Shown: in pieces, positions 1 to 62,649 of the stretch
How positions within the stretch are numbered: position 1 is the stretch's first letter
Layout of the letters: every line of letters starts with the position of its first letter
DNA from: a virus
Taxonomy: Duplodnaviria; Caudoviricetes
IMG/VR virus record: IMGVR_UViG_3300018083_000030
Location: 1 to 62,649 of that record
Direction: 5' to 3' (one strand)
DNA length: 62,649 bases
Translations under genes and position numbers: made by a program
The notes under the pieces: generated by a model
The model's input: only the letters and a program-made list of their open reading frames with translations
The model's database searches: none
What the model was told of the DNA's origin: nothing

Positions 1-1114
1 CCTCGCGGCGCAACGATTCATCGAATTCGAGCGTCACGTCGGAAAAGCAATTGGATGTTCCCGACGCATCCATGGCGACCGCGCGCACGTGTTCCTTGCA
101 GATCTTCGACCCGACGCAATAAACGCCGCGCACGAACGCACGCACGGCCTCGAGCATTCTTTCCCGGGCATCGACTGGACAGCCCTGGAAGCAATGCGCC
201 ACCACGGTGACCATCGTGGGCAACGCCTGATAGTAGCGCCCGACGATGCCGACCGGTGCCAAGCCCTCGCCCTTGCCCGGATAGTGTCCCCACATCCATT
301 CGTTCATGGCGTCGATGACCTCGCACGTCGGCACCCCGTAGGGGGCGTGATCGCGATCACCGAATGCGCCTTCCATGAACGGATAGATCGACACCATTTG
401 CGGATCGCAACAGCCTTCGCACTCTTCGACGCAGGCCCGCGTTACGCCGGGATAGGTCGACGTCGTTTCGAGATACCATTTCAGATTGGTCGAGACGGCG
501 CTGGCGCGCTCGGCCGCGACGATGCGCGAGCGCAGCGAGTCGCACGACTCGTTATCGGACCCGCCCACCAGCCCGTTGCCGACCACGATGGCGTCAATGT
601 CGATCCCCGGATACGTGGTCGACACGATTAGCGGTGTGCCCGCCGGCATGTCGAACGCCACGCCGCCGGTGACCGACACCACGCGCAGCACGGCGCGGCC
701 GGTGTCATCGATGGTCGTGGGATTGAACGCCACCCCCGGGTCGAGCTTGTATTCCCGCGCCTCGCCTGCGAACCGGATATTGGCCGGGATGACTGCGCCA
801 GCGTCGCCGGTGATCGCGACGTAACCCTTGGATCTGGTCGCCGAGTGCAGATTGATTCCGTGCTGCGCGCCGTACACCACGAGGTTGTCGCAGCACATTG
901 TTGCCGGGTTGTTTTCCTTTAGCGCCTGCGTCACGAACCCGTGCATGGTGTTGACCGCGCCGGCCATGACAAACGCCAACACGTCCTCGGTCGACATCGG
1001 CAGCACCGGCGCGCCGCCCAGCAACCGCTTGGAAAGCTCGGTGGCGATGGCGGTTTGCAGCTGGCCGATATCCGGTCGCGGCAGCGTGCACGAAATGTCG
1101 GTGATCAAGGCCAT
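1..1114 (-). CDS. Baseplate J-like wedge protein (Mu gp47-like); C-terminal part runs off the window start
   Basis: Not in the ORF track because it has no stop in the window. Open frame from ATG 1114: MALITDISCTLPRPDIGQLQ...ATRSKGYVAITGDAGAVIPAN...LVGGSDNESCDSLRSRI...YPGVTRA. GG.D.E.D..LR.R and PGV.RA are baseplate J motifs; it follows the gp46-like gene. Confidence 0.85.
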   Translation of the reverse strand, partial: MALITDISCTLPRPDIGQLQTAIATELSKRLLGGAPVLPMSTEDVLAFVMAGAVNTMHGFVTQALKENNPATMCCDNLVVYGAQHGINLHSATRSKGYVAITGDAGAVIPANIRFAGEAREYKLDPGVAFNPTTIDDTGRAVLRVVSVTGGVAFDMPAGTPLIVSTTYPGIDIDAIVVGNGLVGGSDNESCDSLRSRIVAAERASAVSTNLKWYLETTSTYPGVTRACVEECEGCCDPQMVSIYPFMEGAFGDRDHAPYGVPTCEVIDAMNEWMWGHYPGKGEGLAPVGIVGRYYQALPTMVTVVAHCFQGCPVDARERMLEAVRAFVRGVYCVGSKICKEHVRAVAMDASGTSNCFSDVTLEFDESLRRE

Positions 1115-1129
1115 CCGGTTGCCCTCCCG

Positions 1130-1762
1130 TCACGCCACCAGCGCCCGCTGACTCAAAGGCGTCGTCGTCGTCGCCGCGCCCTGCCGGTATTCCGCCCACA
1201 GCCACGTTGCGTCGGGCATGGCCGTGCCCTGAAACACCATCTCACGGCTGATGCCCGGGCCGGTGATCTTCACTATCAGATTCATCACGTTCCGGCTCAC
1301 GTAAAACGTGCGCACGGCGAGCGTGGCGACGATGCCCCAGTCGATCAGGTAATTCAGCGCGGCCAGCGCGTAGTCCTTGGCGGTGATCAACGCTTCGTTG
1401 TTGGCGACGTGCCACTTGAGCGCCCACAGCTTCGATCCGCTGGAAAACGTGTCGGTGCGAAACGAATCCGCCCACCATCCGCCGTCGGTCTTGCCCAGAA
1501 TGTGTTCCTCGCAATCGATGTGCCCGCGCGTGAATAGCTGCGTCGTGATCCATCCCTCGATCCATTTCTCGCGGTCGATGGTGCCCAGCGCGTTGATGTG
1601 CAGCGCCGGATTGCCGCCGTAGCATTCCTGCGGACACGTCGGCGGCGAGCACTCCGGCACCCGCCGGTGCGACAGCGGCTTTTCGAAAATCGGATAATTG
1701 ACCGTGCGACAGACCGGCTTCGGCGGTGCGCACACGTTGGTGGGTCGGGCGAGTGGTGCCAT
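1130..1762 (-). CDS. Mu gp46-like baseplate/sheath-initiator protein
   Basis: GGWWADSF...GSKLWAL...AKDYALAALNYLIDWG matches the Mu gp46 pattern; sits upstream of baseplate J. Confidence 0.85.
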   Translation of the reverse strand: MAPLARPTNVCAPPKPVCRTVNYPIFEKPLSHRRVPECSPPTCPQECYGGNPALHINALGTIDREKWIEGWITTQLFTRGHIDCEEHILGKTDGGWWADSFRTDTFSSGSKLWALKWHVANNEALITAKDYALAALNYLIDWGIVATLAVRTFYVSRNVMNLIVKITGPGISREMVFQGTAMPDATWLWAEYRQGAATTTTPLSQRALVA

Positions 1763-1773
1763 GACTTCCCCCT

Positions 1774-2550
1774 TTACGGATACGGATATCGTACTATCAC
1801 GATGCCCGCGATGCCGCTGCCGCCGAAGTTGCCGCCGTATGCACCCCAGCCGCCGCCACCGTAGCCGGATCCGCTATTGCTGCCGCCGGAGGTGCCGCCC
1901 AGTCCATAGTTGACGGCGGTGCCGGTGATCGAACTCGACCGCGCAGCGCCGCCGACGTAGCTCGGGGCGTTGCCACCAGCGCCGCCGCCGCCGCCGCCGT
2001 AGCCGCCACCGTTCCATTCCATGCCGTTGCCGCCTTGGCTGCCGATGCCGTAGCTGTAGCCGAAATTATTGTACGCGGTGCCGCCGCCGCAGCCGCCATC
2101 CATGCCTCGCTGTGAGTAGTACAGATTATCACCGGCGCTGTTCCACACGCACTGCGAACCGCCGCCGCCGCCGATCGCGGTGCCGATGCCGGCGATGTTG
2201 GAAGACCCGCCGTTGGCTCCGATATAGGTCGCCGGGCCAGCGCCAACACCGCCAGCGCCGACGCCAACCGAATAAGATCCGACGCCGCGCGCTACCGTGC
2301 CGATGAGTATGCCACCGGCCCCGCCGCCGCCGGCATATGCACCGGCGTTGTCGGAATACCCGCCGCCGGCACCGCCGGCCAGGATGAGATAATCGAGCGT
2401 CACCAACCCCGGCGCGGAAACGATGACAAGCGATCCGCTAGTGGTGAACGTGTGGACTCTGAAACCCGTAATGTCGGTGATGACGCCGCCGGTGGCCACG
2501 ACGGGGCCACCTAGCGGAATGCCGACAGGAAGCGGCCCGACCGGAAACAT
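1774..2550 (-). CDS. Glycine-rich tail fibre/receptor-binding-associated protein
   Basis: Likely start ATG 2550 (MFPVGPLP) overlapping the upstream stop. Contains ATGG...HTFTTSG...YLILAGGAGGG...GGGGAGG...GIVIVRY, a glycine-rich phage fibre domain. Confidence 0.7.
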   Translation of the reverse strand: MFPVGPLPVGIPLGGPVVATGGVITDITGFRVHTFTTSGSLVIVSAPGLVTLDYLILAGGAGGGYSDNAGAYAGGGGAGGILIGTVARGVGSYSVGVGAGGVGAGPATYIGANGGSSNIAGIGTAIGGGGGSQCVWNSAGDNLYYSQRGMDGGCGGGTAYNNFGYSYGIGSQGGNGMEWNGGGYGGGGGGAGGNAPSYVGGAARSSSITGTAVNYGLGGTSGGSNSGSGYGGGGWGAYGGNFGGSGIAGIVIVRYPYP

Positions 2551-3044
2551 CAGAGATTGATTCCTTTCGCCGCGCCCACCAGATCGTAGGTCGTTCCACT
2601 CCACCGGAACACGATGTGATCGCGCACAGTGCCGCTCGACCACGTGCTTTGCGTGTAGTTGGCGAGCCCTTTGAAATTGCTGCCGAAGGTAACAGCACCG
2701 GCCGCCGTCATGGTGATCGTGATCGACACGAAGATGCCGACCGCTGGATTCGCCGATGGGTTGGCGATGACGAATGCAGCGGCCACCGCAGCGGTGAACG
2801 CTTGCACCTGGGCGAGCGAGAAATCGGCCGGGACGCTGCTAGCGATAGCAACGGGAGGCGGCGCGATATCGATCCACGTCGCGTTGCGGCGCGCATAGGA
2901 TTTGCCATCGTTCGGTGCCTCGGGCACCGTGTTGCCGACGCCGCCTTGCATCACCCACGCATAGCCGTTGTAAGTGTAGGTCGGACCTCCGGCCGGTGTG
3001 AACACCTGTCCGTTCGTTGGCGAACTTGGAAAATCGAAAGCCAT
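2550..3044 (-). CDS. Small fibre adaptor protein with N-terminal FP.SP..GQ motif and foldon-like motif
   Basis: Start MAFDFPSSPTNGQ (ATG 3044). VPEAPNDGKSYARRNATW resembles the T4 fibritin foldon. Confidence 0.65.
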   Translation of the reverse strand: MAFDFPSSPTNGQVFTPAGGPTYTYNGYAWVMQGGVGNTVPEAPNDGKSYARRNATWIDIAPPPVAIASSVPADFSLAQVQAFTAAVAAAFVIANPSANPAVGIFVSITITMTAAGAVTFGSNFKGLANYTQSTWSSGTVRDHIVFRWSGTTYDLVGAAKGINL

Positions 3045-3045
3045 T

Positions 3046-4347
3046 CTATGCCCCCCAGCGCGAACAGTTGATCGGCACCGGACCAATGAACGGCCCATCG
3101 AAGTTTAGATTCCAGCCGTGATTTTGAAGGTAGGCACAGGCAAGCACCGAAATTTGCATGTTGCTTCCAATCCCCGCGTATGGGCCAAGCATCCCTGTCG
3201 GCGGCGCGGCATTGGGATTGCCGTTGTACGTTGGTGCATTCCAATTGCCGTTGGTTGTGATGTTGCGCATGGCGCACATGCCCAAGCTGGTGTCGATATA
3301 GAATCCCAGCCAATCACCAGACGCGAACGGCGGATAGTTCGCATAGCCCGTTCCGGCGGCGTAAAAAGTTCCTGTACCGCCCCACCCGACCGAATTGGTG
3401 TTTTGTCCGGGGTAATAACTCGACGGGGCCTCAAAGCCCAAATAGGACGCGCCAACCCCAATGATGCAGTTGTTTGAATCGCCCCCGAACGATTGCGCCT
3501 CGAAATACTTGCGGCCGGTGCGCACGTGTGGCTGTGACATGACCGTCCAATAGGCGGCGGTGGCGAAAGTCTTTGTGACGGTCAGATTGTTGTTGCTGAA
3601 CGCAAAGATCGGACCTCCGTTTGCAGCCGGTAGCTGGCGGTGCGGGTCCATGATGGTCTTCGACTCGGCCGCGACCGTGCCGGCAATCGTGGTGCCGGTC
3701 TTGTTGACGCCGTAGAGGTGGAACGTGCCGGCGGTGATGTTGCCGCCGGTGTTCATAATCCGAATCGCGTTGAATGCGCCGGTGTCGAGGATGTAGCTGC
3801 CGCTACCATCAAAGCCGGCGAGGCCATCGGTCGGGTTGCGCAAATGGCTTTTGTAAAAAAACGGTTTGAAGACTCCGGCTATTTGCGGGGTGAAAAATCG
3901 AACGGTGCCGAACACGGAAAATCCTGTTCCCGCCGTGTGCGCTCCCGTGATTTGCAATTGCGCTTGGTTGGCAAAGAAATTGACTGACCCGGCAGCGGCA
4001 TACGGAGCGTAGACTTGGCCCATGTGATAGCTGCTGGCGGCACCCTTGAATGTTGCGCCGCCGTCCTGGCTGATCCTGATCGCGAACGCGCCGTTGGCTG
4101 CACATTGCGCGCCGAAAAAATGCAATTCGTATTCGTCAAAAGTGCCGTCGATTCCCTTTGTGAAATCGACCGCCGCCACCGCGCTCGACACCACGCGCGA
4201 ATCAATCAACACGAGTTGCCCAGCGGGCATGACACCACCCAAGCCGCCGGGATCAATGATCCAGCCCAGACCGTTCCAGCGCCATCGCTTGCCGCCGAAA
4301 TCGTAGGTCTGGCCGACCAGCGGCGAGGCGGGGAAATCTAGCGGCAT
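3046..4347 (-). CDS. Putative receptor-binding protein with C-terminal SPRY/B30.2-like beta-sandwich
   Basis: N-terminus MPLDFPASPLVGQTY..RWRWNG. C-terminus FSNNNLTVT...TGRKYFE...IIGV...NSVGW...FASGDWLGFYID is SPRY-like. Confidence 0.65.
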   Translation of the reverse strand: MPLDFPASPLVGQTYDFGGKRWRWNGLGWIIDPGGLGGVMPAGQLVLIDSRVVSSAVAAVDFTKGIDGTFDEYELHFFGAQCAANGAFAIRISQDGGATFKGAASSYHMGQVYAPYAAAGSVNFFANQAQLQITGAHTAGTGFSVFGTVRFFTPQIAGVFKPFFYKSHLRNPTDGLAGFDGSGSYILDTGAFNAIRIMNTGGNITAGTFHLYGVNKTGTTIAGTVAAESKTIMDPHRQLPAANGGPIFAFSNNNLTVTKTFATAAYWTVMSQPHVRTGRKYFEAQSFGGDSNNCIIGVGASYLGFEAPSSYYPGQNTNSVGWGGTGTFYAAGTGYANYPPFASGDWLGFYIDTSLGMCAMRNITTNGNWNAPTYNGNPNAAPPTGMLGPYAGIGSNMQISVLACAYLQNHGWNLNFDGPFIGPVPINCSRWGA

Positions 4348-4357
4348 GTGATCACCA

Positions 4358-7264
4358 TCATGCTGCGATCTCCATCACCTGAAGCGTCGCGCGTTGCGTG
4401 CCGCCCAGATAGCGATTGGCGGCATAGCCGTTGACGTACACGTTATTGGCAGTGCCAGTTTGAAGATTGCCGTACCGTATTTTGAATGTTGTCGCAGCCG
4501 TAGAGCCGGCCGCAATTTCGACGTCCAAATTCATCGAACAGACATAGCCCGCGCCAGGAGTGGTAACGCAACTCGATGCGATGGCGTTGGCCGTTCCATC
4601 TCTAAACGCCGACACCTGTATCCCAGCGTTCAGGCCGCAAGCCATTGGAGCATTGAAGTGCAGCCGCAGTTTGTTGGTCGCCGCCTTCGGGGAAATCGAA
4701 ACCGTCAGCAATTCCGTCCCGCTCGATTGCTGCGGCACCGCGTCAATGACGCCAGCAAAGACGGCCGACGTGCTGGTGAGGGCGGTATATTCCGCATAGA
4801 CCGATTGCACGACGGTGCCGGCCGCCACGGCGTTGGCCGGCCCGGTTTCGATCCACGTCGATGAAAGCGCGCTAACGTGATAGGTGTACGAAATCCCGCT
4901 GGTGTCATCCAGCCATTGCATGCCCTCGGTCGGTGAAGCGGGCGGCGTCGAGGACACGGTGAGGCCGCCGCCGCCGGTAGGAGCAACACCGCCGCCGCCA
5001 CCGACCGCCACCCATTGCGACGAATTGGCGTCGGTCACGTACAGGAAAAGGATACCGGAATCGCTTTCCCACCATAGCGCGCCAGCGGTCGGCGACGCCG
5101 GTGGCGTGTCCGATATCGTGATCGATGCGCCGCTCGCCGCCGCGAGCGCCGCCGCTATGGCCGCCTGCACGAACGCGGTGCTGGCGGCGGTCGTGTCGTT
5201 GTCGCTGGTCGCCGCCGTCGGCACGCGCGGATCGCCAGTGAACACCGGCGAGGCCAGCGGCGCATAGGCCGACAAGTCAATCGACAGCGTGCCGCTGACC
5301 AGCGACAGCGGCGCGTTGGCCGTGACCACGCCGGCCGGACCCTGCGGCCCCTGGATGCCCTGCGTTCCGGGCGGGCCTTGCGTGCCGGTGTCGCCCTTCG
5401 GTCCCTGTGAACCCGTCGTGCCGGCCGGGCCTTGGATTCCCTGATCGCCCTTTGGTCCCTGTGCGCCCGTCGTGCCGGCCGGACCCTGCGGACCCTGCGA
5501 ACCGGGCGGGCCTTGGATCGAGCCGCCCGACACCCACGCCGTGCCGTCCCAGATCCACAGGCTATCGTCGGCCTGGACGATGTAGGCGTCGCCTTGGGTG
5601 TTGCCGCTCGCCGGCAAGTCCCCCGACGTCGCGACCGACCCTTGCATGGTGATGCCGGTGCCGGCCTCGCCCTGCGCCCCTTGGACACCCTGCGGCCCCT
5701 GCGGACCCTCCGGCCCGGCTGGTCCGGGAACGGTGCTTGCCGCCCCCTGCGCGCCCTGTGGGCCGGTTGGACCTTCCGGCCCTGCCGGACCTACCGGCCC
5801 GACCGTTCCCGGCGTCCCTGGGCTTCCCTGGGTGCCCTGTGGCCCTTGTATGCCCTGCGGACCCGCCGGCCCGGTGCCCCCCTGTGCGCCGGTTGCTCCT
5901 GCCGGCCCGACCGGCCCGACCGGGCCGACCGGCCCCGGTTGCCCGTTGGCGGCCACCCATTGCGTCGAGGTGCCGTCCCAGTAGGACACGTAAAGCGCCC
6001 CGGAATCGCTTTCCCACCACAGCAGCCCGGGGGTTGGTGTTGGCGGCGGCGTGTCCGCAATCGTCACCCCGCCGGCCCCGTCCTCGCCGGCTGGCCCAGC
6101 TGGCCCGGGCGGCCCCTGCGGTCCCTGTGGCCCGGGCGGTCCCGGGACACCCTCGCCGCCGCCGCCGGTGGCGTGGCTGGTCAAGTTGCCCAGCGCGTCG
6201 AGGTACAGCGGCTCGGCGATGGCGAGCGCCAGCGCGTCCTCGGCGTCGAGGTAGAACGGTTTTTTATAGGTCAGCGTGATGTTGGCACCGGTGACCTTGA
6301 CCGGTGGGCTGGCGGTGGGCGGTGCGCCGCCGCCACCGCTAATGATTTGCCCCATCTGGTTTTGCAGCTGGGCGACCGCTGCGCCGACTCCCAGCAACGA
6401 TACGACTCCGTCCTTGCTGGTCGCCTGCCACGGCTTCGTTCCGTCCGGCCCTTTCGCCAGTCCGATTTCGCCGCCCTCGCCGCCTTCGGCGAACGCCGCC
6501 GCCATGTTGTCGTCGTAGGCGTCGAACGTCACCGCGTCCTGCGCTGGTGTCACCGACGCATTGCCGCCGGCCCGGTGATCGCGGGCGTGGTGGATGGCAC
6601 CGACGTAAACGCCACCCGACGCCTCGAGATAGACCTTGCCGTCGACCTTTTGCTTGTGCTCCTTCGTGGCGAATTGCGTGCCGTTCGCCGCCTTCACGTC
6701 GAAGTTGCCTTGGGTGTTGTAGCCCTGGCCCTTGTCGGCGTTGTTCTTGAACACGCTTTTCGTGGTGCCGCTGACTTTCTGGTCCTTGCCGTCCCAGTGC
6801 ATGCCGGCGACTCGACCTGAGTCTTTGGTCTGCCCCGGCTCGGGATCGTCACCGCCGCCACCGTTGCCGCCGCCGGCACCGTTGCCGCCGCCTTTTTTTT
6901 CCTTCTTGTGCCGGATGAACAATTTCTTGTCGTCGGGCGAATAATTAAACGCTTCGTTTTCGTCCGGCTGCGGATGTTCCTCGCGGTCGCCGATCACCCA
7001 CGCCACGACGCGGCGCGATGAATCGCCGCCGACGTCCATCGTGAACACTTCCATTTTTTCGGAAGGCTTGACGTGCGCGACGTAGCCGACCGGGTGCAGC
7101 ACGTCGAGCTTGTCGTTCTCGATCTTGGATCCGGTGATGACGCGAGCGCGTAACAGCTTGCCGTCGTTGTAGACCTTTTTCAGATATCCGCGCCGAACGT
7201 AGTTGCGCACCTTGTGCGACAGGTGCAGCACGTGTTCCCATGATAGCGAGGGATTGCTTGACAT
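4358..7264 (-). CDS. Baseplate central spike (Mu gp45-like N-terminus) fused to a collagen-like fibre
   Basis: N-terminal [10 protein letters not shown]...[15 protein letters not shown]...DRE is gp45-like; follows the gp44 hub gene. Long Gly-X-Y runs and three TPP.SP..G.LWW.SDSG modules. Confidence 0.75.
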
Positions 7265-8386
7265 CTATTCGCCCCCCGACGTCATGCCCGAAGACATGAA
7301 GCTGCCGCCGCCGCCGGCCGATCCGCCTTCCTCGCCGCCGCCGCCCTCTTCGTCGCCGAACGAATCCTTCGGCTTCAATGTCAGCGTGGCGGTGCGCGTG
7401 TCCTTGTCCATGTCGAACGACACGGTCGAGATTTGCAACATGTCGGCCACGCCGTCGACCGGAATCGTGACGTGATGGAGCTTGCCGACTTTCCACAGCT
7501 GGCCGCCGTCGTCGGACCATGTCGACATTGTCAGCGTGACGTCGAGGCCCGCGCCCTTGCGCCGCTTGGCCTCGCCCATGGCGCGCTTTTTCAATGTCTG
7601 TTTGTCGTGATCGGAATCGATGAGCATGTGGAATTCGCGTTTATATTTGACGTAGGGATCCTTGGCTTCGCCGACCAATTCCTCGGCCTCCTTCCCGTAC
7701 TTCTTATCGGTCGGCACCGAATTGCCCTTGGCCTTCACGTCGGAATAGCGCGGCGACATGTCCCGCTTGGTCGACCATTGGAAAAAATTGCGGCCCAGCA
7801 CCAGCGGTTGCCCGCTGCCTTCGTCGCTGCCCTTCTTCGACAGCACGACGTTGCCCTGTTCGTTTTCGGTAAACGTCAGATTGAATTCGCGGCAAGCGCG
7901 GCGCATGGCGCGCTCGACCGACTCCCCCTCTTGGATGATGAAGCGTTCCAGCTGCCGGCTTTCGCCGCTCTTGTCCTCCAGCTTCGGCTCATATCCTTCC
8001 ATTAGTTTTTTGCTGATCTTGCCCGGCGACTTTTTGTTCTCTTGCCCGCTCGGGTGATCGGCGTGGCTGTCGACAATGGACGACGCCAGCCCGCGAAACG
8101 ATATGTCGACGTTGTATGACGAGTCGGATCCGTGCGAGGTGCGGCTGTCAACGCGGAACGTGCACGCCAGCTGCCCGTCGAGCATAAGCACGCCGCGCAC
8201 GCCGTCGATGATGGCCTGAATCGGTGCGGCCGCCGCCGCCGCCATTTCCGCGCCCGGCCAGGAGAACGTGACGGTGCCGCTCGACGTCGCGTCTTCCTTG
8301 TTGCGCTTGAACGACAGTTTCAGAAAGTTGCCGTAGTCGCCGCCGGCAATGGTGATGAATGCGGATCCCGCTAGTTCGTTGGGCAT
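7265..8386 (-). CDS. Baseplate hub (Mu gp44/GpP-like)
   Basis: F.IQEGESV..AMRRAC, LVLGRN...D.SPRYSDV..KG, W.DDGGQLWKVG; Mu gene order gp43-gp44-gp45. Confidence 0.8.
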   Translation of the reverse strand: MPNELAGSAFITIAGGDYGNFLKLSFKRNKEDATSSGTVTFSWPGAEMAAAAAAPIQAIIDGVRGVLMLDGQLACTFRVDSRTSHGSDSSYNVDISFRGLASSIVDSHADHPSGQENKKSPGKISKKLMEGYEPKLEDKSGESRQLERFIIQEGESVERAMRRACREFNLTFTENEQGNVVLSKKGSDEGSGQPLVLGRNFFQWSTKRDMSPRYSDVKAKGNSVPTDKKYGKEAEELVGEAKDPYVKYKREFHMLIDSDHDKQTLKKRAMGEAKRRKGAGLDVTLTMSTWSDDGGQLWKVGKLHHVTIPVDGVADMLQISTVSFDMDKDTRTATLTLKPKDSFGDEEGGGGEEGGSAGGGGSFMSSGMTSGGE

Positions 8387-8389
8387 GGG

Positions 8390-9652
8390 TCAACTCGCCG
8401 GTGCGACTATCTCGCGGCCGATATAAAACGGCACCATGTGCGTGTTGTAGCTTTCGATTTGCTGGTATCGCCGGCCGTCGACGTAGAGCTTGTGCGACAC
8501 CACGACCGACGGCCATTGCCCGTGAACCGACGACGTGACGATGCCCGGCAATCGAATGTTTTTCATCAGGATGCCGCGCGCGGCGTCGGCGCGAGCTCGC
8601 CTGATAGCGGTCACCAGCACGTCGTAGCAGCTGCGCGCCGCCAGCAACTCTTCGTCGTCATACACCGCCATCACGAAATCGAGCGCCAGGATTGCCTCGG
8701 ACACGCTTTGGTAGGTCGACTGCGCCGCCGTCAGCGCGTAGTCGCGAATCAGCGATAGTCGCGCCGCGACGATCAGGCTTTCGACGCTGGCGGTGCCGTC
8801 GGCTTGCTCGACCACGAATGCGTTGAATGCGTGCAATCGCTTCATGGCGTCGAGGTGCAGGCGTCGAATCGTTGCAGTGCCTTCGGTGATCGGTGCCACC
8901 ACGCCGTCGAATGTGATGTAACCGGCCTTTGTCACCGTGACGTCGAACGTGGCGGTGCTGTCGTCGGGCGTCGATCCGGCATAGGGAATCGCCGACCATT
9001 GCCGCATGGCTTGGGGCGCTGGCATGGCGAGCATTTCCAGCGTGGTCGCCGGCATCGGCTGGGCGCGACCCTCGAGCACCGATATCACGTCGAACGATTC
9101 TTCGTCGCTGGCCGGCGCGACCAGCGTGGCGAGGTTTAGATCGATGGCGCGTGCCGCCTCGACCGCGTTGGCGTTGGCGTTCCACGTGGCGCGCAGCTTC
9201 GACGCTTCAATGGCCGCCGACCCCGATTGATACATGGAGTCGACCGACGACCCCATCAGATACGGGGCCATGCTCGAATGCGCTTCGACGAAATCGAAAT
9301 CGAGCTTCGTGCGCTTTATGTCTTTGCGATAGTCGGCCGACATGCGCAGCGTGACGCATGCGACTTGCTGGCCGCCGAACATGGGGTGCACCAGCGTGCC
9401 GGGCTGTGGCGATTCCGCCGCCCGCGCCATGCGCGCCGACTGTTCGATCTGATCGGACCCGATGAGATATCCGGTGACCTTAAAGCGCCGGATCTTGCGC
9501 CCCAGATCCTTGTAGCCGGTGTCTTCCGACAACGGGTATTCATACTGGTCCCCGCGCCGACCGAATTCATCGTCGGTCGTTTCGCACAGGAACGGAACGC
9601 CTTTCCACGAGGCGTCGCGATAGGTCGGGATTTCGCAACCGGGTGCTGCCAT
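8390..9652 (-). CDS. Mu gp43/GpN-like DNA circularisation / tube-initiator protein
   Basis: RDASWKGVPF...GRRGDQYEYP...YKDLGRKIRRF...PGTLVHPMFG is the characteristic N-terminus. Confidence 0.9.
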   Translation of the reverse strand: MAAPGCEIPTYRDASWKGVPFLCETTDDEFGRRGDQYEYPLSEDTGYKDLGRKIRRFKVTGYLIGSDQIEQSARMARAAESPQPGTLVHPMFGGQQVACVTLRMSADYRKDIKRTKLDFDFVEAHSSMAPYLMGSSVDSMYQSGSAAIEASKLRATWNANANAVEAARAIDLNLATLVAPASDEESFDVISVLEGRAQPMPATTLEMLAMPAPQAMRQWSAIPYAGSTPDDSTATFDVTVTKAGYITFDGVVAPITEGTATIRRLHLDAMKRLHAFNAFVVEQADGTASVESLIVAARLSLIRDYALTAAQSTYQSVSEAILALDFVMAVYDDEELLAARSCYDVLVTAIRRARADAARGILMKNIRLPGIVTSSVHGQWPSVVVSHKLYVDGRRYQQIESYNTHMVPFYIGREIVAPAS

Positions 9653-9655
9653 GGC

Positions 9656-12082
9656 TTAGGGTGCGTCCGTTCCGTTGGATGGTTTCGCAGCGGCACCGCC
9701 GCCGCCGCCGCTGACAGTGGAGCTTACAGCGCCGGACACGTCCACTTTGACGTTCACGGTCGTGGCGCTGATAATACCTGCCGCCGTCGTTCCTATCTTC
9801 GATCCAATAGCGCCGCCGTCGACCGACGAATTGAACGCCCCGCCGGCCTCGCTCCCCTTGCCGCTCAAACCCGATCCGGCCGCGTCGTTGAACGTCTGCG
9901 CGGCTTCGCCGGCTTTTGTCGTCAGATTCTGGCCAATCGAATCGATGCCGAGTTGTTCTGCCGCGCCCGGCGCAGGCTTCGGCCCCTGCCCTGGCAAGAA
10001 TGGGCCTTCTTGCTCGCCGCGCGCCCGGCGTTCGTCGCGTTCCCGCTGTTCCCGCCTTAGCAGATCGGTCGATGTTTCGAACGGCTTGAATCCCGGGATG
10101 ATCTGGCCAACCGTGTTGATCATTGTTTTCACGGCGTCGGTGATCGCGGTGCCGAGGCCGGAAAACAGATTGGGCGCGGTGGCCTTGATCCCGTCGATGG
10201 CGCTGGTCACGCCCTCCGAAATCATGGTGCCGATTCCGCTCCATAGATCCTTTTGGTTCTGCCACGCGCTTTTGAGTCCCTCGCCGATGGCCGGCCCGAT
10301 TACGTCGGTCCACACCGCCTTTTGATTGTCCCACGCGCTCTTGAGTCCTTCTGTGAACCTTTCTTTGAGTCCCTCCCATATAGTTTGATCCGGTGTGGCG
10401 ATTGCGCCTCTAACACTGTTCCAAATAATGTCTTTAAGCTTGCCAAGCTCGGTCCCGATATCTTCCACTTTCAGGTTTTGCAGATAGTCGCCGACCACCT
10501 TTCCCGCCGCTTTGAGCTTGTCGGTCGGAATCATTTTCAGCAGTTCGGTGCCGACGTCGAGCGCCAGCCGTCCGATGTTGCCGACAATCTGCGAATAGAT
10601 CGGCGACAGCTGCGCGCTGATATCGTTTTTTGCCGCCTGAAATCTGGTCGCCGCCGGCGTGGTGATCCGTCCAATTGCTTCGTCGCGCTTTTGTGCGATT
10701 GCGCGGGCCTTGAATTCCTCACGCTGCAATGCCGCCGCTTGTTGCTCCAGTTGCTTCGACGTGGTCTTGGGCACCACCTTGTCGAAAGAATCGCTGACGG
10801 CCGCTAGTTCGTCCCTGAATTTTTTTGCCTCGCCCCTCGGTAGACCGCGCACCGCGTCGGCCAGCGGCTTGCCTGCGAACAAGTCGAACGACTTGTCGAA
10901 CGCATGCAGCTTTTTTTCTAGCGCCGCCTTTTGCTTCGGCGTTTTCGCCGCGTTGATCTTGTCTTCGAGTTCGAACCGTTTGTCGGCGATGCGGGTGAGC
11001 ACGCCGGTGGCGTCGGCCTCGCCCTTCTTTTCCATCTCGGCCATGGTCTTTTTGTCGAGGCCAAGCGTGCTGAAGATTCCTTTGTCGCCCAGGATTCCCT
11101 TTTTGCGTTTCTGATCGGTGAGCAACCGGGGCAACCGGTTTTCGAATCCTTCCGCTTTGTCCCCGAACAGCTGGTCGCGCAGCATGTCGCGGTCGGCGAT
11201 TTCGTCCACGGTTTTGCCTTGGGCCTTGGCGCGGCCCATGTTGTCCCAGATGTTTTTCGCGCTCTTGCTGGCGGCGTCGATGCCCTTATTCGCCGCCCAC
11301 GCGCCGACCGCCAACGTCCCCGCTGCCGCCGCCAATGCGCCGACAGCGACCGCCGCACCGCCCAGTATCGTAACCACGCCCGCGCCGACGCCCAGCCGCG
11401 CCGCCAGCCCCATGCCCCCGGCCGCGCCCTCCGCTACACCGGCACCGCCTATCGGCGGCAAGCCCATGGCTTCCCGTTTCGCCAGTTCCTTCTTATTGAG
11501 CGGCATGCGCGCCGCCGGCGGCTTGGCGTAGCGGGCGCGAATCTCTTCGTCGGTGCCCTGCGCGTTGCTGAATTGGCGCAGCTTGCGAATCATCTTGTCG
11601 GTCATGCCGGTGGCGACCGCCTCCGGCGCGGCGAATGCTTCCTTGGGGCGGGCCATCACCTTTGCGACCGCCGCTTGCGCCTTGGCAATTCCCCCGGTGA
11701 CGGTCTGCAACGGCGCGACCGCCTTGGCGAGGATCGATTGCCCCTCGCCGATCTTCCCCATCAACTTGCCGGTGATGGCCTGCGTCGCACCGACGGCCGC
11801 GACGGTCTTAGCAATGCTGGCTTGTTGGCTGGCGGTCTTTTCCACCACCTTGGCGGTGACAACCCCGGCCGCGATGGCGGGCGCGATGGCGCGCTTGACG
11901 GCAACGTGTGTTGCTGCGGTCGATGCGGCCAGACTGCCAATGCCGCCCTTGCCGCCGCCGATTCCGATCTTGCTGGTGCCGCCCGCTGCGGCGAGCTTTT
12001 TAAGATCCGCCATCAATTTGCGGATCTTGTCTTCACCCTCGACGGTGACGATTAATCTGGCGGTAGAGGTAACGTCGGCCAT
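9656..12082 (-). CDS. Tape measure protein (808 aa)
   Basis: Ala/Gly/Lys-rich helical protein with a hydrophobic segment and Trp-periodic repeats (GLKSAW.NQK..W); lies between the chaperone and gp43. Confidence 0.85.
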   Translation of the reverse strand: MADVTSTARLIVTVEGEDKIRKLMADLKKLAAAGGTSKIGIGGGKGGIGSLAASTAATHVAVKRAIAPAIAAGVVTAKVVEKTASQQASIAKTVAAVGATQAITGKLMGKIGEGQSILAKAVAPLQTVTGGIAKAQAAVAKVMARPKEAFAAPEAVATGMTDKMIRKLRQFSNAQGTDEEIRARYAKPPAARMPLNKKELAKREAMGLPPIGGAGVAEGAAGGMGLAARLGVGAGVVTILGGAAVAVGALAAAAGTLAVGAWAANKGIDAASKSAKNIWDNMGRAKAQGKTVDEIADRDMLRDQLFGDKAEGFENRLPRLLTDQKRKKGILGDKGIFSTLGLDKKTMAEMEKKGEADATGVLTRIADKRFELEDKINAAKTPKQKAALEKKLHAFDKSFDLFAGKPLADAVRGLPRGEAKKFRDELAAVSDSFDKVVPKTTSKQLEQQAAALQREEFKARAIAQKRDEAIGRITTPAATRFQAAKNDISAQLSPIYSQIVGNIGRLALDVGTELLKMIPTDKLKAAGKVVGDYLQNLKVEDIGTELGKLKDIIWNSVRGAIATPDQTIWEGLKERFTEGLKSAWDNQKAVWTDVIGPAIGEGLKSAWQNQKDLWSGIGTMISEGVTSAIDGIKATAPNLFSGLGTAITDAVKTMINTVGQIIPGFKPFETSTDLLRREQRERDERRARGEQEGPFLPGQGPKPAPGAAEQLGIDSIGQNLTTKAGEAAQTFNDAAGSGLSGKGSEAGGAFNSSVDGGAIGSKIGTTAAGIISATTVNVKVDVSGAVSSTVSGGGGGAAAKPSNGTDAP

Positions 12083-12094
12083 TGCGCTTTGCCC

Positions 12095-12259
12095 CTAATC
12101 GTCAAGGACCGACGGCGTTGCGTCTCTCCGCTTGTTGATCACATTGACCAGTCGCACCGCACGTTTGATCGTGAGGTTATCCCACGACCCCGGCGGCCAT
12201 CGGAATCGGAATCCAATTACTGCAACGTCCTCCTCCACCTGTTTTGCGACACGACTAAC
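12095..12259 (-). CDS. -1 frameshift extension of the tail assembly chaperone (GpE'/GT-like)
   Basis: The -1 frame after GGGAAAG is open for 54 codons: VSRVAKQVEEDVAVIGFRFRWPPGSWDNLTIKRAV...DD*. F.WPP...D.LT resembles the P2 GpE' family. Confidence 0.8.
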   Translation of the reverse strand, partial: VSRVAKQVEEDVAVIGFRFRWPPGSWDNLTIKRAVRLVNVINKRRDATPSVLDD

Positions 12260-12846
12260 TTTCCCATGATGCGCTTCCTTATATTGTAGTAGTCCATGTA
12301 ATCGACGGCGTTGATGATCGCGTCGTTCATGGGCATTTTCGTGCCTAGCAGCGTGCCGAATAGGCGCATGAATGTTTTGAATTCCTGCGCGTCGCCGCTG
12401 GTGTCGAGAAATTCCGAAAGCTCGCCCAGCTTGCGCGCTTCGAATTGAATTTGGTGGATGACCTCGGCGTCGTCCTGCGGTCCCAGCTTGATCGGATGCA
12501 ACAGGTTGTAGACCACCGGCGATCCGATGCCGTCGCCGACAATTTCGTCGGACAGCGGGGCGGCGTCGGCCTCCCGCGAAAAGCTCCCGATGATATCGAT
12601 GACCTCGAGCACGTCGGGCGACGACAGTTCGGCGGCCTTGAATTCAACCGGCTCGGTGCCGCCGTTGATGGCGCGCACGTTGCTGGCGATGAATCTTTCG
12701 AGGCGTGTTTTGATGGTGGGCGCGTCGGCCATTCCGGCCAGATCCTTGGCCGTCGGCCGGAAGATGACAATTTCTTTCGACTTGCCGCCACCCTCGACGG
12801 CGCTCACCTCCTGCAACAATTCGAGTCGCGCGTATTCTTTCGCCAT
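12217..12846 (-). CDS. Tail assembly chaperone (Mu gp41-like)
   Basis: EIVIFRPTAKDL...ELSSPD motif; lies between tube and tape measure genes. Confidence 0.8.
   Translation of the reverse strand: MAKEYARLELLQEVSAVEGGGKSKEIVIFRPTAKDLAGMADAPTIKTRLERFIASNVRAINGGTEPVEFKAAELSSPDVLEVIDIIGSFSREADAAPLSDEIVGDGIGSPVVYNLLHPIKLGPQDDAEVIHQIQFEARKLGELSEFLDTSGDAQEFKTFMRLFGTLLGTKMPMNDAIINAVDYMDYYNIRKRIMGKLVVSQNRWRRTLQ
12259..12265 (-). other. Programmed -1 ribosomal frameshift slippery site G GGA AAG
   Basis: ATG GGA AAG near the chaperone 3' end; identical to the lambda G/GT heptamer and in the correct phase. Confidence 0.8.
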
Positions 12847-12871
12847 GCGTGTGGTGTCCCTTCACAAAGCA

Positions 12872-13246
12872 TTAGGCGGCCAGCGGTAGAAGCTCGATGA
12901 TTTCGTCGGTGATCAGCGTCAGCTTTTGAATGTTCTTTTTGGCGTCGTAGGCATCCTCGGCGATGTTCGACGCATGCTCGGTCGAGAACGTGCGACCGTC
13001 GCACAGTTCCAGCACCAGCGGCACGTTGCAGATCTCTTGGAAATATCGAACGTACATGTCGACCGGCACGACCACCGTGGCCTCGATTGTCGGGTTGCGG
13101 TCTTCCAGCGTCCATTCGCCGTCGTAGGCTTCGGTTCGGCGCTGGTTCGTCACGATCACCGTGACGTCGCCGTCCGATTGCAAGCGGATCGAACGGCCTT
13201 GAATCGTGAAGTTCAACACGCCTTTGCATTTGATGCAGATCGCCAT
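12872..13246 (-). CDS. Tail tube protein (Mu-like)
   Basis: 124 aa, beta-rich, directly after the sheath gene; G...FTIQG start is Mu-tube-like. Confidence 0.75.
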   Translation of the reverse strand: MAICIKCKGVLNFTIQGRSIRLQSDGDVTVIVTNQRRTEAYDGEWTLEDRNPTIEATVVVPVDMYVRYFQEICNVPLVLELCDGRTFSTEHASNIAEDAYDAKKNIQKLTLITDEIIELLPLAA

Positions 13247-13263
13247 TGGTCAGCCCCTTGCGT

Positions 13264-15042
13264 TTACACCGGCGGGATGCACGAGAACTCGGGTGCCACG
13301 TCAATCGAGGTGGCGATGCGCGCGAGTTGATTCACGAGATCGAGATCGATCATGACGTTCACGCGATTCGGATCGCAGTTGTTGAACGTGTTGGTGCGCT
13401 CGACCCGCACCATCTTTTCGAGCGTTTCCGACGTGGGCTCGGCGGTCCAGCCGAACTGCGTGCCACGCATCCACGCGATGATGCTGGCTTGCAGGATGCG
13501 CGGAGTCACCGCACGCTTGCCCTGCGGAATCCGCGTGCCGTCGTTCATCAGCGACACGCTGGCGTAGTTGTGCCGATACCAGTTGCCCAGATCGCGCACG
13601 AACTTGACCGTGGTGTAACGCGACTCGACGCGCTGCCAAGCGCCATCCGGTGCGCCGGTGTTGGGATCGTACTTGTAGGTTGTCAGCGGTTCCTCGATCC
13701 ACAGCTGGGTGTTGCGCAGGCCGCGCGAGTTGGCGACGTCCCAGTTCATGATCCCGGCGTCGTAGAAGGCGCGCTTTTCCGCCGACGTCCAGATGGTCGA
13801 GCATTGCCGCGCGTCGTACAGGAAGCCCAAGAATCCGTTGTCGTATTGCACCGGCCGCGACGGGTCATAGCAAGCGGTGCAGCACACCCGCGACGTGGTC
13901 GCCGCCGCCAGCACATAGCCGGGATACTTGTAACCGGTGCGCACCGGAACAACGACTTCCTCCGGGTTGTTGCGGTCGCGACCATAGGCGGCGATGGTGC
14001 CGGCGCTGGCGGTCTTGCTGTGGAAGAGATGCCCGCCCTTGAAGTTGCCTTGCACGCCGCAGCGCCAGTTCTGCCGCACCAGCTGGATGAACGCTTCGAT
14101 GGCGATTTCTTCCTCGGTGCCCAGACAGATGCAATCCCATGGGCAGTTCATCGCCGGAATCGCCGTGGTGTACTCGATCACGCCGGCCCCTTCGTCGCCC
14201 TCGGCCTCGGTCACGGTGATGCCTTCGGGGATTTCGTCGCCGAACTGCGGATTCCACACCGGCACGAACCAATTGCTTTGAATGCCGGCATTCTTCGCCG
14301 TGAGCGTGACCACCGACCCGGCGGCTTCGGCGGTGAACGGCAGATCGATATCGGCATTCAGCGCCGCCGCATAATCGGTGGCGATAATGTCGGACGTGGT
14401 GCCGATGATGACGCCGATGTTGAAAATCTTGTCGATGATCGACCACGCCAGCACACCCGAATTCGTGCACGGCCCGCCGAACGTGACGGTGTAGGTGGCG
14501 GCCACGCCGCCGGCTGCGCCCCATGTCAGATTGAACGTCGCACCTGTGCCGATGCCGGTGGAGGACACTTGCGCCACCGGGTTGGTCGGATCCGGCGCGC
14601 CCTCCGCAATGTGGCCGGCCTTCGAAATCGACGTGGTGGCGATTGCGCCGGCGGTGACGCTGTCAACCTTCAGCTGCACGCCGTCGGGCAACGTGACGAT
14701 ATCGTTGACCACGTAGCCGGTGCCGGGTGCAGCAATGGCGGCGGCGGAAACGCCCTTGCCTTGCGATGGATCGGCGAGCGGCGCGCAGTACAGCGGCAAC
14801 TCGGGACAGGTGTTGAAATGCTGTTCGGCCATCAGCGACATCACCGAACCGGCACCGAATAGTTCGCGCGATTCCTGTACCGAATAGATGATGTAAAACT
14901 CGCCGATTTCGGCGGTGCCTTCGTCGGTCATTTGCGCGATGTAGAGCGGCCGGCAAAGCTCGGCGAGCGGCATGTAACCGGTGACGCACCACGTGAGGAA
15001 ATTGCCGCGAGCCTGTGCGAGAGAGATTCGATTCTGTGCCAT
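13264..15042 (-). CDS. Contractile tail sheath protein (Mu gpL-like)
   Basis: ELFGAGS, DLPFTAEA..VTLTAKNAG..N, DPSRPVQ, TTYK...G.PD, VTP.IL, VER....PNRV motifs. Confidence 0.9.
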   Translation of the reverse strand: MAQNRISLAQARGNFLTWCVTGYMPLAELCRPLYIAQMTDEGTAEIGEFYIIYSVQESRELFGAGSVMSLMAEQHFNTCPELPLYCAPLADPSQGKGVSAAAIAAPGTGYVVNDIVTLPDGVQLKVDSVTAGAIATTSISKAGHIAEGAPDPTNPVAQVSSTGIGTGATFNLTWGAAGGVAATYTVTFGGPCTNSGVLAWSIIDKIFNIGVIIGTTSDIIATDYAAALNADIDLPFTAEAAGSVVTLTAKNAGIQSNWFVPVWNPQFGDEIPEGITVTEAEGDEGAGVIEYTTAIPAMNCPWDCICLGTEEEIAIEAFIQLVRQNWRCGVQGNFKGGHLFHSKTASAGTIAAYGRDRNNPEEVVVPVRTGYKYPGYVLAAATTSRVCCTACYDPSRPVQYDNGFLGFLYDARQCSTIWTSAEKRAFYDAGIMNWDVANSRGLRNTQLWIEEPLTTYKYDPNTGAPDGAWQRVESRYTTVKFVRDLGNWYRHNYASVSLMNDGTRIPQGKRAVTPRILQASIIAWMRGTQFGWTAEPTSETLEKMVRVERTNTFNNCDPNRVNVMIDLDLVNQLARIATSIDVAPEFSCIPPV

Positions 15043-15118
15043 GTCCTGGCCCCCTCTGACGTTCGCCTATTTCCTCGACGTGTAACGCCAACCTATCGGA
15101 ACTTAACAGCTTCGGCAA

Positions 15119-15550
15119 TTACTCCGCAGGCCACGCCGGCTCGCGGTATGCCCGTTGTGGCGTTGCCGGCTGCGGCTGCGGCGGCTGCGGCTGTTCCGGC
15201 CCGTCCTCTTGAGTCTCTTCCTTGGCGACGCGCCGCCCGCCGAATTCCGCCGGCAACCGCATTCTGGCGATGGCCGGATTCGGCTCCATCTCGACCAGAT
15301 CGCCGGCCATGATCGCCAGCACCAGCGACGACGTCAGCGGCGTGGTGACGAAATCTTCATGCGGGATCGGCATGTCCTGAATGTCGTACACCACGCGCGG
15401 CGACTCGTAGGTCACCCCGTCGGTGCCGGTGATCTGATCGACCACCGCCTTGACCGTCAGCATTTGCGGATCGTGCGGGGCCATGGCCCGGGGCGAGGCC
15501 GCGCGTGGATTGAACGTCGGCACCTTTCGCAGTCGGCTCGGATCGGCCAT
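15119..15550 (-). CDS. Hypothetical protein, possibly Mu gp38/DUF2635-like
   Basis: Immediately upstream of the sheath; AIMAGDLVE resembles the gp38 C-terminal motif. Confidence 0.45.
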   Translation of the reverse strand: MADPSRLRKVPTFNPRAASPRAMAPHDPQMLTVKAVVDQITGTDGVTYESPRVVYDIQDMPIPHEDFVTTPLTSSLVLAIMAGDLVEMEPNPAIARMRLPAEFGGRRVAKEETQEDGPEQPQPPQPQPATPQRAYREPAWPAE

Positions 15551-15554
15551 CGGG

Positions 15555-16268
15555 TCATCTCCTTCTGATGGTGGGACGCGGCACGCCGCCCAGATTCGGC
15601 CAATAGGCCCCGGGCGGCTCCGGCTCGACCGCCGGCATCGGTGGATCCTTTATCATGATTTGCGGGTCGTGCGGTGCACATGGATTGCACGGGTCGCACT
15701 CCGGCGGCCCGCAATCCGAATGCAGATTGATGAACACGTCGCCAAGCTCGGAGCACTCCGGCCCGCCGATATCTTCCAGATCGGTGCAGAACCGGATCTG
15801 TTCGAAGAAGACGAACACGAACGCAACCTTGACCGCCGGGATCCGCGTGCCCTCGATCCGCATGCCGGCGTATTGCGTCGGCTTGAAGAATTCGTTCGGC
15901 CGCCAGTTCACCAGCGCGTTGATCAATTGCTTTTCGACCAGTTCGATATCGTCCGCGGCTTCCCACTCGCATTCGGATGCGCGCGCGTCGAGTTGCGCGA
16001 TGAACGTGATGGAACGCGGGTTGATGATATCTTCGGTTTCGCTTTCGAGCGGCCGCAGCTGCGGAATGCGAACCACCGTCGGGACCACCAGCAAGTAGGG
16101 CAGCTCGAGCGCCGCCCAGTGCTCTTGCTCCAGCTGGCGCAACACCAGCTTGACGTTGTCGCCGAATATCGTGTGGGCGCGACGCAGCCGCTTCACCACC
16201 ATGTTGAACAGGCTTTCGCTGTGGCCGAACGCCGCCAGCAAGTCCCGGGTGTTAGTCGTCGCGTCCAC
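15555..16268 (-). CDS. Tail terminator-like protein with Cys/Pro-rich C-terminal tail
   Basis: Position in the neck cluster; LP...VVP and L.NW.P motifs. Confidence 0.65.
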   Translation of the reverse strand: MDATTNTRDLLAAFGHSESLFNMVVKRLRRAHTIFGDNVKLVLRQLEQEHWAALELPYLLVVPTVVRIPQLRPLESETEDIINPRSITFIAQLDARASECEWEAADDIELVEKQLINALVNWRPNEFFKPTQYAGMRIEGTRIPAVKVAFVFVFFEQIRFCTDLEDIGGPECSELGDVFINLHSDCGPPECDPCNPCAPHDPQIMIKDPPMPAVEPEPPGAYWPNLGGVPRPTIRRR

Positions 16269-16416
16269 GCTTGGACTCCCGTGCCAGATCCCGAATGATC
16301 AAGAGTTCGGGCATGTTCTGCGCCACCCATTCGAGCGAGCGCGCCTTGCGTTCGTCCTCTAGCCGCCGGACCCGTTCCACCAGCTGCCGCAGCGAAAGCG
16401 ACTTGTCGTCGTCCAT
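16252..16416 (-). CDS. Small hypothetical protein (54 aa)
   Basis: MDDDKSLSLRQLVERVRRLEDERKARSLEW...RDD* fills the gap between two neck genes; below the ORF-track cutoff. Confidence 0.55.
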   Translation of the reverse strand: MDDDKSLSLRQLVERVRRLEDERKARSLEWVAQNMPELLIIRDLARESKRGRDD

Positions 16417-16417
16417 G

Positions 16418-16804
16418 TCACCCTCCGGCCTTGAAGGATACCGCCCTGGCCAACTCTTCGACCTCCGGCCGCGCCGATAGCGACTCGTCCAGCGCGTCCG
16501 GCAGCATCTTGCGCGCCGCCATCTTGCTGGTGCCGGTCGTCAGGTAGCCGGCATATTCCACCTCGCTGAAAAGCTCGCCCTCCCGGCCCGACGCTTCGTA
16601 GTCGATTGATCCGATTAGCCGGCCGGTGTCCGCGCCCGGCCACGCACCCGGTGCCGACGGCGACGGCCCCGATGCGTTCGATATGAAAAAGTTGCGCGCG
16701 TCGTTCAGCCGGTGATCGATCCACGCCGTGATCAACCCCTCGTCAATCGCAACCGTTGGCAAGTTGCTGACGTCGACGGTGATGGTGACAGTGACGTCGG
16801 CCAT
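16418..16804 (-). CDS. HK97 gp10-like tail completion protein
   Basis: SAPGAWPGADTGRLIGSI...VEYAGYLTTGTSKMAAR; start MADVTVTI overlaps the upstream stop. Confidence 0.8.
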   Translation of the reverse strand: MADVTVTITVDVSNLPTVAIDEGLITAWIDHRLNDARNFFISNASGPSPSAPGAWPGADTGRLIGSIDYEASGREGELFSEVEYAGYLTTGTSKMAARKMLPDALDESLSARPEVEELARAVSFKAGG

Positions 16805-17298
16805 CAGATCCGATCCACTACGTTGGGCAATCCGGCCATTTCCGGCACCTCGAATCGGGGCGGCGGCTCTTGCGTCGCCGGGTCGTTGCGAACGTCGCGC
16901 ACAAGCTCCGACCAGCAGAACAATTGCAGCCAGCGCAACACGCCGCCCATGTCCTTGACCATCGCCACCTTGTACCACGTTTCGGTGTAGCGGTTGGCGT
17001 GGAACACCCAATGGTTCAGATCGATCTTGACGTCGGGCGGCACTCGAATCGTCACCTCGACGGTCGGGTGGCGCACCTGGGCGTGGCCGCGCCCCATGCC
17101 CGGATAGACGGTCTGATAGTCGAGGATCTGTTGCGCGTCGAGCGGCCGCACGCGAGCGTGCACCCTGATCACGCCCGGCCGATCTACGATGGTCGACACG
17201 TTGCCGTCGGGCCGCTCCAGCATGGTGCAAATGACCACCACTTCCCGCAAGTCACCGATGCGCGGGATAGATTCTCGGCGTAGGTCGATCCTCGGCAT
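16804..17298 (-). CDS. Head closure / head-tail joining protein (SPP1 gp16-like)
   Basis: IGDLREVVVI...VHARVRPL...VTIR pattern. Confidence 0.75.
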   Translation of the reverse strand: MPRIDLRRESIPRIGDLREVVVICTMLERPDGNVSTIVDRPGVIRVHARVRPLDAQQILDYQTVYPGMGRGHAQVRHPTVEVTIRVPPDVKIDLNHWVFHANRYTETWYKVAMVKDMGGVLRWLQLFCWSELVRDVRNDPATQEPPPRFEVPEMAGLPNVVDRI

Positions 17299-17867
17299 CA
17301 CGCCACATAGGTGAGGTGCGGTGCCAGGAATCCCTTGGCCCCGCTCCGGGTTAAGATCTGGTCGTCCATTTTCACATCGCCCCGGTTCTCGACCATGTGG
17401 GCGAACAGCTGCGCGACCGCCTGCACGAATGCCGGCGATATCTGTTGACTGCACACGTCGCCGGCCGGCTGGCCGATGTTATATTGCGCCGTCAGCGTGC
17501 AGTAGCAGCACAGCGACGCCGGCATGCACACGTCCCACCCTTCGGGGTAGTCGTATGGATTGGGAAGATTCCTATGGCTGTCCAGCTGTGGTGCATTGGG
17601 CGGCAGCACGGCCACCAGCACCCCATTCGAAAACAGCCGCACCTCGCTGGTCGGCTCGCCCGACAATTTGATCGATCCGTCGCGCTGATTCACGGTCACC
17701 GTTTCGGTGACCTGTCGAGCGGGATAGACGAACCCGGCGGCGTCGGCGCACACCTCCCACGCCGCGTTGAACCAATGACGCATCAACGGCTCGGCAAACG
17801 ATTGGTCGGTCGCCGCATGTAGCTTGGCGATTTCGTAGGCGGCCTCGATTGGATTCGGTTGGGTCAT
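17298..17867 (-). CDS. Head-tail connector (HK97 gp6-like)
   Basis: AKLH...AAW..C and C-terminal VQAVAQLFAHMVENRG. Confidence 0.8.
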   Translation of the reverse strand: MTQPNPIEAAYEIAKLHAATDQSFAEPLMRHWFNAAWEVCADAAGFVYPARQVTETVTVNQRDGSIKLSGEPTSEVRLFSNGVLVAVLPPNAPQLDSHRNLPNPYDYPEGWDVCMPASLCCYCTLTAQYNIGQPAGDVCSQQISPAFVQAVAQLFAHMVENRGDVKMDDQILTRSGAKGFLAPHLTYVA

Positions 17868-17972
17868 CGATATCTGCCAATGCGCCAGTCCTGCCGCGCC
17901 CAGCTGGTGCGGAAGCCTTCCCGCCGCATCGTCGGCCAATGGCGACTCCAGTCGGCATACAGATATCGCCGC

Positions 17973-18395
17973 CTAGTGTCCCGCACGTACCGAGATCGAC
18001 ACGCATTCGTTGACGACGCTTTTGACGCCATTGCAGTCGGTGAATCCCACAGAGATATCGAACCGAAACACCTTGCCGACCGGAATGTCGGGGCCGGTCT
18101 TGATCATGTTCACGGTCAACCGGCCGTCGCCCATGATGCGCGTGAAGCCGGGCCAGGACGATGCCGGATCGGTCGCCAATCCCGACACCAGTTCGATTTC
18201 GGCGTCGTCAGCTGGTGCCGGCGGCGACACCATCATGTTGCTGATCGCGGCCGACTCGATGCTCGACAGATTGTAGCCGTCGACGCTGGCGAGGAATCCG
18301 GTCCAGTCGATTGGCATCGGCACGGTTTCACCCGGCCGCACCTCCCACAGCATGCACGTGCAGGCGGGGTATGGCGAACATTGGAACGTCTGCAT
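17973..18395 (-). CDS. Putative virion adaptor protein
   Basis: PGETVPMPIDWTGFL motif typical of neck-associated adaptors; GAGGT RBS upstream. Confidence 0.5.
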   Translation of the reverse strand: MQTFQCSPYPACTCMLWEVRPGETVPMPIDWTGFLASVDGYNLSSIESAAISNMMVSPPAPADDAEIELVSGLATDPASSWPGFTRIMGDGRLTVNMIKTGPDIPVGKVFRFDISVGFTDCNGVKSVVNECVSISVRAGH

Positions 18396-18401
18396 GGCAC
18401 C

Positions 18402-18596
18402 TCACCGTCGACAGGGCACGGTTAGAGTCGCGATTCGCCGTTGGACGTAAAGCGTTGGGATGCGACGCTGTGAAACCAGCACAGCGCCGCCGCACGGTTG
18501 CGGTGAAGTGGCGAGCGGCTGTCGGGAGGACGATTGCCACCGCTCGCCGTTGGCCGGCATTCGGTTGCTAGGATACGAAACCGGCCAAGCACGCAT
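18402..18596 (-). CDS. Small hypothetical protein
   Basis: Tiles the operon between adjacent genes. Confidence 0.4.
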   Translation of the reverse strand: MRAWPVSYPSNRMPANGERWQSSSRQPLATSPQPCGGAVLVSQRRIPTLYVQRRIATLTVPCRR

Positions 18597-18599
18597 CGG

Positions 18600-18761
18600 T
18601 TACCTGCGAACCTCTTGCCGCCTTTCGGAGTCGCGTTCCTCCTTCTGGGCCGCAAACGTCGTGGTGCCCGTCGTGGTGCACATGCACGGCGACGGGAAAT
18701 AGTCGAGCGCACAGGGCGGCCCGGCCGCCCCGCATGGTCCGAAACATCGCGAAGTCATCAT
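18600..18761 (-). CDS. Small Cys-rich hypothetical protein (53 aa)
   Basis: MMTSRCFGPCGAAGPPCALDYFPSPCMC...; ATGA overlap with the upstream gene. Confidence 0.5.
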   Translation of the reverse strand: MMTSRCFGPCGAAGPPCALDYFPSPCMCTTTGTTTFAAQKEERDSERRQEVRR

Positions 18762-19006
18762 GACTCACCTTCCTTTGCTTTGGTCCGCCGCAAGTCCATC
18801 ACCAGATCCACCGGTTCATCGTCCTTCGGCTTATCGTCCAGATCTTCCGGTTTCACCTGTTTGGCCAGCCCGCGCTTGATCATGTTGGATCCGGCGAAGT
18901 CCGGCACCGCGTAGACCTCGCCCGGCGCGTATTCGGTGACGCTGATTCCGTTGTCGAGCGAATAGCGCACGTGCTTGTCGGCGATGATGCGAACCAACAG
19001 AGTCAC
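18758..19006 (-). CDS. Small post-capsid protein
   Basis: GTGA-coupled start; YAPGEVYAVPD...MIKRGLAK is typical of small genes after HK97-type capsid genes. Confidence 0.6.
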   Translation of the reverse strand: MTLLVRIIADKHVRYSLDNGISVTEYAPGEVYAVPDFAGSNMIKRGLAKQVKPEDLDDKPKDDEPVDLVMDLRRTKAKEGES

Positions 19007-19383
19007 CGCATGGCCTCCAACTCTACAACGTAGCCGGCGCAATCCTGTTCGCTGGCCTTGTCGTTATCCTCGAATGGCAGCACCCGGAGCCAATCGGCGA
19101 TGTGCCGACGATAGATCACCTCCGCGTCGCCCTCGACCTGATCGACCAGAAATCCGCCGCGCACCGTGCCGGCGACCTTGTCGACCAGCGTGACCGGATC
19201 GACCACCCGCCCGTTCGACAGGTTCGACACCTCGCACCACGACAGTTCGTCGGGCACGCCGTCGAGATCGCGGGTGTGCTGCAAGCGGAATCGGGCTGCG
19301 CCCTGCCCGCGAAATACTATGCGCGCCGCCTTGCCGGGGACCGGTTGCGGGGTGACGGTGCCGTGGTCATAGAGAACATTCAT
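19003..19383 (-). CDS. Hypothetical virion protein, possibly a distant decoration paralog
   Basis: Start MNVLYDHG; FRLQH...SW...WLRV layout resembles the two upstream proteins. Confidence 0.5.
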   Translation of the reverse strand: MNVLYDHGTVTPQPVPGKAARIVFRGQGAARFRLQHTRDLDGVPDELSWCEVSNLSNGRVVDPVTLVDKVAGTVRGGFLVDQVEGDAEVIYRRHIADWLRVLPFEDNDKASEQDCAGYVVELEAMR

Positions 19384-19388
19384 CCGAC

Positions 19389-20030
19389 TCACATGCCGCT
19401 GCGCCGCAGGCGCGTGACCACCGCGATCAAGTCGAGCGCCGTGGCACCCTGCGAGAAAATCCGAATGAATTGCTTCGGGCACGACACCGCGATGCTGCAT
19501 TGAGAGTGCGCCTTCAGCGGACGTTGCGCCGAAAACGTGATCGAGGCGTCGCCGACGTCCACCCAAGTGAGGTTGAACGTGGCCCCGGTGCCGCCGCCAG
19601 AACTCGACACCTGGGCCGCCGGATTCGCCGGGGCCGTGCCGGTGATGCTGCCCGGATTGGCAATCGTCACCCCGGTGACCGCGCCAGCGTTCACGGTTGC
19701 GACCGTGAGCACCACGCCGTTCGCCAGCGTGATGGTGTGGCCGACGGCATAGCTGGCACCGCCGGCAACGATGGCCGCCGCGTTGACCTGTTTAGTCGCG
19801 ACCGCCGGCATCGGCGAGCAGTCGGGCAGGATTTGCAGCGGTGCCCACGATCCGGGCACGCACGCATCGTTCGCCGACGCATCGGCACCCTGCACCGTGT
19901 AGGTGCCGGTCACGATATCGCCGGCCGTCTGGTTCGCCAGCACCAGCGCGTAGGCAATGCCCGGGCTTATGTCGGCGAACTTGGGCGACAACACATTGTA
20001 GGCCAGCACCGTGCCCGCTGCGGATACCAT
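19389..20030 (-). CDS. Putative capsid decoration protein paralog with an inserted beta domain
   Basis: Clear paralog of 20038-20439 (SAAGTVLAYNV.SPKFADI...KAHSQC..AV.CPKQF.R) plus a ~75-aa insertion. Confidence 0.65.
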   Translation of the reverse strand: MVSAAGTVLAYNVLSPKFADISPGIAYALVLANQTAGDIVTGTYTVQGADASANDACVPGSWAPLQILPDCSPMPAVATKQVNAAAIVAGGASYAVGHTITLANGVVLTVATVNAGAVTGVTIANPGSITGTAPANPAAQVSSSGGGTGATFNLTWVDVGDASITFSAQRPLKAHSQCSIAVSCPKQFIRIFSQGATALDLIAVVTRLRRSGM

Positions 20031-20037
20031 CGCGACC

Positions 20038-20439
20038 TCACATCCCGGTGCGCTTCAATCGCGTCACCACTGCCAGAATGTCGAGCGTGCCAGCGGTGCC
20101 GGCCACCCGCACGAATTGCTTGGGACACGCGACCGCGAATGCGCATTGCGAATGCGCCTTGATCGGGTTTTGCGCGTCCACGGTGATCACCGCATTCGGC
20201 GCACCCGTCCCCAGCGGCGGCGAGCATTCCGGCTCGACCTTCAGCGGTGCCCAGACATCCGGGGCACACGGGTCGTCGGCCTTGGCATCGGCACCCTCGA
20301 CGGTGAACGTGCCGGTCGTGACGTCGGCGGCGGTCTGATTCGACAGGATGATGGCATAGGCGTGGCCCACGCCAATGTCGGCGAACTTCGGCGAGGCGAC
20401 GTTGTACGCCAGCACCGTGCCGGCTGCGCTAATGGTCAT
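20038..20439 (-). CDS. Putative capsid decoration protein
   Basis: Directly after the major capsid gene; beta-rich, 133 aa. Confidence 0.65.
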   Translation of the reverse strand: MTISAAGTVLAYNVASPKFADIGVGHAYAIILSNQTAADVTTGTFTVEGADAKADDPCAPDVWAPLKVEPECSPPLGTGAPNAVITVDAQNPIKAHSQCAFAVACPKQFVRVAGTAGTLDILAVVTRLKRTGM

Positions 20440-20470
20440 GGGTTAGCCTCCTGTTTCGAGTGTGCGCCGA

Positions 20471-21814
20471 TTAGCCGATCCGCATAAGGCGAGCGGCGTT
20501 CGGGCAGATCGGTGCACCGCCGATTCGTGCTTCGAACTTGAACAGCACGCAGAAGCCCGCCGAATAGGGATCCTGTTGCATGGTGACCGCCTTGCGGTTG
20601 ACCACCATATAAGCCTGTTGCCAGTTGCCGTATGCGACCGGCGTTGCGCCAGCGACCACGTCGGGCATCTGATTGGCGATCACGACCGGCGAGCCGGCGA
20701 CGATGTATTGCCCGGCGACCAGCGGCGAGGCGATCATGATCGGCCGCCCCATGGCGTCCGACATGGTGAGCGTCAAGCCGAACGTGTTTTGATTCATCAG
20801 GTAGGCACCGCCCGGTCCCTGGAAATTCTGCGGGACGGTGTATTTCAGCAGCACCAGATCCTGCCACGTGAATTGCGCAGCTGGCGTGCCCGCGCCGGTG
20901 TCGCAGATCGGAATGCCGGAGCGCAGCAACCCCAGCGGCTTGCCGACGCCGTCACCCGATACGATGGCTTGCGAGATCTGATTGCGGTAAGCGCGATTGA
21001 CCTTCTGCAACAGCCACGACTCGATGTTGACGTTCGCGTCCTCCAGCAAGTCCCGCGACGTGCAGACGATATAGCGCAGCGACTCCGGCTTGATTTCGAC
21101 TTCGCCCAGCCCCTCGCCGATTTGCTGCGTCGGGTTGTTGGCGAAACACTGCGACTCGCAAGCCCACGCCGCCGTGTCCCAAATTTCGTTGTCGACCATG
21201 AATTTGACCGACGGCCCGCTGATCGTGATGTTCGCCATCAGCCCGGTAATGTCGGTGACGTCTTCGATGCACGATAGGATCGTGCTCGACATTTCCGGCG
21301 CGAGGAAGAAGCCGGTTGATCCCAGATTGAACGACGACAACGCCTTGCGCTGATCGTCGGGCAACTCGGAAATGTTCGTGCAGTGCATCAGGTTGCGCAT
21401 GGCCTTGATCGCGATGCCGGCCTCGGTCACCTGATCGTCGGTGTAAGAGAACGGATGGTCGCCGCCGCGCTTCGTCACCCGCGCATAGTGCTTGGTTTCG
21501 AGCAAGGCAACGGCCTGTTCTTTCATCGTGTCTTTTTCATCGCCGCCGCCGGGGCGCTGAACTTTTTTCGACAGCGAGTTGATGGCCTCTTGCAAGCCTT
21601 GCAGCTGGGCCACGTGCTCGGCCGCCTCCTTCACGATGCGGTCAAGCTTGGCCTCGGTTTCGGTGTGCGTCTTCGACCCGTTGGCAATATCTTTTTTCAA
21701 TTCTTCGAACGTCGAAGCACGCGCGGCGTCGGCCGTTGCCAGCGCCTCGCTTTGCTTTTTCACCTCGGCCTGCACGTCCTTCAACAACGTCTGTACGGTT
21801 TCCTCGATGGTCAT
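20471..21814 (-). CDS. Major capsid protein, HK97 family
   Basis: N-terminal coiled-coil delta domain; GFFLAPE, SRDLLEDA, GDGVGKPLGLL, DPYSAGF..FK..ARIGG. Confidence 0.95.
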   Translation of the reverse strand: MTIEETVQTLLKDVQAEVKKQSEALATADAARASTFEELKKDIANGSKTHTETEAKLDRIVKEAAEHVAQLQGLQEAINSLSKKVQRPGGGDEKDTMKEQAVALLETKHYARVTKRGGDHPFSYTDDQVTEAGIAIKAMRNLMHCTNISELPDDQRKALSSFNLGSTGFFLAPEMSSTILSCIEDVTDITGLMANITISGPSVKFMVDNEIWDTAAWACESQCFANNPTQQIGEGLGEVEIKPESLRYIVCTSRDLLEDANVNIESWLLQKVNRAYRNQISQAIVSGDGVGKPLGLLRSGIPICDTGAGTPAAQFTWQDLVLLKYTVPQNFQGPGGAYLMNQNTFGLTLTMSDAMGRPIMIASPLVAGQYIVAGSPVVIANQMPDVVAGATPVAYGNWQQAYMVVNRKAVTMQQDPYSAGFCVLFKFEARIGGAPICPNAARLMRIG

Positions 21815-22509
21815 GGGACGCGCCTTTCTTTGACGTCGTGCAGGAGTGCCTTTAGCGCGGCGGCCAAGGCGGTGAGTCGTTCATCGTCGGAGTCCCTGCC
21901 GTCCGATGCCTTGAATCCATCTATCTCGGTTATATCGATTCGGCGGTGATCGCCGAATCCCTTGCGCAATACACTCTCGACGTCGCCGTCGGTCCAGCCG
22001 TTGTCGTGCAGCCAGTCCCGCGTTTGCTCGCGGGATAGACTCTTGACCGCACTCACCGTCGCACCCGGATTCGCCGGCAGCGATACGATGCTGCATTCGA
22101 TCAACGATGCGCGTTTGATGGTGCGGACCTGTTTGCTGTCGTCCCAGCTGGCCCCGCCCGGTTCGATCATGAAGCCTACGGAAAGCCCGTCAAGGAAACC
22201 CTGTTTCATCAGGGCGTGAGTCTCGCGGCCCTTGTCGGTCAAAAGCGAAATCGCGCCTTCGACCTTCAGATACTTGCCGTCCTGTTCGAATTTTTGCCAG
22301 CCGCCGATCAAGTGCTCGCGGTTGTGGTCGCGAAACATCTTGACCTTTTTCGGCGTGATGCTGCCGAACGCGCCGGCTTCGATAATGTCGCGAGCGCGAT
22401 CACGCTCGGCTGTTGATGCGATTCCGGTGAACGATGCACGGTCGGCACCGTCGGCAATGGCTTTCGTTTCGAAGCCAGCTTCGGACCACGAGAGATCGTG
22501 AATCAACAT
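21811..22509 (-). CDS. Prohead protease, HK97 family
   Basis: DRARDIIEAGAF...DH...LDGLSVGF...LIECSIVSLPANPGATV. Confidence 0.95.
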   Translation of the reverse strand: MLIHDLSWSEAGFETKAIADGADRASFTGIASTAERDRARDIIEAGAFGSITPKKVKMFRDHNREHLIGGWQKFEQDGKYLKVEGAISLLTDKGRETHALMKQGFLDGLSVGFMIEPGGASWDDSKQVRTIKRASLIECSIVSLPANPGATVSAVKSLSREQTRDWLHDNGWTDGDVESVLRKGFGDHRRIDITEIDGFKASDGRDSDDERLTALAAALKALLHDVKERRVP

Positions 22510-22612
22510 GATTGCCCCGCGCTTCGCTGGCGCGGACGGCACCGCAGCCCAGCGCCACAGCGGGGGACACTATGCCAAAAGCCGGAAGGGCGCAAATACT
22601 TACCGGAGACTG

Positions 22613-24151
22613 TTAAAGGCGGCCGGCAGGAGAGTGCCGCAACCGCGCAATCATCCGGTCAGCCTGTCGGATGAATGGCCCCAGTCCAGCCGCGTCCGAT
22701 TGCAGCAAGCCTTCGCGATATTCGATCCACTCTTCGACCGGGGCCTCGGGTGACGGCGGATCGATGAATGCCAGCGGCGGCTCGCGCACCGCCTTAGTGG
22801 TGAACGATTTGCGATACGTGCTGATCCGCTTCGTCATGTCATCCACGATGCGTTCGAACCGCAATGGATCCCGCAACACTGCGGCCTCGAGATCCGGTGC
22901 AAGCTCGGCTGTATAATCGACCAGCCCCGCCCGCTTCACCGCCGTCACCGCTGCATGGGTTTGCACACGGTACGCCATGCTTCCCGTCAAGTCTTGCAGC
23001 TGGTCGAGCCCCCGCCCGTAGAGCACCTTTAACGCTTGGCCGGCATTCGGGTGCGCGCTGGTCGCAAGATAGCGACTGCCAAGCGCACCGTGCGCATAGA
23101 GTCGCCGCAAGCCGTGATATGCGCCCAGCACCGAAAGATCCTGTCCAGAAAACGATCCGTCGCCCGGGTGATTGTGGTGCACCTCGATCTGTCGGAATTC
23201 ATCTCGGATCGCCGCCGACAATGCCGGCGTGAAATTCACTTCGCCTTTGGATCCGCTGTTCGCGTCGGCCATCAGCTGGCCGGTCTGGTAATCGATCCAA
23301 CGCAAATGTTCGCGCCCGGTGGCGCGGCCCTGGTCCCGCACATAGCGTTCGGCCTCGGTCGCCGCCGCTTGCCGGCGCATGTCCAGATTGCCGACCGGCA
23401 CCACGTCGGGCGGCGGTTCCGGCTCGGTTGCCGGCCGCGCCCCCTCGCTGTGGTACAGAATCGAACACCGGCAATTGACTATCTCTTCGGCCCCCGCGCC
23501 CAGACTGGCATCGCCTGGGCGCATCATTTGCGCACCGCCGACGGAGAACGGTTCATCGAATGGCACGGTCGTGCCGCCGACCGCAACGTGCGACGGCCGC
23601 GTGCGGTTGTCGTTGATCGCGACCCACGTTTTTGATCCGACCTTGATGTTCTTGTATTTCAGCGCCGCTTCGACGCCGGCCATGGCCGCATTGTGCGTTT
23701 CGGTGCGCGCGATCACCATCGCCCGCTTTTTGCCAAGCTCGGGCGCGCGCTTGGCAATCTCGGCCGCGATCCGCTTGGTGCTCTTGCCCTGCCGCACCAT
23801 GTCGATGATCAACCCGGCGACCATGTCGGCCAGCGTGGTCGAGATGTTGGTGATCTTGGCCCCGGCGTTGATCGTGAGCCACGCCACTTGCTCGCCCATG
23901 AACCGGGTTAGTGCCTTTTCCTCGACCTGGGCGGTGATGGCGCGGTATTGGTCGCGATAGATGTGACGATAAAACAACGCCAGCAATGGCCGGCCGCGCT
24001 TGTTCACGTAGTCGATGGCGCGCGCGTGATTGCGATTCGCCTGTAGCCGAATGCCGGCAATCAATATCGGTGCGAGCCGCACATGGAGTCGCTGTTCCAT
24101 CACGTCGAGATAACGCTGGAACGCCCGATCATTGGCGACGTCTAGCAACAT
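22613..24151 (-). CDS. MuF/SPP1 gp7-like minor head protein with C-terminal JAB/JAMM-like extension
   Basis: Start MLLDVAND (ATG 24151). MuF motifs IARTETH, KTW..D.RTRPSH, PGD, E.VNCRC; then REH...HHNHPGDGSFSGQD. Confidence 0.85.
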   Translation of the reverse strand: MLLDVANDRAFQRYLDVMEQRLHVRLAPILIAGIRLQANRNHARAIDYVNKRGRPLLALFYRHIYRDQYRAITAQVEEKALTRFMGEQVAWLTINAGAKITNISTTLADMVAGLIIDMVRQGKSTKRIAAEIAKRAPELGKKRAMVIARTETHNAAMAGVEAALKYKNIKVGSKTWVAINDNRTRPSHVAVGGTTVPFDEPFSVGGAQMMRPGDASLGAGAEEIVNCRCSILYHSEGARPATEPEPPPDVVPVGNLDMRRQAAATEAERYVRDQGRATGREHLRWIDYQTGQLMADANSGSKGEVNFTPALSAAIRDEFRQIEVHHNHPGDGSFSGQDLSVLGAYHGLRRLYAHGALGSRYLATSAHPNAGQALKVLYGRGLDQLQDLTGSMAYRVQTHAAVTAVKRAGLVDYTAELAPDLEAAVLRDPLRFERIVDDMTKRISTYRKSFTTKAVREPPLAFIDPPSPEAPVEEWIEYREGLLQSDAAGLGPFIRQADRMIARLRHSPAGRL

Positions 24152-24158
24152 TGGCGAT

Positions 24159-24767
24159 TCACTCTGCCGCCTCGCCGAACTTGTCGAGTTCGTTCCCCCA
24201 GCTGTCCCAGCCCGACCGCCGGCGGCGGGCGAACAACTCGCAATAGGGTCCGGCCACCAGCCGCTCGATCCGACCGTGCACGCAATCCGGCTTGCGGCTG
24301 TGCTGCCGCCTCGGTTCGATGATGGCTTGCCGCACACCGGCGTCGATCCGCTTGGGGTTGCCGCGCGTCGCCAGCAAGCACGGCTCGGTGTTGGCGCGCG
24401 TCCAGTAGCCCATTCCGACTTGCACGTCGGTGTCGTCGCGGAACATTTCGAGTTGCCCGGCGTGCGCCTTCGTCCACACGAAGCCCGCCGTTTTGAATTC
24501 AAAGCCCCACATGTCAATCAACGCCAGCGCGTCGTGCAGATTGGGCCAGCACGCCCACAGGAACAGCACGCAATCGTCGGCGGCCAGCTGGCCCACCGGC
24601 AGCGCGGCCAGCGCGGCGGTGTCCATGGTCCCATAATGCCGCTCGACCGCCCGCGAGGTGTTGGCGTCGGTGCGCTCCCACCATGGACGTTTCGACCAGT
24701 TGTAGAATTTCCACGGCGGGTCGGCGAGGATGGCCCGGTAATGCCCGGGCGTGAGGCCGTCGAACAT
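24159..24767 (-). CDS. MT-A70 family N6-adenine methyltransferase
   Basis: ILADPPW, VLFLW, WGF..KT..FVWTK, GMGYWTRANTE, HSRKP, ELFAR...W..WGNE. Confidence 0.95.
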   Translation of the reverse strand: MFDGLTPGHYRAILADPPWKFYNWSKRPWWERTDANTSRAVERHYGTMDTAALAALPVGQLAADDCVLFLWACWPNLHDALALIDMWGFEFKTAGFVWTKAHAGQLEMFRDDTDVQVGMGYWTRANTEPCLLATRGNPKRIDAGVRQAIIEPRRQHSRKPDCVHGRIERLVAGPYCELFARRRRSGWDSWGNELDKFGEAAE

Positions 24768-24887
24768 TTCGCCCCCTTCCGCGTTGTAAGCCCGGGCCGG
24801 CGCTTTGACCGGGTTGTCGGTCCTGTCGTGGAGGGCATGCCCCCCCGCCTAACAGCGTCCCCCCCCGCTTCGCTAGGCGATTGCCCT

Positions 24888-26174
24888 TCACGGCGTTTCC
24901 ACATCACCCTCGCCGCTGACCTCGACGCCCACCTGTCCGGCCAGGATTTCGACCTGCATCCGCTTGCGATTCAAGTCCTCGGTCATGACCGGAACGTCGG
25001 ACGTCGGATCGTCGTCCGGCGGATATCCTAGCAGCGCCCGCTGTTCGTTGACCGATAGCATCGAAGCGTTGCGCGCGATATCCACAAGCTGCAACCGCGC
25101 CGCCGCCATCGCCGGAATGTGGGTGATATCCACCCGGATTTCGGCCGGGCTACCGTGCAGCAATGCGTGATTCAACGCCGCCACGTAGAGGTTGATATAG
25201 CCCGGCAACACCGTGTCGGTGAGAAACCCGACGCGCGCATTGGTCAAGTTGTTGTAGGTGTCCGTTCCCGGGATGCCGACCAGTTGTGTCGGCACGCCGA
25301 ACGTCATCACCACGTCACGGGCGAGCGAATCCTTGATCTCGACCGATAGCGCGCTGGATGGATCCTCCGACAACCGGGTCAGCATCCACTTGGCGTTCGC
25401 CGTCACCATGGTGCCGCCCGACTCCTTGCCGTTCAGCTTGAAGCGGTCGAGGCCGTCCTTGATATCCTGCACCGCCTTTTGCGCCATCTCTTGCTCGGTC
25501 GACAGCACCCCGGTGATGTTGGACGAATTCGAAACGATATCGGCGCAGCGTTGCAGAATCCGGGTGAACACCTCGGCCGGAGCCGCCGCGATAGCGGCCG
25601 GCGACTTGTCGCTTTGCCAGTTAAGTGCCGGGCGGTGAATGTAGATTAGCTCACACTCGCCGGTTTCCGGGTCGACCGGAAAATACTCGGTGCCCTGCGA
25701 GGTGATGCGCTTGAACCCGGCAATCACTTTAGAATGGTTCAAAAATTCGATGGTGATTTCGTTAGCGTTGATCGGCCACAGTTCCAGAATGACCGGGCTA
25801 TTCCCGTTGACGCCGCGCACCTGTTTCAAGAATGCCCGGCTGGCCACCGCCAGCGACGCCGCGATGAAGTATTGCAGCGCGGCCGACGTCCATTGCGGGT
25901 TCGGCCGCTCGATCACGTCGGCGACCCGCTGTTCGGTTGGCCCCAGCGCGCCCGACTCCGTGTGCACCTCGAGCGCCACCGACGACGACATTTGCGCAAT
26001 CATGTCGACGGATCGCCACAGGTAGATGTTGCGGACGTACTCTTTCAGCATCTCGACCGACATGCGGTCGAGCGACACCTGATTGTTGACGGTCGACGCC
26101 ACGCTACCGGATCCGTGCAACACCAGCGCCGCCGTCGCCGGTGGAGCCTCTTGCTTCGACCACCACCACGCCAT
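24888..26174 (-). CDS. Portal protein, HK97 family
   Basis: RDVVMTFGVPTQLVG...TYNN...F...TVLP...SVNEQRALLGYPP. Confidence 0.9.
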   Translation of the reverse strand: MAWWWSKQEAPPATAALVLHGSGSVASTVNNQVSLDRMSVEMLKEYVRNIYLWRSVDMIAQMSSSVALEVHTESGALGPTEQRVADVIERPNPQWTSAALQYFIAASLAVASRAFLKQVRGVNGNSPVILELWPINANEITIEFLNHSKVIAGFKRITSQGTEYFPVDPETGECELIYIHRPALNWQSDKSPAAIAAAPAEVFTRILQRCADIVSNSSNITGVLSTEQEMAQKAVQDIKDGLDRFKLNGKESGGTMVTANAKWMLTRLSEDPSSALSVEIKDSLARDVVMTFGVPTQLVGIPGTDTYNNLTNARVGFLTDTVLPGYINLYVAALNHALLHGSPAEIRVDITHIPAMAAARLQLVDIARNASMLSVNEQRALLGYPPDDDPTSDVPVMTEDLNRKRMQVEILAGQVGVEVSGEGDVETP

Positions 26175-26183
26175 GCCGGCCCC

Positions 26184-26402
26184 CTACGTTGTGCGCTTGT
26201 ACGGCGACGCCTTGACCACCTTGGCCGTGCTGCCGTTGCCGCCGCCGTATTTCTTGGCGACGTCGACGGGCGACATGCCGGCCAGCTTGTCCGCGTTGAT
26301 TGCCACCGCAGTGCGCACCGCCTGATAAGCGCCGCGCGGATTGAAGTGGCGCACCGCCGAAAAGAATTGCTGGCGGGCCTGCCCACATCCGGCACATGCC
26401 AT
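26184..26402 (-). CDS. Small protein with N-terminal CxxC
   Basis: MACAGCGQARQQFF; AGGAGG RBS upstream. Confidence 0.65.
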   Translation of the reverse strand: MACAGCGQARQQFFSAVRHFNPRGAYQAVRTAVAINADKLAGMSPVDVAKKYGGGNGSTAKVVKASPYKRTT

Positions 26403-26529
26403 TTTGGAATCCTCCTATCGGTTTGAAGCCGCCGGGGGCGCGGTCAGCAGCTTATGACCTCCCCCGCGCGACCCCTTGGCTGACGTGGGGACTCGCCCCC
26501 GCGTGGTGGCGACACGCCAGCGCAATGGT

Positions 26530-26610
26530 TTACGGCGTCGGCACCGGCGGCCATGGCGTCGGCAACCGGCACGGCACCACGTTTTTACAAGCCCAGCATT
26601 TGACGTGCAT
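26530..26610 (-). CDS. Putative 26-aa CxxC micro-protein
   Basis: TAGGAGTCCGTC-ATG directly after the terL stop; MHVKCWACKNVVPCRLPTPWPPVPTP*. Confidence 0.45.
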   Translation of the reverse strand: MHVKCWACKNVVPCRLPTPWPPVPTP

Positions 26611-26619
26611 GACGGACTC

Positions 26620-27951
26620 CTATGCGATGGGCACTTGGGTGACCACCTTCGACAACCGCGTGAGCGCCCAGACCGCAGCGTCGAGTCGATTGGGCGAGCC
26701 ATCGACGGCGCGATCCCACTCCCGACTGAATCCCAACATCTCGGCTTCCAGCTGGTCGAGGCCCCGGCGATGCTTCACCCGGCCTTTTTCATATAGCAGG
26801 GAAATCGGCTCGGCGCGCATGGCCTTGCCGCGCGACGCCGTCACCTCCCGCACCCGGATGATGGAGTCGGCCCGCTTCTGCGCCGCGTGCGCGCGCTCGG
26901 CCGCCTGCCGCACCACGTCCATCACCATATCGCCGCCGAAGTTGCGCTCGACCACGACGTCGTCAGCGTCGAATTCGTCGTGCGCCTTCACCACTTCGTC
27001 GCCCCACTTGCCGGGCGAGGCGTTCACCGTGCGGTCGGCCAGCACCGCGTAGGATCCATCGTTCAACAACGCCGCCACCACGATGCCGACGTCGTCGGCA
27101 CCGCCCGACGGGTCAACCCCGACCGTGACCTGTTCGATGACGTCCTCGGCGACGTCGTCGTGGCGCAGCCATTCATCTTTGAATAGCGCGTTCCCCGGAT
27201 CGAGAATCATTCCGCCCATGAGTTCCTGACGGCCCAGCCGGGTGCCTTCGTAAAGCTCGCGGATCTTGCGCAGGAATGCCGGCGACAGGTGCGCGGCGTT
27301 GTCGTAGGTCGACCCGGTCGTGATCGACACGCCGTCCATCGCGACCAGTTTTTTCATGAACGGAGTCGGGCGCGGCGTGGTGGCGATCAACACCCGGGGC
27401 TTGTCGCCCAGCCGCAGCCCCAGCATCATCATGTCGAAGACCTCTTGCTGGTAGCGCATGCGGCCCAGTTCATCGATCACCGCGAGTTCGCATTGCGGGC
27501 CGCGCAGCGAATCCGGTTCTTCGCCGGAGAACATGACCGCCATGGCACCGTTGGGCCATTCCAGCCGGCGCTTGGATTGCACCCAACGCGGCCGGCCGTC
27601 GCGTGGCGAGGTGGCCAGAATCCCGCTGGTGCCTTCAAGGTTGACGTCGTGGCAATCCGCCGTCGTCGGCGCGATGATGTGGATCCGTTTGATGCCGGCG
27701 CGCACCGCGATGTGAACCGCGCTCGACACCGAATGCGACTTGCCGGTGCCGCGACCGCCCAGGAACAGCCAACACCAGTCGAGATCCACCGGCGGCAGCT
27801 GCGCCGTGCGGGCGGCAAAGATCCAGTCCTCGGCCACGTCGTCGCCCAGCTGGCCGGCGAGCACCTTGCGCTGCGCGTCCGACAACGACGCCACCGCCGC
27901 ACGCGCGTCGTGCATGCGGCGAACTTCGTGCATGAACCGGTCAAGCGCCAT
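26620..27951 (-). CDS. terL: Terminase large subunit (Terminase_6/GTA-like)
   Basis: Q motif AQLPP, Walker A LGGRGTGKS, LRGPQ..AVIDE, ATTP, nuclease VGVDP and SPNRLDAAVWA. Confidence 0.95.
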   Translation of the reverse strand: MALDRFMHEVRRMHDARAAVASLSDAQRKVLAGQLGDDVAEDWIFAARTAQLPPVDLDWCWLFLGGRGTGKSHSVSSAVHIAVRAGIKRIHIIAPTTADCHDVNLEGTSGILATSPRDGRPRWVQSKRRLEWPNGAMAVMFSGEEPDSLRGPQCELAVIDELGRMRYQQEVFDMMMLGLRLGDKPRVLIATTPRPTPFMKKLVAMDGVSITTGSTYDNAAHLSPAFLRKIRELYEGTRLGRQELMGGMILDPGNALFKDEWLRHDDVAEDVIEQVTVGVDPSGGADDVGIVVAALLNDGSYAVLADRTVNASPGKWGDEVVKAHDEFDADDVVVERNFGGDMVMDVVRQAAERAHAAQKRADSIIRVREVTASRGKAMRAEPISLLYEKGRVKHRRGLDQLEAEMLGFSREWDRAVDGSPNRLDAAVWALTRLSKVVTQVPIA

Positions 27952-28408
27952 TGTTGCCGTCGTCCACAACCTCGCCCTCGATCACCGGGCCGTGCGCCAA
28001 GCGGTCGAGCGCCGCCATGATCTTGTCGGTTGTCGTGGCCGGCTCGGGCCGGCTGTCGTCGCTGATCCCGGCGCGTGGCTGTATGTCGATTCCCAGCATG
28101 CGGGCGCGCCGTTCCATCAACCGGATCACCAGCGCGCAAGCGTCATAGTCGCCTTCCCGCGCCTTGCCGAAATAGATTTGCGTCAGATCGTCCAGCCGCT
28201 CCAGTTCGATTTCGACCGTGCGTGCGCGCAGCGTCGGCGTCACCCCGCCGCACATCCGGGTCAAGCTGCCCTCGACCTCGCCGACCGTGCAATCGAGTTG
28301 GTGGGCAATCTGCCGAACCGGCACGCCGTTCAACCGCAGGCGGAACGCCTTGCGGTCGCGTTCGAACTTGGCGGCGGCATCTTCCCAATTGACAATCTCG
28401 GCGGTCAT
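27941..28408 (-). CDS. terS: Terminase small subunit (HTH)
   Basis: AFRLRLNG...QIA..L HTH, ELERLD, MERRARMLG; directly upstream of terL. Confidence 0.75.
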   Translation of the reverse strand: MTAEIVNWEDAAAKFERDRKAFRLRLNGVPVRQIAHQLDCTVGEVEGSLTRMCGGVTPTLRARTVEIELERLDDLTQIYFGKAREGDYDACALVIRLMERRARMLGIDIQPRAGISDDSRPEPATTTDKIMAALDRLAHGPVIEGEVVDDGNNGA

Positions 28409-28617
28409 CGGTGCTTATGCCTTACATGTGCGCGCCGGACGTCGGGGATCCTGGGCTGGGCGACCTCATGACCGCTGCGGAAAACCGTGTGGCGTAAATG
28501 ATGCGACAGCGAGTGCCACAAGTCCGATTCCGTGTTCCCGATCAATTTGCGCAACGCCCGAAAATCTTCGTAGGCGTGGCAAGCGTGGCGATGGATTGCG
28601 TCCCGGTTCGTCCACAT
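28405..28617 (-). CDS. His-rich hypothetical protein
   Basis: MWTNRDAIHRHACH...; GGGGA RBS and ATGA coupling to terS. Confidence 0.45.
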   Translation of the reverse strand: MWTNRDAIHRHACHAYEDFRALRKLIGNTESDLWHSLSHHLRHTVFRSGHEVAQPRIPDVRRAHVRHKHR

Positions 28618-28627
28618 TGGATCCCCC

Positions 28628-29416
28628 ATGCTGCACGTCGTTGACGATAAGACCGCACCCGACAAGGTGCAACAACAGAGAAGGCTTGGCCTTCCGTTCA
28701 CCGTCGTCACCGGCACGCTCGACGTCGGCCGCGTGCTGGTCGAGGCCATGCGCGAGGGTTTGCCGCTCGACAACGTCGCCGTCCTGTCGTGGAACAACGG
28801 CACCAGCCTGCGCCACGCCACCCGGATCACCGTGGCCAAGGCGCAAGGCTATCCGCCCGACTTGCCGCTCGACGACATGATCGCCGGGGCCGACCCGGAG
28901 GTGATCGGCTCGGTCTGGCAAGTGATCGATGCGCACAGCTGGGACCGCCGGCCGCCGATGACGGGCGACCACCGCCGCGCCGTGACCGACGAATATGTCG
29001 AGCTAATCCGCCGGGTGAGCGAGGAGTCCGACCCGACGTTTCTGCGCGGCGTGCGCCGGCAGATCGAAACCGCGATCCGGCTTTCGATCAAATCCCGGCT
29101 TGACGAACTAACCTTGCACGAAGCCTGCCGCCGCGCCGGTGCTGCCGGCAAGCGCCTGCCGGCGTGGTCGTTCATTTGCGAGGCCGTCGACTATTTCGGC
29201 GAATACAAGCGCCAGGAGAGCGTCGCCGATCTTGCCGACCACCTCGCCGCCAAGCTCGAGCCGGTGCCCGCCTGCACGCTCGCCCTGATCGATGACGCGG
29301 GCGCGATTCCGTTGCTCGGCCTGCGCGCGCTGCGCCGGCTGTTGCCGCACGCCTCTTTCGTGCTCGCCGGCATGGACGGCGAAGACGCGACTCGACGCGC
29401 CAAAAGCATCTTTTGA
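28628..29416 (+). CDS. Degenerate, truncated UvrD/SF1 helicase-like protein
   Basis: Ordered remnants of SF1 motifs: VAVLSWNN (Ia), DLADHL (DF.D.L), LALIDDAGAIPLL (II), FVLAG (III); no intact Walker A. Confidence 0.5.
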   Translation: MLHVVDDKTAPDKVQQQRRLGLPFTVVTGTLDVGRVLVEAMREGLPLDNVAVLSWNNGTSLRHATRITVAKAQGYPPDLPLDDMIAGADPEVIGSVWQVIDAHSWDRRPPMTGDHRRAVTDEYVELIRRVSEESDPTFLRGVRRQIETAIRLSIKSRLDELTLHEACRRAGAAGKRLPAWSFICEAVDYFGEYKRQESVADLADHLAAKLEPVPACTLALIDDAGAIPLLGLRALRRLLPHASFVLAGMDGEDATRRAKSIF

Positions 29417-29490
29417 AATTATTTTCGCATTGATGCCATTCGCCGATTTCCGCTGAAACCGCCCGACGCAAACGACGCGACTCAAGGCCG

Positions 29491-29499
29491 TGTTATAAT
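29491..29499 (+). promoter_or_regulatory. Extended -10 promoter TGnTATAAT
   Basis: Exact TGTTATAAT about 60 bp upstream of ATG 29558 in a GC-rich genome. Confidence 0.55.
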
Positions 29500-29557
29500 G
29501 CTTGCATCGGTCGGGAATGATCCCGGGCGAGTTGTTTGAAACGTGAAAGGATACGCC

Positions 29558-29965
29558 ATGCGCCGAAAGCGCAAAGCAAAGCTATCGAAGATCCAAGAGC
29601 ACCAGAACGAAACCAACAAGTGGCTCGCCAAGCGCGACGCCGCCATCGCCATGCTGGTGAAATCGATGGGCCACCTTGTGCGGCTCGACCGCACCGGCCG
29701 GCGTTTGCAGAAAGCGGCGTTGCACCCGGTGCAACAGGACATCGCCGACAAGCTAAACAAGGCGACGAAGCGAAAGCGTTTGTTGCCGGAACTTGGAACG
29801 ATATTGCAAGGCAAGCCGGCATCGGCGGCGGCCCCGATTGAACCGCCGCCGACCGCCGATCCCCCGCCCGATAACGAAGCCCGGATGAAAGCCGCCGGCT
29901 TTCGACCGCGCAAAAAAGCCCGCCGGAATGCGGAACACTCCGACGGGTTAGATACGAGCCAATGA
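29558..29965 (+). CDS. Basic hypothetical protein
   Basis: AAAGGA RBS, MRRKRKAK; flanked by a promoter and a terminator. Confidence 0.65.
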   Translation: MRRKRKAKLSKIQEHQNETNKWLAKRDAAIAMLVKSMGHLVRLDRTGRRLQKAALHPVQQDIADKLNKATKRKRLLPELGTILQGKPASAAAPIEPPPTADPPPDNEARMKAAGFRPRKKARRNAEHSDGLDTSQ

Positions 29966-30000
29966 CAACGGCACAATAAAGGCCGACACCGACACGTCAA

Positions 30001-30037
30001 CCCCCCGGGATATCCACACCCGGGGGGAATTTTTTTG
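30001..30037 (+). terminator. Intrinsic terminator
   Basis: CCCCCCGGG-N9-CCCGGGGGG followed by AATTTTTTT. Confidence 0.7.
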
Positions 30038-30096
30038 CCCGCCGTCAACCCGCGACGTGTTAATGATTCGCCGTCGCTGAATCCCCGGAAAACCCG

Positions 30097-30960
30097 ATGG
30101 CCGAAACCACCAAAATCGAATGGTGCGACTCGACGCTGAATCCCTGGATCGGGTGCCAGAACGTCTCGCCCGGCTGCGAGCATTGCTATGCCGAAGAGAT
30201 GAACGGCTATCGCAAGTGGACGGAATGGGGGCCGCACGGCGTGCGCCGCCGCACCTCGCCGTCGACCTGGGCGAAGGTCAACGACTACGAACGCAACGCC
30301 GCCGCGTTCCAGCGCAAGCACGGCCGCCGGCAACGGGTGTTCTGCGCGTCGCTCGCCGACGTGTTCGACAACAAAGCACCCGACGGCGCGCGCGATGACC
30401 TGTGGCACCTGATCCGCCGGTGCCCGAACGTCGATTTCCTGTTGCTGACCAAGCGACCGCAAAACATCCGCAAGATGCTGCCGGCCGACTGGGGATCGCG
30501 CTTCGGCTACCCGAACGTGTGGCTTGGCACCACGACCGAAGACGCCGAACACTACCAGCAACGCTGGCCGGTGCTCGCCGCCGTGCCCGCGACCATCCGG
30601 TTCATCTCATACGAACCCGCCGTGGGGCCGCTCGGCCCGCTGCAAGTCATGTCGGCGTTGACCGAATACGGTGCGCGCGTGCCCGACTGGGTGATCGCTG
30701 GCGGCGAATCCGGCCCGCGTGCCCGCCGCATGAATCCCGACTGGGCGCGAGCCGCGCGCGATCAATGCGTGCCGCTGGGCGTCGCATTCTTTTTCAAGCA
30801 ATGGGGCAGCTGGCCCAGCAACCCGGCGCGCGAGGCCGACAACCCGCTAAATGGCAAGGGCGGCGGCTTGCTCGACGGCCGGCTGTGGCGCGAATTCCCG
30901 CAACAAAAAACGGCACCGCGCGATGCGATGCCGTTGCAGAATTCGGAGTTGCCGTTTTAG
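30097..30960 (+). CDS. Gp37/Gp68 (DUF5131) radical-SAM-like three-Cys protein
   Basis: TKIEWCD.TLNPWIGCQNVSPGCEHCYA, VFCASLADVF, LLTKRP, RFISYEP, DWVIAGGESG, FFFKQWG. Confidence 0.95.
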   Translation: MAETTKIEWCDSTLNPWIGCQNVSPGCEHCYAEEMNGYRKWTEWGPHGVRRRTSPSTWAKVNDYERNAAAFQRKHGRRQRVFCASLADVFDNKAPDGARDDLWHLIRRCPNVDFLLLTKRPQNIRKMLPADWGSRFGYPNVWLGTTTEDAEHYQQRWPVLAAVPATIRFISYEPAVGPLGPLQVMSALTEYGARVPDWVIAGGESGPRARRMNPDWARAARDQCVPLGVAFFFKQWGSWPSNPAREADNPLNGKGGGLLDGRLWREFPQQKTAPRDAMPLQNSELPF

Positions 30961-31124
30961 CGGTCGCGCTTGTCGCTTGGATTCTGGTCGCCTTGTCCCG
31001 GCTGGCCCGGGTTCTGCTGTCCCGGCTTGTCGCCCGGATAACGCGGTTGCGCCGTTCCCGGCTGTGGCTTGCCCTGTTCGTTCTTGTTCTTGTCGTCCTC
31101 TTGCTCGCGTGGATTCTCGCCCAT
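30957..31124 (-). CDS. Hydrophilic Q/P/G-rich stress-type small protein
   Basis: GAGG RBS; MGENPREQEDDKNKNEQGKPQPG...QQNPGQPGQGDQNP. Confidence 0.6.
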   Translation of the reverse strand: MGENPREQEDDKNKNEQGKPQPGTAQPRYPGDKPGQQNPGQPGQGDQNPSDKRDR

Positions 31125-31157
31125 GGGGGTTTCCTCTTCGTGTGCAGTAGCGGAATC

Positions 31158-31182
31158 AACTCGGCCCTGGCGACGATGTTCC
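31158..31182 (-). promoter_or_regulatory. Putative sigma-EcfG (general stress) promoter
   Basis: GGAAC-N16-AGTT upstream of the hydrophilic small gene; alphaproteobacterial consensus is GGAAC-N16/17-(C)GTT. Confidence 0.55.
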
Positions 31183-31230
31183 CAGCGTGCCAGTAATGCG
31201 GCGCAGCGTGCGCACACGGGGGAATCTCCC

Positions 31231-31413
31231 ATGTCAGTGAAGCTTACCAATATCGCCGGCCGCGACCTCGAAGTTGACGACGGCGCGGGTGGCCGGCTCA
31301 TTATTCCCGCCGGGCACACCGTCGCCTATCTCGCCGACATTGCCAGCGACGACGTGCGCCAACTACTTGCCGGCGGCCAACTCAAGATCGAGGACGACTC
31401 CGACGGCGCGTGA
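31231..31413 (+). CDS. Small hypothetical protein
   Basis: GGGGA RBS; MSVKLTNIAGRDLEV... Confidence 0.6.
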   Translation: MSVKLTNIAGRDLEVDDGAGGRLIIPAGHTVAYLADIASDDVRQLLAGGQLKIEDDSDGA

Positions 31414-31608
31414 TTATTTGCACGCCGGCAAGCTCGGATAACGCGCGCACACCTTGCGCTTGACCGTGCTGTAAGCCGACTTGCCGCTGGCGCGCGCCAG
31501 CGCGTTGGCCGCGTGCGAGCGGTCGTGGATCGGATAGGCGCGCTTGCCGGGGAGCGCGAACGATGACTTGGGGAGACTGTTGCGCTTTGCCGCTTTGAGC
31601 TTGGCCAT
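31414..31608 (-). CDS. DUF6582-like small basic protein
   Basis: KRNSLPKSSFALPGKRAYPIHDRSHAANALAR; GGAGG RBS. Confidence 0.75.
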   Translation of the reverse strand: MAKLKAAKRNSLPKSSFALPGKRAYPIHDRSHAANALARASGKSAYSTVKRKVCARYPSLPACK

Positions 31609-31630
31609 GGCGATGACCTCCGGTTAATCT

Positions 31631-31658
31631 GGATTAGCTAATCAATATTAGCTAATCC
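31631..31658. promoter_or_regulatory. Double palindrome, operator-like
   Basis: GGATTAGCTAATCAATATTAGCTAATCC contains two ATTAGCTAAT palindromes between divergent genes. Confidence 0.5.
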
Positions 31659-31681
31659 ATCGCAGATCCCAAGGGGTTGGC

Positions 31682-32251
31682 ATGCCCGCCACCGTTCACG
31701 ACGACAACCGCCCGATTGAATCGCTGCGCCCAGATCCGCAGAACGCGCGCCGGCACCCGCCGTCGCAGATCACGCAAATTGCCGCCAGCATCAAGCGGTT
31801 CGGCATGGTCGCCCCGCTGGTCATCCGCCCCGACGGGACGCTGATCGGCGGCGAGGCCACGTTGACCGCCTGCAAAAACCTCGGCCACCGCTCGATTGCG
31901 TGCCGTGTGGTCGACGGCCTGTCCGACACGCAATACCGCGCGCTCGGGCTGGCGTTGAATCGCTTGCCGGAGCAATCGACCTGGGATGACGGCTTGCTGG
32001 CGGAAACGCTGCGCGAGCTTGAACGCGAGGACATCGTGGCCGCCGGCTTTTCCGACTCCGACCTTGTGAAGCTCGCCGCCGAACCGGAGCCGATCACGGT
32101 GGAAGAAATCGACACGTCGGTCGTGTTCGATGAATTTTGGATTTCGGTGCGCGGCCCGCTGAAACATCAAGCCGACATGCTGGCCGCGCTGCAAAAGGCG
32201 GCCAAGCAACTCGACGGCGTGACCGTCGACCTCGGGGTGATATCGCTGTGA
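31682..32251 (+). CDS. ParB/Srx-like N-terminal domain protein
   Basis: L.P.PQNARRHP..QI.QIAASIKRFG..P, LALNRL.E.STWD..LL. The usual IAGHGR reads IGGEAT, and there is no fused methylase. Confidence 0.85.
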   Translation: MPATVHDDNRPIESLRPDPQNARRHPPSQITQIAASIKRFGMVAPLVIRPDGTLIGGEATLTACKNLGHRSIACRVVDGLSDTQYRALGLALNRLPEQSTWDDGLLAETLRELEREDIVAAGFSDSDLVKLAAEPEPITVEEIDTSVVFDEFWISVRGPLKHQADMLAALQKAAKQLDGVTVDLGVISL

Positions 32252-32439
32252 AGCTCAAATTTCGCGACGGCTTCGATTGGCGGCGCGTCGCTTGGGGGCG
32301 GCCCGATAGTCGAGTGCGCCCGTTGTGTTCGTATTGCCACGGCGCATTGCCGGAGGTGCCGTTGATGCTCTGGCGCGACGACGGCAGCGCCATGCAGCTG
32401 TGCGACGATTGCGTCGACCAATGGGTAACCAGCGGATGA
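32248..32439 (+). CDS. Small Zn-finger protein
   Basis: CSYC...LCDDC; coupled by GTGA and ATGA overlaps. Confidence 0.65.
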   Translation: MKLKFRDGFDWRRVAWGRPDSRVRPLCSYCHGALPEVPLMLWRDDGSAMQLCDDCVDQWVTSG

Positions 32440-33041
32440 AGGCGCGCCGCCCGTTCAACGTCAACAAGTACAAGACCGACAACACGTTCGCCGCCACGCC
32501 GGCCAAGGTCGAGATCCGGCGCAACGTGCTCGACGCCGTAGGCGCACCGGCGCGGGTGTTCGACGCTTTCGCCGGCCCGGGCGAACTCTATTCGCTGGTG
32601 TGGTCGCAGGCCGCCGCATACACCGGCTGCGACGTGCGATGGTTCAACGATCACCGCCGCATGTTCGTCGGCGACAATCGCCGGGTGCTGCGCGCCATCG
32701 ATCTAGCCGCCTTCAATATCTTCGACCTCGACGCCTATGGCTCGCCGTGGGAACAAGCCATCATCATCGCTGCACGCCGCCCGCTGCGCGGCGAACGCCT
32801 TGGCCTGGTTCTCACCGACGGGCTGGAAATGCAGTTCAAGATGAACGGAGTCCCGGCAGCGGTGTCGCTGCTGACCGGGCTGCGTCCCGACGTGCAAGTG
32901 GGCTTGGGCCGCCGGCCCGAAGCCGTGCTCGACCGCTGCATTGCCGGGCTGGCCGAACGCTTCGGCGCGCGGGTGACGAAGCAATGGCGCGCGTCGAACC
33001 GCCGGACGGCCAGCTATGTCGGGCTGGTGCTCGAAAGCTAA
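32436..33041 (+). CDS. Class I SAM-dependent methyltransferase (TcmP/Trm1-like)
   Basis: Motif I VFDAFAGPG and DLDAYGSP. Confidence 0.75.
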   Translation: MKARRPFNVNKYKTDNTFAATPAKVEIRRNVLDAVGAPARVFDAFAGPGELYSLVWSQAAAYTGCDVRWFNDHRRMFVGDNRRVLRAIDLAAFNIFDLDAYGSPWEQAIIIAARRPLRGERLGLVLTDGLEMQFKMNGVPAAVSLLTGLRPDVQVGLGRRPEAVLDRCIAGLAERFGARVTKQWRASNRRTASYVGLVLES

Positions 33042-33042
33042 T

Positions 33043-33071
33043 CGACTCAGAACCGACTCAGAACCGACTCA
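33043..33071. repeat. 11-bp tandem repeat (CGACTCAGAAC) x2.6
   Basis: Directly visible between convergent genes. Confidence 0.8.
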
Positions 33072-33236
33072 TCGCCGCACCCGTGCAACCTCGATCTGCG
33101 CCAGTTCCAGGGCGCGGCGCAATGCGGCGTTTTCCATTCGCAGCCGCGTGACCTCGGCGGTCATGCAGATCGGGCACAAGCCGTCGGTGGCGGCGGTGAG
33201 TTGTTCGGCGATATCATGCCGGCAAGCGTCGGTCAT
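33069..33236 (-). CDS. Small Cys/coiled-coil protein
   Basis: MTDACRHD...LCPIC; ATGA coupling. Confidence 0.55.
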   Translation of the reverse strand: MTDACRHDIAEQLTAATDGLCPICMTAEVTRLRMENAALRRALELAQIEVARVRR

Positions 33237-33589
33237 GGCTTGGCGGTCGGTTGGTCGAACAGACTCGGCTGCACGGGTTGCTGCGGTCGGTTGTGATTGA
33301 CGCCCCACAGCTTCACCATTTTTTTGGTGTTGGGATTGCGGATCTCGCCGACTTCGACAAGGAATCCGTCGCGCGTTAGATCGCTGCGGCGTTTGCGCCA
33401 CTTGCCGTTCCGAGTGCCGCCCAGTTCGATTTCCATTTGGAAATCCGCGAACGATTTCGGATCGGCGTTAAAGAACAGCTGCCACACCGTCGCGCGATCC
33501 TTGATCTTGGCAGCGTCGAGCTTGGCGGCGGCGTGGCTGGTGTTGGGATCGGAATTGCGTGCGTTGAATTCGGGCGGATCGTCGGCCAT
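33233..33589 (-). CDS. Winged-helix-like DNA-binding protein
   Basis: ARNSDPNTSHAAA and RKRRSDL.RDG.LV, a common phage wHTH family. Confidence 0.65.
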   Translation of the reverse strand: MADDPPEFNARNSDPNTSHAAAKLDAAKIKDRATVWQLFFNADPKSFADFQMEIELGGTRNGKWRKRRSDLTRDGFLVEVGEIRNPNTKKMVKLWGVNHNRPQQPVQPSLFDQPTAKP

Positions 33590-33601
33590 ATCAGGCCCCC
33601 A

Positions 33602-34102
33602 TCATTCGGCCGCGACCAGACGCGGCCGGAACGGCTGTTCTTCCACCGGCCGTTCGTCCCTCTTTTCTTTTTTCTGCAACCGCTCGAGCCGGGACGCCGA
33701 CACCTTGCGCGCGCCTTTCAGTTGCTTGCGTAGCTTGCGGTTCTCGGCGTCAAGCTCGACGGCGCGCTGATCCTGCCACGTGCCATGCAGCACCTCGCCC
33801 AGCGCCGTCACCGCCCATTCGAAGATGTTGTCGTCGGGCTTCATTCTTGTCACGCCCCAATGCGGGTTGTGAAAATGTTCACGCACCGAAATGTCGCCGC
33901 AGATGTGATTGTATTTGACTTGCAGCGGTGCGGGATGCAATCGGCACCAGCCGTCGATCTTGCCGTGAGCTTTGATGTAGTTGATCGCGGTGTGCTGATT
34001 CCACTTGTTGCCGCAGTGAGCTTGGCACCGCCCGGCTTCGCGGTCGGCCTTGTGCTCGGCTGGCTCGGTCGGCTGGAAATACTGGCAGATCATGCACGGC
34101 AT
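33602..34102 (-). CDS. Cys-rich hypothetical protein
   Basis: C..C.YF...GWCRLHP...CG; GGAGG RBS. Confidence 0.6.
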   Translation of the reverse strand: MPCMICQYFQPTEPAEHKADREAGRCQAHCGNKWNQHTAINYIKAHGKIDGWCRLHPAPLQVKYNHICGDISVREHFHNPHWGVTRMKPDDNIFEWAVTALGEVLHGTWQDQRAVELDAENRKLRKQLKGARKVSASRLERLQKKEKRDERPVEEQPFRPRLVAAE

Positions 34103-34129
34103 TGTCCGTCCTCCTGTTGTCGTTCCCTT

Positions 34130-34333
34130 TCACGTCGCCTCGCCGCGTAGCTCGGCGATCAACTTGCGCAAGCGTTCCTCTTCCTCCTTCGGAATCAAGC
34201 GCCGGCCGCCGAAGTGCACGACCTTGACGTGGCCTTGGTTGACGTCGTCGTAAAGCCCGCTGCGCGATATGCCCAGCCGCTTGGCCACCGCGTCGATGCT
34301 GCGCTCGGCGAACGGCGACGTGCGGCGGATCAT
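34130..34333 (-). CDS. Excisionase-like HTH protein
   Basis: SIDAVAKRLGISRSGLY...G.VKVVHFGGRRLIP. Confidence 0.75.
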   Translation of the reverse strand: MIRRTSPFAERSIDAVAKRLGISRSGLYDDVNQGHVKVVHFGGRRLIPKEEEERLRKLIAELRGEAT

Positions 34334-34536
34334 GTGATTGCCGCCAGCGCGCGTTGCAGCTTACGCCGGGACGCGACCAGATTCTTGCCCAGCTTGCCGA
34401 TGGGCAACCGCTTGGTGCGGGCGGCGTAGTACACGTGCTTTTCCTTGACCCCTAGAAACGCCGCGATAGCCGCCGCCCCGACCAATAGATCGTCGGCCGG
34501 CCGCTCGCCGGCCGCCCTGTCGCTGTCCACCGCCAT
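34330..34536 (-). CDS. Second excisionase-like DNA-binding protein
   Basis: DLLVGAAAIAAFLG...VYY...LPIGKLG...ASR, typical of alphaproteobacterial mobile elements. Confidence 0.7.
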   Translation of the reverse strand: MAVDSDRAAGERPADDLLVGAAAIAAFLGVKEKHVYYAARTKRLPIGKLGKNLVASRRKLQRALAAIT

Positions 34537-34559
34537 GCCGCACCTGTGATTCGAATGCG

Positions 34560-34945
34560 CCATGGTGCCCCAGCTTGCCACCTATTCCAACGCCCTGCCG
34601 CTTGTTCCTCCACAGGCCCGGCGAGCCATGCCGGCATCCGGCATAGCTGCCGCACGCGGGGCGTGCCGGCCCTTCCATGTGCCACCCGTGTGGCGTCCAC
34701 GAGCCGGCATATAGTGGAAATCATTGATAACAATTGGGAATTATTGGCAAGCTGTGGAAATGCCGTTGCCACATAGAAAACCGCGACTTGTGCCCGTTTC
34801 ATAGGGTTTTGCGCTGGTTTTGCCCCCGGAATCCGTCATTTCAGAAGTCCGCAGAACGCCGTTGATATTGCTCACGAATTTTCGTCCTTGTGCTATCGCC
34901 GTGGCACCCCTATATTCCGTCTTACCAAACAGTGCCACACGCACC
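34560..34945. other. Candidate attP / divergent control region
   Basis: Lower-GC non-coding gap between the xis-like genes and the integrase operon, with repeated TGCCAC/GTGGCA motifs (arm-site-like). No core site identified. Confidence 0.35.
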
Positions 34946-34957
34946 CAACAAGGACCA

Positions 34958-35185
34958 ATGACAATGACCGTCGTTCGTGAATTCTCCCCCTGCGGCCCGT
35001 GCCTCACCCTCGGCGCGCTCGTTCGGGAAACCGCGCAATTCTACTGCTACGCCGACCGTGCCGACGGCACCCAACGCAAGATCCGCAAGCCCACCCCGGG
35101 CAACTGGTCAAAGGCCCACGTCGAGCCTTGCGTGTCGTGCCGCGACCACGCCCGGACCCAATACCCCCACGGCTATCAAGACTGA
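34958..35185 (+). CDS. Small hypothetical protein
   Basis: AAGGA RBS; H.EPC.SCRDH...QYPHGY. Confidence 0.65.
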   Translation: MTMTVVREFSPCGPCLTLGALVRETAQFYCYADRADGTQRKIRKPTPGNWSKAHVEPCVSCRDHARTQYPHGYQD

Positions 35186-35205
35186 TCACCCCAGAAAAAG
35201 GACCA

Positions 35206-36366
35206 ATGACAATGTCTGTTCGTAAACGCGCCTGGACCTCCCCCAACGGTGAAAAGAAAACCGGCTGGGAGGTGTCCTATTCGGTCAACGGCAAGCGGCA
35301 CCGCAAGCTGTTCGACCTGAAGAAACCCGCCGACGCTTTCCATCTGCGCGCCCGCAACGAAGTCAGCACCGGCGTGCACACCCCCGACTCGGTGTCGGTC
35401 ACCGTCGCCGAAGCCGGCGCGCGCTGGCTCGAGCATTGCGAGGCGCGCGGCATCGAACGCTCGACCATCACCGCCTATCGCCAACACCTCGCCCTGCACA
35501 TCGCCCCCTATCTCGGCGGCGTGAAGCTCTCGACCTTGACCTTGCCGATGGTGCCGGAGTTTCAAGACCGGCTGCGCGCCGACGGCCGCTCGCCGGCCAT
35601 GATCCGCAAGTCCCGCGTCGCACTCGGCGCGATCTTGAAGTTCGCCCAGAAGCGCGGCCTTGTCGGTCAGAACGTGGTGCGCTCGCTCGGCCGCGACGAC
35701 GATCACGCCACCGACCGCGCCGCCAAGCGCCCGCTGGAAATCGGCGTGGACATTCCGTCCCGCGACGAGATCCGCGCCATCGAATCCAAGCTGCCGGGCA
35801 CCCGCTATCGGGCGCTGCTGACCACCGCGTTCACGACCGGGTTGCGCGCGTCCGAACTGCGCGGGCTGCGCTGGGCCGACGTCGACCTGAAACGCGGCGA
35901 ACTGCACGTGCGCCAGCGCGCCGACCGTTACAACCGGATCGGCCGCCCCAAGTCATCGGCCGGCACCCGCTCGATCCCGTTGATGCCGATGGTCGTCGCC
36001 GTGCTGCGCGAGCACAAGCTGGCCACGCCGGCCAATGCGCTCGACCTTGTGTTCCCGAATCGCAAGGGCAAGGTCGACCACCTTGTAACCATCGCCGAAG
36101 GCTGGCGCGCGGCGCAGGAGCTTGCCGGCGTCGTCGGCCCCGACCGCGCTGCGAAATATCCCGGCCTGCACGCGATCCGCCATTTCTATGCGTCGTGGTG
36201 CATCAACCGGATTGCCGACGGCGGCCTCGAATTGCCGATGAAAGTGGTGCAGGGCCGGCTCGGCCACGCCACGATTTCGATGACCGCCGACGTCTATGGC
36301 CACCTGTTCCCGACCGCCGACCATAGCTCGGAAATGGCCACCGCCCAGCGCGCTTGGCTGGCCTGA
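35206..36366 (+). CDS. int: Tyrosine integrase
   Basis: TGLRASELRGL, PKS, HAIRH, LGH..ISMT.DVYGH catalytic residues plus an N-terminal arm-binding region. Confidence 0.95.
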   Translation: MTMSVRKRAWTSPNGEKKTGWEVSYSVNGKRHRKLFDLKKPADAFHLRARNEVSTGVHTPDSVSVTVAEAGARWLEHCEARGIERSTITAYRQHLALHIAPYLGGVKLSTLTLPMVPEFQDRLRADGRSPAMIRKSRVALGAILKFAQKRGLVGQNVVRSLGRDDDHATDRAAKRPLEIGVDIPSRDEIRAIESKLPGTRYRALLTTAFTTGLRASELRGLRWADVDLKRGELHVRQRADRYNRIGRPKSSAGTRSIPLMPMVVAVLREHKLATPANALDLVFPNRKGKVDHLVTIAEGWRAAQELAGVVGPDRAAKYPGLHAIRHFYASWCINRIADGGLELPMKVVQGRLGHATISMTADVYGHLFPTADHSSEMATAQRAWLA

Positions 36367-36414
36367 AACCGGACGGGGGCCACGGCCCCCCTCCCCCTTG
36401 TCCACAACCTTAAT

Positions 36415-36433
36415 AACCCGTGACGGGTTGACA
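36415..36433. promoter_or_regulatory. Palindromic operator-like site AACCCGTGACGGGTT overlapping TTGACA
   Basis: Perfect 15-bp palindrome; variants at 30047, 40617 and 47191. Confidence 0.6.
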
Positions 36434-36458
36434 CCCGCTTACCGAAAGATGAAAACCA

Positions 36459-36740
36459 ATGACCACGAGTCGCCACATGCCCACAAAGCACGAAGCCACC
36501 GACGCCAGCGGCAAGGTGTGGAAACGCACCTCGCAAAGCCGCGTCTATTCGCATTGCGTCGTGATCCACACGCCGGCCACGCTACCGACCGAACTGTGGC
36601 CGCGCGGCTGGCCGCCGTCGAGCAAGGCCGAATGGGCCTCGACCTTGACCAATGCCCAGAACAACGCCCGGCGCTGGCAACGCGGCCGCGAGGGTATCAC
36701 CGTGGAAATTCTGGAAGCTCGAATCGTGGGCGTCCGATGA
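36459..36740 (+). CDS. Hypothetical protein
   Basis: First ORF of a tightly coupled small-ORF run. Confidence 0.6.
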   Translation: MTTSRHMPTKHEATDASGKVWKRTSQSRVYSHCVVIHTPATLPTELWPRGWPPSSKAEWASTLTNAQNNARRWQRGREGITVEILEARIVGVR

Positions 36741-36913
36741 CCGCGCAGCCCTCCGCGTCCACCGCCCTGCGGCTGATCGAAGCCCAGCGCCGTGTCATCG
36801 CCACCCGCCGCCGGCTGCAAAGCCTGTCGTCGCTCGATCCCGGCTTTGCCGCCGCCATCAACGCCTATCGCGCCGCGCTCGACGCGCTCGCCCAGCAACA
36901 GGAGTCCGCGTGA
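36737..36913 (+). CDS. Hypothetical helical protein
   Basis: ATGA coupling. Confidence 0.55.
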   Translation: MTAQPSASTALRLIEAQRRVIATRRRLQSLSSLDPGFAAAINAYRAALDALAQQQESA

Positions 36914-37140
36914 TGGGATACGCCCTTGGCACCTCGGCCTGCATCGGCTGCGGTCGCATCTTTTCATACAACCCGATGCGGGTGCCGTCGTTCACCCCGC
37001 CGGGCGGCACCCGCGAGCCGATTTGCGAACAGTGCTTCAACATCATCAACGACAAGCGTGCCGACAAAGGCTTGCCGCCATTTTCGCGTCATCCCGACGC
37101 CTATGAACCCTGCGACGAAGAGGAATTGCACTATGATTGA
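36913..37140 (+). CDS. Zn-binding small protein
   Basis: CIGC...REPICEQC. Confidence 0.65.
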   Translation: MGYALGTSACIGCGRIFSYNPMRVPSFTPPGGTREPICEQCFNIINDKRADKGLPPFSRHPDAYEPCDEEELHYD

Positions 37141-37468
37141 CGCTTTCAAAAGTACATTGAATCTCGGCCTCCTGATCGGCTTTCTGGTCGCCTTGCCGTT
37201 CACCGTTGGCTGCATCCTGGCCCCCGGCCTGCAATGGCCGCCGTTGTTCGGCGGCGTGTTGCTCACCCTGCCGTGGATCGGCGCATGGCTCCCGGCCATC
37301 GTCGCCTTTTACCGGCCGCACCCGAACCGCGTCGCCATCACCGTGCTGAATCTGGTGGCCGTAGTGACGCTGTTAACCTTCGTCGGTGTGGTGCTGTATG
37401 TGCTCGCCCTGATCTGGGCATACACCGGCCCGCGCGACGTCTATGTGGGCGTGGGAGTCGTGGGATGA
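37133..37468 (+). CDS. Superinfection immunity membrane protein (T4 Imm-like)
   Basis: LPAIVAFYRPHPNRVAITVLNL...ALIWA, preceded by extra TM helices. Confidence 0.75.
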   Translation: MIDAFKSTLNLGLLIGFLVALPFTVGCILAPGLQWPPLFGGVLLTLPWIGAWLPAIVAFYRPHPNRVAITVLNLVAVVTLLTFVGVVLYVLALIWAYTGPRDVYVGVGVVG

Positions 37469-37719
37469 ACCTGTTCACCCCCGCCGGCCTCACGCTGCAT
37501 TGCGGCGACGCCGTCCACCGTGGCGACGATCCGCGCCACATCGGCCGCGTCGAGGCCGTGCACAACACCGGCCAAGTCAAAGTCCGTTGGCTCGACACCG
37601 GATGGTTCGAATGGCTCGACGGATCAGACCTCGAATTCGAACGATGCTCGGATTGCGGTTGGCGTCTGCCGCGTATCGGTTGCCCGCGCTGTCACGGCGT
37701 CGCATTGCGATTTGAATGA
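37465..37719 (+). CDS. SH3/KOW-like protein with C-terminal Zn ribbon
   Basis: GD.V...GRVE..VKVRW; CSDC..CPRC. Confidence 0.55.
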   Translation: MNLFTPAGLTLHCGDAVHRGDDPRHIGRVEAVHNTGQVKVRWLDTGWFEWLDGSDLEFERCSDCGWRLPRIGCPRCHGVALRFE

Positions 37720-37734
37720 CCATCGGAGGACAAA

Positions 37735-37920
37735 ATGGAAAAGCCGAAATTGGAATGCTCGATCTGCCACCGCCCGATCACGCCGCACCCGTTAAGCGGC
37801 TGGGCCGGCGGCAACAACGCCATGCCGGTCAACGATGGCCGCTGTTGCGACGAATGCGACGACACCATCGTGGTGCCGGCGCGCATCACGTTGATGCGTC
37901 GCCGGGAGTCGGTGTCGTGA
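37735..37920 (+). CDS. Zn-finger protein
   Basis: CSIC...GNNAMPVNDGRCCDEC; GGAGG RBS. Confidence 0.65.
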   Translation: MEKPKLECSICHRPITPHPLSGWAGGNNAMPVNDGRCCDECDDTIVVPARITLMRRRESVS

Positions 37921-38288
37921 TGGTGCGGTCGTTTCTCACGCTGTCGACCGGGCACTTGCGTAGCTCGACCGAAGAGTGGCTGTCGCTCGCCTCGATCAAG
38001 CAAACGCACTGGGTGTCGGCGACTCCCTACGGCTGGTTCGTGTACTGCGACGAAGATGCGACCGGCGACGATTTCCCGGCCGACCTGATCGCGGTGTTCA
38101 ACTATGCCAACACGCTCGGCGTCGACTACGTCATGTTCGATTCGGAGGTGGACCCCATCGAAGCCTTGCCGTTCTACATCACCCCGCAAGGCCGATGGAC
38201 CGACAATCCGGTGGCGTTCACCGATCACGACCTCGACGCCCAGATCACGGCGGAATTCGACAAGGCCGCAGATCGTCCCGCGTATTGA
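37920..38288 (+). CDS. DUF5983-like protein
   Basis: FLTLSTGHL...PYGWFVY...PADL..V..YA..G..YVMFD...LP.Y. Confidence 0.6.
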   Translation: MVRSFLTLSTGHLRSSTEEWLSLASIKQTHWVSATPYGWFVYCDEDATGDDFPADLIAVFNYANTLGVDYVMFDSEVDPIEALPFYITPQGRWTDNPVAFTDHDLDAQITAEFDKAADRPAY

Positions 38289-38409
38289 CCGAACACCTGC
38301 GCCGCTTTGATACCCCGGCGGTGCAGGTTAGGGGCCGTGCTGTTTGTTTGGCGACTTGTCGGCACGGCCCCGCCCTTTCCGGGGTAAACAACAAAAGGAA
38401 CCGCTACCA

Positions 38410-38763
38410 ATGACACCCGCCCGACAAGCCGAAATGATTACAGAATTGCAACGTGTGCTTTCGAGCTATCGTTGCGACAAAATTTATCCGACGCGGCCCA
38501 GCTATCGACGCTGCAAAAAATGCCAATGGTGCCTTGTCGCCGCATTCCTCGCCGCCTTGACCGTGCCGGCCACCGCCGGCTCGGTGAGCTTCCACGATGC
38601 GCGCGGCAACTATGCCGGTGCGTCAATCACCCGCAACGGTCACAGCACGTTTACCGATTCCGGCGGCCGCTATGTCGGAAGCTCCAGCACACGCGGCAAC
38701 ACCACGACGGTGTATGACCGCAACGGCAACCGCGCCGGCACCCTCACCCGCACAGGACGATGA
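38410..38763 (+). CDS. Putative exported protein with D..G.Y.G beta-repeats
   Basis: Hydrophobic stretch ending PATA-G, then three D..G...G repeats. Confidence 0.55.
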   Translation: MTPARQAEMITELQRVLSSYRCDKIYPTRPSYRRCKKCQWCLVAAFLAALTVPATAGSVSFHDARGNYAGASITRNGHSTFTDSGGRYVGSSSTRGNTTTVYDRNGNRAGTLTRTGR

Positions 38764-38767
38764 CACC

Positions 38768-39016
38768 ATGGCCAGCAAACGCCGCACCAACCTGCAACCG
38801 ACCGCGACCGTGCAAGACACCATCGCCGACTCCGACGAGTCGTTGCCGGCCAGCAACCCGCAACCGGCGCGCTCGACGCTCGCCGATATCCGCGCCACCG
38901 CCGTCAACCGCATGGCCGACGCCGCGCACGACGTCGCCCACACCATCGCCGACCTCGAAGCGTGGCGAAACGAGATCGACGCCACCATCGCGTTTCTGAA
39001 AGCGCAACGGCGGTGA
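38768..39016 (+). CDS. Hypothetical coiled-coil protein
   Basis: AGGA RBS; operon tiling. Confidence 0.55.
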   Translation: MASKRRTNLQPTATVQDTIADSDESLPASNPQPARSTLADIRATAVNRMADAAHDVAHTIADLEAWRNEIDATIAFLKAQRR

Positions 39017-39018
39017 GC

Positions 39019-39255
39019 ATGGCCAAGGATGTCACCATCGCCGGGATTCCGGTAACCATCATTGCCGACGAAGAGGCCGAAACCGTCGACTATGTCGTGT
39101 GCGCACCGGACGGGGCGTCGCCGTTCACCGACAATTTCAAGGGCACATGCTGCAAGTGCGGCTGTGCCGTGATGTATCGATGGCACGCCCCGCGCAAGCC
39201 GGCAAAGATCTGTCTCGAATGCGTGACCAAGCTGGCGCAAGCGGAGTCGAAGTGA
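39019..39255 (+). CDS. Zn-finger protein
   Basis: CCKC...ICLEC. Confidence 0.6.
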   Translation: MAKDVTIAGIPVTIIADEEAETVDYVVCAPDGASPFTDNFKGTCCKCGCAVMYRWHAPRKPAKICLECVTKLAQAESK

Positions 39256-39551
39256 TGCCGATTCCGTTCACGCAATACCTGCGGCCGGATGGACGCAAGC
39301 GCGACGTCACCATCGAACGCTCGCCGGAGGTGGAAGCGTTGGCGCAACGCTTCATCGCCTCCGGCGGCAAGTTCGAATGCGAGGAATTGCGCACCGGCGA
39401 AGCGTCGTTCACCGCCGTCAAGTATGGCCGCGACGTCGCCATCGAACTGGTGCCCAACGGCCCGGCCGTGCCCGCCGCCGTCGACCGCGTGGTGCGGCTG
39501 GCACAGGATTATCTCGACGCCGAAGATCCACAAGGCACGCTGCCGCTGTAA
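39255..39551 (+). CDS. Hypothetical protein
   Basis: IPFTQYLRPDGR...FECEEL.TGE; coupled start. Confidence 0.65.
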   Translation: MPIPFTQYLRPDGRKRDVTIERSPEVEALAQRFIASGGKFECEELRTGEASFTAVKYGRDVAIELVPNGPAVPAAVDRVVRLAQDYLDAEDPQGTLPL

Positions 39552-39757
39552 TGGAATCGCTAATGACCGACCAGATCGAGCGGCTGCAAACACGATACGA
39601 CAGCGCAACCGACCAAGCCGTGCGCTATGCCGACGACAACGCGCGGCTGCGGGCGCTGCTGCGCGAGGCGCTGTTGTACGACGCTCAGATCGTCCACATG
39701 GAATCATGGTGGAGGAAAGTGCGCGTCGAACTGGACCCAAGCCAAAAGGAAACCTGA
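39551..39757 (+). CDS. Hypothetical coiled-coil protein
   Basis: TAATG overlap. Confidence 0.5.
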   Translation: MESLMTDQIERLQTRYDSATDQAVRYADDNARLRALLREALLYDAQIVHMESWWRKVRVELDPSQKET

Positions 39758-39760
39758 ATC

Positions 39761-39922
39761 ATGTTCGTGTTGCTGGTGATCGAAGACGACGACGACGGCC
39801 ACTTGCGCGAAATCGTCGGGCCGTTCGCAAGTCGCGCCGCCGCTGCCGCCTATCGCCAACACGTCAACGTCGAGCGCACCGAAGTGGTCGAGCTAACCTC
39901 GCCGCCGGTGGAAACGCTGTGA
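39761..39922 (+). CDS. Small hypothetical protein
   Basis: MFVLLVIEDDDDG...VGPFASR; AAGGA RBS. Confidence 0.5.
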   Translation: MFVLLVIEDDDDGHLREIVGPFASRAAAAAYRQHVNVERTEVVELTSPPVETL

Positions 39923-40049
39923 ACAGTTCCCCGGTCGAGGTGATCGTCATGGTGATCACGCTGTTGCTCGCCGCCACCGCGCTGGTCGCCGTGACGGTGA
40001 CGATCTACGCTTGGACGCATTGAAGATCTTGGACCCATTGAGGTGCACC

Positions 40050-40274
40050 ATGGCCGAACCGAAACGATACGCCATGATCGACGCCGACGGCACGGTCTAC
40101 AACGTCGTGATGTGGGACGGCGAAACGCCGTGGCCGAACGACGCCGATGTGCTGGTGCAAAGCGACGACGCCGGCATCGGCTGGCGCTTCGCCAGCGGCA
40201 AGCTGGTGCCGCCGCCACCGTCGGGCGACGTCGCCCGCCAGATCCTCGCTAACAAGGCCACCGACGCCGGCTGA
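40050..40274 (+). CDS. Tail-fibre-assembly-like small protein located in the early region
   Basis: RYAMI..DG.V.NVVMWDG..PW...AGIGWRF..G.L.PP. Confidence 0.6.
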   Translation: MAEPKRYAMIDADGTVYNVVMWDGETPWPNDADVLVQSDDAGIGWRFASGKLVPPPPSGDVARQILANKATDAG

Positions 40275-40278
40275 AACC

Positions 40279-40506
40279 ATGACCGCCACCGTCCTGCACA
40301 TGTGGACGCTGTACGATCACCCGCGCGATCACCCCGACGCCTTTGTCGCCCGCCGCCACATCATCGTCGCCGGGGCGACTGCCCCCACCCCCGACATGTT
40401 CGTCGCCGACTCGCTGGCCGAACTGCGCGCGCTGTTGCCGCCCGGCCTTGTCTGCGTCCCGCGCTCGGCCCTGGACGAACCGTCCATCGTGGAGTCCTGG
40501 CTGTGA
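40279..40506 (+). CDS. Hypothetical protein
   Basis: WTLYDHP.D.P..FVAR...LPPGL...R...D...IVESW, a recurrent phage family. Confidence 0.65.
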   Translation: MTATVLHMWTLYDHPRDHPDAFVARRHIIVAGATAPTPDMFVADSLAELRALLPPGLVCVPRSALDEPSIVESWL

Positions 40507-40722
40507 GCGCGCTCGCCCACGCCGTGGTGCTGTGGGCCGTGGCCGCCGCCGTGCTGGTGATGGTGCTGACCCTGACGTTCGCCTGACACGATTTCGAAAC
40601 TTTTCTTTCGAAATTGACCCGTGGACGGGTTGACGGGGCGAGATTTCTCATTTTCAATTGAAAACGCCGGCCACTGGGATGGCCGGCGCTCCTGCAACCC
40701 GGTCACAACGGAGGGAATCCAC

Positions 40723-42159
40723 ATGACCGCGTCCAACATCATCAACCGCTTCACCCCGCTGTCAACCTACGGCGTGCAATTGCCGTCGCACGTGCTGGTG
40801 AAACCAACCCGGCAGAACCTGCTGACCGAATTCCACCAGTACGGCTACGACGGCGAGCAATTCTTCGGCGTCGCCTTCGTGCAGGGCAACCGCCTGCAAT
40901 TCACCACGGCCATGCCCATGACCGTGCTGCACAAGGTCGCCAAAATCGACCGCGCCGGAGCCGGCTCCAATATCACCTCGCTGCAAAAAGCCGCCAACCG
41001 CCCCAAGATCGCCGGGCATAGCAAAGCCCTGCGCCAGTACCTTGTCGATAACGCCTGCAAAGGGGAGAAGTTTATTTTGCCGGCGTTCGCCATGAACTTC
41101 GGCGATGAGAGTACGACACCGGAAGACGCGCCCAATGCCGTGCTCTGGATCTACGCCCACGAAAACGAGAACTCGACCAACGGCTGGCCCGCCCTGTTCC
41201 AGCTGCCGCGCGGCATCAAATTGGATGCAACCGATGGCGCGCATCGGCTGGACGAATCCGAAAAGATTGTCAGCGACGGCAAGCTGACGGAGGCACAACG
41301 CGAAAACCTCGGGCGCAATGCCTGCGACGTCAAAATCATCTTCGAAAGCAAGCGGATCGACGCCCATCAGGATTTCGCCGATTGCGCCAAGGCCAAGCCG
41401 ATCACCGGCAGCATCATCTCTTCGTTCGATGTGCGCGACTTGCGCAACTCGCAAACCGTGCGGCTGGTGGAGTCGGTCGACTTTTTAAAGCACTACGTCG
41501 ACGCCACCGCCGCAAATGTGAATTTGTCGGCCGGCAGCTTGAAGATCTGGAGCATGTCGGCCGTGCGTGGCTTCGTCGGCCACGTGCAAGACCGCTACCC
41601 GCCACCCGCCGGCGGTGACGCCAGCGCCGTCGAATCCACCCTGGTCGAGAAACTGTCGGGCGCACCCCTGTTCTTCGGTGCCATGATTAAACACCTCCCC
41701 CAGCTGCACACCCTGGAACTGGCACGCCTGGAAGCCGAAGCCCGGCGCGCCTGCCCGCAACCGGCACCGCCCGCCGTCCGTACCGAAACCCCCGCCACGT
41801 TCAGGAACAAGCGCGGCGGTGACGTCGCACTCCGCGGAATCGGCATGTCCCTGTTCGCTCGGGCGTTCCTGTACGCCAAGCAACACGGCCTGTCGTTCGA
41901 TCATATCGCCCAACGGTTGGCCGCCGTCGATTGGCACGTGCTCGATTGCGAACGCGACGACTTGCCGAATCCAGCCACCGAAGAAGGCCGCCTCACGTTC
42001 GCCGATGAAGTCCGACGCCACGTCGTCCCAACTTGGACCTCGCTGATCATCGTCGGCGAGTCACGCTATCGCATCGGTTCGTCCAACGACGAAGCGAACG
42101 CCGCCTGGGAGCGCATCAAAGCGGCGCATTTGGATCCTATCGCCGAAGCCGCAGAGTAA
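40723..42159 (+). CDS. DndB/DGQHR-domain (ParB-superfamily) protein
   Basis: GGAGGG RBS; F.QG.R, NRP....H...L..YL, FILPA, ATDGAHR (DGQHR variant), HQDFAD...KPI. Confidence 0.75.
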   Translation: MTASNIINRFTPLSTYGVQLPSHVLVKPTRQNLLTEFHQYGYDGEQFFGVAFVQGNRLQFTTAMPMTVLHKVAKIDRAGAGSNITSLQKAANRPKIAGHSKALRQYLVDNACKGEKFILPAFAMNFGDESTTPEDAPNAVLWIYAHENENSTNGWPALFQLPRGIKLDATDGAHRLDESEKIVSDGKLTEAQRENLGRNACDVKIIFESKRIDAHQDFADCAKAKPITGSIISSFDVRDLRNSQTVRLVESVDFLKHYVDATAANVNLSAGSLKIWSMSAVRGFVGHVQDRYPPPAGGDASAVESTLVEKLSGAPLFFGAMIKHLPQLHTLELARLEAEARRACPQPAPPAVRTETPATFRNKRGGDVALRGIGMSLFARAFLYAKQHGLSFDHIAQRLAAVDWHVLDCERDDLPNPATEEGRLTFADEVRRHVVPTWTSLIIVGESRYRIGSSNDEANAAWERIKAAHLDPIAEAAE

Positions 42160-42183
42160 GCGTCGCGTCCCATAGTGCGTTGC

Positions 42184-42209
42184 GGGGCCGGAGCAATCCG
42201 GCCCCGTTT
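42184..42209 (+). terminator. Intrinsic terminator after the DGQHR gene
   Basis: GGGGCCGGA-GCAA-TCCGGCCCC-GTTT (GNRA tetraloop). Confidence 0.7.
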
Positions 42210-42220
42210 CACGTGGAACA
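42205..42220. other. parS-like centromere site
   Basis: CGTTTCACGTGGAACA; reverse complement TGTTCCACGTGAAACG matches chromosomal parS TGTTNCACGTGAAACA at all but the last base. Confidence 0.65.
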
Positions 42221-42394
42221 CTACTTGCGCCGCCCACCCTTGCCCTTCCCCTTCCCGCGCTTGCCACCGCTGCGGCCGCCCCCAGCCATCCAGTTCGATA
42301 TCGCCGCCGCACTCGACTTGCTGAAACCCGCGCGCTTCAACCCTTCGTAGGCACTCGGTTTCTTGATCGATGGCCCATGATCGTGTCCCGGCAT
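42221..42394 (-). CDS. Small basic protein (GPSIK...YE.L...SK..AA.ISN family)
   Basis: GGGAG RBS; MPGHDHGPSIKKPSAYEGLKRAGFSKSSAAAISN. Confidence 0.7.
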   Translation of the reverse strand: MPGHDHGPSIKKPSAYEGLKRAGFSKSSAAAISNWMAGGGRSGGKRGKGKGKGGRRK

Positions 42395-43260
42395 GTTCGA
42401 CTCCCGTTCAGGCGACAAAGTTGGGCGACAGTGTCGGTTAAATTTGTCGTCGTCGCTTCGTTCCGTATGATTAAGGTTTTAACGGTTTCGGAGTGTGGGA
42501 TTGGTGCTCCTGGGGAGGGGAGAGGCGGCCGCGCCCGGAAAAAGAAAGTGGGTGGCTCGGAATAATTATTTGATTCTGCTGGGGAATTTTTGGAATTAAT
42601 TGGAAATAATTGGAAAAATTGTGGCTGTAAGCTGTTGAAATGCATGACGAATGCAGTCTGCACTACACCGCACCCACCGGGCCGGGGGTAGGGGGTGGCT
42701 CGAAACGCTGGCGCGCGATCAGCGACCACCGCTTGCCGGCTATCGCTGCACCTCGACCGCCTCGCCCTGCCCGTGCCGTGACCGCCTGTGCGTTCCCGTA
42801 CCGATCCCCTTGTCCACCTTCACCGGAACGCCGCAAGGCCGCCTGTGGGCCGCCCTGGCTCGGCTGGTGCCCGTACAATCCCGCTACGATCCCGATACGA
42901 CCGCGATCACCGGGCGACGGCAGGGGGGTGGCGATACGGGCGGCAAGGCCCGGTTTCGCCGGGGATGTGCCGGCCTGGAACGTAGGGGGTGGCGCAAAAC
43001 TGGCACACGTCGGCGAATAACCCAACGATATCAACGCGATGATGCGGATATGTCCTCCGCATTAGTGCAAGATGTGCCCGTATTCATTGGGTTTCCGCAG
43101 CCACCATCGGCCACCATCAGCCACCGCCACCCGCTCGCCGTCGCCGCGCACCTCGACCGCCGGGCCGCGCAGTTGGCCGGCCGCGTCACCCCCGTGCCCT
43201 GTTCGACTCCCGATGATCGACGCGGTGCCGCTCGCCCTCCGAACCGAAATTATTTCAGCG

Positions 43261-43530
43261 CGTGACGCAGTGACGGGTAGATCGGAACCAACCTTTTCCG
43301 GGCGCGTGCGCAGGCACGCATATGCTATGTGTCACACCTGTCACAAGTGTCACAACCGGCATTCTGCCGGCCTTACTTGGGTGACGGGTTAGGTGACGGG
43401 GTGACGGATGACGCGGTGCACAATGCAATTCTAGGTGACAAACATTTTCGCTTTCGATCATTATCACGTCACACCTGTCACACCCGTCACCGGCCGCGCC
43501 GGATTCGTGACGGGTTGGTGACGGGTTGGG
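43261..43530. repeat. Iteron-like GTGAC(G/A) repeat array; putative replication origin
   Basis: About 14 copies of GTGAC/GTCAC in alternating-orientation blocks, downstream of the P4/D5 helicase; AT-rich tract at ~42460-42650. Confidence 0.65.
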
Positions 43531-43576
43531 CTGTTTCCACTAACGCCGTTTCTTAAACCAGCATGTGAGGTTGACG

Positions 43577-43867
43577 ATGAACACGAGCGAATGGGAGCGC
43601 CGGGCCGACGCTGGCGATGGGCAGTTCGCGATTGCGTTGGCTTTGCTGCGCGTGGTGTCGGCCATTCACTTGCTGGGCGACGGCACAGCTGGGTTCACCG
43701 AATCCGGCTCGATCAAAGAAACGCCGGGCGCGCTGGCGAACTTCGGCCGGCGCTTGTGCGATGCCTTGGACAGCGTAGGGACGAACATGCCGACGCACCT
43801 CGACGTGACCGTGTCGGTGGACGACGAGAGCGAGCCGCAGACCGTGGTGATCAAGAAGTCCGACTAG
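43577..43867 (+). CDS. Hypothetical protein
   Basis: GAGGT RBS; convergent with the helicase. Confidence 0.55.
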   Translation: MNTSEWERRADAGDGQFAIALALLRVVSAIHLLGDGTAGFTESGSIKETPGALANFGRRLCDALDSVGTNMPTHLDVTVSVDDESEPQTVVIKKSD

Positions 43868-45297
43868 GCTGACATTGCCCCGATATCCATCAAGCGAATG
43901 CCGTGAAAGCCCCGGCCGGCGTTGTCGTGATAGCGTGCGAGGCCCTTGGCTTCGAGGCGGTCCACGAATTTTTTCATGCTATCCGACCGCTCGCCGACGG
44001 CCTCGCAAAACAGCTTCCATGAATTGAACAGTGCGGTTGATGTGGTTTTAGCGTTGGGATCGGCGAGCGAGCACCGCTGATCGAGCCATTGCTGCAACAA
44101 GTCCTGATTGTCGAAGTAGCTTTCGGTTGCGCCCAACACCGATGCGGGCGGATCGAGGCCGCGCTCCCGCCACGCGACATAGCCGTCGAGCACCCATCCC
44201 AAAATGGCCGGCCGTTCCAGGGCGAGCTTATCGGCCAGCGTGCGGTCGAGTTCGTCCTCGCTGATCGTGACGGTGAACGGTATCAGGTGCAGCCGGCGGC
44301 GCATGGCGCGGTCGACGTTGCGCAACGACGGCTTGTTGTTTCCGACCACCACTATCTTGAACTGCGGCAGGTATTCGAACGAATTGCTGTGCATGAAGTT
44401 GGCGCGCACCGGATCGCCGCCGGTCAGCGTCTTGATCTTGGCTTCGTTCCAGCCGCCCTCGCCGGTTTCCGCTGTGAGCAACAACCGCACGCCGCGCATG
44501 GCGGCCAATTCTTCCTTGTGTTGCGGTTTCTTGGTCGCCGCGAACATCTCGAGCGACGCTTGCGAAGCATACGTTCCCAACACCGCTTTGAGCGTGTTCA
44601 GGAACGTGCCTTTGCCGTTGCCGCCGGTGCCGTAGCAAAAGAAAAAGCTCTGTTCGTGGGTGAACGGGGTGGCGCAATAGCCGGCCATACGTTGCAGGTA
44701 CGCAATCAACTCGGCGTCGCCGGCGGTGATCTTGTCGAGAAACGCCAGCCATGTCGGGCACGCGCCGCGCTCGGCGGTGACGCCGGCCATCTTCGAACAG
44801 AAGTCCTCCCGCCGCTGCGGCCCCAGCGTCCAGCCGTGCGCGCCGTTGGCCTTCATGCTGACCGTGGCCGTGGTCATGTTGAACACCTCGGCCTTGTCGA
44901 AGTGATCGACCGGCACGGCCACCAGATGGCGCGTGCGTTTGGCGCAAGACGTCAAAAAACCGACGTCCTCCAGCCGGGTCTTTGGTTTGGGTTTCTTCTG
45001 CGCCCGACTGATTTCGCAACAGAGTTCGCCCAGATTGTTTTCGAGCGTGCACCGCTGGTCGTCCTCCCAGACGTGCCCAGTCCAGTGAAAATCGCCCATC
45101 TTCTTGAAGAACAGGAATTGATCCCCGCGCCGGGCCATGAAGATCTTCACCACGGCGTCGTGGGTCAGTAGCCAGTTCGGTGCCAGCCATGGATCCGGCT
45201 CCGGGGCCTCGACGCCGTCGCGTTGAACTATGCGCAACGCTGGCCGCTCCCGTTCCCGCTCGCCCGACGTGCCGCCGTCGTCATCCTGATCGGCCAT
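43864..45297 (-). CDS. P4-family/D5-like SF3 helicase (primase C-terminal)
   Basis: YGTGGNGKGT Walker A, LAAMRGVRL, IKTLTGGD...F...FEY.PQFK..GN.KP, RRLHLIPF. Confidence 0.95.
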   Translation of the reverse strand: MADQDDDGGTSGERERERPALRIVQRDGVEAPEPDPWLAPNWLLTHDAVVKIFMARRGDQFLFFKKMGDFHWTGHVWEDDQRCTLENNLGELCCEISRAQKKPKPKTRLEDVGFLTSCAKRTRHLVAVPVDHFDKAEVFNMTTATVSMKANGAHGWTLGPQRREDFCSKMAGVTAERGACPTWLAFLDKITAGDAELIAYLQRMAGYCATPFTHEQSFFFCYGTGGNGKGTFLNTLKAVLGTYASQASLEMFAATKKPQHKEELAAMRGVRLLLTAETGEGGWNEAKIKTLTGGDPVRANFMHSNSFEYLPQFKIVVVGNNKPSLRNVDRAMRRRLHLIPFTVTISEDELDRTLADKLALERPAILGWVLDGYVAWRERGLDPPASVLGATESYFDNQDLLQQWLDQRCSLADPNAKTTSTALFNSWKLFCEAVGERSDSMKKFVDRLEAKGLARYHDNAGRGFHGIRLMDIGAMSA

Positions 45298-45306
45298 GAA
45301 TCGCCT

Positions 45307-45963
45307 CTAAAGGTCGGCATGTTCCGCCGCCTGCGCCGCCACCAGATCCGCAAAGTCCGTCCCCACCGCCGACGTGGTGATCGCGCTCGCCCGCCAGCCC
45401 CATGTCAGCTTGACCGCTGCGGCCGCGCGCTCGCCGGCCTTCGACTCGTCGTTGTCGAACGCCACCACGACGCGACCGACGAACCACAACAGCGGCAACC
45501 GCTCGACCGCGCCCGCGCTCCCCAGCGCCCACACCGGCGCGTAGCCCAGCTGCAACAAGGCCAAGCCCGTCTCGAATCCCTCGCACACGTGCAAGACCGG
45601 CGCGTAAAAGTTCGCCGCACCGCAGCACGTCGCCCGATGTGACGTGAGCTTCATGGCCGCGCCCGCGACCGGCCCCAGCATCATTGGCTGCTGTAACTTT
45701 TTGAAATCCGGCGTGATGTAGATGCGCTGAATCGCGACCGGGGTGTCGCCTTCCATGCGCCGGAACAGCACGACCAGCGCCGGGCACGTGCCGCCCTGGC
45801 GCGGACACTCCGGCAGGAACCGGACCACCTCGCCGTCAAGCTCGCCCGGCAACGCCAGCCCGCGCATGGCGAGGTAATACTCGCCGGCCGTGCCGCGCAC
45901 GTCGCTGGCCCGGTCCCAGATCCGCAGCGCACCTTGCGCGCGTTGCCGGTCCTCCGGCGTCAT
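45307..45963 (-). CDS. Primase catalytic (DUF7146 + Toprim) domain protein
   Basis: YLAMRG, IQRIYI, MMLGP..GAA, VCEGFETGLA, VWALG, AFDND. Confidence 0.85.
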   Translation of the reverse strand: MTPEDRQRAQGALRIWDRASDVRGTAGEYYLAMRGLALPGELDGEVVRFLPECPRQGGTCPALVVLFRRMEGDTPVAIQRIYITPDFKKLQQPMMLGPVAGAAMKLTSHRATCCGAANFYAPVLHVCEGFETGLALLQLGYAPVWALGSAGAVERLPLLWFVGRVVVAFDNDESKAGERAAAAVKLTWGWRASAITTSAVGTDFADLVAAQAAEHADL

Positions 45964-46205
45964 GGGTGCGCCCCCCGCCCGTTCTTGTGGGAGCGTGTGG
46001 GTCGTGCGTCCCACAAGCCGCGCGCCCGGAACGCCGCGATCACGTCGCCGGCCTCGCACCCGGCCCAGCATTTCACCAGCACGGTGGAATCCCCTTGGGT
46101 GAACGAACACGACGGCGAGCGGTCTTCGTGCGCCGGGCAACAACAGATCCAATACTTGCCGCACCGTTTCGCTTTCACCCGCCTTGCCAGTTCGTTAGCC
46201 GTCAT
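45960..46205 (-). CDS. Primase Zn-binding (CHC2) domain protein
   Basis: CPAHEDRSPS...VKCWAGC. Confidence 0.8.
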   Translation of the reverse strand: MTANELARRVKAKRCGKYWICCCPAHEDRSPSCSFTQGDSTVLVKCWAGCEAGDVIAAFRARGLWDARPTRSHKNGRGAHP

Positions 46206-46375
46206 GGCTCGCCCTCCGTCTTAGCCGTGTTAATTTTTTCGTCCGCGTGCGAGGGGCGCGGAAGCCGCCGGATCATCTCTTCCAACAGCAACAGGTGATC
46301 GTTGCGAAACCACACCGCCGCCGCCCGCCGCAGCGCGTCCACCAGTTCGGCCGTGGGCATGTCGCGCACCGTCAT
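46202..46375 (-). CDS. Small hypothetical protein
   Basis: ATGA coupling at both ends. Confidence 0.55.
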   Translation of the reverse strand: MTVRDMPTAELVDALRRAAAVWFRNDHLLLLEEMIRRLPRPSHADEKINTAKTEGEP

Positions 46376-46788
46376 GCCGAGATCCTCGCCGGGATCACCC
46401 GCCAGCGGTGCAGCGCGTCGAAAACGTCCTTCATGTCGTCGCACAGCGCGTAGCCGTGCCCGGCCTTGATCAACCGGAACGCCACCGCCTTTTGCGGATC
46501 GCTCGCCTTGCTGCCGGCCCGCTTCAATTCGAGAAACGCCACCGGCCCGTTGATGTGAAAGAATTGGAAGTCCGGCCAACCGGGTTGAACGCCCATGCGT
46601 TTCAACCGCCCGGCCGTCGCCGGGGTGCGATATTCGCCGGCCGGGAAATGCGTCCACGTCCACTCGGTCGAGCACCAGCGCGTCAACACGTCGGCCACGA
46701 TGCAGTGCAGCTTGAATTCGTCCACCGCCGGCAACGCAACCCCGCGCTGGCGCTTGCCTTTGAACAGGTGCAGCTGCGCCGGCCCCAT
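46372..46788 (-). CDS. VRR-NUC family nuclease
   Basis: LKRMGVQPGWPD...FLELK...S..Q. Confidence 0.85.
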   Translation of the reverse strand: MGPAQLHLFKGKRQRGVALPAVDEFKLHCIVADVLTRWCSTEWTWTHFPAGEYRTPATAGRLKRMGVQPGWPDFQFFHINGPVAFLELKRAGSKASDPQKAVAFRLIKAGHGYALCDDMKDVFDALHRWRVIPARISA

Positions 46789-46792
46789 GCCG

Positions 46793-47083
46793 TCACCTCG
46801 CCCGGGTCCGATGCTTGCTACGGGTAGCGGGTCGCTTGCGCTTGACCGCTATCGCTCGCGGCTTCTTGGCGTGACCATTGAGCCGGCGCGTGATCGGATT
46901 GCCGCACAGCTTCAATCGATCAATGCCGGCGACGTGGTCGAGCACGCATGCCATCTCCCACGTCACCCACCCGCGCCGCTTGGCGAGGTGCACCGCATTC
47001 TGCGAATAACCGATGGCCGCCGCCAACTTGGCCTCGGAACCATAGGAGGCGATTGCTGCCTCTAGCAGCCGTCGTGCCGACAT
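46793..47083 (-). CDS. Cro/YdaS-like HTH regulator
   Basis: AIASYGSEAKLAAAIGYSQNAV; first gene of the replication operon. Confidence 0.75.
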   Translation of the reverse strand: MSARRLLEAAIASYGSEAKLAAAIGYSQNAVHLAKRRGWVTWEMACVLDHVAGIDRLKLCGNPITRRLNGHAKKPRAIAVKRKRPATRSKHRTRAR

Positions 47084-47190
47084 GTTGGAACTCGCGTTTG
47101 ATTGACCGGATTCGCCGCGCCGATATAAGGCGCACAAGTCCGCAGCAGATTCAATAGGCCGGCGGTTCGTCCACACTAACCCACAGCCCC

Positions 47191-47231
47191 AACCCGTCGC
47201 GGGTTGACACCACGGGCCGCTCGACTACGTT
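47191..47231 (+). promoter_or_regulatory. Operator palindrome overlapping a sigma70-type promoter
   Basis: AACCCGTCGCGGGTT overlaps TTGACA (47204-47209), followed by N16-TACGTT upstream of the YqaJ gene. Confidence 0.55.
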
Positions 47232-47257
47232 CGATTGACGCGATTCCGGGGGACTCG

Positions 47258-48073
47258 ATGGCACTCACCGCCGCGCAGCTGGCCGCACGCGAGGGCAAGA
47301 TCACGGCGTCGTTCGCACCGCAATTGATGGATGGCGACACCCACAAGATCTACAACAAGTGGCTGGAATTGATCGGCGATCCGTCGTGGAAGCCGGAAGA
47401 CATGACCGACAATTTCCCCGCTTTCCACGGCACCGTGATGGAACCGCACGTGCTCGACTGGCACCAGCGTACCAGCGGGCACGCGCTGATTCGGCGCGGT
47501 GAAGTGGTGCAACACCCAACCCGACCGTATGTCTGCGCCACGCTCGACGCCTATCGCGAAGCCGACCAGTGCGTCATCGATTGCAAATGTCCCGGCGCAT
47601 GGATGACGCTGGCGCGGGTCGAAGCCTACTACACCGCGCAAATGATCGTGCAACGCGCCTGCGTCGGTGCCGTCAACGCCGCGCTGCTGATTTCGCACGG
47701 CGGTGCCACGCCCATCGAATTGCCGATGACCATCGATGCCGACTACGAGTCGCTGGTGTGGCAACGCATCGATGCGTTTCAACGCTGCGTCGAAACGCTG
47801 ACCGAACCGGTCGAGCTTCCACCGGCACCGCCACCGCCGCCCTGGCGAACGATAGATCTCGACCGCGATTGCGCCCATCTCAATTGGGGCGCGGAAATGG
47901 TCGGCAACCTGATCACCTGGGAGAACACGCGCGACACCGCCGTGCTGCACGAAACCGCGAAAGAAGAAATCAAAAAGCTGTTGCCCGACGACGTCGGCCA
48001 CGTGTCGTTCGGCACCGTGCTGATCACCCGCGCGCGCAATCGCGCCGTCACCATCAAACGGGGCAAGTCATGA
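47258..48073 (+). CDS. YqaJ/lambda-exonuclease-like protein
   Basis: R.G.ITAS, G..MEP, HP...ATLDA...IDCK, Y..Q...Q. Confidence 0.85.
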   Translation: MALTAAQLAAREGKITASFAPQLMDGDTHKIYNKWLELIGDPSWKPEDMTDNFPAFHGTVMEPHVLDWHQRTSGHALIRRGEVVQHPTRPYVCATLDAYREADQCVIDCKCPGAWMTLARVEAYYTAQMIVQRACVGAVNAALLISHGGATPIELPMTIDADYESLVWQRIDAFQRCVETLTEPVELPPAPPPPPWRTIDLDRDCAHLNWGAEMVGNLITWENTRDTAVLHETAKEEIKKLLPDDVGHVSFGTVLITRARNRAVTIKRGKS

Positions 48074-48267
48074 AAGCATTGATCGACAAGGACACCATTG
48101 CCGAATGGCAGGGCGCTTCCACCACCAGCACCAGCAACGCCGGCCACTACGCCATCGCGCTGGCCATCGTGGAATTGACGCGCGAGGCCAAGCGCATCGC
48201 CAACAACCTCGACACCATCGCCAACCAAATCGAAGGCGTCGAGGTCACGCTGTCGGAAAGATCATGA
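48070..48267 (+). CDS. Small hypothetical protein
   Basis: ATGA coupling. Confidence 0.55.
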   Translation: MKALIDKDTIAEWQGASTTSTSNAGHYAIALAIVELTREAKRIANNLDTIANQIEGVEVTLSERS

Positions 48268-48992
48268 CCGCGCGCCCGCTCGGATTCATCGTCCCGCCCA
48301 TCGGCGATCCGTTCGCCGACTACATCCCCGACGACGCCACCCGCCAGGATCTCGACACCGACGAACTGGCATTGCTGGAACACGTGCGCGCCCACCACGA
48401 CGTCGCCGCTGGCTCGCTCGCATGGCCGGCCGCCACCGCCACCGACGCCGCCGCCGTGCTCGGGCCGGAGCGCCACAAGCTGATCGAACTCGGCCCGGTG
48501 CCGTGGACGCAACGCCCGGATTCGGCAGAGGAACTGCGCATGGATCGAATCCGCGCCAAGCGCGCCGAAAACCTGCGCCAGCGCGAACGCGAGCGCCGCA
48601 GCCGGGCGCGCAATCGCAAGCGCGCCAGCGTGCCGAAACCACCGCGCCCGCAACCGGATCCGAAACCGCGTCCGATTCCGCAACCGTTCCCACCGCCGCC
48701 GATGCCGCCCCCGCCGCGACCGATCCCGCCACCGCTGCACCCGCACCCCGCGCCCGGCACCGGTGGCATCAAGCCGATTCCGGTGAAGCCCGTGCACCCC
48801 GACGCCGACAAGATGTGGCCGCCACCGTCAGAACCGTGGCCAATGCCGGGGCCGATGGGCTTTACCCGCACGCTCGCGGTAAACCTGTCGGCCCCGGTGA
48901 TGAAGCCGACATGGCCGCAGCCGAAAACCGTTCACGATGCGCGTGGCGCGCGCGTCGTCAAGGCGACGCCGTATAAACCGAAAGGCCCATGA
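48264..48992 (+). CDS. Proline-rich hypothetical protein
   Basis: ATGA coupling; Arg-rich helix followed by a long Pro-rich tract. Confidence 0.55.
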   Translation: MTARPLGFIVPPIGDPFADYIPDDATRQDLDTDELALLEHVRAHHDVAAGSLAWPAATATDAAAVLGPERHKLIELGPVPWTQRPDSAEELRMDRIRAKRAENLRQRERERRSRARNRKRASVPKPPRPQPDPKPRPIPQPFPPPPMPPPPRPIPPPLHPHPAPGTGGIKPIPVKPVHPDADKMWPPPSEPWPMPGPMGFTRTLAVNLSAPVMKPTWPQPKTVHDARGARVVKATPYKPKGP

Positions 48993-48993
48993 C

Positions 48994-50046
48994 ATGAACG
49001 TCCCCGCTATCCGCCCCACTCGACTCCCGATGCCCGCGAACGCCGACGTCGACGCCGGCAAGTGGCGCGTGCTGGTCGAGGCCATCTTCCCCAACGCCAA
49101 GAGCGCCGACTCCGTCATGCTGGCGCTCGATTACTGCAAGGCACGCGGCCTCGACGTGCTGAAAAAACCGGTCAACATCGTGCCGATGTGGTCGAGCGCG
49201 CTCGGCCGCTACGTCGAAACCGTGTGGCCCAGCATCAACGAAATACAGGTGACCGCCGCGCGCACCGGCCAATGGGCCGGCATGGACGAACCGGTGTGGG
49301 GCAACAACATCACCCGCACGTTCGAAGGCCGGCAGAAAAACAAGCAAGGCGCGTGGGAAGACCGCACCGTCGAGGTGACCTATCCCGAATCCTGCGCCGT
49401 CACCGTGTATCGGCTGATCGGCGACGGCCGTTGCGCCTTCACCGAACCGGTGTACTGGATCGAAGCCTATGGCCGCATTGGCGGCGGCGAATTGCCGAAC
49501 GACATGTGGGCCAAGCGTCCGCGCGGCCAGCTGCACAAGGTGGCCAAGGCCGCCTCGCTGCGCGCCGCGTTTCCCGAAGAGGGCGACACCCCGGCCGCCG
49601 AAGAAATGGAAGGGCACTCGGTGGACCCGCCCGAACCGATTGTCGACAAGCCCGCACCGCCGGACAATTGGAAGCCGCCGGCCGGCACGGTGACGACCGA
49701 AGTGATGGGCAGCGGCGGCAGCGGCACCCCGGCCGGCGAGCCGGTGGAAGACTTCGACGCCGACACCGGTGAATACGGCCCGCGCGCCATCGCCGTCGAT
49801 GACGGCGAACCGTGGCGCGACTGGTGCCACCGCTTGCTCGATCACATCCGCGCCGCCACCACGCTGGCCGACGTCGACAAGTGGGAGGAAGAGAACGCCG
49901 ACACCATGGCGAAAGTGAATGCCGAAGCGCCCAAGATCCACGTGCAGCTGAAAGCGGCCATCGGCCGCCACCGCGTCAGCTTGGCCGGCCAACCGCAGAA
50001 GGATGCCGCCCCCACCGGAGAACCCGACAATGTCGCCACAGGCTAA
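48994..50046 (+). CDS. bet: Bet/RecT family single-strand annealing protein
   Basis: YCKARGLD.LKKPV.IV, AARTGQWAG, MW.KRP..QL.KVA.A..LR.AFP. Confidence 0.9.
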   Translation: MNVPAIRPTRLPMPANADVDAGKWRVLVEAIFPNAKSADSVMLALDYCKARGLDVLKKPVNIVPMWSSALGRYVETVWPSINEIQVTAARTGQWAGMDEPVWGNNITRTFEGRQKNKQGAWEDRTVEVTYPESCAVTVYRLIGDGRCAFTEPVYWIEAYGRIGGGELPNDMWAKRPRGQLHKVAKAASLRAAFPEEGDTPAAEEMEGHSVDPPEPIVDKPAPPDNWKPPAGTVTTEVMGSGGSGTPAGEPVEDFDADTGEYGPRAIAVDDGEPWRDWCHRLLDHIRAATTLADVDKWEEENADTMAKVNAEAPKIHVQLKAAIGRHRVSLAGQPQKDAAPTGEPDNVATG

Positions 50047-50527
50047 TCACCCGCGACTGGTGCGCATGATCGAAACCGCGTCGCGCAACATCGAAACCAT
50101 ATTCAACAACGTCGGCCACGTCGCCGCGATGTGGCATTGGCACGCCGCCGACGGCGACCAGTTCGTCACGCTGGCACCGCCGGGATTGAGCAAGGACGAA
50201 TGCGTGGCCACCATCCGCGAGGTGCTGATCTTGCACGAGGCCGTCGCCGTGCTGTTCATCGATGAAGCGTGGACGTTCACGGTCAAGACCGAAGCCGAAG
50301 CCCTCGAATGGGTGACCGCCGAACGCAAGCCGGACGACCCGCACGCCCGCGAGATCGTGCATTTCGTCGCCGAAGACGACACCGGCGAATTGATCGGCGT
50401 GCGCGATATCATCCGCCCGCCCAACGGCAAGCCGCAACTCGGCCAGCTGGTGCTCGAAGAGATGGCCGCGCCGACCGGCCGCTTTGTCGGCATGCTGCCG
50501 CGCCCGCGCCGGGCCACGCTGCAATGA
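50030..50527 (+). CDS. Hypothetical protein
   Basis: Operon tiling; EAW motif. Confidence 0.6.
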   Translation: MSPQANHPRLVRMIETASRNIETIFNNVGHVAAMWHWHAADGDQFVTLAPPGLSKDECVATIREVLILHEAVAVLFIDEAWTFTVKTEAEALEWVTAERKPDDPHAREIVHFVAEDDTGELIGVRDIIRPPNGKPQLGQLVLEEMAAPTGRFVGMLPRPRRATLQ

Positions 50528-50859
50528 CCGTGATCCCGTTCACGCCCCGGGAAAAGCTCGGCCAGCTGACCGACTATAGCCGGCGCTGGCGGCTGGCGCG
50601 CATCGTGATGATGCAATTTGGCGAGTGGCTGATAACCGAGAAATGCGACATCGCCGTCGACAAGGTGAGCGAGGAATCCGCCATCGCCGCGACCGCGATC
50701 CTGGCGCTCGGCGACATGCACGCCGACGATATCGTTGACCTGTATGACAGCGTGCACGCCATGCCGTGCCTCACCTATGACCAGCGCACCGCTGGCGCGG
50801 GCGAAATCCGCAAGTGGGCGCTGGCGTTTCTGGTCGACCGTGACGGGTGGAACGAATGA
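50524..50859 (+). CDS. Hypothetical protein
   Basis: ATGA coupling. Confidence 0.55.
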   Translation: MTVIPFTPREKLGQLTDYSRRWRLARIVMMQFGEWLITEKCDIAVDKVSEESAIAATAILALGDMHADDIVDLYDSVHAMPCLTYDQRTAGAGEIRKWALAFLVDRDGWNE

Positions 50860-51119
50860 TGCGCGACGAACAGAGCTTTCAGGACTCGCGCCGCATGCTG
50901 GTGGCGTTGCTGGCACAGGAAGATGACCCGCCGCTGATCGGCCTCGATGAAATCGACGTCACCGACCGCCTCAAAACCGTGGTGACCGCCAGCGCCGACG
51001 TGATCGTGCACACGCTTTGCCTGTTCTCCAACTACCGCAGCGACGTGGTGCATGAAGGCTTGACCAAATTGATCGAGGACATGCGCCGCAACATCGGCCG
51101 GCTGTGCGGTGACCATTGA
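50856..51119 (+). CDS. Hypothetical protein
   Basis: ATGA coupling. Confidence 0.55.
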   Translation: MMRDEQSFQDSRRMLVALLAQEDDPPLIGLDEIDVTDRLKTVVTASADVIVHTLCLFSNYRSDVVHEGLTKLIEDMRRNIGRLCGDH

Positions 51120-51553
51120 TGCGCCGCGTCACCTACACCGTGCGCAACGGTGGCCGCCGGGTGCTGGTGCCCGAAGGCGTCGAGGCCGACGAACAATTGG
51201 CCAAGCTCGCCGTTGGCGAAGTGGTCGGCGTCGAGATCACCCGGCCGCGCTCGCCGAAGTTCAACGCCCGCGTTCACCTCACCATCGAACGCACCGCCGC
51301 CGCCATGCACATCACCGTGCGCGGTTGCTACGGCTGGCTGCTGACCCGCACCGGCCACATCAACATCGTGCTGTGGCCGCCCGGCCAAAAGCCGGTGATC
51401 GTGCCGCATGCCGTCAGCGACATGGACGCGCTCACCTTCGAAACCTTCTGGGAATCCGCCTGCACCATCATCCGCGCCGACGTGCTGCCGTACCTCCCCA
51501 CCGACGTCGCCGCCGATATTGCCCACCGCCTAGTGCCAGCCGATGAGGGATAA
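51119..51553 (+). CDS. DUF1367/NinB-like protein
   Basis: RPRS.KF, G..N, MD..TF.TFW. Confidence 0.55.
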   Translation: MRRVTYTVRNGGRRVLVPEGVEADEQLAKLAVGEVVGVEITRPRSPKFNARVHLTIERTAAAMHITVRGCYGWLLTRTGHINIVLWPPGQKPVIVPHAVSDMDALTFETFWESACTIIRADVLPYLPTDVAADIAHRLVPADEG

Positions 51554-51555
51554 AT

Positions 51556-51792
51556 ATGGCCATCGTGAATCGCTTCAATCGCGGCAAGCCGATACGCCCC
51601 GGAGCCAAGCCGAATCCGCGCGCCGCCAAGATGTGCGACGACTGGGTGAAAGCGCGCGGCGGAAACGCCAGCTTCGATTCGCTTTATCGCATGCTGGTGG
51701 AAGCCGGCTTCCCGCCCAACGACGCCCACCTTGCGCTGGAAGATTTCATGCGCGGCAACATGATGAAGCGAGTCAAAAAGCCGACGCCGTGA
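51556..51792 (+). CDS. Hypothetical protein
   Basis: GAGGGA RBS. Confidence 0.55.
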   Translation: MAIVNRFNRGKPIRPGAKPNPRAAKMCDDWVKARGGNASFDSLYRMLVEAGFPPNDAHLALEDFMRGNMMKRVKKPTP

Positions 51793-52070
51793 TCGAACGC
51801 GAACGCCTTGAAGTCCTGCTAGATCGCGACCGGCTCGAATCGATGCGCCTGTCGGTCAATCAAGAACGGCTGTTCGATGCGCTGTTGCGCTCATACCTGC
51901 ACGATCCGTTCGCCCTGGTGCCGGGCTACACCATCCGCCCGTTGCTCGGATCCAACCGGCTCGCCGTGCTGCGCGTCAAGCTGCGCCGCGTCGGCTGGGA
52001 CATCGTGTCGAAGAACGGCAAGCACGGCGGCTATCGCTTGGCGCGCTTGCTACCACCGGAGGGAACATGA
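51789..52070 (+). CDS. Winged-helix-like protein
   Basis: LRVKLRRVGWDIVS..G..GGYRL. Confidence 0.55.
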   Translation: MIERERLEVLLDRDRLESMRLSVNQERLFDALLRSYLHDPFALVPGYTIRPLLGSNRLAVLRVKLRRVGWDIVSKNGKHGGYRLARLLPPEGT

Positions 52071-52336
52071 CCAACACCATGGGCCGACTTGCCATGCGCT
52101 CGGAAGGCGACTTGTGGGCCGCCTACTATGCCCTGCCCAACACCATGGACGGCGCGATCTTCCTCGGTTCGATCCAGCTGCGGTTCGTGCAGGACGCCGA
52201 ACGCAAATCGATGTTCATCGCTTTGATGCGCGAGGCGGTGTCGGACATTCTGGAACAGTTGACCGGCGAGCGCCCGACGTGGCCGGAACCCGAAGGCACG
52301 CCGGCACCCGAACACGAACGCGGGGGCAACGCATGA
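52067..52336 (+). CDS. Hypothetical protein
   Basis: GRLAMR.EG.W.AYYA...APEHER. Confidence 0.65.
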   Translation: MTNTMGRLAMRSEGDLWAAYYALPNTMDGAIFLGSIQLRFVQDAERKSMFIALMREAVSDILEQLTGERPTWPEPEGTPAPEHERGGNA

Positions 52337-52524
52337 TCCCGTCGAGCGAAGCGGTAGCCGAAAACATCCGCCGCCATTGCGCCGGCATCGCCAAGGAAAT
52401 CGCCCAGCGCGTGGCGAACGATCCGAAGAATTCCGACGCCACGCCGTACAACGTCGAGCACCACGCCACGGCCGTGTTGCTCGATTGGTATCTCGGCAAT
52501 TTCATCCCGAACCGGGCCGACTAA
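52333..52524 (+). CDS. Small hypothetical protein
   Basis: ATGA coupling. Confidence 0.5.
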   Translation: MIPSSEAVAENIRRHCAGIAKEIAQRVANDPKNSDATPYNVEHHATAVLLDWYLGNFIPNRAD

Positions 52525-52537
52525 TGAATGGGGCAGC

Positions 52538-52729
52538 GTGATGACGAGTCTAGAAGACGACCGCGAAACCTATCTCGGCGACGGGCTTTATGTGCTGTTC
52601 GACGGCTGGGCATTCCGGCTGCGCGCGCCGCGCGAGGATGGCGACCACGTCGTGTTCCTCGAGCCGCGCATCATGAGTGAGTTCCTGGCGTTCGTGGCGA
52701 ACTCAACGCCCGGCAAGGTGGCCCAATGA
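52538..52729 (+). CDS. Small phage protein (YLGDGLY family)
   Basis: TYLGDGLYV.FDG...V.LEP. Confidence 0.65.
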   Translation: MMTSLEDDRETYLGDGLYVLFDGWAFRLRAPREDGDHVVFLEPRIMSEFLAFVANSTPGKVAQ

Positions 52730-53067
52730 ATTGGCCGATGCGCCGCGTCATCCTCGAATCCCCCTATGCCGGCGACGTCGAGGCCAATGTCGCCTATGCC
52801 CGGCAATGCGTGCGCGATAGCGTGGCGCGCGGCGAGGCCCCGATTGCCTCGCACCTGTTGTTCACACAACCCGGAATCCTTGACGACGGCGTGCCGGAAC
52901 AGCGCGAGCTTGGCATTGCCGCCGGCCTTGCGTGGCTGATCCACGCCGACGCCATGGTGCTCTACATCGACCGGGGCATGTCGTTCGGCATGCGCGAGGC
53001 CATGAAGGCGGCGCAGCACCACGGGGTGCCGACCGAACTGCGCTCGCTGACGGTGATCCATGCGTGA
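52726..53067 (+). CDS. Nucleoside 2-deoxyribosyltransferase-like (DUF4406-related) protein
   Basis: VILESPYAGDVEANVAYAR.C...GEAPIASHL...D.G.S.GM. Confidence 0.7.
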   Translation: MNWPMRRVILESPYAGDVEANVAYARQCVRDSVARGEAPIASHLLFTQPGILDDGVPEQRELGIAAGLAWLIHADAMVLYIDRGMSFGMREAMKAAQHHGVPTELRSLTVIHA

Positions 53068-53431
53068 CCTGCACACCCTCGACCAATACCGCGTCGACAT
53101 CAGCAAAACGCACGGCTGGTCGGGCGATGGCACGTGCGGCATGTTCAAGCTGCCGTCACCCATCGACGGCGGCACCCTCATGTGCATCGCCTCGACCGAA
53201 GACGGCTGGGACCACGTGTCAGTGTCGCGCAAGAACCGCTGTCCGAACTGGATCGAAATGAGCTTCATCAAGCGCAAGTTTTATGGCGACGACGAAGTGG
53301 CGATGCAGCTGCACGTGCAAGTGACGCAACACATCAACGCGCACCCGCATTGCCTGCACCTTTGGCGGCCGCAAGCCGTCGAGATCCCACGGCCACCGGG
53401 ATGGATGGTGGCCCCACAACCGGAGCAATGA
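53060..53431 (+). CDS. Conserved phage protein (WDHVSVS...CP.W.EM...CLHLW family)
   Basis: Motifs as named. Confidence 0.7.
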   Translation: MRDLHTLDQYRVDISKTHGWSGDGTCGMFKLPSPIDGGTLMCIASTEDGWDHVSVSRKNRCPNWIEMSFIKRKFYGDDEVAMQLHVQVTQHINAHPHCLHLWRPQAVEIPRPPGWMVAPQPEQ

Positions 53432-53434
53432 CCA

Positions 53435-53941
53435 ATGACCAACGGACGCACACCACCCAAGCCGAACAGCAGCGGCATGCCGCGCGCCAACAACCTGCCG
53501 CCGGCCGGCCACAACCTCGGGCCGATGCACGACGAATTTTCGCAAGAGGCCGCGCGCGCCGCGCAACGCTATTTCGACATGACGTCGGAGATCGCCCGCC
53601 TCACCGGCGAGCTTGAAGCGTGGCGGCAACGCGCGACGCTGGCGGAAGAGGAAGTCAAACGCGCCGAAGCGCGCGAGCAAAAGCTGGCCGCCAAGCTCGA
53701 ATTCACCAGCGAAAAATTGATGGCAGAACGCGACACCTATCGCGACCGCCTGACCACGTTGAAAGCCGAATTCGCCACCGCCGGCAACATCATCCTGAAT
53801 TGCATCAAGGTGTCGGAAGACATGATGCAACAACAGGGCGAGCGCGTGTCGGTCGAACACCTCGACAAGCTGGCGCAGGAACTCGACAGCGAGCCGATGC
53901 CCAGCATCATCACCGCCGGCCCGCGCAATTCGGAGTCGTGA
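53435..53941 (+). CDS. Coiled-coil hypothetical protein
   Basis: Long heptad-like segment. Confidence 0.6.
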   Translation: MTNGRTPPKPNSSGMPRANNLPPAGHNLGPMHDEFSQEAARAAQRYFDMTSEIARLTGELEAWRQRATLAEEEVKRAEAREQKLAAKLEFTSEKLMAERDTYRDRLTTLKAEFATAGNIILNCIKVSEDMMQQQGERVSVEHLDKLAQELDSEPMPSIITAGPRNSES

Positions 53942-53943
53942 TC

Positions 53944-54147
53944 ATGGCCGATCTGAAAGAACGCATCGCCGCAAGCGCGGACTTCACCCCCACCGAAAAG
54001 CTGTTGCTGCAAGAGGCGTTGAACACCGTCGCCAACACCAGCGGCGTGGTCGAGCGCAGCAATCCGACGTGGCGTGACATCCCAGCGGATAAGGTATTCG
54101 ACGCCGACACAACGAAGCGTTGCCCGACCTGTGGCGCTGGCCTGTAA
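53944..54147 (+). CDS. Small protein with C-terminal CPTC
   Basis: GGAG RBS. Confidence 0.5.
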   Translation: MADLKERIAASADFTPTEKLLLQEALNTVANTSGVVERSNPTWRDIPADKVFDADTTKRCPTCGAGL

Positions 54148-54446
54148 TGCTGAAACCGATTTGCGTGTCGTGCCAGCGGTTCTACCGGCCGGAACGAAAC
54201 GGCGTGCGCTTCATCGAAAGCATGCCGAAACCCGGAGTCGTGCGCGCGGCACCGGGCACGTCCGCGCCGGAGCAATGGCAACCGTACAAGCTATGGGTCG
54301 CTGATCTGTGGAAGTGCCACGGCTGCGGCCACGAACTAATCATGGGCGCGTCGCGGGTGCCGATGGTCGAGCATTACCAGCCGGATTTCAAAGCCCACTG
54401 CGAAGCGGAACGCCACCTGATCCGCTGCACCGTCAACGACTGCTAA
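54147..54446 (+). CDS. Zn-ribbon protein
   Basis: CVSC...ADLWKCHGCG. Confidence 0.65.
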   Translation: MLKPICVSCQRFYRPERNGVRFIESMPKPGVVRAAPGTSAPEQWQPYKLWVADLWKCHGCGHELIMGASRVPMVEHYQPDFKAHCEAERHLIRCTVNDC

Positions 54447-54480
54447 AAAAATGCCCCCGGGGAACGGACTCCCGGGGGCA
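54445..54480 (-). terminator. Terminator between convergent early and late operons
   Basis: TGCCCCCGGG...CCCGGGGGCA stem with a T-run on the minus strand. Confidence 0.7.
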
Positions 54481-54546
54481 ACCGTGCGGCATTCCGGGGG
54501 TACGACTCCCCGGCAAGGAACGCCGGACCATGACCGATTCGCCGCG

Positions 54547-54663
54547 TCATGGGAACGTCGTTGACCACCGCTCGAATCCGATGAACGAAACGGCGGCGAT
54601 CACCGCCATGGCGAGGATGAACGCCCACAGCGCCCAATTGAATCCGGGCGGGCGATCAGTCAT
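54547..54663 (-). CDS. Small single-TM protein
   Basis: MTDRPPGFNWALWAFILAMAVIAAVSFIGF; ATGA coupling. Confidence 0.5.
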   Translation of the reverse strand: MTDRPPGFNWALWAFILAMAVIAAVSFIGFERWSTTFP

Positions 54664-54920
54664 CCGAACACCCACGCCGCCACCGTCATCACCGACAGCA
54701 CGACGAACGGGAACAGCGCGCCCAGAACGAACCCCCGAAACAACAGGCAACACGGGCAGTCGGTAAACAGGTGCTGCGCTAACCGGCTCGACCAATGCTC
54801 GGGCGTCCGACACCACGCTGGCGTGAAGACCTTGGAGGCCCACGCCAGCGCGTTCGATAACCAGTTGTCGGACCACTCGACCGGGCCACCCGGTCGCGGG
54901 TCATCCTTGGGACGGAAGCG
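54660..54920 (-). CDS. Membrane protein with CPCC motif (start uncertain)
   Basis: FTDCPCCLLFRGFVLGALF...; no clear start codon. Confidence 0.35.
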   Translation of the reverse strand, partial: RFRPKDDPRPGGPVEWSDNWLSNALAWASKVFTPAWCRTPEHWSSRLAQHLFTDCPCCLLFRGFVLGALFPFVVLSVMTVAAWVFG

Positions 54921-54922
54921 AA

Positions 54923-55561
54923 TTAGCGACGTCCCTTCGGCTGCGCGCCGCCTTCCGGCAATCCCTGATCCGGCCGGTTGCCGGTGATCGGAATCGGCTG
55001 CGATGCAACCGGGATATACATCCAGCCGTATTGCGGCACATAGGCGAGCACCCAACCCTGGCGGCCGGCACCCGGCAGGGTGTTGTCGACGCCGGGTTGC
55101 GAACCCGGCAAACCCTGATCGGGTCGCGGTTGCGAGCCCGGCAACGTGTTGTCGATGCCCGGCTGATCTCCTGGCAAGCCCTGATCGGGACGGCCACCGC
55201 TACCCGGCAAGCCCTGATCCGGCCGGCCACCCTGACCGGGCAATCCGATATCCGGGTGCACCGGTGCCCACGGCAAGCCGTTGCTCGGATAGACCGGCAA
55301 CGGCGGCAATCCGATATCCGGGTGACCGGGCGCAATAGGCAAGCTGTTGTCGGGACGGCCGCCCATGCCCGGCAGAGTGTTATCGGGCCGGCCACCGAAG
55401 ATCGGCCGCCCATAGCCCGGATCGACTGGCGGCGACCAACCGGGGAGCGAGTTGTCGGGCCGGTTACCGCCCCAGCCGCCACCGGGACGACCGAATCCCG
55501 GATCGACCGGGCCGTCAACGCCGCCGCCAAGCGGGACGATCATTGCAAGAGTCGCTGTCAT
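54923..55561 (-). CDS. Pro/Gly-rich repeat protein (PDNTLP/PDQGLP repeats)
   Basis: AGGAG RBS; more than ten D.(G/T/S)LP units. Confidence 0.7.
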   Translation of the reverse strand: MTATLAMIVPLGGGVDGPVDPGFGRPGGGWGGNRPDNSLPGWSPPVDPGYGRPIFGGRPDNTLPGMGGRPDNSLPIAPGHPDIGLPPLPVYPSNGLPWAPVHPDIGLPGQGGRPDQGLPGSGGRPDQGLPGDQPGIDNTLPGSQPRPDQGLPGSQPGVDNTLPGAGRQGWVLAYVPQYGWMYIPVASQPIPITGNRPDQGLPEGGAQPKGRR

Positions 55562-55589
55562 GGTGTCGTGCTCCTGTTGCTGCTGTGAT

Positions 55590-55892
55590 TCAGTTGATGC
55601 GACGGCCAAGCGTTTCGGGAATCATGATGCTCGGCGTAGGCGCAAGCTCCGCTCCAACCGCCGGCCGTTCAGCTTGGCCGATGACGCGGATCGCCGGAAG
55701 ACCGAACAACAACGCCACGATCATGTAAAGCGCGATTAACGCGACCACTAACAGGTAAAGCCGCTGCACATTCCAATCGATGGGCCATTGCATCCAACGC
55801 GCAAACATCACGATGATTGCCCCGACCAGCACGAGGATGGCCACCACGATGGCCACATTGATCAAGCCCAGAACGAACCCGCTTAGTGACAT
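55590..55892 (-). CDS. Membrane protein, holin candidate
   Basis: Two long hydrophobic helices, near the endolysin. Confidence 0.55.
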   Translation of the reverse strand: MSLSGFVLGLINVAIVVAILVLVGAIIVMFARWMQWPIDWNVQRLYLLVVALIALYMIVALLFGLPAIRVIGQAERPAVGAELAPTPSIMIPETLGRRIN

Positions 55893-55924
55893 GGCTCGAC
55901 TCCCTTATGGTCGTGGTGTCGGCA

Positions 55925-56299
55925 TTAGCGCCAAGGCCGGGTTTCAGCGGATTGAAGCTGAAAGCTCGCAGTGCATTCATGTGGATCCCACGCCAGCGTG
56001 GAGGCCCTCGCTACAATGTGCGCCTTGATAGCGTTGTTCGTCCCAGTTTGCGCCCGCTTGGGCTGACCGGTGCCATCTAATACCCAATTCGCAAACAGCT
56101 TGCTTACTTGTTCATCAAGTGCCTTGTCGATTGCCGCAAGCATGACCGCTCGAATGTGGTCACGCTGTTCTGCGGTCACGCAAACGCTCACCTGTGATTC
56201 CGCAGCACCGCTGGCGACGTTCACCAGCGTGTACGCCAGTGCCACGGCTATCGCTAACGCAACAATCGCCCAAACCCATTCCTTTCCGCGCGTGATCAC
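55925..56299 (-). CDS. Membrane-anchored/periplasmic lysis-module protein
   Basis: GTGA coupling to the endolysin; N-terminal TM helix. Confidence 0.5.
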   Translation of the reverse strand: MITRGKEWVWAIVALAIAVALAYTLVNVASGAAESQVSVCVTAEQRDHIRAVMLAAIDKALDEQVSKLFANWVLDGTGQPKRAQTGTNNAIKAHIVARASTLAWDPHECTASFQLQSAETRPWR

Positions 56300-57852
56300 G
56301 CCGCCGATTCCACGATGCTCTCGACCTCGGCCAAAAGCTCGACCACGTCGCTGCGCAACGTCACCTCTTTTCGAATGATCGGCCCCCAGTGATCCTTGCG
56401 ATTGCGCAGCCCGACGGCGGTGGAGAACACCGCGAACGCGGGGCAGAACTTCGCAAGCCACTGGTACGCGGCCCCCTCACCCTCGCCGACCGTTTCGAGG
56501 TTCGACGCTGTCGGCCAGATGCCCTCGGCGAACACGTGCAGGAATCCGTTGGGATCACTCCAATAGCGGTCGAACAGCGTTTCCATTTCGCCCGACGCCG
56601 ACTCCATGTTCCACGACATTTGAAACAATGCCGATTCGCACGTGTCGGATCCTTGCGAACTCGAGCCGGCCGACTGATCGCGGCCGCAGCTGTAGTCGCC
56701 GGATGACTCACGCATGCCCAGACCTATCAATAAGGTCCACAGCGCGCGCAGCGTTTCCACGCCGCCGGCCTCGACGTCGAGGCCCAGCGATTGCATTTCC
56801 TTGGCGTACCACGCCAGCGCGTCGTCATCTTCGTCGCCGGCACTCGGCTGCGCCATTTCTGCTGCTGCGGAGTGGTCGGCATTGAACGCCGTGATCGCCA
56901 GCGCGTAGCACAGGCACATGCCCGGCAGGTATCCGATGGGCGACTGTCCCCGGCTCGGCCAGGAATAATCTTGCACCGACGAGTCGAGTGCGAGTTGCAC
57001 GACGCGCGTGCCCAGTGCATGCGGCAATCCGTTGGACCCTGCCGCCACCCGCGCGTCGAGCGAGTCGACGGCATCCCACGTGACCGGACCCACAACACCG
57101 TCGGGCTTTAGATCGCAAGCGCGCTGGAACGCGCGCACCTGGGCGTCGGTCGCGGAGCCGAAGTCCCCGTCAGCTGGCAGGCCAAGTGATTCCTGTAGTT
57201 GAACTACATACGCGCCGTCGTCGCCCTTGCCCAGCGTGGGGCGATCCTCTTCGCTTGTCGGCGGCGGGCGCGTCCACGACGGCGGCACGCCTTCGGTTTC
57301 CTCGCCGGCCACCGCTTCGGCGATGGCGTTGCAAATGACGTCAAAATTCTGTCGGTAGATATCGGCGTCGGCGGTCGAATTGACGAAACAGATTTCCAGA
57401 AGCACCGCGACTTCCTGAGTCGCGTTAAGGAACTTCAAATTTCCCGAATGCTTGGGTCCGCGGTTGATCAATCCCGACGCCGCACAGATCGCGTCGACCA
57501 CCGTGTCGGCCACCTCGCTGCCGGCGGTGGATGCATAGAACACCTCGCAACCGACCGGGTTGCTGGTGTGGTCGGAACCATTGAACGTCGCGGAATTGAA
57601 ATGCACCGATATGTCGAGATCATGCGGGCCGGCATCGTTGTGGGCGGCCACGATGCGATTCAAATTCTCGGTCTGGTCGTCGCTCACATTGTCGTGGAAT
57701 GTTTCCACCTCGACGCCCAGCGCGCGCAGCGCCATGGCGGTGGCGTCGACCACCTCGCGGGCTTCGTCCACTTCGTCAAGATACGGCGGAACGGGTGAGC
57801 CTGCGGCCCCCCTGATATAGAGGCCGTGACCGCTCGACATCACGATGCGCAT
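56296..57852 (-). CDS. Modular endolysin: Amidase_3 + PG-binding + second lysozyme-like domain
   Basis: SSGHG..E, ISVHFNS, LLEICFV (amidase); DGDFG..T...VRAFQ...DGVVGP.TW (PG_binding_1); MRESSG...LFQMS. Confidence 0.85.
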   Translation of the reverse strand: MRIVMSSGHGLYIRGAAGSPVPPYLDEVDEAREVVDATAMALRALGVEVETFHDNVSDDQTENLNRIVAAHNDAGPHDLDISVHFNSATFNGSDHTSNPVGCEVFYASTAGSEVADTVVDAICAASGLINRGPKHSGNLKFLNATQEVAVLLEICFVNSTADADIYRQNFDVICNAIAEAVAGEETEGVPPSWTRPPPTSEEDRPTLGKGDDGAYVVQLQESLGLPADGDFGSATDAQVRAFQRACDLKPDGVVGPVTWDAVDSLDARVAAGSNGLPHALGTRVVQLALDSSVQDYSWPSRGQSPIGYLPGMCLCYALAITAFNADHSAAAEMAQPSAGDEDDDALAWYAKEMQSLGLDVEAGGVETLRALWTLLIGLGMRESSGDYSCGRDQSAGSSSQGSDTCESALFQMSWNMESASGEMETLFDRYWSDPNGFLHVFAEGIWPTASNLETVGEGEGAAYQWLAKFCPAFAVFSTAVGLRNRKDHWGPIIRKEVTLRSDVVELLAEVESIVESAA

Positions 57853-58386
57853 CTAGCCCTCGATTAGCGCCCGCTTGGCGGCTCTTGGGCGCTTGGTTAA
57901 CCGCGCCGCCATGTCTTGCATAGCGTCCCTGCTATAGAGCGCCATTTCGCGCCAGACGGTTTGCACGTCTTGCCCGCCGAACAACCCGCCAGCGTCAAGC
58001 ACGACGGTGACCGGATCGTCCCAGCGATACACCGTGCCGTCGGGATATTTCCATGCCGCCATCATCTTGTCCTTGTCGACCGGATCAGGAATCGCGGTGA
58101 TGATGGCGTCGGCGTCGGCTTCGGTCTTGCCGTTGTCGGCCAGCCACATCAAAAATTGCCGATGGCTGACGGCCACAAGCGCCGCCTGCGACGGGTCGGG
58201 CGGCACCGGCGCGACGAATCCACCGGCCTCGGTCCATGTGTAATACGGCTGCACCTCCGGCCCGCATTCAATCCACGTGCCGGGCACGGTGGATCCGAAC
58301 ACTTGGTCGGGCGTCACGTCCATGCCTTCCGGTGGCGTGAACACCTCGGCCACCACGCCGTCGACCACCCGCGCATAATGAGCCAT
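57853..58386 (-). CDS. Tail fibre assembly/chaperone protein
   Basis: YARVVDGVV.E...W.EC...F.AP, follows the fibre gene. Confidence 0.7.
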   Translation of the reverse strand: MAHYARVVDGVVAEVFTPPEGMDVTPDQVFGSTVPGTWIECGPEVQPYYTWTEAGGFVAPVPPDPSQAALVAVSHRQFLMWLADNGKTEADADAIITAIPDPVDKDKMMAAWKYPDGTVYRWDDPVTVVLDAGGLFGGQDVQTVWREMALYSRDAMQDMAARLTKRPRAAKRALIEG

Positions 58387-58397
58387 CGTGCCCTCGC

Positions 58398-59561
58398 TTA
58401 ATCCTGTCGCACGTGCGTGATCTTTACGCGCCCGTTCGCGCCGGCCAGCTGGTAACCGTAGTAATAATTATCACTCTGATTGCCCGATCCGCCGCCGCCC
58501 GGTGGCAAGCCGGCATTGCCTTGCATGGCATACAGCCGGCCGCGTCCGGTGCCGCCGCCGGGCGATCCGCCCAAGCCCCAGAACACTTGGTGCGGGAAGC
58601 CGCCCGAACCGTCGATCATTTCCATGCCGCCGGTGCCGCCCTGGCCGGGCGTCGATCCCACCTCACCGTCGAGGTTGCCGCCACCGCCGCCGACGCATGA
58701 CATCAGCACCGGGCCACTCTGGATCGAAATGCTGGTCGTGCCGCCGGGGAATCCGCGATTGCCGCCGGCCTGATTGCCCTGCCCGCCAACACCCACGATC
58801 AAGTTTAAGATCTGCCCGGTGACCACCCGAAGATAAAGCAAGCCGTACTGCCCGCCGCCGCCACCGCCACCGCCGCCGCTACCGGTGCCAGCTGCACCGC
58901 CGCCGCCCGCGCCCCACGCCTCGATTCCCACATTGGTCACGCCGGTCGGCACCGGCCACGAGGTCGAGCTATTGAAAATCAACACGGTGAGATCGAAAGC
59001 GTCGCCGCCGAATTGCGACGGCACCGGGCCGACGACATAGAACGACCCGCCGTAGAAGATCGCCTCGAATGGTTTCAGCGCATAGAGATCCTGCGGTGCC
59101 AGATTCAGGCCGTCGTTGCGCACCACTGGCACCGGGCCATGGCCGTCGAGATTGACTGTCACCGGGCCGGTGTTGGCCTTCTCCGGCAAGATGCTTAACG
59201 TCATGTAGTTGTTGTAACCGGTCGACGGCGGGTCGAGCGTGGCGGTGAAATTGTTGGGACCGCCGACGAACATTGTGCCGCGTGGCAAGCCGCGCTGAAT
59301 CAAATAGCGCGCCGCCAATTCGAGATTGGTCAAGCGGTTCGGGTTGTAGGCAATCATGGCGCGGTCGACCAGCGCCTCTTGCTCGCTGATCAGTGAGTTG
59401 ACCACCTCCGGCCGCAAGCGCACGTCGCAGCCGTTGCCGTAGTACAGCGCGGCGGTGCCGACCGGTGCGGTGATCGGCGGATATGCGTGCGTCGGGTTCA
59501 GCTGGTCGTTGGGATTCGGTGCCAGCCCGCCATCGGTCGCAGCCGGGAAAATGCCACTCAT
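58398..59561 (-). CDS. Tail fibre 2 (glycine-rich tip)
   Basis: N-terminal baseplate-anchor domain, NTGPVTVNL, W.VP.GVT...WGAGGGG. Confidence 0.75.
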   Translation of the reverse strand: MSGIFPAATDGGLAPNPNDQLNPTHAYPPITAPVGTAALYYGNGCDVRLRPEVVNSLISEQEALVDRAMIAYNPNRLTNLELAARYLIQRGLPRGTMFVGGPNNFTATLDPPSTGYNNYMTLSILPEKANTGPVTVNLDGHGPVPVVRNDGLNLAPQDLYALKPFEAIFYGGSFYVVGPVPSQFGGDAFDLTVLIFNSSTSWPVPTGVTNVGIEAWGAGGGGAAGTGSGGGGGGGGGQYGLLYLRVVTGQILNLIVGVGGQGNQAGGNRGFPGGTTSISIQSGPVLMSCVGGGGGNLDGEVGSTPGQGGTGGMEMIDGSGGFPHQVFWGLGGSPGGGTGRGRLYAMQGNAGLPPGGGGSGNQSDNYYYGYQLAGANGRVKITHVRQD

Positions 59562-61567
59562 GTACGGCCCCCTTGCAGTGCTGCGACCTGCGATTCGAGT
59601 TGATCAATGCGGCGCATCGCATCCTGCAACGCTTGGATCAATGCCGGCACGCATTTGGAATAGTCCACCGACCACGGCATGAACCCGGCTTCGCCCGGCT
59701 CGCCGGTGCCCTTGACGACAGCTTGCGGCAACACCGGCTCGAGTTCCTGCGCCATCAATCCGACGGCGTGGCCGCCGCCATCTTTCCAATCGAACTCCTG
59801 CACCGCCAGCGCGTCGATGATTTCGCGACCGCGCGAAAACGGCGTGTTGTTTTCCTTCAGCCTGATATCGGAGCTTGCCGCATACACGGTTTCGTAGTCG
59901 CTGATTCCAATCACGCCCACCTGGGTGCCGGCGTAGTTGTAAAATCCACACGCATAATTGCCGGCACCGGACCCGCCGGTGGCGGATCGACCCCAGAACG
60001 TAATCCCGACATGACCCCAGTACGTGTTGCATTGCGCTTCGGTGTTGCCGAAGTACGATGCCGCGCCAGCCGATCCGGTATAGGGGCCGATGCCGACGCA
60101 CCCGTCGGTACGGCGGATGGTGAACGGTGTGTTTTGCGTAGCCCCAGCGTCGCTGAATCCGATGATTTGAAAATCATCGCGCGCGGCGTTGCCGATGCCG
60201 CGCATTGACCAGCGCCCGACGGTGCTTTTCTTGAATAGTATTTCGCCGACGTAGGTTGCGCCCGGCGAGTCAACCGCCAGCTGTGCGTTGTTGCCGGCTG
60301 GCGCTTTCAGCGTGAGCGCCGGTGCGGCGAACGTCGCCGTGCCGGTGGCACGTGAGATCAACAGTGGCGTGGTGAGTTGCGAGTCGCCGTCGGAATAGGA
60401 GTCGAGGCGGAAATCGCTGCCGGCGTTGCTGCCGGCCTCGGCCGTGGCGTCGCCCAGCACCAGACGCCACCGCCGCTTGTTGTCGATGCGATTCAACCCG
60501 GTGATGGCGGCATCGTTGCCCGGGTTCTTGTAGATGCGGAACGTCGGTGCAGGGTCGTTGATCCACACGCTTTTGAACGTGGCCACGCCGGATGCGCGGT
60601 CGATCACCAGCGGCGAGTCGATGACGACGCCGGCATCGTCGCAGCGCGTCACCGCATAATTTGCGCCGGCATTGGCCCCGCCTTCCGGTGCGGTGTTCAT
60701 TTCCGCGCGCCATCGGTCGATGCCGTTGCGCTGGTATCCGAACCACGCCGAACCGTTGGCGGCGACCGAATTGACGTTGATGGCCGGCTGGACCTTGGCG
60801 ACCGAAATGTTGCCGGTGAACACGCCCCCGGTTTGCGGCATGTACGATGGGCCGCCGGCCGATATCGGAGTCCAGCCGTTGTTCAGCCGGGCATAGGTTT
60901 GTCCGTCGGTCGGGGCCTCGCCGATCTTGGTGTCGGCATATTGCTTCGGCACCGCCTCGAGCGGCTGCGTCGGATCGCCGTGCAACACCAGCGGCCCCGT
61001 CAGCTGGCCGCCGGTGAGTTGCAACACCTGAGTCCACGCCACGCCCTTGCGACCATAGGCGAACGTATCGTTCGGCGCTTCCGGCATCGCCACCACGATG
61101 GCGTCGACGTAGGCTTTGCTTGCGGCATGCTCCGGCAATGTCGGCGTGACCGGAATGACCAGCGCGCCGGTCATGGTGTCGCCGGCCTTGGCCACTTTGA
61201 GCGCGTCGCCGTCGTCCACGTATTGCTTGGATGCGGCGTGGTTGGGTGCGGTCGGTGCGCCCGGCAGGATGATCGGCCCGGTCACCGCCCCGCCCGCGCT
61301 GTCCAGCTTCTGATCGAATCGGGCCACCAGCGCGTCGCCCAGATTGGTCACCAGATTGGCATTGAATGAGAACCCCAGCCGGTCGACGGCGGCCAACGGC
61401 TCGGACGTGAGCGCGTTCATTTGTGCGTCGGTCAGCATGGTCGAGCAATCGGACGCGACGTAGAACGGCCCGTTGCCGATCACCGTGTGCGCGGGGATGT
61501 AACCGTTGACAACACCCGGCCCCGGCGGAACGCCGCCCATTTCTTCAGGTGGGAAAATTGCCGCCAT
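59558..61567 (-). CDS. Tail fibre 1 with C-terminal peptidase S74 intramolecular chaperone
   Basis: GDTMTG/ASKQYVD shaft repeats; SSDIRLKEN...G.MAQE....P.AV...VDY...LI.ALQ. Confidence 0.85.
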   Translation of the reverse strand: MAAIFPPEEMGGVPPGPGVVNGYIPAHTVIGNGPFYVASDCSTMLTDAQMNALTSEPLAAVDRLGFSFNANLVTNLGDALVARFDQKLDSAGGAVTGPIILPGAPTAPNHAASKQYVDDGDALKVAKAGDTMTGALVIPVTPTLPEHAASKAYVDAIVVAMPEAPNDTFAYGRKGVAWTQVLQLTGGQLTGPLVLHGDPTQPLEAVPKQYADTKIGEAPTDGQTYARLNNGWTPISAGGPSYMPQTGGVFTGNISVAKVQPAINVNSVAANGSAWFGYQRNGIDRWRAEMNTAPEGGANAGANYAVTRCDDAGVVIDSPLVIDRASGVATFKSVWINDPAPTFRIYKNPGNDAAITGLNRIDNKRRWRLVLGDATAEAGSNAGSDFRLDSYSDGDSQLTTPLLISRATGTATFAAPALTLKAPAGNNAQLAVDSPGATYVGEILFKKSTVGRWSMRGIGNAARDDFQIIGFSDAGATQNTPFTIRRTDGCVGIGPYTGSAGAASYFGNTEAQCNTYWGHVGITFWGRSATGGSGAGNYACGFYNYAGTQVGVIGISDYETVYAASSDIRLKENNTPFSRGREIIDALAVQEFDWKDGGGHAVGLMAQELEPVLPQAVVKGTGEPGEAGFMPWSVDYSKCVPALIQALQDAMRRIDQLESQVAALQGGRT

Positions 61568-61657
61568 TCGGTCCCGCCCCGCTTGGTTCGCGCCGGATAC
61601 TAGACTCAAAATGCTTAAAGCGGAAATGCTAAGGATCCCGCCAAGGCCCGGCGGCGT

Positions 61658-62578
61658 CTACATAATGCAATTCGCTTCGTCCCGCTGATAGACACACCAG
61701 AACGCATTGCGCGGCAGAATCTGCGGCAACAGCCACTTAAACGCTTCGTAGTATTCCGGGTCGTGCGGCTGCGGCGACGGCACTGTCGGCAAGTTGCAAT
61801 TGCTCGGCAGGATGCGCTCGCCCGGCCACATCACGATGTTCAATGACAGCAGCGGGTGATAGCACGTCGGCACCATCGGAATGAGTTCGCCCTTGCCTGG
61901 AATCGGGTTGTTGCTGCAATTGACCTTGTCGGGGCAATCCTGCTGATCCCGCGCCATTGTCCACCAGCCGCTCGGGTGCTCGGCCGGACAGTCGAATTGC
62001 CCGGCGTATCGCATCAACATCCGCGCGCCGAACACGCCCGCCAGCTGGGTCAGCGTGTCCCAGTTCATCACCTCGAATTTCAATCGCCAGACGAGGCAAA
62101 TGAGAAACGACAACAGCTGATCGGACCATTGCCCTTCGCATTCGTTGGGAAACGTGATGCCCAGCCGCGCCGCCCAGAGCTTCACCGTCAGCTGCGCCCG
62201 GCACGGGTCAAGCTCCCGTAGCAGCACGCATAACGCCTCGACCGAACCGAATCCGACCGACCCGAAAGCGTCGAGCAAGGCCAGCTGCGGCAACGGCGGA
62301 TCGTCGTCGCACGGGATTGAATCGCCGCAACATCCGCCGACGATAAGTTGCTGGCACCCGACCCGATTGCACCCGATGGCCGTGGCCCCAAGGCTTTGCT
62401 GACCGCTCGACAGTGGCGGCGATGCTTCCTTGGTGATGTTGTAGATCTGCCCTTCCGGTGCGAATGCCCGGATCGCGCAAATGAAAAATTCTTCGTCGAC
62501 GTCGCACGGCGACGGCCCGCAACAGCCGTCCGGCACACGACACTGAATCGTCGGAAGGTCGGGGCCGGATGTGTTCAT
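61658..62578 (-). CDS. Baseplate wedge protein (Mu gp48/YmfQ-like), very Cys-rich
   Basis: PEG, LLRELDP..A..T..LW...LG; lies between baseplate J and the fibres. Confidence 0.7.
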   Translation of the reverse strand: MNTSGPDLPTIQCRVPDGCCGPSPCDVDEEFFICAIRAFAPEGQIYNITKEASPPLSSGQQSLGATAIGCNRVGCQQLIVGGCCGDSIPCDDDPPLPQLALLDAFGSVGFGSVEALCVLLRELDPCRAQLTVKLWAARLGITFPNECEGQWSDQLLSFLICLVWRLKFEVMNWDTLTQLAGVFGARMLMRYAGQFDCPAEHPSGWWTMARDQQDCPDKVNCSNNPIPGKGELIPMVPTCYHPLLSLNIVMWPGERILPSNCNLPTVPSPQPHDPEYYEAFKWLLPQILPRNAFWCVYQRDEANCIM

Positions 62579-62649
62579 GGCCGGCGCGCCAGGGCGAGCG
62601 GCGGTGCGGGCTGGAACGTCGATTCCCTTAGCTCGACGTCTTCGACCAC
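62575..62649 (-). CDS. Probable C-terminus of baseplate J
   Basis: VVEDVELRESTFQPAPPLALARRP* with ATGA overlap onto the gp48-like start. Confidence 0.6.
   Translation of the reverse strand: MVEDVELRESTFQPAPPLALARRP

Follow-up and report, generated by a model that had tools for sequence, protein, structure and literature searches.

The window, that is, the whole stretch of 62,649 nucleotides analyzed here (IMG/VR record IMGVR_UViG_3300018083_000030, 98% complete), is from an uncultured phage known from metagenome contigs only. The phage is temperate and contractile-tailed. The genes considered here lie on the minus strand and are, in reading direction, the tape measure (9656-12082), a gp43-like ORF (8390-9652; DNA_circ_N, E 2.2e-24), a gp44-like baseplate hub (7265-8386; PF22255, E 2e-7; phrog_177, E 6.7e-54), a single ORF of 968 aa (4358-7264), ORFs of 433 aa (3046-4347) and 164 aa (2550-3044), a 258-aa glycine-rich protein (1774-2550) whose start ATG overlaps the preceding stop by 1 nt, a gp46-like baseplate wedge protein that forms the downstream border of the cassette (1130-1762; PF07409, E 1.6e-12) and gp47/Baseplate_J (2-1114). 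The hub is the expected binding partner of the spike. The three genes between gp45 and gp46 had been taken for an insertion, and this agrees with the distant relative L004, where a 263-aa spike is followed directly by gp46 with no ORF of at least 140 aa in between. Side fibres are encoded elsewhere in the window (59558-61609), next to a second glycine-rich protein (58398-59561) that matches phrog_863, labeled "tail fiber assembly" in PHROGs.

The 968-aa spike-fibre protein

The first ~220 residues of the 968-aa protein were predicted to fold like Mu gp45 and P2 gpV, in line with the earlier note, which had called it a gp45-like spike. A structure model of aa 1-365 (AF2, 38-row alignment) had a pLDDT above 90 at aa 20-125 and of 95-80 at aa 145-220 and, with Foldseek, delimited an N-terminal OB-fold domain of the gp45/gpV type (aa 1-125; 6890-7264) and an extended beta-helix (aa 146-235; 6560-6829). 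The top Foldseek matches were the Mu baseplate (9ki1 chain V, E 2.2e-7; 191 columns aligned to Mu gp45) and P2 gpV (3qr8, E 2.7e-4); the 7-7-1, Milano and VgrG spikes also matched. The Pfam gp45 model PF06890 matched weakly, below its cut-off (E 0.012). Within the 98%-complete record the spike profile matched this ORF only, and no PAAR gene was found there. On its modeled fold, the protein is a genuine central spike of the gp45/gpV type and the single one of this phage. It shares the OB-fold, the beta-helix and the gene position after the gp44 hub with Mu gp45 and P2 gpV, but those spikes have ~160-210 aa and a metal-capped tip, whereas this one has 968 aa and a collagen fibre. Near the end of the beta-helix is an H-A-x-D-H stretch (IHHARDH), conserved in a sequence alignment (A1), which may bind metal. 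PMC10811340 describes an HxH motif in the Milano, P2, phi92 and Mu spikes; with H-A-x-D-H in place of this usual iron site, the sequence does not establish a metal-capped tip.

The beta-helix is followed by a neck between spike apex and collagen (aa 236-368; 6161-6559), modeled with low confidence, in which two helices are predicted (290-308 and 344-364) and which has GGGG hinges. The whole protein has four runs of at least four glycines. The collagen seen in the earlier note consists of four G-X-Y runs (aa 369-401, 441-509, 514-537 and 585-647) of 11, 23, 8 and 21 triplets, 63 in all (Pfam Collagen, E 2.4e-16). They form three stretches, at 6062-6160, at 5654-5944 (aa 441-537, with one 4-residue break) and at 5324-5512. 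A TPP profile built from 43 module copies matched the ORF three times, and nothing else in the record, at the places where three repeated modules had been noticed: module A (aa 402-440; 5945-6061; match 5936-6058, E 1.7e-18), module B (aa 716-756; 4997-5119; match 4997-5113, E 1.3e-20) and module C (aa 771-811; 4832-4954; E 2.4e-15). Identity to module A is 55% for B and 38% for C. TPP nodes flank the collagen runs. A third kind of hairpin unit, the GDAYIV node (aa 538-584; 5513-5653), lies between collagen runs; it is matched weakly by the DFP profile described below (E 0.0014) and is near-identical in the long relatives P0002, P0003, P0007 and P0009. A tail-fibre neck motif (aa 648-715; 5120-5323) aligned with the solved tail fibre 9k09_A at aa 647-709 (E 5.4e-6) and was matched by several tail-fibre PHROGs. 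The chain ends in a TNF/Pgp3-like head, the presumed receptor-binding tip (aa 812-968; 4358-4831), with matches to Pfam Chlam_vir, the Pgp3 C-terminal domain (E 5.3e-5; 23.5 bits, below the cut-off of 25), and to PDB 6gjt_A (E 0.024).

The ORF continues from the spike into the collagen. Positions 4724-6827 are spanned by a Logan contig of run X1, which may be the source sample; contigs of run X2, which stems from a different sample and study, span 5950-7700, 5010-5832 and 4282-4994. All have 0 differences to the window; the X2 pieces listed leave nt 4995-5009 uncovered. Both sets are assembled contigs rather than raw reads, and assembly loses rare variants. Among 1.84 billion representatives, 45 clusters were related to the N-terminus, and five of these are 698-1704 aa long (P0007, P0002, P0004, P0005 and P0009). 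Together with the 868-aa P0003 they make six long relatives, in all of which the chain goes on into collagen; in most, fibre-tip domains come next. The C-terminal domain of P0005 is a self-cleaving chaperone (Peptidase_S74). Spike and collagen parts are likewise joined on a single contig of 1752 nt from a soil relative in run X4. These results indicated that the fusion, which the earlier note had wanted checked, is genuine.

Central spikes with extra functional parts on the same chain are known from "evolved" VgrG proteins of type VI secretion and from T4 gp5, where the additions are enzymes or effectors. The protein described here, which has VgrG among its fold matches, resembles them in carrying extra parts on the spike chain and differs in that the added part is a long receptor-binding fibre. 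A collagen stalk with a TNF-like trimeric head is found in BclA of the Bacillus exosporium and in C1q-type proteins, and BclA (PDB 1wck) was among the matches of the 968-aa protein. The likeness is that a collagen triple helix is capped by a TNF-like trimer; unlike in those proteins, hairpin nodes interrupt the stalk, its base is a phage spike, and the head is only weakly Pgp3-like.

The cassette genes downstream of the spike

Both ORFs that follow the spike begin with M(P/A)(L/F)DFP(A/S)SP..GQ...(W/Y).(W/Y)NG..W, the shared N-terminus already recognized in the earlier note, and a profile of this DFP unit matched them with E 1.6e-16 and 5.1e-18. The 433-aa protein, which would be a secondary receptor-binding protein, consists of a DFP hairpin (aa 1-35), a beta-sandwich (aa ~40-215) and a C-terminal part (aa ~230-433) for which the name SPRY-like holds in part: Pfam SPRY matched at E 3.3e-4 (21.2 bits, under the cut-off of 26.3), and Foldseek gave SPRY matches at E 2.3e-4 with a low-confidence model (mean pLDDT 59.6). 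In the 164-aa protein, the DFP hairpin (aa 1-35) is followed by a hairpin at aa 38-59 and a 95-aa C-terminal domain; the hairpin is foldon-like at a level below the Fibritin_C cut-off (E 0.031; 14.9 bits against 21). The same N-terminal layout recurs in gene 50 of S-TIP28. The 258-aa protein had been described as glycine-rich and matched Gly_rich_2 (PF21722, E 3.3e-12). It has no DFP start, and its means of attachment is unexplained by the DFP reading. The Gly_rich_2 domain also ends the spike-fibre fusions P0003 and P0004 and occurs in 6 of 54 DFP proteins.

Comparison with close relatives showed that these parts are combined differently. Residues 5-398 of the 968-aa protein share 85% identity with the 442-aa L003 spike (the neck, aa 236-368, likewise 85%), while module C and the tip (aa 772-968) share 86% with the C-terminus of a 490-aa protein that L003 encodes separately. 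[quoted passage not shown] As judged from these alignments, the gp45-gp46 interval is a mosaic receptor-binding cassette, with the same tips behind other N-termini in relatives.

The DFP and TPP units and the docking proposal

The DNA pattern for MxxDFPxSPxxGQ was found in at least 127 viral stretches, giving at least 115 distinct proteins with diverse tips. Because this pattern fixed D, F, P, P, G and Q beforehand, their invariance among the aligned DFP sequences says nothing about conservation. Fibre-type Pfam domains were present in 23 of the 54 full-length DFP proteins (collagen, S74, Gly_rich_2, Collar, pectate lyase, CBM and others). The TPP profile was present in all 15 DFP-bearing records searched whole. 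It also matched in the window and in L003, whereas L001, L004 and L002 lack both units; the isolates S-TIP28 and Synechococcus phage MA01 have the same TPP-DFP pair. DFP and TPP are both widespread across other viruses, and the finding that DFP is not private to this phage is new here. The earlier note had treated anchor and modules as two different things; instead, they are probably homologous hairpin units, as suggested by a profile-profile alignment (hhalign probability 88%, E 3.2e-6). The pattern P..P..G..[WYF] is common to all six such sites of the cassette.

The two units also stand in a directed order. At 80 loci chosen by DFP, a TPP was found in another ORF in 49, all upstream on the same strand; 18 had both units in one chain and 23 had no TPP within 2 kb. 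At 79 loci chosen by TPP, a DFP start was found in 34 (30 downstream, 2 upstream, 6 in cis). The TPP-bearing fibre gene was upstream of the DFP gene on the same strand in 79 of the 81 ordered cases. When the units share a polypeptide, as they often do, DFP comes first and TPP follows 40-60 residues later. More than 150 aa separate the last TPP from the C-terminus in 37 of 51 upstream ORFs, a distance that favors attachment at the side over an end-to-end joint. In many DFP proteins the tip domain directly follows the ~35-residue hairpin (Gly_rich_2, for example, starts at aa 38-48), which leaves no other attachment domain. DFP proteins are likely to be receptor-binding proteins of the virion.

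Docking of the downstream proteins on the modules, as the earlier note had proposed, was examined by predicting a complex of three copies of spike aa 700-968 with three copies of aa 1-40 of the 433-aa protein. An association was predicted, whereas no interface was given: the median score was 0.41 (0.39, 0.54, 0.41), the best of three controls 0.00, the partner pLDDT at least 67 and the agreement between runs at least 76% of contacts. The verdict was "weak support". Among the pairs used for calibration, 116 of 157 solved complexes and 2 of 215 mismatched pairs reached the mark, but a score of 0.60 or less was found for only 18 of these 157 solved complexes and for both mismatches that passed; by this calibration a weak pass is wrong in most cases, except where the pairing was already probable. 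Our prediction differed from the calibration in the alignments, which were our own, and in its 3+3 chain set-up. We tentatively place the DFP proteins on the TPP nodes, at somewhat under even odds.

Another possibility, which we consider rather unlikely, is that the fusion is real and the DFP proteins are off the fibre, as short separate fibres on, for example, the wedge (gp46-48) or the hub. DFP, TPP and the foldon-like hairpin would then be small trimerisation or registration nodes, useful where TPP nodes flank collagen, and the TPP-then-DFP order could come from fission and duplication of a modular fibre gene, without lateral docking. The probable homology of the two units fits this explanation. 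So do their occurrence in one chain, at 18 of 80 loci and in the MA01 collar protein, and a 2334-aa ORF with 13 TPP modules, both of which suit plain structural nodes better than docking. Furthermore, 45 of the 79 loci chosen by TPP lack a nearby DFP gene (within 2 kb), and the P..P..G..[WYF] pattern of the six cassette sites is presumably that of the T4 foldon; the foldon tag in PDB 7u6r aligned with the DFP profile at noise level (1.1 bits). Against it stand the very strong direction of gene order, the TPP in every DFP-bearing record searched whole, the tips that start right after the hairpin and the weak pass of the predicted complex over its controls.

Docking of DFP proteins on TPP nodes has partial parallels. 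Klebsiella phage anchor-branch systems are reported (PMC6872550, PMC13352976) to combine a T4gp10-like branching domain with a conserved N-terminal docking peptide. They are similar in having a primary fibre gene followed by secondary receptor-binding proteins with a short conserved N-terminus. They differ in that the candidate socket here is a 40-residue hairpin node related to the plug, and the role of primary fibre falls to a contractile tail's central spike; no T4gp10-like domain was found with Pfam and PHROGs. The DUF2793 proteins of DMS3/JBD-type Pseudomonas phages and Rcc00171 of RcGTA are likewise described, in 10.1101/150227 and PMC5026251, as having a conserved N-terminus and variable C-terminal tips and being encoded just downstream of the central fibre gene, with a proposed attachment to the particle. 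The cassette proteins are alike in N-terminus, tips and gene position. The conserved N-terminal domain, however, has ~100 residues (10.1101/150227). The tails of those phages are non-contractile. The 164-aa protein aligned with a DUF2793 protein of phage HW12, which lacks the DFP start, over the hairpin and foldon-like motif at E about 0.8. Pfam DUF2793 did not match the DFP N-termini, its only match being module C (E 0.41).

Retention and proposed role of the fibre

The fibre is probably present on the virion and probably binds a receptor. That it is made and then cut off or shed at assembly or infection, or that the 164-aa and glycine-rich proteins are assembly helpers, appears improbable. 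A fibre at the spike apex would be awkward for piercing, the glycine runs could be exposed linkers, and P0005 ends in a self-cleaving domain; S74 domains, however, remove only themselves, and Pfam found no protease, autoproteolytic or S74 domain in the 968-aa protein. [quoted passage not shown] An assembly or frameshift artefact joining a short spike gene to a separate fibre gene would agree with the short spikes (~420-442 aa) and the separate protein with the same tip in L001-L003, and with error-prone collagen-coding repeats (P0008 looks out of frame past its collagen run), but is hardly credible given two samples without differences across the junctions, six fused relatives and the X4 contig.

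We favor, with a probability of about 0.62, the reading that the single gp45/gpV-type spike of this phage is extended into a central receptor-binding fibre, probably branched. The spike chain would continue past the beta-helix tip as a trimeric fibre with a neck, three collagen stretches (~54 nm for the 63 triplets if fully triple-helical), hairpin nodes and a TNF-like head. DFP trimers may attach to the upstream TPP-bearing fibre, in this phage the central fibre, giving it branches and as many as three specificities. When the tail contracts, the thin fibre might conceivably buckle at the GGGG hinges or leave with the spike. The genes between gp45 and gp46 would encode exchangeable receptor-binding proteins, the same tips being set on different N-terminal adaptors in relatives. 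Because the spike chain runs on as a fibre, the piercing device of the phage would include a long, thin central fibre as a covalent part. This fibre would most likely touch the host surface first and guide the spike to that spot, acting in addition to the side fibres.

The spike gene and its surroundings

The record (62.6 kb, entry labelled 'linear') was 98% complete according to CheckV and codes for a tyrosine integrase, a contractile sheath, a Mu-like baseplate block and side fibres. Since gp47 is truncated by the left end (1-1114) and a gp48-like gene lies at the right end (61658-62649), we regard the record as a circularly permuted, nearly whole genome. The genes of interest follow one another on the minus strand in the order tape measure, gp43-like, gp44-like hub, 968-aa protein (4358-7264), 433-aa protein (3046-4347), 164-aa protein (2550-3044), 258-aa glycine-rich protein (1774-2550), gp46 and gp47. 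The gene coding for the 968-aa protein is present in a single copy between the gp44 hub and gp46, and three extra genes intervene before gp46 is reached. A tyrosine integrase is encoded at 34999-36366 on the plus strand (phrog_1, E 3.7e-65) and a PHROGs scan of 18 large ORFs gave no Mu-type transposase; therefore, integration rather than transposition is expected despite the Mu-like tail genes.

Other parts of the tail were inspected as well. In the sheath (13264-15042, minus strand, 592 aa) the first 175 or so residues are not covered by the sheath profile and show weak similarity to a PHROG for head decoration (phrog_9703, E 2.8e-7). The side-fibre block (58398-61609, minus strand) includes a 683-aa fibre that ends in a Peptidase_S74 chaperone and, after it, a 387-aa protein carrying another Gly_rich_2 domain, so that a glycine-rich protein follows each fibre set of this phage. 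The wedge proteins (2-1762 and 61658-62578, minus strand) are cysteine-rich: gp46 has the N-terminal extension CAPPKPVC...PECSPPTCPQEC, gp47 includes the stretch CVEECEGCCDPQ, and the gp48-like protein of the related locus L001 includes CRVPDGCCGPSPCD. These cysteines recall the disulfide-linked baseplate reported for Agrobacterium phage Milano (PMC10811340).

The 968-aa protein did not reach the gathering score of the gp45 family PF06890 (Phage_Mu_Gp45; E 0.012-0.029, 14.8-15.9 bits versus a cut-off of 24.1). For this reason its residues 1-365 were aligned with 38 relatives and used for structure prediction. The model had a pLDDT above 90 for residues 20-125 and of 95-80 for residues 145-220, and its best match among solved folds in Foldseek was a Mu baseplate gp45 chain (9ki1_V, E 2.2e-7). 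P2 gpV (3qr8) matched with E 2.7e-4, and the spikes of phages 7-7-1 and Milano as well as VgrG proteins were among the other top matches. The N-terminal region is thus predicted to be an OB-fold followed by a beta-helix, as in Mu gp45 and P2 gpV. Taking together the fold match and the lack of a second gp45-like gene or a PAAR gene in the record, the 968-aa protein must be the tail's spike.

Contractile-tail central spikes are pictured as short, sharp, rigid needles, and VgrG and T4 gp5 are spikes with added domains. The protein resembles the latter in being a central spike that carries additional domains. It shares its fold with the Mu and P2 spikes, which are short and have no fibre, but its chain runs about 730 residues further instead of ending at a sharp apex. 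It also differs from Mu gp45 and P2 gpV in having, close to the end of the beta-helix, a stretch conserved in the alignment of 38 relatives (H-A-x-D-H, IHHARDH) and not HxH; an HxH iron site is described at the corresponding place in other spikes (PMC10811340). A tblastn search with the spike N-terminus found no relatives of the spike part in 50,697 deposited phage genomes. The search for a host in 185,579 species genomes returned nothing in a first scan; by profile, a single weak hit was obtained, 28 residues long with 41% identity, in a Sterolibacteriaceae MAG.

Continuity of spike and collagen fibre

The earlier note had described collagen runs and three repeated modules within this ORF, which proved accurate, and had called for a read-level check that the fusion of spike and fibre is real. 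The protein includes 63 G-X-Y triplets in four runs and matches Pfam Collagen (PF01391) with E 2.4e-16 (59.7 bits versus a cut-off of 27.2). Three copies of a hairpin module of about 40 residues, here called TPP, were recovered at about 5950-6070, 5010-5125 and 4850-4965 (profile E 1e-15 to 1e-20). The 157 residues that follow the last copy, module C, take in a head with matches to the Pgp3 C-terminal/TNF-like family PF05475 (E 5.3e-5, 23.5 bits, under the cut-off of 25) and, weakly, to the PDB entry 6gjt_A (E 0.024).

Continuity was assessed in Logan contigs, which are assemblies and not raw reads. A contig from run X1, possibly the source sample, covered 4724-6827 with 0 differences, and contigs from run X2, another sample from another study, covered 5950-7700, 5010-5832 and 4282-4994, also with 0 differences (15 nt being left uncovered between the pieces). 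Contigs from both runs span the junction of spike and collagen (about nt 6160), which is thus bridged in two samples. Two further runs, X3 and X4, contained only parts or relatives of the spike gene (shares 0.26 and 0.15). In X4, a soil relative about 90-95% identical to the window had 750 other letters between window positions 6023 and 6114 (one 1752-nt contig), a longer insert at the site of the first collagen run and the first module, in a gene that is likewise fused.

The spike N-terminus matched only 45 clusters among 1.84 billion representative proteins. The distant ones have 140-210 aa, like Mu gp45. The closer ones include proteins of 698, 698, 746, 818 and 1704 aa plus one of 868 aa; all six of these long relatives run on into collagen, and most then end in fibre tips such as Gly_rich_2 or Peptidase_S74. 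The plain layout, a 263-aa spike with gp46 directly after it, was found in the more distant related locus L004 (56% identity). These results indicated that the fusion of spike and collagen is not an artefact, the relatives giving independent support. A separate observation concerns the related database protein P0008 (484 aa), which is arginine/serine-rich after its collagen run and looks out of frame, suggesting that collagen-coding stretches cause frameshifts in some assemblies of this spike family. Outside subscription journals and supplements, no paper was found that describes the fusion of a gp45-type spike to collagen, and a term search of the Milano, 7-7-1 and XM1 structure papers gave no collagen or central fibre on the spike.

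Downstream proteins and the exchange of tips

The two ORFs that follow the spike gene do share the start M..DFP.SP..GQ (here DFP) reported in the earlier note, and the labels SPRY and foldon that it gave to parts of them are only weakly supported. The 433-aa protein scored 21.2 bits with SPRY (PF00622; cut-off 26.3), and Foldseek returned SPRY matches with E 2.3e-4 for a part of the model where pLDDT is just 30-68. In the 164-aa protein, residues 38-59 matched positions 68-89 of the 93 positions of the T4 fibritin foldon profile (PF07921; E 0.031, 14.9 bits versus a cut-off of 21). The 258-aa protein exceeded the cut-off of Gly_rich_2 (PF21722; E 3.3e-12, 47.3 bits versus 24.3). The 433-aa protein had one weak match among phage records, in a Pelagibacter phage (E 2e-4), and its only relative among viral contigs was the contig of L003. 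The isolated modules and N-termini matched no Pfam family, and all six sites of the pattern P..P..G..[WYF] in the cassette are DFP or TPP units or the foldon-like motif.

The loci L001, L002 and L003 are 86-90% identical to the window in the spike part, but their spikes are shorter, about 420-442 aa, with one short collagen run and a terminal APLDS(G/S)LYVW, preceded in L002 and L003 by a foldon-like hairpin. Two genes with a common 115-residue start, MILLTS..., other than DFP and with no match in Pfam, come after these spikes (L001, 10043-13209; L002, 2456-6822; L003, 9194-12963). This looks like an alternative adaptor pair; both the APLDS tail and the MILLTS genes are missing from the window. 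The ends of the proteins are shared across these arrangements. One L003 MILLTS protein has an end that is 86% identical to the head of the spike fibre (residues 772-968), the C-domain of the 164-aa protein recurs as the end of an L001 MILLTS-collagen protein, and a 691-aa MILLTS protein of L002 terminates in both domains found in the 433-aa protein. The same tips thus appear in three mountings, fused to the spike, behind MILLTS and behind DFP, a mosaic such as would be expected of exchangeable receptor-binding tips and attachment adaptors.

Pairing and possible docking of DFP and TPP

A degenerate DNA pattern for MxxDFPxSPxxGQ was searched over viral sequences and matched at least 127 viral stretches, about 5 being expected by chance according to our estimate. 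Among the matches listed there were 115 distinct DFP proteins, nearly all of which continue, by eye, with W.W.G..W, a part outside the search pattern. The 54 full-length ones among them were divided into 23 with fibre-type Pfam domains and 31 without. No Pfam family covers the DFP N-terminus, save for one weak and probably spurious match. TPP is equally widespread; 86 deposited phages, cyanophages with few exceptions, carry it in their tail fibre genes. Sequence searches of PDB gave noise for both profiles (DFP, 8 matches, best E 0.26; TPP, 5 matches, best E 0.52, MHC chains). Compared with each other, the two profiles matched with a probability of 88% and E 3.2e-6, suggesting that the 'modules' and the widespread 'anchor' unit are related.

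Both units tend to occur together. All 15 DFP-bearing viral records that were searched in full matched the TPP profile; within the window's clade, both units were found in the window and L003, and neither was found in L001 (100% complete), L004 (88%) or L002, a fragment. In 80 loci chosen by DFP, with 2 kb on each side, TPP was counted by profile search and found in another ORF only (39), in another and the same ORF (10), in the same ORF only (8) or not at all (23); wherever it was in another ORF, that ORF was upstream on the same strand (49/49). Conversely, 34 of 79 loci chosen by TPP had a DFP start, located downstream in 30, upstream in 2 and in the same chain before TPP in 6, one locus being able to fall in more than one class. 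The gene order is nearly fixed. In 37 of the 51 upstream ORFs the chain continues for more than 150 residues beyond its last TPP; the upstream fibre has its own tip, as in the window. In the cultured cyanophage S-TIP28, a tail fibre that has TPP and a start of the T7 type comes before a gene starting MALNFPISPSVGE with a foldon-like motif, and Synechococcus phage MA01 has the same kind of gene pair. The record G004 includes, at about 18415-22878 on the minus strand, a 2334-aa ORF with 13 TPP modules about 125 residues apart and, downstream, a 168-aa DFP gene.

The layout is similar to that of Klebsiella-phage anchor-branch systems in that secondary proteins with a short conserved N-terminal unit are encoded after the primary fibre. 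The likeness is one of layout alone, and the primary fibre of the window differs in that Pfam and PHROGs scans found no T4gp10-like branching domain in it. In phages DMS3/JBD, two reports (10.1101/150227, PMC5026251) place DUF2793 proteins after the central fibre gene and propose their conserved N-termini as the attachment to the particle. Neither DFP N-terminus matched DUF2793 (PF10983) at E up to 10; just module C did, with E 0.41.

Then, we considered that DFP proteins dock laterally on TPP nodes, as the earlier note had proposed for anchors and modules. Spike residues 700-968 and residues 1-40 of the 433-aa protein, in three copies each, were predicted as a complex with a median score of 0.41 (runs 0.39, 0.54 and 0.41; best of three controls 0.00), given without an interface. 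The partner had a pLDDT of 67 or more, and the runs agreed in at least 76% of contacts. In the calibration, which differs in its alignments and from the 3+3 set-up used here, 116 of 157 solved complexes attained the score mark, as did 2 of 215 mismatched pairs; scores up to 0.60 comprised just 18 of the 157 solved complexes and both passing mismatches. This prediction lends weak support to an anchor-module interaction. On the other side, DFP and TPP are often in one chain, one ORF carries 13 TPP modules, and collagen runs have TPP nodes beside them, a place that would suit a node serving registration only; all three points disfavour docking. Lateral docking may occur, with odds we put somewhat under even. 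It is rather unlikely, if still a serious competitor, that the DFP proteins are attached elsewhere and that the gene order reflects fission of modular fibre genes. An end-to-end joint of the DFP protein to the C-terminus of the upstream fibre fits 12 of 51 ORFs (last TPP at most 60 aa from the end) and was rejected, since it suits neither the other 39 nor the window.

The reading of TPP and DFP as the socket and plug of widespread, undescribed branched arrays in contractile- and short-tailed phages of water and soil has, in our judgement, a probability of about one in three. According to it, the sockets of the window would be on a spike-borne collagen fibre, and up to three adhesins would lead the spike to its target. 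A gp45-type spike, its unbroken fibre-coding extension, exchangeable tips and a conserved pairing of TPP fibres with DFP genes are the elements that the data show. In the proposed working, the spike would be a trimer, inferred since the predicted model is a monomer, located under the gp44 hub. Its three chains would leave the apex as a thin collagen fibre of about 54 nm (about 50 nm or longer), calculated from 63 triplets and a collagen rise of about 0.29 nm per residue. The fibre would include hairpin nodes and glycine hinges and end in the TNF-like head, which would bind a surface receptor, and the 433-aa and 164-aa proteins would provide further specificities, probably as branches. Upon contraction, the spike would be driven along its own tether, the fibre bending aside or going out with it.

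In this near-complete phage genome, the single spike is the root of a collagen fibre with a putative binding head, and this raises the question of how a needle that trails a rope from its tip gets through a membrane. DFP and TPP occur as a pair in hundreds of viral contigs, and the cultured cyanophages S-TIP28 and MA01 have the pair as well. If the two dock on each other, they would aid the interpretation of host-recognition modules in the genomes of environmental phages.

Follow-up and report, generated by a model that had tools for sequence, protein, structure and literature searches.

The window analysed here, a 62,649-nucleotide stretch of DNA, is the record of a 98%-complete virus (IMGVR_UViG_3300018083_000030). 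Its head module is characterized by the gene order TerL, portal, MT-A70 methyltransferase, MuF/JAB gene, prohead protease and capsid (Table 1). An integrase is encoded at 34999-36366 of the same window, and the phage is therefore considered temperate. The longest open reading frame over the MuF/JAB gene runs from 22613 to 24517 on the minus strand; the gene likely starts at the ATG at 24151, 8 nt beyond the MT-A70 stop codon, which would give a protein of 512 aa. The stretch from 22613 to 23400, described in the initial annotation as part of a MuF head protein carrying a JAB/JAMM-like isopeptidase domain and a possibly fused partner module, corresponds to the 3' part of this gene. By ORF analysis, no gene was found in the 70 nt that separate the end of the gene (22613) from the first base of the prohead protease gene (22542), in agreement with the earlier statement that no separate immunity gene follows. 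E1, E2, Ubl or CD-NTase genes were absent beside the MuF/JAB gene, whose neighbours, as identified by Pfam, were head-assembly genes and the methyltransferase.

Table 1. Features of the MuF/JAB gene, its protein and the neighbouring head genes.
Feature	Residues (aa)	Position	Strand	Basis
Whole gene, MuF - JAB-like - tail protein	512 + stop	22613..24151	-	ORF and start-codon analysis
MuF/SPP1 gp7-type head-morphogenesis domain	70-247	23411..23944	-	PF04233, phrog_2468, TIGR01641
Pfam PF04233 match within MuF domain	114-231	23459-23812	-	
Pro-rich linker	236-254	23390..23446	-	read from sequence
RadC-clade JAB/JAMM-like metal-hydrolase core (predicted)	265-440	22832..23359	-	domain model, JAB-family structural matches, relatives
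E281, predicted catalytic Glu	281	23309..23311	-	conserved 108/109
H326-N-H328-P-x4-F-S335-x2-D338, predicted metal-binding motif, x6 spacing	326-338	23138..23176	-	98-100% conserved
Linker between core and tail	441-458	22778..22831	-	poorly conserved
Tail, putative fused partner module	459-510	22622..22777	-	tail HMM E 4.6e-24
FIDPP segment of tail, then two helices		22754-22768	-	
Prohead serine protease (S78), next gene downstream		21811..22542	-	Pfam PF04586 E 1.8e-20
MT-A70 DNA methyltransferase, next gene upstream		24159..24767	-	Pfam PF05063 E 1.5e-25
Portal protein		24888..26174	-	Pfam PF04860 E 3e-34
HK97-type major capsid protein		20471..21814	-	Pfam PF05065 E 4.2e-44

The N-terminal half of the 512-aa protein matched PF04233 (63.7 bits for a cut-off of 29.6; E 3.2e-17), TIGR01641 (42.5 bits for a cut-off of 39.65) and phrog_2468 (E 9e-37). 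These matches place the protein among the MuF/SPP1-gp7-type minor head proteins, as had been annotated initially. The other landmarks named in that annotation, namely the MuF NCRC (aa 227-230), the Pro-rich linker (EGARPATEPEPPPDVVPVG), REHLRWID, the E...HxH-x6-S-x2-D arrangement and a tail of about 55 aa, were each found in the protein. In the model of the full-length protein, the pLDDT of the Pro-rich linker was below 50. That MuF fusions enter the virion and are ejected is assumed by analogy with SPP1 gp7.

Within the core, REHLRWID (aa 280-287) includes E281, and HHNHPGDGSFSGQD (aa 325-338) contributes the remainder of the motif E281...H326-x-H328-x6-S335-x2-D338. A search for relatives of the core yielded 318 representatives at E ≤ 1e-3. 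In an alignment of 114 sequences, counting aligned rows only, the motif residues were almost invariant (E281, 108/109; H326, 110/110; H328, 109/110; P329, 110/110; S335, 108/110; D338, 110/110). H-x-H-x6-S-x2-D was present in 147 of the 156 retrieved proteins, as was HNHP; of the nine proteins without the former, four were tail-only proteins and four retained HNHP, with the Ser missing. As judged from this conservation, the JAMM-like motif of the window protein is not a chance occurrence. The canonical JAMM spacing is HxH-x7-S; the window protein and all 147 motif-bearing relatives exhibited x6 instead. Conserved His residues were also found beyond the motif, at H354, position 356 and H399. 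Position 356 is His in the family consensus (96/111) and Ala in the window protein, which may alter its activity. Moreover, the core bears a helical extension of about 75 aa, with conserved H399 and Y413.

The domain model of core and tail was obtained with a pLDDT of 95 and a pTM of 0.91. When this model was compared with 48,161 chains using VIA-align, JAB/MPN proteins alone matched model residues ~9-166 (Z 4.9-6.5). The best match was PfJAMM1 (5ld9; Z 6.5, rmsd 3.9, 113 aligned); the others included 2kks (Z 5.7), the Bil deubiquitinase (8tyy; Z 5.5), Cap3 (9ild; Z 5.5), AfJAMM (1r5x; Z 5.2), BubCD (9ea5; Z 5.0), RadC (2qlc; Z 4.9), Rpn11 and Sst2. Foldseek returned an Rpn11 homologue (6fno; prob 0.90) and RadC (2qlc; prob 0.69), with deaminases also among the matches; none of its PDB matches reached E ≤ 1e-3, and all VIA-align Z scores were below 8. 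Since these scores are modest, the fold assignment rests on the agreement among matches and on the motif. On this basis, aa 265-440 are predicted to form a divergent JAB/JAMM-fold domain, the matches being consistent and the scores alone not strong, and the JAB/JAMM-like domain of the initial annotation is retained as a prediction. In BFVD, 14 matches were found at E ≤ 1e-3, seven of which were named 'minor capsid protein'.

Profile comparisons indicate that RadC is the nearest named family of the core. The window protein did not match Pfam RadC (PF04002) at E ≤ 10, and the RadC profile matched 6 of the 114 family members weakly (best E 7.9e-4). One giant relative (P0016) exhibited a RadC match of 24.6 bits for a cut-off of 22.1, together with LPD39, and another (P0111) carries LPD38. 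Because it has no match of its own and its relatives have weak ones, the window protein is regarded as RadC-related and outside the Pfam model. It also contains the HNHP string, which we take to be a RadC signature. Pfam JAB and Prok-JAB were not matched, weak RadC matches in relatives being the only ones of this kind, and DUF4329 (Tox-JAB-2) matched none of the 114 members at E ≤ 0.01. The nearest ESM Atlas clusters were without names; Prok-JAB, RadC and DUF4329 appeared as weak leads (0.79-0.82; 0.79 for DUF4329). When the whole protein was searched against PDB sequences, no match was found at E ≤ 10, and the family profile gave noise apart from a motif-only RadC match (E 0.15). No PADLOC family was matched at E ≤ 1 (P0002 and P0025 searched). 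In PHROGs, the core matched one 3925-aa family, whose function is not named, and the partner had no significant match. Collections of cultured phages and plasmids (50,697 and 72,556 records, respectively) each yielded a single weak match.

The new point at this locus is the tail: a small partner was found fused, split or embedded after the JAB domain. The tail sequence (IDPPSPEAPVEEWIEYREGL, from aa 463) was modelled with a pLDDT of 89-96 in the domain model, and it follows a linker in which just 7-101 of the 114 sequences were aligned. In 17 of the 20 loci examined, the tail HMM matched immediately behind the JAB domain; the 20 loci constitute a non-random sample, with L008-L020 drawn by the single narrow pattern [LV]HHNHPS[SG]xS. 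Among the six-frame ORFs of at least 30 codons in the same loci, the tail HMM matched nowhere else at E ≤ 10. Three arrangements were observed: an in-frame fusion (three loci, including the window); a separate gene of 50-60 aa overlapping the stop codon of the JAB gene (10 loci); and a different reading frame within a giant ORF (four loci). The cultured Ruegeria phage 45A6 offers one candidate for such an embedded, overlapping partner gene, with a predicted 50-aa product at L007:5689-5838. Loci L003, L006 and L017 had no detectable tail. In the 10 split loci, the partner begins 2-10 residues ahead of the IDPP motif, and conservation within the partner is highest in its N-terminal segment, [FL]IDPPxP[FY]. 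A large protein database contained 61 small proteins of the partner family, all but one (60/61) without a Pfam domain. Fused forms made up one clade of 10 (support 0.92) and a separate case (P0022). In a single case (P0197), a partner homologue was joined to a region that carries a CopG/BrnA-type antitoxin annotation (PF12441). Taken at the level of homology, the last ~55 aa of the window protein correspond to a small partner protein, here fused, for which most relatives have a separate gene; the separable module suspected initially was recovered in this way.

Some candidates were not retained. In Azospirillum, a 79-aa ORF (P0158) that overlaps a standalone JAB gene and carries a comparable 'PP...W.EW' pattern was not counted as a partner: its hhalign probability against the tail was 22% and its BLASTP E-value 0.24, and the tail HMM matched neither the protein at E ≤ 1 nor the ORFs of the Azospirillum locus at E ≤ 10. 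M439 was ruled out as a vestigial partner start; it lacks a Shine-Dalgarno sequence, and this helix position is occupied by Leu or Ile in relatives. Standalone relatives of about 200 aa may be contig-end fragments (the ORFs of L014, which is P0025, and of L004 leave their contig) and were not used as evidence. Scans of genome and viral contigs for the tail by itself gave 56 and 123 pattern matches, respectively, none of which was confirmed by tblastn, probably owing to the 58-aa query.

We modelled the complex on a split relative from Kaistia soli, rather than on the fused protein of the window. The Kaistia soli JAB domain and its own 55-aa partner gave an ipSAE of 0.91 (median of three runs; best of three controls, 0.00). 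Of the solved complexes, 58 of 80 attain this mark, as do 2 of 110 mismatched pairs; these counts are a rough guide here, the alignments not being those of the calibration. Contacts agreed by at least 98% across runs and the partner pLDDT was at least 88. In this model, the catalytic cleft is occupied by the FIDPP segment of the partner, which forms a beta-strand, and the JAB domain is clamped by two helices that contact its helical extension (residues 471-493). The interface includes E370, H415, H417, S424 and D427, equivalent to E281, H326, H328, S335 and D338 of the window protein, and F6 of the partner (in GFIDPP) contacts the Glu, both His, the Ser and the Asp. The prediction supports binding of the partner to the JAB core; by homology, the window tail is expected to occupy the same active-site cleft. 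JAMM peptidases recognise their peptide as a beta-strand paired near the metal site.

We propose, with moderate confidence, that the window protein is a virion-carried, latent metallohydrolase effector with its cognate pseudosubstrate-type inhibitor fused in cis. The C-terminal half of the minor head protein would then be a two-part effector cassette, consisting of a divergent RadC-clade JAB/JAMM metal hydrolase (aa 265-440; predicted catalytic residues E281, H326, H328, S335 and D338) and a partner (aa 459-510) that would act as a pseudosubstrate-type inhibitor, immunity or latency module. Beyond the predicted fold and active-site contact, we infer inhibition, virion delivery and a route of release. 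The inhibitor would silence the hydrolase inside the cell that makes it and while the head is being built; anchoring in the capsid through the MuF part would let the effector reach the next cell along with the DNA; and the block could be lifted there by unfolding on ejection, by a host trigger or by proteolysis, the prohead protease being encoded by the adjacent gene. A covalently fused inhibitor would need a release step. The idea of a fused inhibitor in the initial annotation fits the predicted cleft occupancy of the Kaistia soli pair; that the tail inhibits is our supposition. As substrate of the hydrolase, we lean towards a peptide bond.

Nucleic acids or nucleotides are a less probable substrate, with the partner still serving as inhibitor. 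The authors who defined the RadC and toxin JAB clades predicted, in the relevant passages, nucleases rather than peptidases (PMC5512222, PMC3482391). JAB domains have a deaminase-like fold, with deaminases among the Foldseek matches, and further conserved His residues (H354, position 356 and H399) lie outside the JAMM motif. Against nucleic acids, no nuclease-type motif was found in the JAB domain, and the partner strand is paired near the metal site in the model, as in JAMM peptidases.

It is unlikely that the tail or partner is instead a substrate or self-processing site, with the JAB domain cleaving near [AG]-F-I-D-P-P, in cis when fused, and thereby freeing or maturing the tail. The modelled strand does cross the catalytic residues in a substrate-like manner, and autoprocessing peptidases are described in passages on phage-packaged polyvalent proteins, e.g., P1 DdrB (PMC5512222). 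However, the partner is already separate in 10 loci and begins 2-10 residues before IDPP, so that little would be left to cleave; the Pro-Pro past the contact residue should resist cleavage; and there is no obvious reason for a substrate peptide to stand beside every enzyme copy, even inside giant ORFs.

We give similarly little weight to a non-inhibitory tail that would act as a structural or activating subunit, or as a capsid- or portal-targeting adaptor, for folding, activity or packaging. Obligate subunits often fuse and split, the tail was modelled confidently in one rigid unit with the core (pTM 0.91), and its two helices touch the helical extension. The most conserved segment of the partner is nevertheless predicted to lie over E, H, H, S and D, a position in which FIDPP would occlude substrate access; the fusion of P0197 to an antitoxin-like region (PF12441), a weak point from a single case, also argues against a subunit.

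The least probable reading is the anti-defence one of the initial annotation, a virion-delivered isopeptidase stripping Ubl conjugates of host defences (CBASS Cap2, Bil or Bub): a predicted fold in common with Cap3, Bil and BubCD (Z 5.0-5.5), a predicted cleft that takes a peptide strand and expression with the late structural genes, as suggested by gene context, would suit it, but the Cap3, Bil and Bub scores were no better than those of unrelated JAB proteins, PADLOC (E ≤ 1) and Pfam JAB/Prok-JAB gave no match, the nearest sequence family is RadC rather than Prok-JAB/Cap3, no E1, E2 or Ubl genes adjoin, and the literature searched listed no JAB deconjugase from phage virions.

JAB domains of the RadC type occur widely in phages, plasmids and bacteria, and the portions of the literature searched assign them no biochemical activity. 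A conserved partner predicted in the catalytic cleft makes their role directly testable. The predicted effector/inhibitor pair adds to the MuF-delivered cargoes, its cis-fused version poses the question of how a packaged effector gets armed, and the embedded forms suggest that giant phage ORFs contain overlapping genes that have escaped annotation. More tentatively, RadC-clade JABs of head and polyvalent proteins might in general be latent peptidases, always accompanied by a ~55-aa pseudosubstrate inhibitor kept in three gene forms. In that case the pair would serve the whole family as a 'safety catch' on injected effectors and would provide the first experimental handle on the role of a RadC-type JAB enzyme.

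Among known systems, RadC-clade JAB domains have already been described in 'polyvalent proteins' of phages and conjugative elements (Iyer et al. 2017, PMC5512222). These share with the present family the HNHP-type JAMM motif, occurrence in prophages, MuF fusions and giant LPD38/LPD39 proteins; the window protein differs in having no Pfam RadC match, x6 rather than x7, a ~75-aa helical extension and a small partner. The terms 'immunity protein', 'overlapping' and 'autoinhibit' were absent from the passages searched in that paper. MuF polymorphic toxins (Jamet et al. 2017, PMC5576092), as described in the main text, likewise combine an N-terminal MuF with a variable C-terminal effector in temperate phages, and have a small ORF directly downstream, as in our split relatives (10 loci); in the window, by contrast, the putative 'immunity' module is fused in cis, with no separate gene. 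'JAB' and 'RadC' were absent from the main text of that paper, and its Ct_MAD, which is mapped there to the C-terminal part of COG2369, probably differs from the JAB core. Toxin JABs, as presented in the relevant part of a 2012 paper (PMC3482391), are JAB-fold conflict effectors paired with an immunity protein, as is proposed for the present pair; delivery is by RHS, T6SS and others there and by MuF here, none of our 114 members matched DUF4329, and the partner is a 55-aa strand with two helices here, whereas it has an NTF2 fold or is a lipoprotein there. The JAMM/MPN+ isopeptidases (AMSH, Rpn11, CSN5, Cap3 and the Bil/Bub deubiquitinases) resemble the present family in the predicted fold, in the E-HxH-S-D order and in the peptide strand predicted next to the metal site; the window protein differs in its spacing, one residue shorter, with no sequence-level match and no adjoining Ubl/E1/E2 genes. 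Finally, in fused, autoinhibited toxin-antitoxins of the CapRel and EzeT types, effector and neutraliser are carried on one chain, as proposed here, with relatives that have two genes. Their folds are unrelated to those described here, where the module resides on a virion protein.

The stretch 22613-23400 is the 3' portion of a minus-strand gene whose longest ORF spans 22613-24517. Its plausible start, the ATG at 24151, lies eight bases past the stop of an MT-A70 methyltransferase gene and gives a protein of 512 aa (P0001). On the minus strand of the virus record (62,649 bases, estimated completeness of 98%), the gene order is large terminase, portal, MT-A70 methyltransferase, P0001 gene, S78 prohead protease, and HK97-type capsid; a tyrosine integrase at 34999-36366 indicates that the phage is temperate. 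As initially annotated, P0001 is a MuF head protein: it matched Pfam Phage_Mu_F over aa 114-231 (63.7 bits versus a cut-off of 29.6), PHROG head-morphogenesis families over aa 70-247, and TIGR01641 (SPP1 gp7), and all of the sequence strings quoted in the initial annotation were found in it at the places given there. MuF was present in 75 of the 114 aligned relatives (members of 650 aa or less), and 7 of the 14 BFVD matches at E ≤ 1e-3 were named 'minor capsid protein'. Nothing explanatory was obtained for aa 250-512 from Pfam, NCBIfam, or PHROGs, and a PDB sequence search with P0001 gave 0 matches.

The MT-A70-family DNA methyltransferase gene (24159-24767, minus strand) lies within the head module, with portal on one side and MuF on the other, which is unusual; an anti-restriction function is possible. 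Just downstream of the capsid gene, two adjacent minus-strand genes (19389-20030 and 20038-20439) have products of 213 and 133 aa that closely resemble each other in their N-terminal halves (M..SAAGTVLAYNV.SPKFADI...); these tandem paralogues had no match in Pfam and are perhaps head decoration or fibre proteins. The early region encodes a DndB-like protein (40621-42159, plus strand; PF14072, E = 3.8e-22), from a family associated with DNA-sulfur modification. Two further minus-strand genes encode likely tail fibres: the product of 4358-7264 (968 aa) contains collagen triple-helix repeats, and that of 59558-61609 (683 aa) an S74 intramolecular-chaperone domain.

An AlphaFold2 model of P0001 aa 251-512 was built from a 114-sequence alignment (pLDDT 95, pTM 0.91). 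Compared with 48,161 chains by VIA-align, it matched solely JAB/MPN proteins over model residues ~9-166: PfJAMM1 5ld9 was the best (Z 6.5, rmsd 3.9, 113 aligned), followed by 2kks (Z 5.7), the Bil deubiquitinase 8tyy and Cap3 9ild (both Z 5.5), AfJAMM 1r5x (Z 5.2), and RadC 2qlc (Z 4.9), with Rpn11, Sst2, and CSN5 also matched. Foldseek gave no PDB match at E ≤ 1e-3; its top rows were RadC 2qlc (prob 0.69), an Rpn11 homologue (prob 0.90), AMSH/Sst2, CSN5, BubCD, and deaminases. Given these consistent matches and the motif residues in the right order, we accept, despite modest scores, the predicted assignment of the middle part of P0001 to a JAB-type domain close to RadC.

When aa 251-512 served as query in an exhaustive HMMER search, 318 representative relatives passed E ≤ 1e-3; 58 of these also passed 1e-10, and 4 passed 1e-30. 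In the 114-sequence alignment, the motif recognized in the initial annotation was conserved at 98-100% (E281, 108/109; H326, 110/110; H328, 109/110; S335, 108/110; D338, 110/110), as were N327 (108/110) and P329 (110/110); outside the motif, H354 (79%), H399 (89%), and Y413 (97%) stood out. Canonical JAMM spacing between HxH and S is x7. All but nine of the 156 retrieved proteins (147) had H-x-H-x6-S-x2-D, so that a spacing one residue shorter is a family-wide property; the remaining nine were four tail-only proteins, four with HNHP and the Ser lost, and one in which the motif was absent. Position 356 was His in 96 of 111 sequences (consensus AHGH), Ala in the window (23084-23086, AHGALGS), and variable (A, N, S, or H) across the fused clade; this may point to relaxed constraint, or to an altered activity, where the partner is fused. 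RadC was the sole named Pfam family reached, with weak matches in 6 of the 114 members. The giant relative P0016 scored 24.6 bits for RadC (curated cut-off 22.1) and also carried LPD39, and P0111 carried LPD38, which identifies the giant relatives as 'polyvalent proteins' of Iyer et al. 2017. Cultured collections rarely contain the domain: one weak match came from 50,697 phage records and one from 72,556 plasmid records.

The tail behaves as a separable partner. Of the 114 aligned sequences, only about 20 had residues opposite aa 455-512, and the exhaustive search also returned small tail-only proteins (P0105, 64 aa; P0108, 58 aa; P0121, 72 aa). Relatives' DNA was taken from viral, genome, and metagenome collections and two annotated records, and a tail HMM was run, up to E ≤ 10, on every six-frame ORF of at least 30 codons, both from the window and from each locus. 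All 18 matches, including that in L005, a duplicate of the window, were on the strand of the JAB domain and followed it directly, with no match elsewhere. Tail-like sequence was found in 17 of the 20 distinct JAB loci including the window, a frequency biased by the origin of L008-L020 from one narrow pattern, and none was detectable at E ≤ 10 in loci L003, L006, and L017. Three encodings were observed.

Features of P0001 and encodings of the tail among 20 distinct JAB loci (L numbers, fetched DNA of relatives)
Feature	Position or loci	Remark
NCRC	P0001 aa 227-230	
Pro-rich linker	P0001 aa 236-254	
REHLRWID	P0001 aa 280-287	
HHNHPGDGSFSGQD	P0001 aa 325-338	
Tail IDPPSPEAPVEEWIEYREGL	P0001 from aa 463	
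Tail fused in frame	window, L001, L002	3/20 loci
Tail as separate 50-61-aa gene	L004, L008, L010-L016, L019	10/20 loci
Tail inside long ORF running on past JAB domain	L007, L009, L018, L020	4/20 loci
Embedded partner-like ORF	L007:5689-5838	Ruegeria phage 45A6
Embedded partner-like ORF	L009:4599-4766	
Embedded partner-like ORF	L018:3527-3727	
Embedded partner-like ORF	L020:~3620-3826	

The module suspected in the initial annotation to be a fused partner thus does occur as a separate downstream gene in relatives. In eight of the ten cases, the start codon of this gene and the JAB stop codon share an ATGA or GTGA, and the overlaps with the JAB gene in the other two were 11 nt and 23-38 nt. MuF was present in the main protein of all six split loci checked (L008, L011, L013, L015, L016, and L019), and L011 has a coat-protein gene on one side and a tail-terminator gene on the other. 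The long ORFs had 1,566 to at least 2,951 codons; their embedded tails (50-67 aa, just past the JAB domain; tail HMM E 3e-11 to 1e-5) were in another reading frame, and each had a start codon of its own with a Shine-Dalgarno-like GGAG/GAGG ahead of it. Across the overlap, the giant frame was a low-complexity linker, and the small ORF carries no annotation in the GenBank record of phage 45A6. From their sequence, these ORFs are candidate overprinted genes, or frameshift sites. When 109 core sequences were placed in a FastTree rooted at the midpoint, after removal of 5 rows with <120 core residues, fused forms made up one clade of 10 (support 0.92), with a further fused case, P0022, elsewhere, so that fusion is derived, with probably more than one origin. 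A partner profile search of a large protein database identified 61 small family proteins, one of which contained a known domain: P0197 (98 aa, metagenomic), whose N-terminal extension, annotated as a CopG/BrnA-type antitoxin (PF12441), is fused to the FIDPP module.

Separately, Azospirillum sp. B510 plasmid pAB510d carries a free-standing 231-aa JAB-like gene outside any phage module (L006:5884-6815). A 79-aa ORF overlapping its stop (ATGA), with a loose PP..W.EW pattern, was rejected as it showed no significant similarity to the partner family.

A complex was modelled for a split relative, the L011 pair of Kaistia soli: residues 345-539 of the main protein, which hold the JAB domain, were supplied with alignment A9, and the separate 55-aa partner with alignment A8. 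The pair reached an ipSAE of 0.91 (median of three runs, range 0.91-0.92), versus 0.00 for the best of three controls, with contact agreement between runs of at least 98% and a partner pLDDT of at least 88; of 80 solved complexes, 58 attain this ipSAE mark, as do 2 of 110 mismatched pairs, and with user-supplied alignments these counts apply only roughly. The predicted enzyme interface comprised E370, H415, H417, S424, and D427, aligned with E281, H326, H328, S335, and D338 of the window, as well as strand 390-396 (window 301-307). On the partner side it comprised residues 3-14 (IHGFIDPPSPFA) and helix positions: F6 contacted E370, H415, S424, and D427, and residues 4-8 ran antiparallel with 396-392. 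The partner's most conserved segment is thus predicted to lie as an added β-strand in the catalytic cleft. JAMM peptidases hold the C-terminal tail of ubiquitin as an added β-strand, and certain protease inhibitors likewise insert a segment from their N-terminus. In the confident single-chain model of P0001, aa 461-463 (AFI) formed a short strand (tail pLDDT 89-96). Made for a relative, the complex supports, without proving, binding of the partner to the JAB domain.

We propose pseudosubstrate inhibition of the enzyme by its partner: the Pro-Pro that follows the contact residue would be expected to withstand hydrolysis, and the metal might be within reach of the conserved Asp. Inhibition would protect the producing cell and hold the enzyme latent during assembly, while MuF would take the cassette into the capsid and then into the next host. 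Release could result from unfolding during ejection, from cleavage (the next gene being the prohead protease), or from a host trigger.

Regarding the substrate, we lean slightly towards a peptide bond, on account of the predicted strand-in-cleft binding. Action on a nucleic acid or nucleotide is the less likely alternative; a nuclease was predicted earlier for RadC and toxin JAB clades (searched text of PMC5512222 and PMC3482391), the former text predicting such action for the RadC clade of JAB domains in polyvalent proteins. The proposal of the initial annotation that the enzyme acts on conjugates of Ubl-based defences is a minority reading that gained no support, with no PADLOC match (proteins P0002 and P0025, E ≤ 1), no Pfam Prok-JAB or JAB match for P0001 or the 114 family members, VIA-align scores for Cap3, Bil, and Bub equal to those of any other JAB protein, no conjugation genes near the P0001 gene in the window, and no virion-borne phage JAB deconjugase listed in a literature search.

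RadC-type JAB domains in MuF and polyvalent proteins are an already known class, as is the logic of an effector with a small immunity gene. Toxin-antitoxin proteins fused on one chain exist, and the fused form described here may, by analogy, work alike. The searched text of PMC5512222 makes no mention of an immunity protein, overlapping gene, autoinhibition, or self-intoxication, and neither JAB nor RadC is mentioned in the main text of PMC5576092. In these two main texts we found neither the conserved IDPP partner family, with its predicted active-site binding, nor the three partner encodings, including the cis fusion of the window and the other-frame copies in giant ORFs, which appear new in relation to them. 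The split form, for its part, matches the pattern of a toxin followed by a small downstream ORF described for the MuF toxins of Jamet et al. (main text of PMC5576092).
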